Positions 1 through 64,000 of a DNA stretch of 64,000 nucleotides are shown here, piece by piece (position 1 is the stretch's first letter; each line of letters starts with the position of its first letter). The notes below the pieces were generated by a model that searched no databases, was not told the origin of the DNA, and worked only from the letters and a program-made list of their open reading frames with translations. A program made the translations under genes and the position numbers. The stretch comes from Candidatus Hydrogenedens sp. (GTDB lineage: Bacteria > Hydrogenedentota > Hydrogenedentia > Hydrogenedentales > Hydrogenedentaceae), in NCBI GenBank assembly GCA_049968235.1, contig JBMFRC010000007.1:32001-96000 (forward strand), given 5' to 3'.

Positions 1-853
1 GGTATTTTTATCCTGGGATGTTATAGAAAAAGAATCAGAAGAATCTAAAGTACAGATACTTCTGGTAGCAGCGAAAAATGAGGCTATAAACAGCCGTCTT
101 CGTATTTTCCAGGCATGTGATATTGCATGTTCGGTGTTTGATATAGATTCAATTGCGGTATATAACGCAATAGAAAGGTGTCATTTATTGCATCCCGAAG
201 AAAGCGTTGCTATTTTTGACATTGGTTACTCTTCTTCAAGTATACATTTTGTTCGCGATATGAAATCTGTGTTTATCCGAGATTTAATGTGGGGGGCAAA
301 AGATATTCTTGATGCTATCGTAAAGGAAAGAAAATGCGATTATAAACAAGCGGAAAAAGACTTAATTTTAGCAAGCAAAGAAGCCAAAGAAGAACATCCC
401 GAAGCTGTTGAAATTGCCACACCTGAAGTAGGTGAAGTAGAAGAAGCAATTGTAGCAGAACCTGTTTCCCCACTTGAACCTTTAGATGATGAATTTGATA
501 TTGATAGACCACCTGTAGAAGTTATAGGTTTTACACCAAAAAGTATAAGTGAAATTATGATTTCGCCTATGAATCGAATGGTGAGTGAGGTAAGACGCTC
601 TTTTGATTTCTATGAACACCAACTTTATGAAAAACCTGTTAAAAAGATTATTCTTTGCGGTGGTATATCTTGTTATCCTTTAATTGGCGCAACATTAGTG
701 GAAGAATTTGATGTAGATTCGGTCGAACTTGCTGATTTAACGACTTCAGAAGTTTTTCTTTCCAATTCAAAATCATTAGAAATTTTCAAAGAGCATTCAG
801 CAAAATTTGCTGTTGCTTTTGGCTTAGCAGCACGAGGATTATCAGAAATATGA
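1..853 (+). CDS. pilM: type IV pilus assembly ATPase-like protein PilM (5'-partial; the frame is open to window position 2)
   Basis: The frame containing the 134..853 ORF has no stop back to nt 2. The translation is actin-like and PilM-like ('DIGYSSSSIHFVRD...'). It is immediately followed by pilN, pilO, pilP and pilQ with overlapping or abutting stops and starts. Confidence 0.75.
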   Translation, partial: VFLSWDVIEKESEESKVQILLVAAKNEAINSRLRIFQACDIACSVFDIDSIAVYNAIERCHLLHPEESVAIFDIGYSSSSIHFVRDMKSVFIRDLMWGAKDILDAIVKERKCDYKQAEKDLILASKEAKEEHPEAVEIATPEVGEVEEAIVAEPVSPLEPLDDEFDIDRPPVEVIGFTPKSISEIMISPMNRMVSEVRRSFDFYEHQLYEKPVKKIILCGGISCYPLIGATLVEEFDVDSVELADLTTSEVFLSNSKSLEIFKEHSAKFAVAFGLAARGLSEI

Positions 854-1581
854 TAAGAATTAATTTATTACCCGAACAATATAGACCTGTAAAGAAATCC
901 ATACTTCCATACTTTTTGGCAATGGTGATATGTGTTTTAGGTATTCTGTCTATTATTTTCTTTTACTTATCACTACACCAAAAAGTTATTCAAGTTGAAA
1001 CACAAAAAAGTAAACTCCAAAAAGAATATGACTCTCCAACTGAATTAAGAAATGAAGATGGAGAATTTATAACCCTATCAGGAGTTGTAAATGAATATCG
1101 GAAGTTAGATAAGAAAAAACAGGAATTAGAAAAAAGAGTGGCTGTTATTCAGGAAATTCTAAGTGACCGCATTATCTGGTCTGAAAACCTTTTCTTGCTT
1201 GCTACATTGACGCCAGAAAATGTTTGGTATGATAGAATTCGTGTTACATGGCAGACATTTCGGGAAAAAGTTATTAAAATAGACCAAAAAACAGGCAAAG
1301 CAGTTATTGACCCTAAAACAAAAGAACCTCAATTTGAACAGAAAAGTGTAAAGAAGCCTATTCTCGAAATCACTGGTTATGTAATTAGTGGAGAACAAGG
1401 TGAACGACAAATATCTCCTCTTATTGAAAATACAACAGACCCCGAAAAAGCATCCTATTTCGTAAAACAGTTTACTTTATTAAGACCTAAGATTGAAGAT
1501 ACAGAGTTTAATGGTTTTTCCGTTCGTAAATTTACATTAGAATATTTAATTGAAGCCAAACCGGGAGTCAAAAATGATTGA
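850..1581 (+). CDS. pilN: type IV pilus biogenesis protein PilN
   Basis: N-terminus 'MIRINLLPEQY' followed by a single TM helix, which is the characteristic PilN start. Its start overlaps the pilM stop (ATGA). Coiled-coil region plus C-terminal domain. Confidence 0.75.
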   Translation: MIRINLLPEQYRPVKKSILPYFLAMVICVLGILSIIFFYLSLHQKVIQVETQKSKLQKEYDSPTELRNEDGEFITLSGVVNEYRKLDKKKQELEKRVAVIQEILSDRIIWSENLFLLATLTPENVWYDRIRVTWQTFREKVIKIDQKTGKAVIDPKTKEPQFEQKSVKKPILEITGYVISGEQGERQISPLIENTTDPEKASYFVKQFTLLRPKIEDTEFNGFSVRKFTLEYLIEAKPGVKND

Positions 1582-2161
1582 TTTATTTCGTGGCAAAATA
1601 ACAATTAAAGACTGGGCAATTTTCGGGTTGGTATTGGCAGTTGTTGTTGGTTTATTTATTACTGCCTACCTGCTACTCTTTATTCCACAACAAAATAAGA
1701 TAGCACAGATACAAAATGATATTAATAATTTGCAAAAGAAGATTTCAGATGCAAAAAAAACCGTAGATAATTATGACAAATTACAGAATCAAGCGAAGAA
1801 GATGGACAATTTAGTAAAAATGTTTAATGAACGATTGCCCGAAAAAAGAGAAGTCCCGAAACTTATGAAACAATTTGAAAGTATGGGAGATAGCCTAGGA
1901 TTAAAAACGCAACTTACTCCCCTACCTACAACCGTAGACGCATCAAAAGAAGTAATTCCGTATCAGGTTGTGGCTAAAGGTTCTTTTCATCAGATTGTTG
2001 CTTTTATCAACTTATTAGAAAAAGACCAGCGTTATCTAAAAATTTCAGACCTTGATATTGGCCCTGAAAAAGCAGGGATTTGTGAAGCAAAATTTGTTCT
2101 TAGTACATTCCGTTTCGTTGAACAAGAAGATACTGGAACCCAACAACAGAAGAAGTCATAA
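1574..2161 (+). CDS. pilO: type IV pilus biogenesis protein PilO
   Basis: Single N-terminal TM helix followed by a coiled coil ('NDINNLQKKISDAKK'), in the position expected for pilO. I chose the start at 1574 (ATGATTGA overlapping the pilN stop) rather than the track start at 1550. Confidence 0.6.
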   Translation: MIDLFRGKITIKDWAIFGLVLAVVVGLFITAYLLLFIPQQNKIAQIQNDINNLQKKISDAKKTVDNYDKLQNQAKKMDNLVKMFNERLPEKREVPKLMKQFESMGDSLGLKTQLTPLPTTVDASKEVIPYQVVAKGSFHQIVAFINLLEKDQRYLKISDLDIGPEKAGICEAKFVLSTFRFVEQEDTGTQQQKKS

Positions 2162-2163
2162 CT

Positions 2164-2745
2164 ATGGATAACAGAAGACAAATAATCATAGCAGGAGCAT
2201 TGCTCGTTATACTTATCGGCGTTCTCTTCTATCAATTCGTTTTGGCAAGGCCCAATGCACCAACTCCTTCGCCAACAACCAATACAAAAACAACTACGCA
2301 AACCCTTTCAACAACAACTTCTACACAAGTAGCATCTACATCCACAAGCGGAACATCCATTGCACCTACGATTGATACTCTGGAACAAAATGTTGATGAA
2401 ATCATCGAAAATTTATTAACTGCTATTCAAATAGTCCAATTTAACTATCAAGAAATAGTTCCTCCCCGTAACCCAATGACACCACTGGTTGGGGTAATAC
2501 CAACAACAATATTTGAGGCAGAAACCCCTGTTCCTAATACAGAAGTAACACCGGGACAGGTTCTCAGTAAAAAGATTTCGGCGATTATCTGGGATGAATA
2601 TCAACCTTTAGCCATAATTGACAATAAACTTGTGGCAGAAGGATATACTTTCCCAGACCGTATACAAGTATATAAGATTGAACCAACACGGATTATATTT
2701 AAACTCGAAGATACAATTTTCCCGGTAAGATTAAAGGAGCAATAA
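2164..2745 (+). CDS. pilP: type IV pilus biogenesis lipoprotein-like PilP, with a Thr/Ser-rich linker
   Basis: N-terminal TM/signal-anchor, then a Thr/Ser/Pro-rich low-complexity linker, then a C-terminal beta domain. Operon position between pilO and the secretin gene. Confidence 0.55.
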   Translation: MDNRRQIIIAGALLVILIGVLFYQFVLARPNAPTPSPTTNTKTTTQTLSTTTSTQVASTSTSGTSIAPTIDTLEQNVDEIIENLLTAIQIVQFNYQEIVPPRNPMTPLVGVIPTTIFEAETPVPNTEVTPGQVLSKKISAIIWDEYQPLAIIDNKLVAEGYTFPDRIQVYKIEPTRIIFKLEDTIFPVRLKEQ

Positions 2746-2746
2746 A

Positions 2747-5404
2747 ATGCAAAAAAGGAAAAACATCTGTTCCAATTTACAGCAATCTGCTATAATAGCA
2801 CCATGTAAAAAGGGGTTTTATGTTCCTGGTTTTCTTCTGTTTATTCCCTTACTTTTCATTGTTTGTTCACCATCCCTTGCTATTGATGATGGAACGAACT
2901 CTTTATGGAAACAGCAAGAAAATACATGGGTCTTCCAACTCAACAATAATCTCAATATGTCGTATCTCATATCGGAAAACAAAGAGAAAAATGAAATTAA
3001 ACTCACATTAGAATATTCCAACGGTATTTCTCTCTCTACGGAACAAATTTTACAAAACAAACCTGATTTTGTATCTATCGATTGTTCAAAAATAGACAAA
3101 TCTGGCATGGAATATACCTTTTCTATCGCATCCAACCATGCGTATAATGTCCAAAAAAACGAAAATAGTTTATCTATCATTTTTAAACCAGCGGGAAAAT
3201 ACCCTTCTGAAATTGAAAAGGTTGCTTCAGATATACAATCGCTCATAAATAATTCTAATATTAGAGGAACATCTATTGTTGATGAAAAAATTAACTCTTT
3301 AGACAACACAATATCTAAACTCCGGGTTGAAAATGAACTTAAATTAGCCAAACAAATCACACCTGAATTAATATTACAAAAACCCAATCAAGTTTTTAGT
3401 CAGAATATAAATGTAGCACAATCGCTTTCCGTTGGAAATGTAGGGAATCCAGAAAGAAAAATTGAAATTCGTGAAGCAAAACCTGTGGATACACCTCCCC
3501 CCCCACCCCCTCCTGCAGTAGAAAATACAGATACCCAACCGCAGGAGAATATTTCCCAAACACCTCCTGAAACACATAAAGAAGAAGCCTCTCAACAACC
3601 CCAAACTACACAGGAAACTCCCGCAGAAGAAGGAACGCAACCTCCTATGCCTCGTGAAGCAACACCGGAACAGGCAATCGATGCTACAGCAGAGATAACA
3701 AGAGAATTAAGAGAATTGCAAACTACAAATGAAGAACCAGATAAACAATTAGTTCCTATAACGCCAGAAGAAACAAAACCTGCAGGAAAAATAACCGAGG
3801 CAGAAAAACCAAAAGAGGAAATTTTATCAGAGGTAAAAATTAAACCTTCGCCTAAAGGTTTAGATACCATCACGGACTTTGAATGTGAACAGATGCCTTT
3901 AGCTAAAGTAGTTCCTTTATTAGCTTACAAAGCAGGGATAAATGTAATAGCGGGAGCAGACCTTAAAGGCAATGTTACTATGAGTTTGAAGCAAGTAACT
4001 CTTAGAAAAGCCATTGAAGCTGCTTTAAGAATGAATGGGCTTGGAATAATTCAAGAAGAAAATATCTATCGAATTGTTCCTTATGAAGAAGCGCTGTCCA
4101 GTGATAGAAGTACTATTGTTGTCCGTCTGGAAAACGCTAAAGCAACCGAAATAAGAAAAGTTCTCGAAGAAATTACAAAAGGGACAAAAGGTAGGGAATA
4201 TATTACCCTTAGTGCCAATGATACTACAAATGTAGTAATTCTCTCGGGACCAGAAGAAAACATTCAAGGTTTGGCACAAATGGCAAAGGAATTGGATATA
4301 GCCAAACCTATTATTCCTACAATAACAGCAACAATAAAACTAAACTATGCAGACCCCGACGAACTGGCAAAATCTATTCAAAAAATTCTCACACCTAAAA
4401 CAGGAAATGTATCTGCAGATGCTCGTGCAAGAAATATTATTGTAACCGATATTCCGGTGGTAGTTGAACAAGTAAAAGAAATTGTGAAAACCCTTGATAT
4501 TCCTGTTAAACAGGTCCTTATTGATACAATGGTTGTTGACGCTACATTAGGAGATGAATCACAAACAGGTATTGATTGGTTATTAAAATCGGTTCGTAAT
4601 CAGAGTTGGAGAGATTTTGTAATGTATGGACCTGAGGGTAGAAAAGTAGGTAATATTCAGCAACTTGATTTAGGTGGTGCATCCCAAACAGGTGATACGA
4701 TAGGCAACCTTACCTTCAATATTCTTACTCGTGAAATCGATTGGAAAGGTATAATTAAAGCCCAGATACAAAATCGGAATGGACATCTCATTTCCAACCC
4801 TGTTGTAGCCACTATTGAGAATAAACCTGCAACAATAACAATCTCTCAAGAAATTCCTTATATCGACCTTTCACAAACAAGTGAGGGAGGTGCTTTGACA
4901 AATACACGATTCAAACAGATAGGTACTGTTCTTGAGGTTACCCCGCGGGTTACTCATGATAATCATGTAATTATAGACATTAAGGGTAAAGAAAGCACTG
5001 TGGTCGGTGAGTTTAATGGTGTTCCCATTGAAGATATGAGACAGGTTACTAGCACACTTCATATTAATAGCGGTCAAACTATCTTTGTTGGCGGCTTAAG
5101 AAAACGCAATGATAGTGTAACCTCGCAGAAAATGCCCATACTCGGAGATATACCTGTATTAAATGTTGTCTTCAAATCTAATCAACGGAAGGCTCAAATT
5201 AATGAGTTATTAATCTTCCTTACTTGCTCTGTTTTAGAACAGGAATTACCGGAATTAACAGATGAGCAGAAAAAAGCCTATGACGACGCAAAACAGGCAC
5301 CTATGGATGCAGACCTCAGTAAATATATGGGACATGATATCCTTCACCCAAAAGATATATCTACTCCTCCCTATAAATGGAAAAGGGTCAAAAAAGACCA
5401 ATAG
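2747..5404 (+). CDS. pilQ: type IV pilus secretin PilQ
   Basis: C-terminal secretin signature ('GGLRKRNDSVTSQKMPILGDIPVLNVVFKS') and N-terminal secretin N-domains. Carries an internal Pro/Glu/Gln/Thr-rich linker (PPPPPPP...). Last gene of the pilMNOPQ operon. Confidence 0.85.
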   Translation: MQKRKNICSNLQQSAIIAPCKKGFYVPGFLLFIPLLFIVCSPSLAIDDGTNSLWKQQENTWVFQLNNNLNMSYLISENKEKNEIKLTLEYSNGISLSTEQILQNKPDFVSIDCSKIDKSGMEYTFSIASNHAYNVQKNENSLSIIFKPAGKYPSEIEKVASDIQSLINNSNIRGTSIVDEKINSLDNTISKLRVENELKLAKQITPELILQKPNQVFSQNINVAQSLSVGNVGNPERKIEIREAKPVDTPPPPPPPAVENTDTQPQENISQTPPETHKEEASQQPQTTQETPAEEGTQPPMPREATPEQAIDATAEITRELRELQTTNEEPDKQLVPITPEETKPAGKITEAEKPKEEILSEVKIKPSPKGLDTITDFECEQMPLAKVVPLLAYKAGINVIAGADLKGNVTMSLKQVTLRKAIEAALRMNGLGIIQEENIYRIVPYEEALSSDRSTIVVRLENAKATEIRKVLEEITKGTKGREYITLSANDTTNVVILSGPEENIQGLAQMAKELDIAKPIIPTITATIKLNYADPDELAKSIQKILTPKTGNVSADARARNIIVTDIPVVVEQVKEIVKTLDIPVKQVLIDTMVVDATLGDESQTGIDWLLKSVRNQSWRDFVMYGPEGRKVGNIQQLDLGGASQTGDTIGNLTFNILTREIDWKGIIKAQIQNRNGHLISNPVVATIENKPATITISQEIPYIDLSQTSEGGALTNTRFKQIGTVLEVTPRVTHDNHVIIDIKGKESTVVGEFNGVPIEDMRQVTSTLHINSGQTIFVGGLRKRNDSVTSQKMPILGDIPVLNVVFKSNQRKAQINELLIFLTCSVLEQELPELTDEQKKAYDDAKQAPMDADLSKYMGHDILHPKDISTPPYKWKRVKKDQ

Positions 5405-5571
5405 TTTACATTAATATAAATCTTAACCTTCTACTAAAACTATAAACTTCTGTCAATATTTATTTTATTCTTCTTACTTTGTCTGAATTTAGGTTGTAAC
5501 ATTAATAAAATATATTATATAATTTATTGTTTTTATAGATTGTAAAACAAATATATAAGGATTTTTATTCA

Positions 5572-6450
5572 ATGGAAACTATTAATTTACATAATTTTAA
5601 TCCAACTATAAAAATGTTATCTCTAATGAGAAAAAAGTCGGATTTAAAAAATTTATTATCTCCCCCACCCATTCAGATTTACGCAAACCGATTAAATTTC
5701 CATTCAAAGCAATTTGAAAAATATTTAAAATTATTTGATTTGCCATCTACCGATTTTTTGCCTATATCGTATCCTTTTATTTTAACAATGCCTATGCAAA
5801 TACAATTGTTTGCTCATCCATCAATACTTTTAAATCCTTTAGGATTTTTACATGTAAGCAATAATATGACATCATATAAACCTATCTCTAAAAATGAAAA
5901 AATGGAATCCTATTGCTATATAGATTCAACTCGATTAGTTAAAAAAGGCATGGAAATAGTTGTAAAAATCTTAATAAATATAAATTCCCAAACAATATGG
6001 GAATGTAAAAGCACCTATCTTAAATTTTCAAAAAAATATAGAGATGAAAAAGGAAATGAAAAAAAGACATTCTCTTTTGATTCATACGACAAATATGATG
6101 AAGAATACCATTGGCATGTATCAAGAAAAGATGCTTTTTCGTATGCTCATGTTTCTGGAGATTATAACTTAATACATCTCTCTTCGATATTTGCTCGCAT
6201 AACAGGTCTTCCTAAACCTATTATTCATGGTATGTGGTCTATTGGAAAATGTTTGCATTATTTAAATATAGACAGTCTGGGGTCATTATATTTTTACCAT
6301 GTATTTAAAGGACCTATCCCCTTAAATTCTTTTTGTAAACTGTGCATTATGAATATCCTAAATGATAGCAAACGTTTTGATTTATTTGTAGAAAACAATC
6401 CCCGTCCCTGTATACAAGGGATTATTTCCTCATCTCCTATAGAATCTTAA
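5572..6450 (+). CDS. MaoC-like (R)-hydratase/dehydratase, double hot-dog fold
   Basis: C-terminal half carries the MaoC hot-dog motif ('HVSGDYNLIHLSSIFARITGLPKPIIHGMW', compare with xGDxNPIHxD...AHGM). The N-terminal approx. 150 aa would be a degenerate hot-dog. Sits in a very AT-rich stretch. Confidence 0.5.
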   Translation: METINLHNFNPTIKMLSLMRKKSDLKNLLSPPPIQIYANRLNFHSKQFEKYLKLFDLPSTDFLPISYPFILTMPMQIQLFAHPSILLNPLGFLHVSNNMTSYKPISKNEKMESYCYIDSTRLVKKGMEIVVKILININSQTIWECKSTYLKFSKKYRDEKGNEKKTFSFDSYDKYDEEYHWHVSRKDAFSYAHVSGDYNLIHLSSIFARITGLPKPIIHGMWSIGKCLHYLNIDSLGSLYFYHVFKGPIPLNSFCKLCIMNILNDSKRFDLFVENNPRPCIQGIISSSPIES

Positions 6451-6568
6451 ACGACATATTTCTCCTATTGTCTTCTGACAAATTAAATCTATATAGAGTG
6501 AAATCGCACTCATAGTAATATTATCCACAGGTTATAAATACTCATCTATTCGGTATTACCTTTAATAT

Positions 6569-9763
<3,195 letters not shown>

Positions 9764-9888
9764 TTACTCCTTTACACGCTAATTTTTCTTTGGTAAGATA
9801 AAGGATAGAATGCTAAAATATCTTTCTATCACTGTGATATATTAAATGATTTATAGTATAAGTTATCAACTGACGGAGAACCTTAGTT

Positions 9889-10455
9889 ATGATTATACAA
9901 AGTATAGAGCATTGCAGTTTAAAAGGAATTATTCATTTTAGACTTGGTAGATTTAATGATATACGCGGTTTCTTTACAGAACTATATCATCAGGATGAAT
10001 TAAAGAAGGTAGGATTTTCCGAAATATTTGTTCAGGATAACCTAAGCAAATCCCAGAAGGGTGTGCTCCGAGGGATGCATTACCAATTAGAGCCTTACGG
10101 CATGGGTAAATTAGTGTGCTGTGTTAGTGGTGGTATATATGATGTTGTAGTTGACCTGCGAACAGGTTCACCAACTTTTGGGAAATGGGAAGGTTTTTAT
10201 CTTACAGAAGGGGATTTAAGTCTTTTATGGGTGCCTGTAGGCTTCGCTCATGGTTTTCTGAGCCTTTACGACAATACCCATGTATTATACAAATGCACCT
10301 CTTTTTATAATATGCAGGCAGAGCGTTCTGTTTCATATTGTTGTCCCAAGATAGGTATCTACTGGCCTCAACAACCCGTTATCATCTCTGAAAAAGACAA
10401 AAATGCACCTACTCTCGAAAAAGCAGAATACAATTTCCTCTACAAAGAAGAATGA
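9889..10455 (+). CDS. rfbC: dTDP-4-dehydrorhamnose 3,5-epimerase
   Basis: Cupin core matching RmlC ('RGMHYQLEPYGMGKLVCCVSGGIYDVVVDLRTGSPTFGKWEGFYL...GFAHGF'). Length is typical of the family. Confidence 0.85.
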   Translation: MIIQSIEHCSLKGIIHFRLGRFNDIRGFFTELYHQDELKKVGFSEIFVQDNLSKSQKGVLRGMHYQLEPYGMGKLVCCVSGGIYDVVVDLRTGSPTFGKWEGFYLTEGDLSLLWVPVGFAHGFLSLYDNTHVLYKCTSFYNMQAERSVSYCCPKIGIYWPQQPVIISEKDKNAPTLEKAEYNFLYKEE

Positions 10456-10468
10456 TTCGGATACTAAA

Positions 10469-12016
10469 ATGTCAGTAATTCCCCTTTTTTTTGATAAATT
10501 ACGAAATTTATTTCTTAGTAATTATATATTTTCCTTCTACTATATAATTGTACTTGTTATTATCCTTGTCACAATTATCTCTGCGTTATTTCCTTATCAA
10601 ACACAAAATTTTTTCTATGAATACTTAGGTAAAGCATTCACTCGTTCTCAATCCTTGAAAATTATTATTCCAGACAACTGTGAAAATGACCGTATCTGCA
10701 TATCATCACTTATGGATTCATTAAAACAGAAACATAAAAAAATTCTCATTAAAGAAGTAGATTGCGAAAAAACCGCTTCTCCTATTGATATGTTAGTAAA
10801 AGGGAAAGGGGATATTATCGTCACTTCATCTATATCTGCTTTGATGAAAAAAAAGGGATTTACTGCTCTCTCAACAGCAGGTGAAAAAGGGATTTATATT
10901 ATTGCTCCTAAAAATTATAATTTTGAAGAATTCCAAATGTTAGCCGGGAAAAAAATTGGATTTTTAGGAGACATAACTACAGGAATTTATATAACAGAGC
11001 AGTTAATAAAATTTTATCATTTTGATGTTCCTCCTGAATTACATTCTCAAAAGATTTACAATGTCGAAAAATCTTTCTCCAGTGGTGAAATAGAAGCAGT
11101 TGTATGGGTTGAAGGAATTAATTCTTCCATAATTCGAGATTTTTTAAGTAAAACATGGTATCAGATTGTTCCGATTCAACAATCAAAAGACTTTTCGGAA
11201 ACAATACCGGGATTACATATAAAAAACTTAAATATATCCCCCTTCGGTTCTATCGACTTAATTTGTATTAAAAATATTCTGGCTATTTCAAATAGAGTGC
11301 CTAATTCTATTGTCCGAGAAGTGATAACTGCATGGTTTTCCTCTGAATTTATATTATATTCTCCTGAATATGAGCCCACTTGTAGCGCTTTTATTCCACC
11401 ACCATTCATTGATATTCATCCTGTTGCTTTGACTTATTTTAATAAGGACAAACCTTTAACCAGAACAGAATTGACAACTCTTGCTTTTTCTTTTATTTCT
11501 ATTCTCATCGCAATCCTATTATTAAAACAACTTTTTCATATATGGCTAAGACAAAGGAATAAGCCCTATGAAAAAGAATTAGAGAAAAGATGGGAAGAAG
11601 TAACATCCTTAAAGTATCAATGGGAAGTAGGTCTTTCAAATGATGAGATACTGATTCGATTAAAGCGAATAAAATCCATTTATAACTGGGCATTGGAAAG
11701 TTATAAACAAAATTTTATCTCCGAAAAAGAAGTTATGCTTCTCTACTTAAATATTCTTCATCAAATATTAGAATTTAACGAACAATATTTTAAATATTTA
11801 AATAAGAATAAAACTATTGATAAACTTTCGATAAACGGATTAACAACACCATCAACACAAATTCCGGATACAGAAGTCCAATCACTTCAAACTGTTCCCC
11901 GAACTTTTATTGATGAAAAAGATAAATATTTGAAGACACCTGTACCACAACAACGTTCCAGGGAACAGATACAACAAATGTTATTATTTGACCATAACCA
12001 GGATAGTGAAAAATAA
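10469..12016 (+). CDS. hypothetical membrane protein with a periplasmic solute-binding-like domain and a C-terminal coiled coil
   Basis: N-terminal TM helix, then an approx. 300-aa alpha/beta domain reminiscent of type-2 periplasmic binding proteins, a second TM helix, then a charged coiled-coil tail. I chose the start 'MSVIPLFF' because the track start at 10403 overlaps the rfbC 3' end. Confidence 0.3.
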   Translation: MSVIPLFFDKLRNLFLSNYIFSFYYIIVLVIILVTIISALFPYQTQNFFYEYLGKAFTRSQSLKIIIPDNCENDRICISSLMDSLKQKHKKILIKEVDCEKTASPIDMLVKGKGDIIVTSSISALMKKKGFTALSTAGEKGIYIIAPKNYNFEEFQMLAGKKIGFLGDITTGIYITEQLIKFYHFDVPPELHSQKIYNVEKSFSSGEIEAVVWVEGINSSIIRDFLSKTWYQIVPIQQSKDFSETIPGLHIKNLNISPFGSIDLICIKNILAISNRVPNSIVREVITAWFSSEFILYSPEYEPTCSAFIPPPFIDIHPVALTYFNKDKPLTRTELTTLAFSFISILIAILLLKQLFHIWLRQRNKPYEKELEKRWEEVTSLKYQWEVGLSNDEILIRLKRIKSIYNWALESYKQNFISEKEVMLLYLNILHQILEFNEQYFKYLNKNKTIDKLSINGLTTPSTQIPDTEVQSLQTVPRTFIDEKDKYLKTPVPQQRSREQIQQMLLFDHNQDSEK

Positions 12017-12039
12017 AATTTTAACAGATAGGGGTATCT

Positions 12040-12990
12040 ATGAAAAACCAATACATTTCGGATTTATATGAAGGAAACGAGGTAAATGACTATTTTATCC
12101 TTACGACAAAAAGTATAAGAGAACAACCCTCTGGAGATAGATTCTTAGGTTTTGTTGTTCGCGATAAAACGGGAGAAATGAGTGGTGTTTTATGGGATAA
12201 ACCAGAGGAAACTGCAAGAAGAATTGAAGTGGGAGATATTGTAGTCGTTAAAGGAACCATCAAATCGTATAAAGATAAATTACAAATTCATGCTACAAGT
12301 ATAATACCACTTGGAAAAGAACAATACGCAAAGGAAGATTTAATACTACCCGAAGAGACAAATACAAAATATCTAACAGAACTTTGGGCAATCCTTGATT
12401 CGATAAAGAATCCCTGGTTAAAAAAACTATTACAATCTATCCGTAACGATACACAACTAATTAATACTATGCAAAGTATACCCGCAGCTAAAAAATGGCA
12501 CCATGAAATTCGCGGAGGACTTCTTCGACATTGTTATGAATTGATAAAAATAGCATCCGCAGTTTGCGAGTTATATCCAAATGTAAATAAAGATTTATTA
12601 ATAACCGCCTGTTTTTTGCATGACATCGGAAAAGTCCATGAGCTAACGGATAATCCCATGCTCATTGATTATACAGATGCGGGAAAATTATTGGGGCATC
12701 TTGTCATCGGTGCTATTCTTATATCCGATAAAATACAAACAATTGAAGGTTTTCCCGAAGACTTACGATTACACTTACTCCACTGTATTTTGGCACATCA
12801 TGGGGAATTGGAAAAGGGTTCCCCTGTGGTTCCGAAAACATTAGAAGCCATGATATTACACTACTTAGACAATTTAGATGCACAAACCTACGCTTTAACG
12901 AGGATAGAAAAAGAGACCTTAAAAAAAGGAGATAAATGGTCTGAGTTCATCAATCTAATTTCACGACAAATCTGGACAAAAAAATTGTAA
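12040..12990 (+). CDS. yhaM: YhaM-like 3'-5' exoribonuclease (OB-fold plus HD domain)
   Basis: N-terminal OB-fold region and an HD motif ('HHEIRGGLLRHCYE...CFLHDIGK'). The domain order matches YhaM/Cbf1. Confidence 0.6.
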   Translation: MKNQYISDLYEGNEVNDYFILTTKSIREQPSGDRFLGFVVRDKTGEMSGVLWDKPEETARRIEVGDIVVVKGTIKSYKDKLQIHATSIIPLGKEQYAKEDLILPEETNTKYLTELWAILDSIKNPWLKKLLQSIRNDTQLINTMQSIPAAKKWHHEIRGGLLRHCYELIKIASAVCELYPNVNKDLLITACFLHDIGKVHELTDNPMLIDYTDAGKLLGHLVIGAILISDKIQTIEGFPEDLRLHLLHCILAHHGELEKGSPVVPKTLEAMILHYLDNLDAQTYALTRIEKETLKKGDKWSEFINLISRQIWTKKL

Positions 12991-12999
12991 TTCTAATTT

Positions 13000-14007
13000 T
13001 TATCTCACATTATATTCCACAGGCTTACAAACTGCTCTAAAATTTTCATATGGAGTATCGCCCGGAATTTCACATCCAGCACCAATCATAAGCGGAGGAC
13101 CTACTTCTCTATATAATTCCAGATGTTTCTTATAGATAACTTCAGGAGTGGATTCCATAACCTCTCTTACAGGGTCAAGGTTCGTTACCAGAACTTTGTC
13201 ATTTCCAAGAATCTCTCTTGCTTCCTTCAAAGGGACAAACCAATCCAAATCATAAACATCGCAGGGCAAATCTTTCCAATAGTATAATAAATGGCGTGTA
13301 TTACCACAAATATGCAATCGAACCAATCCGCCTGCTTTTTTTATAGCATCCATCAAACGATATTCGTGGGGGAATATTAAATCACGATAAGTCTCCGGTG
13401 AAACCTGACTTGCAATAGCATCACCAATTCCAATAGTATCTGCCCCTTCTTTCAACTGAGCCAGAGCGAAATTAATTGCGGTATCCACACAAAAACTCAT
13501 CAATTCATTAACATATTCAGGTTGAACCAACAAATCCATCAAAAAGTCTGTTACTCCCCGCAAATCCGCAGCCTCTGCAGCAGGACCTTCTATCCATCCC
13601 ATTACAGAATATTCATTCTTAGCACGATTTCTCATTTCACGAACAGATAAAATTCGGTCGTACATTCGTTCTGCCTTATAAGGGTCCGGAATAGGAAGTC
13701 TCGTAAAATCCGGATTATCGCGTAGCGGAGGATTGGGACAACGTGGAACTGCATCTTCTGGATATTCTAATACCGTTCCAAAACCTGACGTTTCACGGAA
13801 AGGGTCTGATATTGCACTCCATTGGTCATAGCCAAAATCCCGGATACATGCCTCATTAGCATTAACAAGCACATTATAATCGGTCACAAACTGCCGATAA
13901 TTACATCCAATATAATGGGTTGCAAAAGACATAACTATAGGCAATCGAGGGAGGAAATCAACAGGCTCATTGCGAATTGTTTTGATATATCGTTCATAAG
14001 AGTTCAT
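13000..14007 (-). CDS. uroporphyrinogen decarboxylase (URO-D) family protein (MtaA/CmuA-like methyltransferase fold)
   Basis: URO-D-like N-terminus ('RNEPVDFLPRLPIVMSFATHYIGC') and a TIM-barrel-length protein. The family is assigned by resemblance only. Confidence 0.5.
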   Translation of the reverse strand: MNSYERYIKTIRNEPVDFLPRLPIVMSFATHYIGCNYRQFVTDYNVLVNANEACIRDFGYDQWSAISDPFRETSGFGTVLEYPEDAVPRCPNPPLRDNPDFTRLPIPDPYKAERMYDRILSVREMRNRAKNEYSVMGWIEGPAAEAADLRGVTDFLMDLLVQPEYVNELMSFCVDTAINFALAQLKEGADTIGIGDAIASQVSPETYRDLIFPHEYRLMDAIKKAGGLVRLHICGNTRHLLYYWKDLPCDVYDLDWFVPLKEAREILGNDKVLVTNLDPVREVMESTPEVIYKKHLELYREVGPPLMIGAGCEIPGDTPYENFRAVCKPVEYNVR

Positions 14008-14052
14008 ACCATACCCTTTAATTTATTGTTTAATTTTATATTAACATAATTA

Positions 14053-16902
14053 TTAAACAATATTACCTAATTTCGCCTTTAAATGTTGCCCTGTATATGA
14101 TTTCATTTCCTTTATTATATCTTCCGGTGGACCCTGAGCAATGACATATCCCCCCTGGTCACCTCCTTCAGGACCAAGGTCTATAATCCAATCGGCAGTT
14201 CGAATAACTTCAAGGTTATGCTCTATAACAATAACAGTATTCCCCAAATCTACAAGTTGATGTAATACTCGAAGCAATCTATCCACATCAACAGCATGTA
14301 GTCCTGTGGTAGGCTCATCGAGGATATAAAGTGTGTTTCCAGTATGCCTTCTTAACAATTCCGTTGCTAACTTAACACGCTGTGCCTCTCCTCCTGAAAG
14401 TGTTGTTGCGGGTTGACCTAAATTAATATATCCCAGACCCACCTCAAAAAGGGTTTCTAAGGGGCGAGATATTTGAGGAATATTTTTAAAGAAATCCATT
14501 GCATTTTCAACAGTCATATCCAGCACTTCTGCTATATTTTTACCTTTATACTGGATTTGCAAAGTATCACGGTTATATTTTTTTCCATGACAAGTATCAC
14601 AGGGGATATATACATCCGGGAGAAATTGCATTTCAATAGTTAAGTAACCATTCCCTTCACAGGCTTCACAACGTCCCCCTTTCACATTAAAACTAAATCT
14701 ACCCGCACTGTATCCGCGTGCTCTTGCTTCAGGAACTTTGCTGAATAATTCACGAATAGGTGTAAATAAACCGGTATATGTAGCCGGATTAGAACGAGGG
14801 GTTCTTCCGATAGGTGATTGGTCTATATCTATTACTTTATCAATGTTGTTTATCCCTTCTATTTGTGAATAGAACAGCTTAACTTCGGGTTTCTTTTTTA
14901 ATATGGCATTTTGAACTGCAGGGAATAAAGTCTCATTGATTAAACTGGATTTTCCGGAACCCGAAACGCCTGTTACACAAACAAACACCCCTAAAGGAAA
15001 CGAGACATCTATATTTTTCAAATTATTTAAAGAGACACCTTTTATAGTAAGCCATTTATTTTGAGGTTTTCTTCGTTTTTCGGGGCAAAAAACATGAAAT
15101 TTTCCAGCAAGATACTTTCCTGTCCATGAATCAGCACACTTTGCAATCTTTGACGGCGGTCCTTGAGCAACAATTTTTCCACCATGAATACCTGCACCGG
15201 GTCCTAAATCAATAACATAGTCCGCAGAACGAATTGTAGATTCATCGTGTTCAACCACAATAACGGTATTTCCCAAATTCCTGAGTTTTATCAGTGTTTC
15301 AATTAAACGATTTGTATCGCGAGGATGCAATCCAATACTGGGTTCATCCAGGACATAAATAACACCGACCAATCCCGAACCTATTTGACTTGCTAAACGA
15401 ATTCTTTGTGATTCCCCTCCCGATAATGTCCCAGCATTACGGTCTAAGGTTAAATAATCCAGACCCACATCCATAAGAAATGATAATCGCAAATTAATTT
15501 CCTTCAACACTCTTTCTGCTATCTTTTTTTGGAATTCAGTCAACTTTAAGTTTTCAAAGAATGCCCGTGCTTCTTTAATAGACATTTTTGTTACATCTAC
15601 AATATTCTTTCCATCTATTCGAACAGCACGCGATTCCGGTTTTAATCTTGTACCCTGACAGGAACGGCATATATGGGTTGCCATATATTTTTCTATCATT
15701 TCCCGAGCACGATTTGAAGTTGTTTCTCTATACCGTCGTTCTAAATTAGGAATAACCCCTTCAAAAGGTTTATAAGTTTCATAACTACTATTTGCCATAT
15801 GATATGTAAAACGGATATATTCATCTCCCGAGCCATAAAGAATAATCTCTTTGAATGTATCCGGCAAATCCTTCCAGGGGGTTAAAGGACTTTCACCATA
15901 ATGTTCACAGATAATACGCAGTGTTTTTCGATACATTGAATCAAGAATAGGTCGCTGACTCCAGGGTTCAACAGCACCTTCTGCTATTGACAAATCGGGA
16001 TTGGGAATAACAAGTTCAGGGTCAATTTCCGTCACAGTTCCTAAACCGGTACATGCGGGACATGCCCCATGAGGATTATTAAAAGAGAACATACGAGGTT
16101 CTAACTCTTCAATAGAGATATTGCAGTCAATACAGGAAAGTTTCTCACTTTGTAATATTTCCTGAGGTTGACTTCCCGGGAATTCATACCAAATACGAAC
16201 TAACCCATTCCCCAGTTTCAGAGCCGTTTCTATAGAGTCCGTTAATCGTTTTTGTATATCGGATTTAATAACAAGCCTATCTACTACAACCTCAATATCA
16301 TGTTTTTTATATCGTTCTAATTTTATTTCATCGTCCACATGATAAATCGTTTTGTTTACACGAACTCGAACAAATCCAGATTTTTTAATTTCTTCAAATA
16401 ATTTTGTATAGTTCCCTTTTCTTTGACGAACCACAGGGGCTAAAATTTGAATTTTGGTTTGTTCTGGAAAGCCCATAATATTATCTACAATCTGTTGGGG
16501 TGTCTGAGCGGAAATTACTTTACCACATTTATAGCAATAGGGTGTTCCAACACGAGCGAAAAGCAATCGTAGATAATCATATATTTCAGTTACAGTTCCG
16601 ACCGTAGAACGCGGGTTTCGATGAACGGTCTTTTGTTCTATCGAAATAGCAGGGCTTAACCCTTCAATCAGGTCAACATCCGGTTTTTCCATTTGTTCAA
16701 GGAATTGTCGTGCATATGCGGATAGACTTTCGACATATCGTCTCTGCCCTTCCGCATAAAGAGTATCAAAAGCAAGGCTGGATTTCCCGGAGCCACTCAA
16801 CCCGGTAATTACAATCAGTTTGTTCCTTGGCAAATCCAGATTGATATTAGCGAGGTTGTGTTGTCGTGCCCCACGGATAATAATATATTCGGATTTATTC
16901 AT
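14053..16902 (-). CDS. uvrA: excinuclease ABC subunit A
   Basis: Two ABC ATPase modules (Walker A '[11 protein letters not shown]' and '[10 protein letters not shown]', ABC signatures '[12 protein letters not shown]' and '[12 protein letters not shown]') and CxxC zinc fingers. Length 949 aa. Confidence 0.95.
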
Positions 16903-16934
16903 AAAACACAGTATTTTTCTATTTTTTCAAACGA

Positions 16935-18905
16935 TTATTGGTTGGCTTGAACATTTTCAGATGGGATTGTAGGTGGTTTAACAATTAAAGATTCCTCAAT
17001 ATTCCCATCAATAATAATATCACCTTTAACAGTCTTTAACAGAACAGTATATTTTCCTTCTCGAATCTGGGCTTCTGCTTCTTGTTTCATTCTAGAAAAA
17101 ACACCCATTAAAGGAAGGGCAGTATCAATAATTCCCTCTTGCGTTATGGCTTTTAATTTACAATCTGTTTCAGGTGATAAAAGAATACTAATATTTCCCT
17201 TATCGGTTGAAATGTCAATATCGCCTAATATTCCATTCAGAGCCAAAAAACGAACATCTCCTTCCTGCAATCGTGCTACAACCTTCGATTGAATATCTTC
17301 TAAATTCACATTTGCCTGAATAGCCGTTATATTAATAGGTGCTTTAATATTTTTCAATGTCGCCAACCCACCACGAATCGCTATTTCTCCATTACTACCC
17401 ATATCTTCTATTCGTATATTCCCTTTTTGATTTGATACAAAATAAGGACCTTTACATGTTAATACAGAAACGACACCTGACCCTTGATTTATTCGTAGAG
17501 AACTCTCCATATTTTCACATGCAGTTTGTCCTTCTTTTGACTCTATAGAAACACCCATATGGGAAGGACAAAATATCTGAATATCCACCCTCCAATCTGA
17601 AAGATATTCGGGAAGAGCATCAAAATTTCCCGAAGTCATAATATATATTCTATTTTCTGTTCGATGAAGGTTTGCTGACACTTTCTCCAATGCTGATGTT
17701 GCTTTATCTGCAGAAGAAACCCAAACCAAACGGGTTGCTTTTACTCGTATTTTATTATCACCTGACGGGAGAATACGAACATCTCCTTTTTGATTGTTTA
17801 TTATTAAAACATCCTCGGGAGTTATTTCTTCCTCTACGGAAAAAACTTCACTAAAAGGTTTATAGTTTGATATAGTACTCTGAGGACTGGATAGAAATGT
17901 GTCGCTTCTAAAAAGAGCTACCTCCGAAAATACCGCTGTTATTTCAATTTTTTGTTTCGCATCCGGATTGGTTAAGTCTAAAGTACTCAATGAGCCTGTA
18001 CTTTTTTGAAGAATAGGCACATCCGTACTTAACTGACTTCCTAATAAACTCCCTTTCACTTCTAATTGTGATGTATCTTCAAACTTAATACTTGATTTGC
18101 CACTATCTGTATGCAAAATATACCTTCCTACTCCTAATTTTTGTAGTTTTAGTTCTCCTAAAAGATTATAAATACTAACTTCCCCTTGCAAATCATATAT
18201 CTCTGCATTTGTTCTCGAAAGATAGAAAAAACCACCATTTGTAATTTTTTTCGCTTTTAGCGGAAATTCCCCCTGTGTTCTCACTGAAACCTTGCCATTA
18301 ATATTTTCAAGTTCTATCGAACCATACTGTTCGTTAATCGTTACAGTTCCATCCACATTGGATATTCGCGTATCTCCAAAAAAATTATCAACAGAAATAT
18401 TTGCAGAACGAGGTAGTGTAATCACATAATCAATTTTTATAAATGATACACTCTCTTCGGGAAATTGATTTTCAATTAATAGTGTATTATTTTCGTTATT
18501 GATTCGTGGCTGGAAATTACTTGCTGTTTTTTCAAGAACATCTTGATTTTGCCCACCTAAGGTTAGGGTCGTCTGCACAACTACTAACGGCTCACTCCAC
18601 GATTTAATTTCAACGAGTCCAAACTCATTTTTTATCAAGACATTTATATTTTGAGATACAGAGACCTGATTTTCATAGTTCTTTGTAATTGTATATGGGA
18701 CAGATTGTTGATTGCCGAAAAGGTTTGACCTTAGTACCTCATCTGCATAAGAACCAATCTGATGAATACCTTTTATAACGGTATCAAACCCTGTTTTAAC
18801 GCCATCCAGAAGTTTGTCCTGTCCGTATGAGGAGGAGGCATACAGGTAGACACAAATAAAAAATATTAATAACTTTTTCAAATTATTGTTTCTATAATGC
18901 ATCAT
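16935..18905 (-). CDS. secreted repetitive beta-strand protein, DUF4097 / putative-adhesin-like
   Basis: Signal peptide, then repeated short beta segments rich in G/N/V/S/I ('VDNFFGDTRISNVDGTVTINEQYGSIELENINGKVSV'), as in DUF4097 head-domain repeats. No catalytic motif seen. Confidence 0.4.
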   Translation of the reverse strand: MMHYRNNNLKKLLIFFICVYLYASSSYGQDKLLDGVKTGFDTVIKGIHQIGSYADEVLRSNLFGNQQSVPYTITKNYENQVSVSQNINVLIKNEFGLVEIKSWSEPLVVVQTTLTLGGQNQDVLEKTASNFQPRINNENNTLLIENQFPEESVSFIKIDYVITLPRSANISVDNFFGDTRISNVDGTVTINEQYGSIELENINGKVSVRTQGEFPLKAKKITNGGFFYLSRTNAEIYDLQGEVSIYNLLGELKLQKLGVGRYILHTDSGKSSIKFEDTSQLEVKGSLLGSQLSTDVPILQKSTGSLSTLDLTNPDAKQKIEITAVFSEVALFRSDTFLSSPQSTISNYKPFSEVFSVEEEITPEDVLIINNQKGDVRILPSGDNKIRVKATRLVWVSSADKATSALEKVSANLHRTENRIYIMTSGNFDALPEYLSDWRVDIQIFCPSHMGVSIESKEGQTACENMESSLRINQGSGVVSVLTCKGPYFVSNQKGNIRIEDMGSNGEIAIRGGLATLKNIKAPINITAIQANVNLEDIQSKVVARLQEGDVRFLALNGILGDIDISTDKGNISILLSPETDCKLKAITQEGIIDTALPLMGVFSRMKQEAEAQIREGKYTVLLKTVKGDIIIDGNIEESLIVKPPTIPSENVQANQ

Positions 18906-18908
18906 TAT

Positions 18909-20327
18909 TTACTTGTTAAATAAATATCCAAATATTTTCTTTATTATTGTTAATCCATTATCGGAGGTATTTTGTTCCACAAGATTTATTTCTGAAGATG
19001 TTCCCTTATATACATTTTCCACAATCTTCTGAACTTCAGACTTAACCAGCCCGCGTAAAGGTACATTCGCTAACATACCATAGACCGGTGCAGTTGCTTG
19101 CTTTGCCAAATCAGGATTTGCTTTTACTGTCTCTACAGCTTCTTTTAAATCATTTAAATATTCATCCACAACTCTATCATGCAATGGGTTTATCATGAAA
19201 TGAATGCTCGCAGGTTTTTGCTGGCGGTCAATATGCCATCCTTTTGCTTCTAAAATATCTGCTACTGCATAAATATTTACTTTTGGAGTTTTACTACAAT
19301 AAGCAAATAACGGTCCCTGTGGTTCACCCACAATTTCCAAGTCAGGAATCTCTTGAATACCTTTCTTAAATTTCCTAACAATCTCCGCTAATTTCTTCGC
19401 ATTTTCAAGATACCTGTTTTGGCCCAAACCCATAAGAGTTGCCCATGCAGAAGCAATGGCTCCTCCGGGACGGGTACCTGTTAGACCGGGCGTCATCACA
19501 ATACCGCCAGGAAAATCTACTGAAATAAATAATTGATACTTCATTATATCCATAGAACGATACAAAATAACAGAGGCACCTTTGGCAGAATAGCCATATT
19601 TATGTAAATCTGCAGAGATAGATGTTACCCCAGAAATACGGAAATCAAAAGGAGTAATATCTTCCCCTAATTTCTCCAACCATGGGAGAATAAAACCTCC
19701 AACACACGCATCAACATGTAAATATAAATGATATTTTATTGCTAAATCACTCAATTTAGATATAGGGTCAATAGTTCCATAGGGATAATTGGGGGCAGAA
19801 CCAACCAGAGCAATGGTCTTCGGCGTTATTCTTCGTTCAACTGCATCTACATCCACTTTCCCCGTTTTATCCACAGGAGCATGTATCATCTTTATATCAA
19901 AATACTCTCCTGCTTTAAGAAAAGCAACATGTGCTGAGTCAGGAATAATAACCTCAGGGATAAAATACTTATCTCGGCGTTCTATCCGTACTTTATCTCT
20001 ATATGTTTTCATTGCTAACAAAATACTTTCTGTGCCACCAGAGGTCATACAACCCACAGTATTATCATCCCCATTAAGCAAAGAAGCAGTCATCTGAACG
20101 ACTTCTGCCTCAAATTTCTTTAAACTTTGAAATGCCATTGGATTTAATCCATTTTCATGGATATACATATTGTATGCGTCTTTAACAAGTTCTGAATGTT
20201 CTTCTGAAAAATGGAATACAAGACTAAATATCCGACCATCTTCCCAACGAGCATCATTTTGCCGGGCTAATTCTAATTCCTTTAAAATTTCTTCTTTTGA
20301 TTTCCCTTCCTCTGGAATAGTTATCAC
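18909..20327 (-). CDS. PLP-dependent group II decarboxylase-fold enzyme, sphingosine-1-phosphate lyase-like
   Basis: PLP-lysine region 'SISADLHKYGYSAKGASVILYRS' closely resembles the SPL/Dpl1 motif (S-x-S-x-D-x-HKYG-x-x-PKG). 'TSGGTESILLAMKTYRD' is a typical fold-type I N-terminal region. Confidence 0.6.
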   Translation of the reverse strand: MITIPEEGKSKEEILKELELARQNDARWEDGRIFSLVFHFSEEHSELVKDAYNMYIHENGLNPMAFQSLKKFEAEVVQMTASLLNGDDNTVGCMTSGGTESILLAMKTYRDKVRIERRDKYFIPEVIIPDSAHVAFLKAGEYFDIKMIHAPVDKTGKVDVDAVERRITPKTIALVGSAPNYPYGTIDPISKLSDLAIKYHLYLHVDACVGGFILPWLEKLGEDITPFDFRISGVTSISADLHKYGYSAKGASVILYRSMDIMKYQLFISVDFPGGIVMTPGLTGTRPGGAIASAWATLMGLGQNRYLENAKKLAEIVRKFKKGIQEIPDLEIVGEPQGPLFAYCSKTPKVNIYAVADILEAKGWHIDRQQKPASIHFMINPLHDRVVDEYLNDLKEAVETVKANPDLAKQATAPVYGMLANVPLRGLVKSEVQKIVENVYKGTSSEINLVEQNTSDNGLTIIKKIFGYLFNK

Positions 20328-20409
20328 TTTGGGTCTCCTATCTTACATTCTTTATCACAACTTTGAGATAAAATTATACCTTAAATCTATCACCAATTCT
20401 GAAATAAGT

Positions 20410-21237
20410 TTATATCATGATACTGCGAAAAACTGCGATGGACTCTACAATGAGATGATAAACGACCCACGCAATTCCGACAGACTCAAAAATGACCAAA
20501 AGGGCAATTTGGGCATCCCGAATATTTCGGAATGTTTTATCCCAGTCATTTCTTAACGGTAAGCCACCCATAATAGCAGACAAAATGCCTGTCCACATAT
20601 AAAATAAAAAAGACATAAATATGAATGTATAAACTTTGTCGATATTAGACAAATTACCATTATAATAAGATACCCATCTACTGTGTAATAACTCGATACC
20701 TTGTAATAAGTAAAAGGCTATACAATAAACAAGACTTAATAGAAATAAGGTTAAAATTAATTGATAAATAAGTAAACCCCAATGAATTTTTTTACCACTA
20801 TAAATACCTGATGAAAAATAAAGATAAAAATAAAAAGATAGATAAATAATAAATCCGATACCAAAACACAAACCCAAAATAGAAAATAATATTCTTGTCA
20901 ACAAAACAGGTATCCGAATTCTTGCAGATAATCCTGCACAAACACCTAACCATATCCTATTCTCATAATCTAAAGTAAGTTCTTGAGAGAAATTTCTTAG
21001 ATGGAGTAATTTTTCAGCCTGTAATGCAGGTTCACCAAACTCTTCATATAAAATCTTGTATAATTCCTCATCATGAATATAATTCTTACCGTTTTTTTTG
21101 AGTGTAGATATGATTTTAGTTTTTAGTTCAAGAAGTATTTTCTTTCTGTTTTCAATATCTATTGATGAATTTAAAGAAGTATTTACTTCTGTTAAGTATT
21201 TGTTAATTATAGTTTCCTGTTTATAGGTTATAACCAT
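20410..21237 (-). CDS. hypothetical polytopic membrane protein with an approx. 90-aa soluble N-terminal domain
   Basis: Hydrophilic N-terminus, then at least 5 predicted TM helices. Co-directional and 82 bp upstream of the SPL-like gene. Confidence 0.3.
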   Translation of the reverse strand: MVITYKQETIINKYLTEVNTSLNSSIDIENRKKILLELKTKIISTLKKNGKNYIHDEELYKILYEEFGEPALQAEKLLHLRNFSQELTLDYENRIWLGVCAGLSARIRIPVLLTRILFSILGLCFGIGFIIYLSFYFYLYFSSGIYSGKKIHWGLLIYQLILTLFLLSLVYCIAFYLLQGIELLHSRWVSYYNGNLSNIDKVYTFIFMSFLFYMWTGILSAIMGGLPLRNDWDKTFRNIRDAQIALLVIFESVGIAWVVYHLIVESIAVFRSIMI

Positions 21238-21489
21238 TTTTCTCCCCCAAATTTTAAATGATTATACACTATTTTTATATTAATTTCCCAACACTTTTTA
21301 AAACCTAATTGTTATTTTTCAGTCTAAATGACTGAAAATCAATGTTTATTTTACTATATCTGAAACATTTCTAAAAATACTATAAAAGTTATTAATTTAT
21401 GAAATTTAACTTACTAATTTAATATAATTTCACAACAAAATTATAAAATCATATATCAAAATAACATTAATTTACACAAAAATTAAGGT

Positions 21490-23199
21490 TTGGCGGTTAT
21501 GAACACATTTACAAAAATTCAATTGCTTTATCACATTGCTAAATGGAGAGCAACCTGGGACTGGAGAAATACAAAAAAAGCAATTCGTGTTCCTGGAAAT
21601 CCTAAATTCATGGGTGCTCGTGAAGCAGTCGGTATGATTAAAGATGGCTCTGTCATTGCAACCTCAGGGCTTGCAGGTAATATGCGAGCCTCATTTATGT
21701 GGTGGGCAATTAAGGAAATGTTTCAGGAAACAGGGCATCCTTGTAACTTAACGATAGTTAGTGTCGGAGGACAGGGTGGAAGAGGTAAGATTCCCGGAAC
21801 ATTAGAAGAATTAGGTTTACCCGGACTTTGTACACGAATTTTCACTGGACATACAGAAACCTATAAATCCATTTTAAAATTGGCGGACCAGGGTCATTGT
21901 GAAATCCAAATTATTCCACAAGGAACTCTTACATTGATACTAAAAGCCATGGGAGAAGAAGGAAAAAACTATGTTATCAACAAGACAGGAGTAGGAACTT
22001 TCATAGACCCACGAACAGGTAGAGGGACACCGTTATTTAATGAAAACGAACCTCAATATGTTTCAATTATAGATGACGAATATTTTAAATATGAATGTCC
22101 CTGGCCTGATGTTGCCATCTTCAATGCCCCTTCCGCAGATAAAGAAGGGAATATTTATCAAAAAAATGCTGTCATGATTGGTGAAAGTTATGAGATAACA
22201 AAAGCAGTTAAAAAACGGGGGGGAATTGTAATTGCTAATGTGGCTCAAATTGTAGACAAGGGACATGATGAAATATTTCTACCCGCTTCAGATATTGATG
22301 CCATTGTAGTCTGGAAAGGGACAGAACAAACGGGTGGAGTAAAACATATTCATCATTGGGATTTCCTAACATTAAATAGTAAAACAGCCATAGATGAAGG
22401 TATTGCAAGAGTTCGTTTCGTAAACAAGGTATTAGGAATTACTCCTCGCAGAACTACTGCGGATGAAGTATTAGCCCGACTTTCAGCAAAAATATTCGTT
22501 CAAAATTCCCAAAAGGGCGATTATGTAGATATTGGCGTTGGACTTCCTGAGGAGGCTTCCCGTCTTCTTTATGAAAGTGGTGTTCTAAATGACATTACTT
22601 TGATGACAGAAAGTGGTGTTATGGGAGGGCTACCAGCACCCGGAATATTTTTTGGTGCGGCAATTAATCCTACCGAAATTGTTTCGTCTGCTACTGTTTT
22701 TCAACGAATGTATCAACGGTTAGACAGTGTTATTTTAGGTGCTTTAGAAGTAGATGGTAGTGGAAATGTAAATGTTTCTAAGCGTGGGGAAGGTGCTATT
22801 AATTATGTAGGACCGGGTGGTTTTATTGACCTAACCACATCCGCCAAAAAGGTATTTTTCTGTGTAGCATGGGGAAATCAGTCGGAAATAAAAGTTGAAG
22901 ATGGAAAAGTAAAAGTATTAAAAGCAGGACAACCTAAATTTATCGAAAAAGTAAGCGAAATTACATTCAATGGACAAGAAGCTTTAAAAGTGGGTAAAAA
23001 GGTTTTTTACATAACTCATATTGGTGCCTTTGCCTTAACAGAAAGAGGTATGGAATTGCGATGGATTATGCCGGGAGTGGATATAGAAAAAGACATTTTG
23101 AATGTTATTAAAATGCCTTTTGTACTTCCCGAAAATGGACCTATTGTAGTTGATGATACTATTATTTCAGGGAGAAACTTTAAACTGAATTTTGAATAG
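21490..23199 (+). CDS. family I CoA-transferase, fused alpha/beta (YdiF/AtoDA-like acyl-CoA:acetate CoA-transferase)
   Basis: Two CoA-transferase halves. The second has the catalytic glutamate in 'LMTESGVMGG' (compare with the (S)ENG/ESG motif). Length is about the sum of AtoD and AtoA. Confidence 0.5.
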   Translation: MAVMNTFTKIQLLYHIAKWRATWDWRNTKKAIRVPGNPKFMGAREAVGMIKDGSVIATSGLAGNMRASFMWWAIKEMFQETGHPCNLTIVSVGGQGGRGKIPGTLEELGLPGLCTRIFTGHTETYKSILKLADQGHCEIQIIPQGTLTLILKAMGEEGKNYVINKTGVGTFIDPRTGRGTPLFNENEPQYVSIIDDEYFKYECPWPDVAIFNAPSADKEGNIYQKNAVMIGESYEITKAVKKRGGIVIANVAQIVDKGHDEIFLPASDIDAIVVWKGTEQTGGVKHIHHWDFLTLNSKTAIDEGIARVRFVNKVLGITPRRTTADEVLARLSAKIFVQNSQKGDYVDIGVGLPEEASRLLYESGVLNDITLMTESGVMGGLPAPGIFFGAAINPTEIVSSATVFQRMYQRLDSVILGALEVDGSGNVNVSKRGEGAINYVGPGGFIDLTTSAKKVFFCVAWGNQSEIKVEDGKVKVLKAGQPKFIEKVSEITFNGQEALKVGKKVFYITHIGAFALTERGMELRWIMPGVDIEKDILNVIKMPFVLPENGPIVVDDTIISGRNFKLNFE

Positions 23200-23218
23200 G
23201 CAAATTACTATTGATTTA

Positions 23219-23962
23219 TTAATTCGATTTTTGTTTATCAAAGTGATTGTCCAAAATTTGTGGAAGTTTCTCGATATATTCAAGCCAATTTTTAAACAGG
23301 AAATCTGCCGTTGTGGAAGTCATATATTTAAAGTTTATCCCGGCAAAAAGGCCCGCATAACCACCTGCTCTTTTTATACCAATAATATCTGTGGGTTCCA
23401 GGTCTCCGAGATGTAGCATCTCTTCCGTTTTCACCCCTAATTCATAAGCGGTTTTTTCAAACATTACGGGTTGAGGTTTGGAAACACCTTCTTCATCCGA
23501 AAAACGATATGAGGAAATATATTGTGCGAAGCCATGTATCTCAAGTAATTTCAGTAATGACTTTCCCGGTGATATGCCTGTATCTGAAATAAGACCTACA
23601 GGAACAAATTGCGAGGTATATCTAACTGCATCTAGGGCATTTTCTATAGGTTCCGGTTGAAATACTAATATGGCAGTAGCAAATTGTTCTGCAAGAAATT
23701 CATATTCACTTTTATTAAGGTCTATACCTAATTGTAACGAAACCATATCCACCGCGTCTTCGGGTGTTAATGTTCTTTGCTCTTCAATATGACATCGTGC
23801 AAATTCTTTACCCACCATTGACATCGACTCTAGAGCCACCTCTAACGATATACCCTGCTTAAAAGTATTTACTATGGCTTTTGCCCGGTATTCCTGTCTT
23901 TCTTTACTTAATGCATCCCGAAACAGAGTCCCCCAAAAATCAAAACTTACTGCTTTTATCAT
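23219..23962 (-). CDS. HAD-superfamily hydrolase/phosphatase
   Basis: HAD motif I 'SFDFWGTLF' (DxDxT-like variant FDFWGT) at the N-terminus. Length is typical of a HAD hydrolase with a cap domain. Confidence 0.6.
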   Translation of the reverse strand: MIKAVSFDFWGTLFRDALSKERQEYRAKAIVNTFKQGISLEVALESMSMVGKEFARCHIEEQRTLTPEDAVDMVSLQLGIDLNKSEYEFLAEQFATAILVFQPEPIENALDAVRYTSQFVPVGLISDTGISPGKSLLKLLEIHGFAQYISSYRFSDEEGVSKPQPVMFEKTAYELGVKTEEMLHLGDLEPTDIIGIKRAGGYAGLFAGINFKYMTSTTADFLFKNWLEYIEKLPQILDNHFDKQKSN

Positions 23963-23980
23963 GTATATCTACTCCAATAA

Positions 23981-25387
23981 TTACTTATTCCTCAAAATAT
24001 CTTTAATCTGACTTTGAACCGCATTCACCATTTCATCTTCTACAGTGGGCGACCACTTTACAGGAGAAGCATATTGCTCTTGAATCACACGTGCCTGGTA
24101 TATATCCTGACGAACAATCTCTCGTGTCGGTATATATAAGTTATGTTCACCCATATACCCAAATAGCATAATTGGATGTTCAGAACGAAAAGTATCTTTG
24201 ATACGCATACCTATTGGGGCACATACTTCCCCCTGCAAAGCAACAAAAATAAGTTCACCTATTTTAACAACTATAGACTCCTCAAATCTACATGGAAATT
24301 CTCTGCCATCCGGGTTATTTTCGATTAAAAATTCATCATCTGTGCAAATCATATCTGAAGTTTTCTGTGGAAAAGGTATCTTCTCTTTGTAATGCTTAAA
24401 TAATGAACGAACCCAATTCGTATCGCGTTCAGGGGCAGGGTAATGTATATAACCGATATCCGTTGGATAAAAAAAGGCAAGTCGTTGAACATCATCAAAA
24501 GGTATCGGTTTGCTTAATGATAAGGGAATAACTTGGAAAGAACTACGAATATTCCCATCTATACTTTTTTGTTTCTCTATAGCAATTCGAATGACCTCAT
24601 CAGCCAATTCTTTGCCATATTTTTGGACAATAGGCATAGGAGCATGCATCATATTCTTAGTAAATTGGTTTCCACCACAGGCATCTGCAAATAACACCAT
24701 CGTATCCGGAAATGCCTCTTCCACATATTCTATGGCATAACCAAAATGTCCGGTATCAATTACATTATTCTGCTCTCGTATCTGTAAAGGGTGGGTAGGG
24801 TGGTTAAAAAGAATGGCTACAGGAATTCCATCATCTTTTACTACTTTTAACTCTTGAACTTCATAATCCACAGGAGCACTCCCCAAACTAAACAAATGAT
24901 AAACATATCCGAACCCAAATTCTAACGAAACGGGTCCTATTTCATGGTTAATTGCTTCTTGAATTAATTGATAAATTTTTTCCGCCAACCATCTACCATA
25001 TTCAAAATTTTCCGGAACAATTTGTATAGGTGCGCAATGATTATGAGTTGCTAGTGGAATAAAATTTTCTACAGGTATATTTAATTCTTTTTTCAATCGT
25101 TCACGAAGAATAGGTGTCGCAACATCAAGACAGTTTAAGTCATAGGTTACTATTATTATTCGTTGGACACCATCATTGAGAACAAGAACACGTGCATAAA
25201 TATCTCTTCCTACCTTATTCATTTTATTGCCAAACACACCAACGGGTTCACGGGATACATCGGGTGTTATTATGCCTTTGGCAACACCCGCAGTTAACGG
25301 ATATGAATCAAAAACTGAAATAAAAACCGACGAAGAAAATAACAAAATAATTAACATTACTTTCATAAAATATTCATATACACACAT
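23981..25387 (-). CDS. secreted neutral/alkaline ceramidase-like hydrolase (N-terminal catalytic domain only)
   Basis: Signal peptide, then 'ITPDVSREPVGVFGNKMNKVGRDIYARVLVLNDGVQRIIIVTYDLNCLD', which follows the neutral-ceramidase N-terminal pattern (ITP..G....G.H.RL.ARA.V..DG..R...V..DL). It is shorter than canonical ceramidases and has no C-terminal tail domain. Confidence 0.45.
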   Translation of the reverse strand: MCVYEYFMKVMLIILLFSSSVFISVFDSYPLTAGVAKGIITPDVSREPVGVFGNKMNKVGRDIYARVLVLNDGVQRIIIVTYDLNCLDVATPILRERLKKELNIPVENFIPLATHNHCAPIQIVPENFEYGRWLAEKIYQLIQEAINHEIGPVSLEFGFGYVYHLFSLGSAPVDYEVQELKVVKDDGIPVAILFNHPTHPLQIREQNNVIDTGHFGYAIEYVEEAFPDTMVLFADACGGNQFTKNMMHAPMPIVQKYGKELADEVIRIAIEKQKSIDGNIRSSFQVIPLSLSKPIPFDDVQRLAFFYPTDIGYIHYPAPERDTNWVRSLFKHYKEKIPFPQKTSDMICTDDEFLIENNPDGREFPCRFEESIVVKIGELIFVALQGEVCAPIGMRIKDTFRSEHPIMLFGYMGEHNLYIPTREIVRQDIYQARVIQEQYASPVKWSPTVEDEMVNAVQSQIKDILRNK

Positions 25388-25537
25388 ATAATTCTCCTTA
25401 TATAAATTTGATTAAATTTATTTATCATAAATTTCTTTTTAACTACCATTATATATATAATATCAATCAGAATAAATTTATTAAATTTATTGTTTTTGCA
25501 ATAGATATAATCCGTATATTGGCAGGAATTATTAAAT

Positions 25538-27070
25538 ATGCCAGTCAAAAAAGAAAAAATTCTGATAGTCGATGACGAACTAATTATCCGTGAATTACTT
25601 TTTGACCTTTTGACGGAAGAGGGTTTTTTTGTAGAGATGGCACCTGATGGGGAATCTGCACTAAAAACGATTCGTGAAAATAGTGATATTGCTGTTCTAT
25701 TTACAGACATTATGATGCCTAAAATGGACGGCATTACCCTGATACATAAAGCAAGAGAACTTAATCCGGGTATTGTCCCTATTATAATGACAGGATATGC
25801 TACCATAGAAACAGCAAGAGCGGCAGTGAAAGAGGGGGCTTATGATTATGTGCTAAAACCTTTTAATATCACAGAAATTAAAACAGTAGTAAACAACGCA
25901 CTGGAACGGAATCGACTTATACAGGAAAACGCTCGCTTAAAAGAAATTACAGAATTATTCAAGATTAGTGAAAACATATCCTCAATGCGAGACGAGGAAC
26001 AATTATTTAGATTTATATTAAATGCAGCATTGGAACATACCCAGGCAAAACGAGGTTCTATCCTTGAACTCGTTGATGATGGCAAATATCTTAAAGTGGT
26101 TGCCAGTACCGGATTACCTTCAGAACTTAATGGAAAAGTCATTCCTATTGATTTTAAGACTATCTCAGGAATTGTTGTGAAAAACATAGAACCATTACTA
26201 ATTGAAGACATCAATCAAAATCCCGATTTACAAAATTTCTTAATCGGATTAAAGAACACATCCTTTATTTCAGTTCCATTACAGAGAAAAAAATCGGAAT
26301 TTATGGAATCGCATCCTCTTGTAATTAATGAACAGGATGTAATTGCAGTTCTCAATGTTACAGATAAATCTGATGGTGAAGTTTTTTCAGAAACGGACTT
26401 GAAAGTATTAAAAATCATAGCCAATCATGGTGCATCAGCAATAGAAAATGCTCGATTAATTCGCGAAATAGAATCTGCACAAAGAGAAATCGTATTTACA
26501 TTAGGTGAAATTGTAGAAACTCGTTCCCGAGAAACAGGTAGCCATGTAAAAAGGGTTGCAGAATATTCAAAATTATTAGCATTAAAATTAGGTCTATCCA
26601 ATAAAGAGGCAGAAATTCTCCGATTAGCCTCACCGCTTCATGATGTAGGGAAAGTGGGAATACCTGATGCCATATTAAATAAACCCGGGCCTTTAACACC
26701 CACTGAATTTGATGTAATAAAAACCCATACAACTATCGGATATGATATGTTAAGCAAAGCCAAAGGCATTGTATTACAATCTGCGGCTGTAATTGCTTTG
26801 GAACATCATGAACGCTATGATGGGAATGGCTACCCCAATGGGAAAAAAGGAAAAGATATACATATTTTTGGAAGAATTGTAGGAATAGCGGATGTATTTG
26901 ACGCTTTAGGAGTAGAACGAATATATAAAAGAGCATGGACTTTGGATGAAATCAAAGAGTATTTTGCGGAACAACGAGGAAAACAATTTGATCCCGATTT
27001 AGTAGATACATTTTTTTCCAACATTGAAGAAGTATTACAAATCCGCGATAGATTTCCTGAAAAGGATTAA
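25538..27070 (+). CDS. response regulator with REC, GAF and HD-GYP domains (c-di-GMP phosphodiesterase, RpfG-like)
   Basis: Receiver domain with the phospho-acceptor Asp ('LFTDIMMPKMDG'), a central GAF-like region, and an HD-GYP signature ('HHERYDGNGYPNG', 'PLHDVGKVGIPD'). Confidence 0.85.
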   Translation: MPVKKEKILIVDDELIIRELLFDLLTEEGFFVEMAPDGESALKTIRENSDIAVLFTDIMMPKMDGITLIHKARELNPGIVPIIMTGYATIETARAAVKEGAYDYVLKPFNITEIKTVVNNALERNRLIQENARLKEITELFKISENISSMRDEEQLFRFILNAALEHTQAKRGSILELVDDGKYLKVVASTGLPSELNGKVIPIDFKTISGIVVKNIEPLLIEDINQNPDLQNFLIGLKNTSFISVPLQRKKSEFMESHPLVINEQDVIAVLNVTDKSDGEVFSETDLKVLKIIANHGASAIENARLIREIESAQREIVFTLGEIVETRSRETGSHVKRVAEYSKLLALKLGLSNKEAEILRLASPLHDVGKVGIPDAILNKPGPLTPTEFDVIKTHTTIGYDMLSKAKGIVLQSAAVIALEHHERYDGNGYPNGKKGKDIHIFGRIVGIADVFDALGVERIYKRAWTLDEIKEYFAEQRGKQFDPDLVDTFFSNIEEVLQIRDRFPEKD

Positions 27071-27103
27071 ACTGTCCAATCTTGTTTACTCTTTTAATAA
27101 GGA

Positions 27104-29803
27104 CTAATATTCATAGGCTCCCATATCATAATCAGACCCATCCCCGGTAACACCTGAAATGGCGTCTCGTCCACGGAGATTTCCTTCAATATCTGTCAAT
27201 ACATTTCCCCATTCATTAGGACTTGTATCCATTCCTCTGTCGATACAAGGAGAACTACTATTCAATCTAAAATTACCGGCACTCGGGAAAATAAATAATG
27301 GGTCTGAACTTATATTTCCTTCTCCATTCTTCACCTGCTGTGTGTTACAATACATAAAAATTGCATCATTCCCGAGAGAATATGTCCCCTGTCCAGAATT
27401 TTGCCATATAATAGTATTCGCAAATGCTACATTGCTATAGTAGTTAAACACAGCCCCACCATGACTCGTCGTTGTTAAATCTGCTTGATTATCATATAAG
27501 GTACAGTTTGAAAAAACAACATTTTCACACAGGTCTATATGCACCCCACCCGTTCTTTCAATAGAAGAACTAAAATCATAAGCCTTATTTCTAAATCCTA
27601 TGGCATTTACAATTTTTGCAGAACTTTTTGTCATATAAATCATTCCTGCACTTGCTCGGGAAAAACCCCTATGGTCATTTGTAGAAACCGTATTATTTCT
27701 AAAATCTGAGTTTCTCAAATTTATATCGCTATACCATAGGTAAATAGCCCCTCCTAATGCTTTTGCGAAAGCACCATAAACCCCACCGTTAACAGTCCCA
27801 TGCCCTATCCCTTCTGCGGAACATGCATTTGAATAGAACAAACAGTTATCTATAGTTAATGAAGTATTGTAAGCAAATATTCCTCCACCAGCAGACACAA
27901 CGGTTATGTTCTGTGTAGAGGTTTGCCAAGTTCCTTGTGATGAAATTCGATTTGACTCAAAACGAGAATTCTGAATATTAATTACACTGTCTGTCACATA
28001 AATAGCAGAACCATAATTATAACTGGAATCGGATGAAACATTTTCTATTACATTCTCAATGAAATTACAGTTATATAAAGATAATTTCCCACTGATACAA
28101 CATATGCCAGCACCTACTCCGACTGATTTATTCTGGAAAAATGTACAGTTCTTGACAACCATTTTCTTTGCGGGAATATATAGACCACCTCCATCCTGAG
28201 CATCGCTGTAAACATAATCATAGCGGGCATCTCCCCCTTTTATTATGAATCCATTCAGTTCGCTATAATTTTCACCTTTAACTACATGCCAGGCTGGTTG
28301 TCCATCTCTTGCGATACTGCCATTTATAATAGTGATATTTGTTTGATAATTTCTTTGATTTAGTTCAGTTTCCGTACCTTGAAATCCCCCATAGACATTC
28401 ACCAATTCTCGAAGTATTAATGCTCCATAAGGATTTAAAGGATTTGAACGAACTTCATTATAATCTCCCGCAGAAACCCATACCTCTCCTCCACCTAACT
28501 CGAACGCTCTATCTATCCCTTCTTGCAAAGTAGGAAATGCTGTTGCCCATGATAATCCATCAGGTTCAATTTCTTCTTTTTGCCCCTTTGTCTGAGGTTT
28601 TTTTACATATATTCGTGAACCCTGGATTATTTCAATATAATCTGTTTTTTGTTTTATACTTTGTCCTGCACTGGTCGTAACGATTAATGTTACGGTATAA
28701 ATTCCCGGAGATAGATATGTGTGAGTAGGATTCCTCAAGAAACTAAAACTTCCATCCCCGAAATTCCACTGCCAGGCTGGTTCTGTTCCATTGCCCATTT
28801 TACTTTCATCACGGAACTCGATTTCATTATTGATTATGTTTTTTACAGGGGTAGCCGAAAAGTCTGCTATGGGAGGATAAGGAAAGGAACTATAAATACG
28901 TATGTAACCCGCTAAAATAGAAAGCGGATATATCAATCCATCAGGATAACTGGTAGCCATCACATTTTCTGCATAAATAGAATAAATATCATTAAATTCA
29001 GCATTTTCAGAGACTTTAAACCTCAAAATAGCATATATGCCTGATGACATTCCTGAAGTGGATGTGCCTGTTGTCGTTAATCTAAGTTTCCCTGGAATGA
29101 TTTGTCCTACTGATAGATTTCGACCTGTATTTTGAATCGCCGGTCCTATCATAAAATCCAGATATTGTATCCGATTGGAATTGAAAATCAGGTCAAACTG
29201 AACATATCCTAATATAACATTTTTAGTTTCAAGAGTAAGCGGAATATTTATTTCTGTATTAGGAACTGTATCCTTTCTATCAACAACAATACGAGCATAA
29301 TTATATGTCTCTCCTTCTCCTTCCCCTTCCAATACTCCTTCCGCAGAACCTTCTCCTTCGAAACCTTCCGGAGTCCCTTCAGGTGCCCCTTCAATAATTA
29401 CAGGACATAAAACAGGGCGAAAACCATCTTCTTTAGATGGGTCTATTTCATAACCACATACATTATAAAACTGAACCAAACGAAGAAGCTCATTTAATGT
29501 TATTCGCCAGAAATTATTCGGTTCATAATCGCTATCATGGGGTTCACATGACTGGTCCCCCGCTCCCGGTGCATATCCGTCTTCTCCAGCAGGGTCACAA
29601 TGATAGGCACGGGCATTAAAAAACTGGATTACACGTAGTAATTCGCTTAAATCAATTTTATAATCTTGATTCTTATCTGCAGTATGATAATCTCCCTTCC
29701 CAACCGAATCAACTGCATAGGAAGCATTACTTAAAATCCCGTTTAATACACACAAAAAAATGGCAGTTACAAACAGCCCTAACAATGTTATTTTACGTCT
29801 CAT
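27104..29803 (-). CDS. large secreted protein: two dockerin-like Ca-binding repeats, a Gly/Glu-rich linker, a beta-sandwich domain, a PKD domain and a right-handed parallel beta-helix domain
   Basis: Signal peptide. Tandem 'DKNQDYKIDLSELLRVIQFFN' and 'NNFWRITLNELLRLVQFYN' repeats. Acidic 'EGAPEGTPEGFEGEGSAEGVLEGEGEGE' linker. PKD signature ('WQWNFGDGSFSF...HTYLSPGIYTVTLIVT'). C-terminal approx. 450 aa of Asn/Gly/Ser-rich beta-helix repeats ('NCTFFQNKSVGVGAGICC', 'NCLFYSNACSAEG'). Confidence 0.6.
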   Translation of the reverse strand: MRRKITLLGLFVTAIFLCVLNGILSNASYAVDSVGKGDYHTADKNQDYKIDLSELLRVIQFFNARAYHCDPAGEDGYAPGAGDQSCEPHDSDYEPNNFWRITLNELLRLVQFYNVCGYEIDPSKEDGFRPVLCPVIIEGAPEGTPEGFEGEGSAEGVLEGEGEGETYNYARIVVDRKDTVPNTEINIPLTLETKNVILGYVQFDLIFNSNRIQYLDFMIGPAIQNTGRNLSVGQIIPGKLRLTTTGTSTSGMSSGIYAILRFKVSENAEFNDIYSIYAENVMATSYPDGLIYPLSILAGYIRIYSSFPYPPIADFSATPVKNIINNEIEFRDESKMGNGTEPAWQWNFGDGSFSFLRNPTHTYLSPGIYTVTLIVTTSAGQSIKQKTDYIEIIQGSRIYVKKPQTKGQKEEIEPDGLSWATAFPTLQEGIDRAFELGGGEVWVSAGDYNEVRSNPLNPYGALILRELVNVYGGFQGTETELNQRNYQTNITIINGSIARDGQPAWHVVKGENYSELNGFIIKGGDARYDYVYSDAQDGGGLYIPAKKMVVKNCTFFQNKSVGVGAGICCISGKLSLYNCNFIENVIENVSSDSSYNYGSAIYVTDSVINIQNSRFESNRISSQGTWQTSTQNITVVSAGGGIFAYNTSLTIDNCLFYSNACSAEGIGHGTVNGGVYGAFAKALGGAIYLWYSDINLRNSDFRNNTVSTNDHRGFSRASAGMIYMTKSSAKIVNAIGFRNKAYDFSSSIERTGGVHIDLCENVVFSNCTLYDNQADLTTTSHGGAVFNYYSNVAFANTIIWQNSGQGTYSLGNDAIFMYCNTQQVKNGEGNISSDPLFIFPSAGNFRLNSSSPCIDRGMDTSPNEWGNVLTDIEGNLRGRDAISGVTGDGSDYDMGAYEY

Positions 29804-29922
29804 TTAAAAATATTCCTATTCTTTCCCAGGCCTTAGCCCCGTATATTATTATGTAAAAATCCTTTTAAACTATAATATATATATAAAAATAACATTTTTC
29901 ATGTGTTTTTTGCAAGATTTTT

Positions 29923-31590
29923 TTAATGGAAGAAACTTTTTTTACAGGTTCCGAAGATATTCCCACAGGTTGTTATGCTAAGTTCCTTAATATAATTTTC
30001 AAGTTCACCCATAGTTATTGTCTGATTCTTATTCGCATCAATTTCTGAGAAAAATTCCTGTGTAACCTGAGGATATTTTTGTATGATTTCTGAAAAAGTT
30101 AGCACTCCATCTCCATCTATATTACAATAACTGAATGTGGAGAATATCTGCAAAACAAGGTTTCTCTTTTCATCTTTATCCAATGTTTTAATTTTCTGAT
30201 AACTGACATCTAGCGTAATATAAAAGGCGTGTGGAATATAGACCTGCTTTTGAGGGGGAGTTATATATCCATCTATATCAGAAAAAATAATTTTATAAAA
30301 ACCTATTGGAAATATTGCTATTTCACCGGATTTCTTCCATTCTTCCTTTCCTTGTATCTGCCATCCAGCATTTAACTTAACTACTTCATCCGGGAAAATA
30401 TTAACTACGATTCCTCCCGATTTCCAATAATTTACTTCTATAACTTTATCCTCGTTCTCACCAATTTCTACTTGAATATATTCAGAAGTTGACCAACCTA
30501 CCGGTTGAGTAAAAAACACTTTATAAATACCTGCATAAAGATTTTCTACTTTATCACCACTATTATACAGATTATCATCACCTTCAATTTGCCACTGAGC
30601 ACCACTTAAAACCGCATCATTAGGAGTTAAAATAACCGTTAATGAACTATATAATGGGGTTTCTCCCTCTCCTTCTAAGGACCCTTCCGGAATACCTTCC
30701 GGAATACCTTCCAAAATACCTTCACCTTCCGGAGGTTCTCCTTCCCCACACCCCACACATCCTCCTCCATTATCTTTCTTTGCTGGATTCAAGACACTCC
30801 CTTTATATCCCTCTACACCATACCCTTTTATTATATTCCACCGATATTCACCATAATTGCAGACCCCATCCCTATCCGCATCCCCTACCTTACTTAAATA
30901 CCTCGCCATACTTAAATCAAATTGACTCATATCCGGCATCGGAACATATATCGGTAAGTCTTCTATCATCCCTAAAAGCATATCTATTGTCGTCTTTTCT
31001 CCTACCGTTGTCAATCCCGATACTACCCCTTCAAATTTACTCCTATCCAATAGTATAAATACCACAGGCTGAACCAACTGTATTTCATCTGCATATAACC
31101 TCGTGCTTTCTACATTATAGCGATATGCCTGCTTCACACAACAATGTATCTCCTGAGTATTTTCCCTCAATACTTCATCTAATAACCACGCTTGAACTAC
31201 ATCTATCATCCCATTCGTATCCAAATCTGCCGTATCCGGTTCCTCTCCTACATACTCATACAACCACCGTAAATCTTCCTCAAAATGGCTCTCTCCCAAT
31301 ACATCATCACATCCCCCTATACACGGCTCTATATTGCATGGGTCAAACAAACCCTCTCCTTCCCCTTCTATCACTCCTTCTATACTACCTTCGATAATAA
31401 CCTCTCCTTCCATCACTCCTTCTATACTACCTTCTATTACTCCTTCTCCATTTACCATGCCCTCCGTTATCCCTTCATTACTTACAATCGTATCATTTGC
31501 GAACAATGCTTGTTGTAAAAAATACCCCCAAAAAATAAGCATAAAGAATGCAAAAACACTATTCCTATACGCTTTACTTTTCTTATCCAT
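29923..31590 (-). CDS. secreted Gly/Glu-repeat protein with TSP3-like and EF-hand/dockerin-like Ca-binding motifs (paralogous linker to the upstream beta-helix protein)
   Basis: I chose the start at the signal peptide 'MDKKSKAYRNSVFAFFMLIFWGYFLQQALFA'; the track ORF extends a further 38 codons upstream. Repeats 'EGVIEGSIEGVMEGEVIIEGSIEGVIEGEGEG' and 'GEGEPPEGEGILEGIPEGIPEGSLEGEGE'. 'DADRDGVCNYGEY' is a TSP3-like Ca-binding motif and the C-terminal 'NIDGDGVLTFSEI...DANKNQTITMGELENYIKEL' is EF-hand/dockerin-like. Two internal approx. 35-aa beta repeats ('GAQWQIEGD...' and 'AGWQIQGKE...'). Confidence 0.5.
   Translation of the reverse strand: MDKKSKAYRNSVFAFFMLIFWGYFLQQALFANDTIVSNEGITEGMVNGEGVIEGSIEGVMEGEVIIEGSIEGVIEGEGEGLFDPCNIEPCIGGCDDVLGESHFEEDLRWLYEYVGEEPDTADLDTNGMIDVVQAWLLDEVLRENTQEIHCCVKQAYRYNVESTRLYADEIQLVQPVVFILLDRSKFEGVVSGLTTVGEKTTIDMLLGMIEDLPIYVPMPDMSQFDLSMARYLSKVGDADRDGVCNYGEYRWNIIKGYGVEGYKGSVLNPAKKDNGGGCVGCGEGEPPEGEGILEGIPEGIPEGSLEGEGETPLYSSLTVILTPNDAVLSGAQWQIEGDDNLYNSGDKVENLYAGIYKVFFTQPVGWSTSEYIQVEIGENEDKVIEVNYWKSGGIVVNIFPDEVVKLNAGWQIQGKEEWKKSGEIAIFPIGFYKIIFSDIDGYITPPQKQVYIPHAFYITLDVSYQKIKTLDKDEKRNLVLQIFSTFSYCNIDGDGVLTFSEIIQKYPQVTQEFFSEIDANKNQTITMGELENYIKELSITTCGNIFGTCKKSFFH
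30683..30718. repeat. in-frame 12-bp tandem repeat (ccttccggaata, 3 copies, third diverged) encoding the EGIP repeats
   Basis: Read directly from the sequence: ccttccggaata ccttccggaata ccttccaaaata. Confidence 0.7.
31340..31460. repeat. imperfect in-frame approx. 42-bp tandem repeats encoding the (E-G-x-I/V) repeats
   Basis: 'tcactccttctatactaccttc' occurs at 31371 and again at 31413, with related flanks. This region generates the four spurious plus-strand ORFs in the track. Confidence 0.6.
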
Positions 31591-31652
31591 ATAATTCTTT
31601 CTATATCTGTTCTTAATTATATCCTTTAAAGAGGAGATTTTGTTCAATAAAT

Positions 31653-32543
31653 TTAAATTTCTTCTATAGCCATTGCGGTTGTCTTTACAAGATGTGTCTT
31701 CCAATTTAGTTTCCTGATTAACTCTTTACCTTGTTTTTTAGACTCTACAATAACAAAAAAGGTTGACCCACTACCTGTCATTCCCACATACGGAAAACCC
31801 ATTTTTTTTATTTTTAATTTTAATTCATATAATTCTGGATAAATACAAAATGCGGGTAATTCTAATCGATTGTATATAACCTTCTTCCAATTCCTTTTCC
31901 GTAATGCATATATTACTTTTCTAAACCTAATACTATATTTAATTGCAACTACATGTGAAGGTCGAATACTTAATGCGGGATGTTGATACACCTTTGCGGT
32001 AGATAGGGATAAGGGAGGATGAATTAGAACAACCCATATATCAGAAATAGGAATTAATGCGTTTATATTTTCTCCTTTGCCAGTAACTGATTGGGTTCCC
32101 CCTTTAAAAAAATAAGGGACATCAGAACCCAATCCTTTTGCAATATCCATTAAATTGCTCTCACTTAATCCTAAATTCCACAATTTATTTACTGCATATA
32201 AAGTGCCTGCGGAATTAGCAGAACCTCCACCTAACCCCGCACATATAGGGATATGCTTTTGAATATGGACATGTATCCCTTTTTCTATTCCTGTAATATC
32301 TTTTACTTTTTCTACTGTCTTATAAACAATATTTCGGTCATCCGTAGGCAATAATGTATCATTTGTTGTAACACAAACACCCCGGGGCATTTCAAAAAAA
32401 GTAAGGGTATCCGATAAAGTTACCGTTTGAAAAATAGATTCAATTTTATGGAAACCATCGGGATATTTACCTATCACATCAAGATAAAGATTTATCTTCG
32501 CATTTGTCCTTACTTTCATTAATGCAGGCATAAACAAATCCAC
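31653..32543 (-). CDS. ispE: 4-diphosphocytidyl-2-C-methyl-D-erythritol kinase
   Basis: 'KINLYLDVIGKYPDGFHKIESIFQTVTLSDTL' is the GHMP-kinase IspE N-terminus, and 'PICAGLGGGSANSAGTL' is the GHMP ATP-binding motif. Confidence 0.9.
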   Translation of the reverse strand: MDLFMPALMKVRTNAKINLYLDVIGKYPDGFHKIESIFQTVTLSDTLTFFEMPRGVCVTTNDTLLPTDDRNIVYKTVEKVKDITGIEKGIHVHIQKHIPICAGLGGGSANSAGTLYAVNKLWNLGLSESNLMDIAKGLGSDVPYFFKGGTQSVTGKGENINALIPISDIWVVLIHPPLSLSTAKVYQHPALSIRPSHVVAIKYSIRFRKVIYALRKRNWKKVIYNRLELPAFCIYPELYELKLKIKKMGFPYVGMTGSGSTFFVIVESKKQGKELIRKLNWKTHLVKTTAMAIEEI

Positions 32544-32546
32544 TCC

Positions 32547-34211
32547 CTACATCTTTTTAGAGAACAATATAGAGATTATCAGATAGATAGCAAGAACCCC
32601 TGCTACAGCGAATCCGATTGTACCTAAATTTTTAGTTGTCGATGACGTTGTTACTAAAAGACTTGAACCTACTATCAACGCTGAGGTTATCATACTTATT
32701 GAAATGCGACTGCTTGATTTATCGAGGATATTTGCCAGTTTCTCTAAATATTCATGATGCACATGAAACTTCAATTCTCCAGATACTATTTGAGATGTAA
32801 TATTCCGAATATCGTCAGGTAATTCGACAAAGAATTTCCAGAGTGAACTCAATTGCTGATTAATTTCACGAGAAAGGTTAGGAAGTTCATATTTTGACAA
32901 GATAAACCGTTCAAAATAAGGCTGTATAATAGCGACAAAATCAATTTCCGAATCTAATTGTCTTCCAACACTTTCTATAGTTGCCAATGCTTTAAGTAAA
33001 AGGGTAAAACGAGATTCCAACTCCAAGCCGTGATTTCTTAATATTTCAATTGCCCTTTCAATTCCTTTTCCAACCTGTCCCGTGCTGATAATTAAATATG
33101 CCTCAAACGCAAGGAAATCGGAAATTTCGTTTTCAAGAGATTTTATTTCCTTAAAATCTGGCCGAGAACATAATGCCAATACTGCCTGAGTACATTGTTT
33201 TACATTTTGATGAAAAATGGACATAAGCAAATTAGTTATCAACATTACATCCTGATCATCCAGACTTCCCGCCATTCCCAAATCCAAAAACGCAATCTGA
33301 TTGTTATAAGTAATAAAAATGTTGCCGGGATGCGGGTCAGCGTGAAATAGTTTATCTTCACATATCATTTTACAAAGAATTTCACATCCCAGACGGGCAA
33401 TCGTTTTTCGGTCACAATTCCGAGATTCATATTGCTCAAATTGGTCAATTCGAACCCCATCTACCCATTCCATCGTCAGAATTTCCGGTGTTGTATATGC
33501 TTTAAACACTTTAGGGATAAGAACATTTTTTTGATTTATCATATTTTTACGAAACATTTGTATAACACGTGCCTCAATCAAGAAATTCAATTCTCTTCGT
33601 ATGGAACGAGCAAACTCATTAACAATACCTGAAGGTCTTAAAAAGGCGATATCCGGATGTCCTTCCAACCATAAAGCAATAGTTTTCATCAGTTCAATAT
33701 CGGAGGCAATAACCCGATCAATACCTGCCCTTTTTACCTTGACAGCAACGATTGTCCCATCTTTTAATATTGCTTTGTGAACTTGACTTAGTGAACCTGC
33801 AGCTACTGGATTACTATCAAAATTCGGATATATCTCATTTATGGGTTTATTGAAAGCACTTTCTATCGTTTTTAAAATCTCTTCATAAGGTAAAGGAGCC
33901 ACATGATCTTGCAATAAACTTAACTCTTGAGCAATAGATGACCCAACAAGGTCTGGACGGGTACTGAGTATTTGTCCCATCTTTACAAAAGTTGGACCCA
34001 GTTCTGTTAACACCCGTCTTAATCGTTCACCCCATGTTAATTCAATATCGGGGAAACCATCTTTAATTTGTCGGTACAAAGACCATGGAAGTCGTTGAAG
34101 TAAACCCAATCGTGATAGAAGGTCATAAAATCCATACTTTGCAAATACCTGAAATATCTCAAACAATCGAACTGTGTTCGTTGCTTGTCTTTGCCAGCGG
34201 GTGTATATCAC
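32547..34211 (-). CDS. ubiB: UbiB/ABC1-family atypical protein kinase
   Basis: 'ELGPTFVKMGQILSTRPDLV' ABC1 signature, kinase-like core 'FHADPHPGNIF', and C-terminal TM helices. 3 bp upstream of ispE. Confidence 0.85.
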   Translation of the reverse strand: MIYTRWQRQATNTVRLFEIFQVFAKYGFYDLLSRLGLLQRLPWSLYRQIKDGFPDIELTWGERLRRVLTELGPTFVKMGQILSTRPDLVGSSIAQELSLLQDHVAPLPYEEILKTIESAFNKPINEIYPNFDSNPVAAGSLSQVHKAILKDGTIVAVKVKRAGIDRVIASDIELMKTIALWLEGHPDIAFLRPSGIVNEFARSIRRELNFLIEARVIQMFRKNMINQKNVLIPKVFKAYTTPEILTMEWVDGVRIDQFEQYESRNCDRKTIARLGCEILCKMICEDKLFHADPHPGNIFITYNNQIAFLDLGMAGSLDDQDVMLITNLLMSIFHQNVKQCTQAVLALCSRPDFKEIKSLENEISDFLAFEAYLIISTGQVGKGIERAIEILRNHGLELESRFTLLLKALATIESVGRQLDSEIDFVAIIQPYFERFILSKYELPNLSREINQQLSSLWKFFVELPDDIRNITSQIVSGELKFHVHHEYLEKLANILDKSSSRISISMITSALIVGSSLLVTTSSTTKNLGTIGFAVAGVLAIYLIISILFSKKM

Positions 34212-34285
34212 AAAACCCCTTTTCTATGTTTAGTCAAAAATTTTCATTTGTAATATTTTATTACAAACAAAAAGATATTTAAACA

Positions 34286-36469
34286 TTAATCTACAATTAA
34301 TTCAACTCTTTCGGGCGTAGATTTAATTGAAATACTAACTATATTACTGGATAGTTTTACACTTTTAAGGGACTTCCCATCAATTAAAACCCTGTTTATT
34401 TTATACGATTCAGGTTTATAAATATATAAAGTTGCGGGAGATGTTATTGTCTCTTTAAATAAAACTTCTAATTTCTTTTCCTCATTTATCCATCGAGTAG
34501 AATTAATAAACTCCATCCCACACTGGTCTGCTGTTTTTACTCCAACTACGGATGGAATATCTGTCTTAACTATTAAACCAATATATTTTTCCTCCGGGTT
34601 ACCTTGAATAGTTTCACTATCCTCTATAAATTTCTCTCTTGCATAATCCCAGAAGAGGGCTTCATTATTTATGCTTTTCAATAATGACGCAGAGAAAGGT
34701 TCTACATTTTTTATAATATAAATAAGGGAATTATTAAAACTATCTTGAGTTGCATAACTCCGATAGTACCACACTGACGGCTGTTTTTTATTTGTATCAA
34801 AAGGTGTAAACATTACCTTTGTTTTAATGGTTAATTGAAGCATTTTCTTTGCAACATCTGAATTATTAAAATCACCTAACCACACTGCGGGTCCTGGGAA
34901 TGACTGAAGGAAAGTATTTGTCAAAAAGTTTTGAGTATTTACTAACTGATTGTTTATTTTTACAGGACTAATCCCTGTATTAAAACTTGATAAAGTTCCG
35001 CTAATTGCACAAAATGCAGTTAATTCTTGTTCCGAATTTATGATTACCTCAGAGGACTTTGGATATACTGGAATATTGCTGAAATAGTTGGAGAGTTCCT
35101 TTAACCCTTGAAACATTGCCTCTGTATAAGTTGCATGAATCTGTTCTAAAACTGTATCCGGGACAGAAATATCACAAACGATAAAGTCGGGATTCCATGA
35201 CAAAATTTTCTCCCACCGTTTCTTTGCTACTTCTAATCCATTTGGTGTATTAAATCTAACAAAAGCATACTCATCGGACACAGGTACTGAAAATTCACTT
35301 CCCACTGGAACTACCCATGGATTTAAAGACAAACCTACTTTCAATGCACTATGATTTTTCAATTGCTCAATTATAGGTTTCATATCTTTTGATAAGGTTT
35401 TTGTATTTCCCTTCAAAGACCCTAAAGGTTGTTCCCAGCCATTTGGAATGAGTATAGCATTTATACCGACACTGCTTGAAAAACTGGCAATTTTTGAGAG
35501 ATTCCCCAAGTTTACCTTCCCCGGGTCAACAGAAATCCAACCCCGAACAGGCTTTTCTATTACCATCTTAGAATAGGTCGGAGAAAGAGAGGAAAGAGCC
35601 CATATAAAGGTAGTATGAAGTTTATAAGCATCATTACTAAAGGAAACAAGTACTGGGTCACTTTCGATGGTTTCTCCAGCTGCAATTGTCAAAGAAGGTA
35701 AATATTCACATTCAACTGCCCCTGTCCAGTTATCACCGTCCCCTTCCGTAAATATCTTAGAATGAGATTTTCCTTGAGGACAGACTGCAAAAACAATTTT
35801 CTGACCTTTATTCGTAGTAAGTTCTAATATTTGGGATTCTTCTTCTGAGGTATAAGCCCAGTATCCGTTAATATTACCTACAGGTCTCCGTATTTTTTCA
35901 TTAGGAAGTCGTGTAATTAATCCTGCTACTGGAGGAAACACAAAAGGTTTAATCTTAGCAATAGTGATAGGGCTTGTTCCATTATTGGTTATAAGTGTAC
36001 TAAAAAGTACAAAACTACACTGCTTAAAACTGGTAACACGCTGTTGGATTAAAATATCATTTTTTATAGGGAATATAGCGGTAAAATGCGTAGCAGGACC
36101 AAAAACACTATCCACTGCTACTCGGTCCGTAAATGCATTACCCAATGACTCTGCGGAAATTTCTTCACCCGTTTTTAATTGTATCGAAGGACCATAACCT
36201 TCGATAATAGTCATCTCCGAATAATTATCGGGTACGGTATAAAAAATATGCCAATCTCCATTCATCTCATCAAAATCAATCCCCATATTTTCCCATGAAA
36301 AAGTATATCTATGGCGTAAAACCCAGGGAGATGAACGAGGTTGAGGCACTTCATCTTCAACTTTTTTCTTCTTTTTTGCCGCTGACCAGCCATCAATAGA
36401 AAGCAAAGCAATAAAAGTTAACAGGAGGAGAAAAATAACATAACGATTGGTTTTCTTTTTTACAAACAT
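34286..36469 (-). CDS. secreted hypothetical protein, possible TIM-barrel glycoside hydrolase
   Basis: Signal peptide, a beta-rich N-terminal region, and a central alpha/beta region ('ILIPNGWEQPLGS...VGLSLNPWVV') suggestive of a GH-like barrel. No confident family match by eye. Confidence 0.25.
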   Translation of the reverse strand: MFVKKKTNRYVIFLLLLTFIALLSIDGWSAAKKKKKVEDEVPQPRSSPWVLRHRYTFSWENMGIDFDEMNGDWHIFYTVPDNYSEMTIIEGYGPSIQLKTGEEISAESLGNAFTDRVAVDSVFGPATHFTAIFPIKNDILIQQRVTSFKQCSFVLFSTLITNNGTSPITIAKIKPFVFPPVAGLITRLPNEKIRRPVGNINGYWAYTSEEESQILELTTNKGQKIVFAVCPQGKSHSKIFTEGDGDNWTGAVECEYLPSLTIAAGETIESDPVLVSFSNDAYKLHTTFIWALSSLSPTYSKMVIEKPVRGWISVDPGKVNLGNLSKIASFSSSVGINAILIPNGWEQPLGSLKGNTKTLSKDMKPIIEQLKNHSALKVGLSLNPWVVPVGSEFSVPVSDEYAFVRFNTPNGLEVAKKRWEKILSWNPDFIVCDISVPDTVLEQIHATYTEAMFQGLKELSNYFSNIPVYPKSSEVIINSEQELTAFCAISGTLSSFNTGISPVKINNQLVNTQNFLTNTFLQSFPGPAVWLGDFNNSDVAKKMLQLTIKTKVMFTPFDTNKKQPSVWYYRSYATQDSFNNSLIYIIKNVEPFSASLLKSINNEALFWDYAREKFIEDSETIQGNPEEKYIGLIVKTDIPSVVGVKTADQCGMEFINSTRWINEEKKLEVLFKETITSPATLYIYKPESYKINRVLIDGKSLKSVKLSSNIVSISIKSTPERVELIVD

Positions 36470-36589
36470 AAAATTCCTTTCATGTATATTTTGGTATAAA
36501 CTATTACAATTAACGAAACAAATACCTACAACTATTCAAACACACCACTTATTCCTGATTTGTCATAATAAGTAACAATCATTCCCGTT

Positions 36590-37648
36590 GTGTTAAAATA
36601 CTTGGTAATATTATGGGATTTTTTTATGAGTTTTGGAAAGTTTATATTAAACTATAGAACCATGTCAATTCTGTGTAGACAACTTGCATCCGCTTATGAA
36701 GGAGGTATTCCTATTATTCAAGCACTACAAATTGTTGGAGATAATTTTCCATCTCGAAAGGTAAAAACGATTTTATACCATTGTGCAGATGACCTTATTC
36801 GTGGGGCAACGCTCAGTGAAGCATTATATCAGGTAGAAGTATTTCCTGATTTATTTGTGCAACTTGTATCTGCTGGTGAAAAATCCGGCAGGCTGGATAC
36901 AATACTAAGAGATTTAAGTTCGTATTACGAAGACTTGTGGAAAATGAAACGATCCACAATTGCTTCTTTAATATATCCGGCAACTCAACTGATTTTAGGT
37001 TGGTTTTTAGGTAGTTTTGCATTAGGAATCGTTCGTCATATTGGATTAGAAAAAACCTTTTCATTGCATACTTATTTTGCATCTTATATTTCATTTCAAA
37101 TTAAAGTAATTATCATTGTTATAGCCCTGATAACCATACTCATATTTTTGAAAAACTTAAAAGGTTTTCAGTCCATTTTATATAAAATATTCAGATATAT
37201 CTATCCATTCAGTTTTATAATTCACAAATTTTCATTAGCCCGTTTTTTCAAATCACTGGCATTACTTTATTCAAGTGGTATCCCTATTACAGAAGCCTTA
37301 CAGCAATCTTCTGAACTTTTACCTTCTTCAGATTATCAAAAGGATATACTTACAGTGGTTCACCTTATTCGAAATGGAAGTAATCTTGAAAAGTCATTTA
37401 AAACACTTCCATGGATAGGTCGATTAGGACAAGAAATGATAGCAGTAGGGGAACAATCCGGAAAACTGGATGAAACATTACAAAAAGTGGCAGAATTTTT
37501 TCTACTGGATGCACAGCAAGCACTTCAAGTTGCAAGCAAAATCTTTAACATATTAATCTTATTGGCTGTCGGAGCCATAATTGGATTTATTGTAATAAGT
37601 TTTTATACTCAACTTTATGGAAACATGTTTCAACAATTAGGAATATAA
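36590..37648 (+). CDS. GspF/PilC-family inner-membrane platform protein (type IV pilus / T2SS)
   Basis: Two GspF-like repeats ('LASAYEGGIPIIQALQIV' and 'LALLYSSGIPITEALQQS') separated and followed by TM helices. Confidence 0.65.
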   Translation: MLKYLVILWDFFMSFGKFILNYRTMSILCRQLASAYEGGIPIIQALQIVGDNFPSRKVKTILYHCADDLIRGATLSEALYQVEVFPDLFVQLVSAGEKSGRLDTILRDLSSYYEDLWKMKRSTIASLIYPATQLILGWFLGSFALGIVRHIGLEKTFSLHTYFASYISFQIKVIIIVIALITILIFLKNLKGFQSILYKIFRYIYPFSFIIHKFSLARFFKSLALLYSSGIPITEALQQSSELLPSSDYQKDILTVVHLIRNGSNLEKSFKTLPWIGRLGQEMIAVGEQSGKLDETLQKVAEFFLLDAQQALQVASKIFNILILLAVGAIIGFIVISFYTQLYGNMFQQLGI

Positions 37649-37672
37649 ATATAAAAGGAAATGGTATAAAGT

Positions 37673-38194
37673 ATGGCTGAGATGATATACAAAGATGACC
37701 TTCCCCCCGAAGAACCTAAAGATTGGACAAAATATATCTGGGGTGGAATAATTCTTCTTTTCGTCATTATGGTTGTGGTTATCTGGATGGCAGGACATAT
37801 AAAGCCTCGAATTTCGTATGTCCGCGCAAAGCATATACTCATTAAATTTTCTCCTAATGACCCCGCTGACCGACAAAGGGCTTTAGAATTTATAACGGAA
37901 TTAAGACAGCGTATTGCTCAGGGTGAAGCGTTTGAAAAACTTGCCAAAGAGTATTCAAACGACCCGGCAAGTGCAAGACGTGGTGGTGATTTAGGATATT
38001 ATGGGAAAAATTCCTTTGAACCTGCTTTTGAAAGTTATGTCTGGTCAGCACCCATTGGACAATTAAGCGATATAATTGAAACGAAGTTTGGTTTTCATAT
38101 CATCATTGTAACTGATAGGCACTTAACAGAAGTAGACCGTTATGAATTGGAGTTAGATGAAAAAGCACGCAAAAGCCTCGAAAAAAACAAATAG
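37673..38194 (+). CDS. ppiC: membrane-anchored parvulin-type peptidyl-prolyl cis-trans isomerase
   Basis: N-terminal TM helix, then a parvulin domain ('AKHILIKF...ARRGGDLGYYGKNSFEPAFESYVW...FGFHIIIV'). Confidence 0.85.
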   Translation: MAEMIYKDDLPPEEPKDWTKYIWGGIILLFVIMVVVIWMAGHIKPRISYVRAKHILIKFSPNDPADRQRALEFITELRQRIAQGEAFEKLAKEYSNDPASARRGGDLGYYGKNSFEPAFESYVWSAPIGQLSDIIETKFGFHIIIVTDRHLTEVDRYELELDEKARKSLEKNK

Positions 38195-38238
38195 ATAAAA
38201 CAAACAGCAAAAATATATCCCAAAAGAGAAAGGAAAAT

Positions 38239-39432
38239 ATGATGTTAGAAAAATTTGAAATGGCACCTCCAGACCCCATTCTTGGATTAACAGAAGCATA
38301 CCTCAAAGATAGCAATCCTAACAAAATAAACCTGGGTGTGGGACTTTACAAAGATAATTCTAACAAAACTCCCATTTTTTATACGGTAAAAAAGGCAGAA
38401 AAATTTTTATTAGAAAAAGAACAGACAAAAAGTTATCTCCCTATCTCAGGCTCCCCTGAATTTTGTGAACATGTTCAGAACCTGGTCTTGGGAAAGAATA
38501 ATCCCTGTATATCGGATAAAAGAGTAGCAACGGTTCAGACCGTAGGCGGAACATCCGCTTTACGGGTTTTTGCGGATTTAATAAAAAAGAACATCGGAAG
38601 CAAAAAAATATGGATAAGTGATCCAACATGGGAAAATCATGCAAAAATATTTCAATTAGCAGGATTTGAAACCGCTACTTATCCTTACTATAACGCCCGT
38701 ACTCACGACCTTGACTGGGATAAAATGCTTTCTACCTTAGAGACTATTTCACAAGGCGATATTATTTTATTGCATGGTTGTTGTCATAATCCCACAGGAA
38801 TAGATTTAACCGAAGAACAGTGGAATACCGTTGCTAATGTGATAATGAAGAGAGGAATTCTTCCTTTGATTGATTTTGCATATCAAGGACTAGGAGATGG
38901 ATTAGAAGAAGATGCAAAAGGAGTTCGAATTATTACTAATAAAGTTCCCGAAGTTTTCATTTGTAGTTCCTTTTCCAAAAATTTCGGTCTGTATAATGAA
39001 CGATGTGGGGCATTAATAAATGTTTGTGCTGATAAAGAAATCTGCCAAAAAGTTCTAAGTCAGATGAAAGTAATTATTCGAACCAATTATTCTAATCCTC
39101 CTGCACACGGCGCTTATATTGTACATACAATTTTAAGTTCTCCGGAACTTCGCAGTGAATGGGAAAAAGAAGTTCAGGAAATGTGCAGTCGTATAAAAAA
39201 CATGCGGAAATTGTTCGTTGAAAAATTAAAAGAACTAGGAGTTAATCAGGACTTTGGTTTTATTGAAAAGCAAAAAGGAATGTTCTCCTTTTCGGGTTTA
39301 ACAAAAGAACAAGTTCTTCGACTGAGAGAAGAATTCTCCATATACATCGTTAACTCCGGTAGAATTAATGTCGCCGGAATTACAACCAGTAATATAGACC
39401 GCTTAGCGGAAGCCATCAGCAAAGTTTTATAA
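38239..39432 (+). CDS. aspC: aspartate/aromatic aminotransferase, class I (AspC/TyrB subfamily)
   Basis: 'FEMAPPDPILGLTEAYLKDSNPNKINLGVGLYKD' matches the AspC N-terminus. PLP-lysine region 'SSFSKNFGLYNERCG'. Confidence 0.9.
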   Translation: MMLEKFEMAPPDPILGLTEAYLKDSNPNKINLGVGLYKDNSNKTPIFYTVKKAEKFLLEKEQTKSYLPISGSPEFCEHVQNLVLGKNNPCISDKRVATVQTVGGTSALRVFADLIKKNIGSKKIWISDPTWENHAKIFQLAGFETATYPYYNARTHDLDWDKMLSTLETISQGDIILLHGCCHNPTGIDLTEEQWNTVANVIMKRGILPLIDFAYQGLGDGLEEDAKGVRIITNKVPEVFICSSFSKNFGLYNERCGALINVCADKEICQKVLSQMKVIIRTNYSNPPAHGAYIVHTILSSPELRSEWEKEVQEMCSRIKNMRKLFVEKLKELGVNQDFGFIEKQKGMFSFSGLTKEQVLRLREEFSIYIVNSGRINVAGITTSNIDRLAEAISKVL

Positions 39433-39446
39433 AAGAGCAACTATTA

Positions 39447-40094
39447 TCAGGAAGCGTTTTGGGCAAGGATATAAAGGTAGATACATATAAAATGAGTTAA
39501 ACTTCCTCCCATAACAAATAAATGCCATATCACATGATGAAAAGGTAATCGTTCCCACAAATAGAAAATAGTTCCTCCTGTATATAAGATACCCCCAATA
39601 AGCATAAGTAATAAAGCACCGGGGGGTATCATCTGAATAGCAGGTTTAATGGCAATGATGGCTATCCAACCCATAAGTATATAAATAAAAGTAGACAGAT
39701 GGTGCCATTTTCCTATAAAGAAAATTTTAAATATAAATCCTAACAAGGTAAGTATCCAGAGGGAAGCAAAAAGTGACCAACCCCACGGTCCACGCATATA
39801 TACCAACAGAAATGGGGTATAAGTACCTGCAATTAATACATAAATACAGGCATGGTCCATAAATTGAAAAAATCCTTTTATCCTTCCCGGTGGAAAAGAA
39901 TGATACAAAGTAGAACTCAAATATAACAGGATTAAAGCAATACCAAAAGTAATAACACCGGCAAGAGTCCACGGTTCTTCTTTCTGTACTGATAATATTA
40001 ACATTACCACAAAACCTGCTATACTTAATCCGGCAGCAAGTCCATGAGTAATGGCGTGGAATACTTCTTCAGTAGTTGTATATAATTTTTTCAT
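39447..40094 (-). CDS. hemolysin III / PAQR-family 7-TM membrane protein
   Basis: 7 TM helices. 'FHAITHGLAAGLSIAG' and the histidine-rich loops are typical of Hly-III/YqfA. Confidence 0.8.
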   Translation of the reverse strand: MKKLYTTTEEVFHAITHGLAAGLSIAGFVVMLILSVQKEEPWTLAGVITFGIALILLYLSSTLYHSFPPGRIKGFFQFMDHACIYVLIAGTYTPFLLVYMRGPWGWSLFASLWILTLLGFIFKIFFIGKWHHLSTFIYILMGWIAIIAIKPAIQMIPPGALLLMLIGGILYTGGTIFYLWERLPFHHVIWHLFVMGGSLTHFICIYLYILAQNAS

Positions 40095-40133
40095 GATTTA
40101 TACCCCTTCAATAATTTCATTTTATAAGGAAAT

Positions 40134-40949
40134 TTGATTATGCAAGTTATTATTCAGCCAACTTCAAATGACGCTGTTGAACTTGTTGCTTATATTATCG
40201 CAGAAAAACTAAGGAAAAAGCCACATTTAGTGCTGGGACTTGCCACAGGTAGAACTATGGTTCCTTTATATCAACGTTTAATAAAAATGCATAAACAGGA
40301 AAATCTTGATTTTTCACTCGCAGTAACCTTCAATTTAGACGAATACATTGGAATACCACCAGAGCATCCAGGATCTTATCATTATTTTATGTATAACACT
40401 TTCTTTCGCCATATAAACATTGATTTACGCAATACACATATTCCGAACGGTATGGCAGAAGATATAGAAAAAGAATGCAAAGAATACGAGGAAAAGATAA
40501 AAGACTTCGGAGGTATAGATTTACAATTATTAAGTATTGGAGAGTCAGGACATATTGGATTTAATGAACCTTTATCTTCTATGTTTTCAAGAACACGCGA
40601 AAAGGCATTATCCCCAATAACTATTGAGCAAAACAAACATCTATTCCCTAATCCAGAGGAAATACCTAAAAGAGCCATAACTATGGGAGTAGGAACCATC
40701 CTCGAAGCAAGCGAATGTTTAGTTCTGGTAACAGGGAAACATAAAAGTAAAATACTTGCAAAATCCGTTGAAGGGCCCTTTACTGCTATGATTTCTGCAA
40801 CGGCACTACAATTACATCCTGATTGTATTTTTGTAGCAGATGAAGAAGCAGGTTCTAACTTAAAACAAAAAGAATATTACCGCTGGATTTTTGAAAATGA
40901 ACCGGAATGGGAATTCTTCCGACAAAAAATGAAAAATAGGGAAAAATAA
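40134..40949 (+). CDS. nagB: glucosamine-6-phosphate deaminase
   Basis: 'LVLGLATGRTMVPLY...FNLDEYIGIPPEHPGSYHYFM' matches the NagB core, and the length fits. Confidence 0.85.
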   Translation: MIMQVIIQPTSNDAVELVAYIIAEKLRKKPHLVLGLATGRTMVPLYQRLIKMHKQENLDFSLAVTFNLDEYIGIPPEHPGSYHYFMYNTFFRHINIDLRNTHIPNGMAEDIEKECKEYEEKIKDFGGIDLQLLSIGESGHIGFNEPLSSMFSRTREKALSPITIEQNKHLFPNPEEIPKRAITMGVGTILEASECLVLVTGKHKSKILAKSVEGPFTAMISATALQLHPDCIFVADEEAGSNLKQKEYYRWIFENEPEWEFFRQKMKNREK

Positions 40950-40952
40950 TTT

Positions 40953-41750
40953 TTATCGTGAAGAATGCTCCTTTTCTTTCATAATATCATCCAGAATCAA
41001 TAATCGTTCAAACCAAATCATCAACATGGTACATAAGTATCTTCTTCCCATTTCACGAAGTTTCAGTTTGGACTGTCCCCATGTTCTTCCATACCATGCA
41101 ATTGGAATTTCCGCAATCTTATATCGACGAATCAACGCAGATAATGACATTTCTATGGTTATATTAAAATGAGCCGATTGTAAAGGACTAATTCCATCTA
41201 TAACATGACGACGATACACCTTGAATGCATTGGTTAAATCATTAAAACGGGTTAAAAAAAGTATCTGTAAAAATTTATTAACAATTCGATTCGCAATTAG
41301 TTTCCCTTTAGGGTAATGAGTAACAACACTTTCTCTCCGGAAACGAGAACCAAATACACAGTCATATCCTTCCTCAATCTTTCGATAACATCGAACAATA
41401 TCCTTCGGGTCATCGGAACGGTCTGCCATTACAATTGCAATTACATCTCCTTTTACATTTTTCAATCCAGTTCGAATTGCACGACCTAAACCACTGGGTA
41501 AAGGATTATCCACAGGGACAATCTCGGGATGTTGTTTACTCATTTCTTTTATTATCTGAAATGTATTGTCTGTACTATTATCGCTTACAATCACAATTTC
41601 AAAAGGAATATTTTCACTTCGCAATTCTTGAATCAGTTCTTCTACGGTAGTCGATATATTCTGTTCCTCGTTATGTGCAGGAATAATAATTGAGTATAGA
41701 AGGGAATTCTTCACCACCGGATATAAATCATATTCGGCCTTTGAGGCCAT
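40953..41750 (-). CDS. family 2 glycosyltransferase (polyprenyl-phosphate sugar transferase-like)
   Basis: '[14 protein letters not shown]' GT2 N-terminus and a DxD-like 'VSDNSTDNT'. Confidence 0.75.
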
Positions 41751-42789
41751 AATAAATCTCCTCTAATATCTTTTGTATATCGTATGTATACTTCCACTGT
41801 GGATAATGACTCTGAAACTTTCTCACATCACTAATCCACCAGATATGGTCACCTCTTCGGGGTTGGTCTAAATATATATAATTCATCTTCTTTCCTGTAA
41901 TTTTTTCACTCATCTTCATTGCTTCCAATAAAGAACAATTACTATGTCTACTCCCTCCAATATTATAAACCTCCGCGATACGAGGTGATTTATATACCTC
42001 CCAAAAGCATTCTACAAGGTCATTAGCATGGATATTATCCCGAACCTGTTTTCCTTTATACCCATATATTCTATATTCTCTACCTGTCATTGCACATTTC
42101 ATTAAATAAGCAAGAAAGCCATGCAATTCCGCTCCCGCATGTTGAGGACCGGTTAGACAGCCACCACGAAATATGGTCGTTTTCATCCCAAAATACCTGC
42201 CATATTCTTGTGTCATAACATCTGCAGAGACCTTCGATGCCCCGAAAATAGAATGCTGGCTCTGGTCAATACTCATAGTTTCATCAATTCCATATCTTGC
42301 CCAGGGATGGCTCGGCTCCACTTCCCAACGCGTCTCCTGTTCTACAAGGGGCAAAAAATTAGGAAGGTCTCCATACACTTTATTGGTGGAAGTAAAAATA
42401 AATACCGCATGCAGGGCATATTTTCGGGTTAATTCCAGCAAATTCAATGTTCCTAAAGCATTCACTCCAAAATCAGTAAATGGTTCCTTTGCTGCCCAAT
42501 CATGACTGGGTTGTGCAGCAGTATGTATAACTATAGATATATCTTTCTGATATTCGTTAAAAATCTTTTCTAGTTCACTATAGTCACGAATATCCACATT
42601 GTAATGATTATAATCAGGTATTTCTTCCTTTAGTTTTTCTACAGACCAGCGGGTACTTGCCTCTTCCCCAAAGAAATATGAACGAAAATCATTATCAATC
42701 CCAACTACTGTAAAATTCTCTTTTGCAAAACGCCGAACAGAAGCGGAACCTATCAATCCTCCCGAACCGGTTATAATTGCCACACTCAT
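41728..42789 (-). CDS. NAD-dependent sugar epimerase/dehydratase (extended SDR)
   Basis: Rossmann '[13 protein letters not shown]' and a YxxxK in '[17 protein letters not shown]' (the Y..K equivalent). Length 353 aa. Overlaps the downstream GT2 gene by 23 nt. Confidence 0.7.
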
Positions 42790-42950
42790 TTTATTTCCTT
42801 ATATGTTTTATTCTATCTATTCTGTGCAGTTAAGTTATATAAAGTTTTCATATTATAGAAGATATATAAGCAAAAGATAAAAATCATATAAATTCATAAA
42901 AATAGGTAATAATAAACACAATAGGAGTAATACAAATTTTTTATAAAAAA

Positions 42951-44066
42951 TTATTTAGATGGCACAGATTGTTGAAGTAATGTTAACATTTGTCTATCTA
43001 CTTTATGCCCCTCCCAATCCTCATACTCGACATCACTTCTACTCGAATCAATCGGACCAAAAGGTCCTACAAAATTCCACATTGACCAACCCCACCCTGC
43101 TTCATGGAATAAATTCAATGTATCTGCCAGCCATGCCATTACTGCCTTATGGGGTGTTTGATTAAATGCACCAAACTCTCCTACAAAAACAGGGACACCT
43201 TTATCCTCAAGAGCTTTCCATGGCTTTATTACTTGCTCACGAATACCTTCTTTGTCCCACAGAAATTCATCTTCTTTATAGGGATATTCAGGGATAGGCA
43301 CATTATCCCATACTCCTACCCACGATGCTTTATAGTGTGTAATTGCGAAGGGTTTATACATATGCAAGTTTGCAATAATCCCCAAATCAGAAAGTTCAAT
43401 CGGTGGAAAGGCTCCCCAAAATCTTCCATCACAATGAATAGGTCTTTCTTCATCTACATTACGGATAACCTCTACCAGTTTACCTATAACATTCTTATGT
43501 TTTTCTGGAGATATATTTCCAGGCTCATTCAAAAGATTAAAACTTAACTGCATGGGAGAAATATCTTTATATCGTTTTGCAAAAGTTTGCCAGTGATAAG
43601 TACAAATTTTTTGTGCTTCTTCATCATTCCACAAATTTATCGTCTCTTCAGGTTTCGCTACTGTCCAGCCCGGAGCACGGTGAAAATTCAAACAAACATG
43701 GATGTTATACTTTTTACCAAATTCAATAGTTTTGTCTATTTCCTTTAAATCCTCTTCCCGTATCTGATATAAAGATTCTTCATCGGTCCAGCACCGATAA
43801 TCCATAGGTAATCGCACAAAATTAAAGCCTAAACGATGAATAAGAGCAAATTCTTCCTCCTGAAATGGCTTTTTTCCATGAACCATAAAATAATTCAATA
43901 AATTAAAACCAAAAAATTTACCCCATATATTTTTCCCTTCATCTACTAACTTTTCATCAATCCTTTTTTCCCTTTGATTATCTACCCCACCTGATGAAAT
44001 CAATTTAGATATATGAAACATCGGATATGTAGAAAACAATTGTCTTAAAAAGGTTCTCCGCTCCAT
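42951..44066 (-). CDS. Tat-exported GH5 glycoside hydrolase (cellulase family)
   Basis: Twin-arginine signal 'MERRTFLRQLFS', GH5 acid/base 'FNLLNEPG' and nucleophile 'VFVGEFGA'. I chose the start at MERRTF (GAGGT SD 8 nt upstream) because the track's upstream Met would translate through the hairpin repeats. Confidence 0.8.
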   Translation of the reverse strand: MERRTFLRQLFSTYPMFHISKLISSGGVDNQREKRIDEKLVDEGKNIWGKFFGFNLLNYFMVHGKKPFQEEEFALIHRLGFNFVRLPMDYRCWTDEESLYQIREEDLKEIDKTIEFGKKYNIHVCLNFHRAPGWTVAKPEETINLWNDEEAQKICTYHWQTFAKRYKDISPMQLSFNLLNEPGNISPEKHKNVIGKLVEVIRNVDEERPIHCDGRFWGAFPPIELSDLGIIANLHMYKPFAITHYKASWVGVWDNVPIPEYPYKEDEFLWDKEGIREQVIKPWKALEDKGVPVFVGEFGAFNQTPHKAVMAWLADTLNLFHEAGWGWSMWNFVGPFGPIDSSRSDVEYEDWEGHKVDRQMLTLLQQSVPSK

Positions 44067-44089
44067 AAAAATACCTCTAAAATTTAAAA

Positions 44090-44123
44090 ATAGCACATAG
44101 CGGAATTTTACGCTATGTGCTAT
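44090..44123 (-). terminator. hairpin copy 1 (13-bp perfect stem, 8-nt loop) with a downstream T-run on the minus strand
   Basis: 'atagcacatagcg gaatttta cgctatgtgctat', followed on the minus strand by TTTTAAATTTT, which runs into the GH5 RBS. Confidence 0.5.
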
Positions 44124-44155
44124 CTTGATGAATGATATTAATTCAATTTTAAAAA

Positions 44156-64000: not shown

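What the first reader, a model, noticed from the sequence alone, without database searches (positions are those of the whole stretch)
27104..31590. Adjacent pair of secreted proteins sharing Gly/Glu-rich 'EGxxEG' repeat linkers plus dockerin/EF-hand-like Ca-binding motifs, a PKD domain and a beta-helix domain: a candidate cell-surface complex
Seen directly. The 899-aa protein has a signal peptide, two dockerin-like repeats (D-x-N-x-D-x-x-I-D-L-S-E-L-L-R-V-I-Q-F-F-N), an acidic EG-repeat linker, an approx. 140-aa beta-sandwich region (possibly cohesin/CARDB-like; this is inference), a clear PKD domain and a long Asn/Gly-rich parallel beta-helix domain. The 555-aa neighbour, transcribed immediately upstream on the same strand, has a signal peptide, much longer EG(I/V)xEG repeat arrays, a thrombospondin-type-3-like 'DADRDGVCNYGEY' motif, two internal approx. 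35-aa beta repeats and a C-terminal EF-hand/dockerin-like motif. The shared, unusual EG-repeat linker suggests common ancestry or co-function. Dockerin-like modules in both suggest Ca-dependent protein-protein docking. The beta-helix plus PKD architecture is typical of polysaccharide-active or adhesive surface proteins, and the window contains four or more secreted glycoside hydrolases. The pair lies directly upstream of, and co-directional with, ispE-ubiB.
Basis: partly seen in the sequence, partly recalled or inferred. Interest (0 to 1): 0.55.

Follow-up and report, generated by a model that had tools for sequence, protein, structure and literature searches.

The report
Cohesin protein with new dockerin-like tag
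Two neighbouring exported proteins of an uncultured Hydrogenedens bacterium are real and modular; one combines a true cohesin with an uncatalogued calcium-loop "tag" domain that dozens of exported proteins per genome carry in this phylum, which hints at a protein-docking system, but the two neighbours are not shown to be partners.

Summary
Both genes exist exactly as described (minus strand; A 27104-29803, 899 aa; B 29923-31590, 555 aa). They lie downstream of ubiB-ispE, not upstream. The organism is Candidatus Hydrogenedens.

**Protein A:** signal peptide, "Y" module, Glu/Gly (EG) linker, cohesin, PKD, right-handed beta-helix, choice-of-anchor-Q end. The cohesin is confirmed by an ortholog profile (PDB cohesins E 2e-12).

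**The Y module**
- About 95 aa, two repeats of loop, helix and beta-hairpin. Absent from Pfam and NCBIfam.
- Found in at least 595 protein clusters, and at 21 or more loci in one MAG.
- Sits at either terminus of very diverse cargo, usually next to an EG linker.

**Protein B:** EG linker, rare Cys-rich helical "X" domain, EG linker, two CnaB/transthyretin-like beta-sandwiches, ordinary EF-hand pair. It has no dockerin-like module.

**The pair:** EG linkers are lineage-wide, so they do not show shared ancestry. Adjacency holds only where the whole block is collinear.

**Best reading:** A works like a one-cohesin adaptor scaffoldin tethered through Y. What Y binds is unresolved. B is not a demonstrated partner.

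The parts
29714..29803 (-). Protein A signal peptide (aa 1-30)
   Evidence: Read from the sequence: MRRK, hydrophobic core, ASYA|V. Conserved in position in orthologs. No predictor was run.
29399..29695 (-). Protein A 'Y' module (aa 37-135): two repeats of Ca-type loop, helix (ELLRVIQFFN / ELLRLVQFYN) and beta-hairpin ending EDGY/EDGF, with two invariant Cys
29306..29392 (-). Protein A Glu/Gly-rich EG linker (about aa 138-166)
   Evidence: Regex scan. Length varies among orthologs. An EG linker lies next to Y in 47 of 85 Y-bearing ORFs.
28886..29305 (-). Protein A cohesin domain (about aa 167-306)
   Evidence: The ortholog profile hits PDB cohesins (5nrk_A E 2.4e-12; 4uyp, 6kg8, 2vn5, 1g1k). 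Pfam Cohesin matches 11 of 15 ortholog segments, best 1.7e-12. The window copy alone is below detection.
28631..28873 (-). Protein A PKD domain (aa 311-391)
   Evidence: Pfam PKD_4 E 1.8e-16. PDB ColH PKD domains E 2.4e-14.
27275..28621 (-). Protein A Asn/Gly-rich region, probable right-handed parallel beta-helix (aa 395-843)
   Evidence: Pfam Beta_helix in 5 of 16 orthologs (best 1.7e-13) and DUF1565 in 2 of 16. Weak profile hits to the mannuronan C5-epimerase beta-helix cap, E 1.3e-3. No structure was predicted for this part.
27107..27274 (-). Protein A C-terminal choice-of-anchor Q domain (aa 844-899)
   Evidence: NCBIfam NF041518: 24.6 bits in the window copy (cutoff 25), and 16 of 16 orthologs match, best 7.5e-8.
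31498..31590 (-). Protein B signal peptide (aa 1-31)
   Evidence: Read from the sequence. The start is supported by ortholog N-termini.
31351..31485 (-). Protein B first EG linker (aa 36-80)
   Evidence: Regex scan and tandem repeats of period 12 and 42 nt. pLDDT 24-30 in the model.
30745..31350 (-). Protein B 'X' domain (aa 81-282): Cys-rich, all-helical, with two EF-type loops (DLDTNGMIDVVQ; DADRDGVCNYGE)
   Evidence: Invariant Cys and Asp columns. Helical in the model, pLDDT 44-83 by 10-residue block. Only 178 cluster representatives among 1.84 billion. No Pfam match.
30655..30744 (-). Protein B second EG linker (aa 283-312)
30193..30654 (-). Protein B two tandem beta-sandwich domains (aa 313-389 and 390-466), CnaB/transthyretin-like
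   Evidence: pLDDT about 75-89. Foldseek hits: B. anthracis TIE protein E 1e-7, SdrD B domains, pilins, carboxypeptidase N transthyretin-like domain. The two domains are 29% identical, E 2e-7.
29971..30192 (-). Protein B C-terminal EF-hand pair (aa 467-540)
   Evidence: Pfam EF-hand_1 28.6 bits, above the 25.4 cutoff. Two canonical 12-residue loops (NIDGDGVLTFSE; DANKNQTITMGE). Helix-loop-helix twice in the model.
29926..29970 (-). Protein B conserved Cys-Gly tail (aa 541-555), unexplained
   Evidence: C542 and G543 are invariant in 9 orthologs. pLDDT below 50.

Best explanation
These are two Sec-exported modular proteins of a Candidatus Hydrogenedens genome.

**Protein A works like a one-cohesin adaptor scaffoldin.**
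- Its N-terminal Y module is a portable, calcium-loop tethering module. In this phylum Y is placed at either end of dozens of unrelated exported proteins, behind a disordered acidic EG tether.
- Its single cohesin offers a docking site for a second protein.
- The PKD domain acts as a spacer.
- The beta-helix with its choice-of-anchor-Q end is the passenger: an adhesin or a polysaccharide-acting domain.

**What Y binds is unresolved.** I rate a cohesin-type receptor at about 0.4, which would make Y a very divergent dockerin. I rate a cell-envelope component at about 0.3, which would make Y an SLH-like anchor.

**Protein B belongs to the same modular calcium-binding exported proteome but is not shown to be A's partner.** Its architecture is X domain, two CnaB-like stalk domains and an EF-hand pair.

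**Shown versus inferred.**
- Shown: the domain architecture, cohesin identity, the size and distribution of the Y family, its position at either terminus, its cargo diversity and its association with the EG linker.
- Inferred: calcium binding, tethering, the adaptor role and the cellular location.
For: **Cohesin.** The ortholog profile hits PDB cohesins at E 2.4e-12, and Pfam Cohesin matches 11 of 15 ortholog segments.

**Y is an independent, mobile module.**
- At least 595 protein clusters carry it.
One MAG accounts for 21 of the 79 loci kept.
- Of 85 Y-bearing ORFs, 54 have Y at the C-terminus, 25 at the N-terminus and 6 elsewhere.
- 54 non-A Y proteins match 61 Pfam families, none of them in more than 4 proteins.
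- An EG linker lies within 25 aa of Y in 47 of 85 Y-bearing ORFs, against 7 of 492 other ORFs that contain an EG linker at all.

**Y looks like a dockerin in fold.**
- The AlphaFold2 model has pLDDT 85.
- The first loop is a canonical 12-residue calcium loop. Both helices carry the same invariant E/R/Q/N stripe.

**Cohesin and Y occur together in two different orders.**
- Y-EG-cohesin in A orthologs.
- Cohesin-Y in small proteins of 259-325 aa.
- 34 of 35 cohesin hits in all session data also carry Y, though the sample is biased.
- A cohesin protein with a C-terminal membrane helix is encoded two genes from a cohesin-Y gene in L055.

**Choice-of-anchor domains.** Choice-of-anchor Q and R domains recur on Y proteins, which fits Y acting as the anchor.

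**Known parallel.** The ScaC adaptor of R. flavefaciens has one cohesin plus one dockerin (PMC2930009).
Against: - No binding was tested, and no co-folding was possible.
- Canonical Pfam Dockerin_1 proteins are encoded right beside the cohesin genes in L055 and occur in other Y-bearing genomes. The cohesins may therefore have ordinary partners, and Y may do something else.
- The window's own cohesin and beta-helix fall below Pfam detection. They are identified through orthologs.
- A membrane-helix-anchored cohesin would face the periplasm in a bacterium with two membranes, so surface location is not established.
- All loci were collected through Y or through A, so the co-occurrence counts are biased.
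Confidence: 0.45

Rival explanations
1. Y is a new class of dockerin whose receptor is the A-type cohesin. Y-tagged proteins dock onto cohesin-bearing proteins: protein A, the small cohesin-Y proteins and the membrane-anchored cohesins. Because A carries both modules, it can form head-to-tail chains or a hierarchical scaffold. This would be a phylum-wide, non-cellulosomal cohesin-dockerin system. It is the stronger version of the best explanation.
For: - The module is a duplicated loop-helix with the same conserved polar stripe on both helices, as in dual-binding dockerins.
- It works at either terminus.
- 34 of 35 cohesins found also carry Y.
- The L055 cluster holds cohesin-Y together with cohesin-membrane-helix proteins.
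- Y modules are 53-64% identical across cargo and genomes, as expected for one shared receptor.
Against: - hhalign probability is 11%, and Pfam Dockerin_1 matches only 1 of 16 Y segments.
- Foldseek gives no significant hit.
- Canonical dockerins sit next to the same cohesins in L055.
- Y outnumbers cohesins about 8 to 1 in the sample.
- In known systems a scaffoldin's own dockerin does not bind its own cohesins.
Confidence: 0.25
2. There is no docking system. A is simply a secreted beta-helix adhesin or polysaccharide-acting enzyme. Its cohesin-fold and PKD domains serve as inert spacers, and Y is a calcium-stabilised structural cap or folding module. B is an unrelated calcium-binding structural protein that happens to lie next door.
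For: - Cohesin-like and PKD folds are common spacers in secreted proteins.
- The window copy of the cohesin is too diverged for Pfam.
- There is no partner evidence of any kind.
- The neighbourhood is housekeeping, not a dedicated locus.
Against: - A structural cap would not be expected at either terminus of 60 or more unrelated domain families, separated from the cargo by a long disordered linker.
- It would also not be expected to stay about 60% identical across them.
- Cohesin is almost never seen without Y in the sample.
Confidence: 0.2
3. One reading: A and B form a specific cell-surface complex through dockerin-like calcium motifs present in both, and the shared EG linkers reflect common ancestry or co-function.
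For: - The two genes are adjacent, co-directional and have no terminator-like site between them.
- Adjacency is conserved down to 59% identity.
- In other lineages B's X domain and A's Y module are fused in one polypeptide: 34 of 150 X proteins.
Against: - B has neither Y nor a cohesin. Its C-terminus is an ordinary EF-hand pair.
- EG linkers are lineage-wide.
- Where the pair is conserved, the whole block is collinear. More distant A homologs lack a B neighbour.
- The X+Y fusions show that X is one more cargo of Y, not its receptor.
Confidence: 0.08

Closest known systems
Adaptor scaffoldins of cellulosomes, e.g. ScaC of Ruminococcus flavefaciens (one cohesin plus one dockerin; PMC2930009)
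   Same: One cohesin and one terminal duplicated calcium-loop module in the same secreted polypeptide. The small cohesin-Y proteins (259-325 aa) in related genomes have the same layout.
   Different: - Y is not a sequence member of the dockerin family.
- Y is N-terminal in A.
- A also carries a large PKD plus beta-helix passenger.
- The cargo on Y proteins is not CAZyme-centred.
- The host has two membranes.
- No binding has been shown.
Type I dockerin (Pfam PF00404; PDB 1ohz_B, 2vn5_B, 2mte)
   Same: - A tandem duplication of calcium-type loop plus helix.
- A canonical DxNxDxxIDxxE first loop.
- Terminal position behind a linker.
- Many copies per genome.
   Different: - About 95 aa rather than about 60-70 aa.
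- Each repeat adds a beta-hairpin ending in EDG[YF].
- There are two invariant Cys.
- The second loop is 2 residues longer and non-canonical.
- HMM and profile-profile tests fail.
Non-cellulosomal cohesin/dockerin modules (Peer et al. 2009, listed in the references of PMC2930009; Clostridium perfringens NagJ cohesin, PDB 2ozn, 2o4e, 2w1n)
   Same: A cohesin in an organism and protein with no cellulosome context. NagJ cohesins are among the profile hits.
   Different: In those systems the partner is a recognisable dockerin. Here the abundant partner candidate is a new module. Canonical dockerins exist only at low copy in related genomes.
SLH-type anchoring of scaffoldins and surface proteins (from my own knowledge of Firmicutes systems)
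   Same: A repeated module of about 100 aa at either terminus of many unrelated exported proteins, including cohesin carriers, is what an envelope anchor looks like.
   Different: There is no sequence or fold relation to SLH. The envelope ligand is unknown.
Choice-of-anchor proteins (NCBIfam NF041518 choice_anch_Q, NF041539 choice_anch_R)
   Same: A ends in a choice-of-anchor Q domain, and other Y proteins carry Q or R. By definition these passenger domains occur with alternative anchoring signals.
   Different: The known anchors are short C-terminal sorting signals. Y is a folded module of about 95 aa that can also be N-terminal.

Membership tests
Cohesin (Pfam PF00963) | Significant match to the cohesin profile or to solved cohesins over the ~140-aa domain | tested here: met
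   The ortholog profile (A3) hits 5nrk_A at E 2.4e-12 and about 10 other cohesins. Pfam Cohesin matches 11 of 15 ortholog segments. The window sequence alone gives no Pfam hit at E<=1.
Cohesin (Pfam PF00963) | Binds a dockerin | not testable with these tools
   No co-folding or binding assay was available.
Dockerin type I (Pfam PF00404) | Match to the Dockerin_1 HMM or to a dockerin profile | tested here: not met
   - Pfam Dockerin_1 matches 1 of 16 Y segments at E 0.089.
- No dockerin appears in the PDB profile search at E<=10.
- hhalign against 3 verified dockerins gives probability 11% over 20 columns.
Dockerin type I (Pfam PF00404) | Two tandem segments, each a 12-residue calcium loop followed by a helix | tested here: inconclusive
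   Repeat 1 is canonical (DKNQDYKIDLSE). Repeat 2 keeps the helix but has a 14-residue loop without the canonical position 5. The model shows loop-helix twice, plus extra hairpins.
Dockerin type I (Pfam PF00404) | Dockerin fold | tested here: inconclusive
EF-hand pair (Pfam PF00036 / PF13499), protein B C-terminus | Two helix-loop-helix units with 12-residue loops, above the Pfam threshold | tested here: met
   EF-hand_1 scores 28.6 bits, above 25.4. The loops are NIDGDGVLTFSE and DANKNQTITMGE. The model shows helix-loop-helix twice.
PKD domain (PF18911 / PF00801) | Match above the Pfam threshold | tested here: met
   60.4 bits, above 27. 16 of 16 orthologs match.
Right-handed parallel beta-helix (PF13229; pectate-lyase-like) | Profile match or beta-helix fold | tested here: inconclusive
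   Beta_helix matches 5 of 16 orthologs but not the window copy. There are weak hits to the epimerase cap. No structure was predicted, and no catalytic residues could be assessed.
Thrombospondin type 3 repeat (Pfam TSP_3) | Match to the TSP_3 profile; tandem Asp-rich repeats | tested here: not met
   No TSP_3 hit at E<=1. The motif is a single EF-type loop inside the helical X domain.
Choice-of-anchor Q (NCBIfam NF041518) | Match at the curated cutoff | tested here: inconclusive
   The window copy scores 24.6 bits against a cutoff of 25. All 16 orthologs match, best 7.5e-8.
CnaB / transthyretin-like stalk domains (protein B 313-466) | Fold match to solved CnaB or transthyretin-like domains | tested here: met
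   Foldseek 6fwv E 1.1e-7, SdrD B domains 2.8e-7, pilins, all at probability 1.0. pLDDT about 75-89. There is no Pfam sequence match.
C-terminal sorting signals (T9SS CTD, PEP-CTERM and similar) | Obligatory C-terminal position | tested here: not met
   25 of 85 Y modules are N-terminal, directly after the signal peptide, including the one in protein A.

The most novel reading that the evidence does not exclude
Hydrogenedentota use a phylum-wide, non-cellulosomal protein-docking system built on a new class of dockerin (Y).
- Dozens of exported proteins per genome carry Y at either end, behind an acidic EG tether.
- Y plugs into cohesins carried by adaptor proteins (protein A and the small cohesin-Y proteins) and by membrane-anchored cohesin proteins.
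- Together these would form a hierarchical, calcium-dependent display scaffold in a bacterium with two membranes.
Probability: 0.25. Interest if true: 0.7.

Novelty: new variant of a known kind. Interest (0 to 1): 0.5.

Why it matters
- **Cohesin-dockerin biology.** These pairs are best known from cellulosomes of Gram-positive anaerobes and are widely used as protein-assembly tools. A cohesin next to an abundant, uncatalogued, dockerin-shaped module in an uncultured phylum with two membranes would widen the known range of such systems. If binding is confirmed, it would also supply a new orthogonal docking pair.
- **Annotation.** Whatever Y binds, it marks a large set of exported proteins: at least 595 clusters, and 21 or more loci in one genome. 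These are now annotated as hypothetical. A profile for Y would organise much of the Hydrogenedentota secretome.
- **Assembly.** The EG-linker repeats may also explain why so many of these genes are recorded as partial at contig ends.

Tried and rejected
**Searches and look-ups that led nowhere**
- The PDB sequence search with the Y profile found nothing relevant.
- Foldseek of the Y model against PDB gave no significant hit.
- hhalign of Y against three verified type I dockerins aligned only the calcium loop, probability 11%.
I used the Y alignment instead.
- The look-up of P0164, a second Y protein from the same MAG as the window, is not on record.
- Peer et al. 2009 (PMC3035643) is not held.
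- The promoter/terminator scan gave no more sites than shuffles, so operon structure stays open.
- Literature searches found no mention of cohesin or dockerin in Hydrogenedentota papers.
- The X domain gave no fold or Pfam lead. Its model confidence is low.

**Readings I rejected**
- TSP type 3 motif: no Pfam hit.
- EG linker as evidence of shared ancestry: the linker is lineage-wide.
- Y as a C-terminal secretion or sorting signal: 25 of 85 Y modules are N-terminal.
- The locus as a polysaccharide-utilisation cluster: the neighbours are ubiB, ispE, a response regulator, gyrAB, uvrA and nadE.
- B as the receptor for Y through X: X and Y are frequently fused, and X appears to be cargo.
Full report
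**Observation**

- The B frame stays open up to a TTG at 31704, but ortholog N-termini support the ATG at 31590.
- Both proteins begin with sequences that read as Sec signal peptides. This is read directly from the sequence; no predictor was available.
- Glu/Gly 'EG' arrays occur in these two genes and nowhere else in the 64 kb window.
- In B the arrays are 12-nt and 42-nt tandem DNA repeats. They account for the local GC-skew dip.

**Organism and context**

- B is 100% identical to an NCBI protein of a Candidatus Hydrogenedens MAG. A's homologs are also from Hydrogenedens or Hydrogenedentes.
- The rest of the window is ordinary chromosome: gyrA/gyrB, uvrA, NAD synthase, a secretin, one GH2 and one weak GH-like protein. 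It is not a dedicated polysaccharide locus.

**Protein A**

Pfam on the window copy finds only PKD (311-391, E 1.8e-16). NCBIfam finds a borderline choice-of-anchor Q domain at 844-899. Sixteen homologs at 34-90% identity align end to end.
- **Cohesin.** A profile of region 160-306 hits solved cohesins (5nrk_A E 2.4e-12, and 4uyp, 6kg8, 2vn5, 1g1k). Pfam Cohesin matches 11 of 15 ortholog segments.
- **Beta-helix.** The C-terminal half matches Pfam Beta_helix in 5 of 16 orthologs and choice_anch_Q in 16 of 16. There are weak hits to the cap of mannuronan C5-epimerase beta-helices. A right-handed beta-helix is likely, but I did not model it.

**The N-terminal double repeat ('Y', aa 37-135)**

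- *Conservation.* It has 31 invariant columns, including H-x-[AS]-D, E/R/Q/N on each helix, EDG[YF] after each hairpin, and two Cys. The same residues are invariant in 54 unrelated Y proteins.
- *Loops.* Repeat 1 has a canonical 12-residue calcium loop. Repeat 2 has a longer, non-canonical loop.
- *Model.* AlphaFold2 gives pLDDT 85 and pTM 0.74. Each repeat is loop, helix, beta-hairpin.
- *Sequence tests.* The PDB profile search finds no dockerin. Pfam gives weak EF-hand hits and Dockerin_1 in 1 of 16 segments at E 0.089. hhalign against three verified type I dockerins gives probability 11%.
- *Conclusion.* Y is dockerin-shaped but is not a demonstrable member of the dockerin family. Neither Pfam nor NCBIfam has a model for it.

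**Y is a large, mobile family**

- The profile finds at least 595 protein clusters, nearly all of them Hydrogenedentes. Most are fragments with Y about 30 residues from the C-terminus.
- One of these clusters (ACP5UA_03355) comes from the same MAG as the window.
Of the 79 loci kept, 21 come from one MAG, 12 from a second and 9 from a third.
- Some of these MAGs are labelled Nitrospirales or Desulfobacterales by their submitters. I did not verify the labels.
- Of 85 Y-bearing ORFs in these loci, 54 carry Y at the C-terminus, 25 at the N-terminus directly after a signal peptide, and 6 elsewhere. That rules out an obligate C-terminal sorting signal.
- Cargo is very diverse: 61 Pfam families in 54 proteins, none in more than 4. 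Examples are LRR, PASTA, GLUG, beta-helix, Ig, CHRD, P-domain, FGE-sulfatase, M23 and EF-hand arrays.
- An EG linker lies within 25 aa of Y in 47 of 85 Y-bearing ORFs. Only 7 of 492 other ORFs contain an EG linker at all. The EG array is the lineage's standard tether, not a mark shared specifically by A and B.
- Y modules are 53-64% identical across cargo and genomes. C-terminal and N-terminal copies form separate subclusters.

**Cohesin and Y**

- Cohesin travels with Y in two arrangements: Y-EG-cohesin in A orthologs, and cohesin-Y in small proteins of 259-325 aa (L038, L039, L055, L060). Three of the four small proteins pass Pfam's Cohesin threshold.
- In all session data, 34 of 35 cohesin hits also carry Y. 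The data were collected through Y or through A, so this count is biased.
- Locus L055 encodes the following genes in a row:
  1. two small proteins with canonical Pfam Dockerin_1 domains (33.7 and 27.1 bits);
  2. a cohesin-Y protein;
  3. a cohesin-like protein with a C-terminal membrane helix;
  4. a cohesin with a C-terminal membrane helix.
- A local HMM also finds canonical dockerins in L021, L062, L013 and P0364.
- This cuts both ways. It shows a genuine cohesin-dockerin toolkit in Y-bearing genomes. It also means that the cohesins may have ordinary dockerin partners, with Y acting as a separate anchor.

**Protein B**

The model has mean pLDDT 62. From N to C it shows:
- disordered EG linkers;
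- an all-helical Cys-rich domain X (81-282) with two EF-type loops.
- two beta-sandwich domains (313-389 and 390-466) that are 29% identical to each other. They match CnaB/transthyretin-like stalk domains of surface proteins: Foldseek 6fwv E 1e-7, SdrD and pilins;
- a canonical EF-hand pair (Pfam 28.6 bits);
- a conserved Cys-Gly tail that I cannot explain.

X is rare: 178 cluster representatives among 1.84 billion. It has no Pfam match. Of 150 X proteins, 34 also carry Y, almost always at the C-terminus, and none carries an A-type cohesin. X therefore behaves as one more cargo of Y. The B lineage itself has no Y and no cohesin.

**Synteny**

- In a genome whose A homolog is 59% identical, the whole block is collinear with the window: 737-aa protein, ubiB, ispE, B, A, convergent response regulator, ceramidase-like gene.
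- A homologs at 38-44% identity sit in other neighbourhoods without B.
- Adjacency is therefore inherited collinearity, not evidence of coupling.
- No terminator-like site separates ispE, B and A, but the scan is no better than shuffles.

**Mechanism**

- *Best-supported reading.* A is tethered through Y, presents one cohesin as a docking site, and carries a PKD-spaced beta-helix passenger. This is the layout of a monovalent adaptor scaffoldin such as ScaC (PMC2930009).
- *What Y binds.* I rate a cohesin-type receptor somewhat above an envelope component, for two reasons. A duplicated loop-helix module with matching polar stripes on both helices is the dockerin hallmark. Cohesins also co-occur with Y.
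- *Limits.* The sequence tests fail, and canonical dockerins lie beside the same cohesins. Calcium binding, location (surface or periplasm) and all interactions are inferred.
- *Protein B.* B is most simply another member of the same modular calcium-binding exported proteome.

**Novelty**

- The pair as such is ordinary for this lineage.
- The cohesin is a new member of a known family.
- Y is an uncatalogued, abundant domain family with a dockerin-like shape.
- A cohesin/Y/dockerin toolkit in Hydrogenedentota is not mentioned in the papers I could search.
- I file the finding as a new variant of a known kind.

Noticed in passing
L055:3623-8310 (MAG CAZZMK01, labelled 'uncultured Nitrospirales'): A compact gene row: two small secreted proteins with canonical Pfam Dockerin_1 domains (169 aa and 428 aa), a cohesin-Y protein (259 aa), a 442-aa protein with a cohesin-like N-terminus and a C-terminal membrane helix, and a cohesin with a C-terminal membrane helix (280-aa ORF). 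It looks like a minimal cohesin-dockerin cluster that includes Y.
   Followed up: partly
window 30745-31350 (protein B aa 81-282), and P0132, P0135, P0137, P0265-P0405: A rare Cys-rich helical domain 'X' with two EF-type loops: 178 cluster representatives in 1.84 billion proteins and no Pfam model. It is often repeated 2-7 times per protein, and in 34 of 150 proteins it is fused to a C-terminal Y module. In P0121, an ortholog of B, X is duplicated.
   Followed up: partly
window 29926-29970 (protein B aa 541-555): A conserved C-terminal tail, [KT]-C-G-x(3-5)-C, with C542 and G543 invariant in 9 orthologs. It follows the EF-hand pair and has no known counterpart.
   Followed up: no
window 34286-36469 (-), 727 aa: A signal-peptide protein with no Pfam hit lies directly upstream of ubiB. 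A 737-aa gene with no Pfam hit sits at the same position in L001, so it appears to be part of the collinear block.
   Followed up: no
window 30001-32000: The strongest GC-skew dip in the window (-0.42). It is caused by the GAA/GGN-rich EG-linker coding repeats on the minus strand. Many Y-bearing proteins in databases are recorded as partial at contig ends, and these repeats may be what breaks the assemblies.
   Followed up: partly
L021:2195-2731 and L062 (about 3623-4080): Small secreted proteins with a canonical dockerin (local HMM E 5e-10 and 5e-5). In L021 the gene lies directly upstream of an X-X-Y protein in a Hydrogenedentota MAG.
   Followed up: no
window 16935-18905 (-) 656 aa; window 10403-12016 (+) 537 aa: Two large ORFs with no Pfam match at E<=1e-4.
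   Followed up: no
L013 (MAG labelled Desulfobacterales), ORF about 2665-4098: A protein with two cohesin-like segments flanking a canonical dockerin, on the same contig as a Y module. Several Y-bearing MAGs carry non-Hydrogenedentota labels (Nitrospirales, Desulfobacterales, delta proteobacterium), so the taxonomic range of Y needs checking.
   Followed up: no
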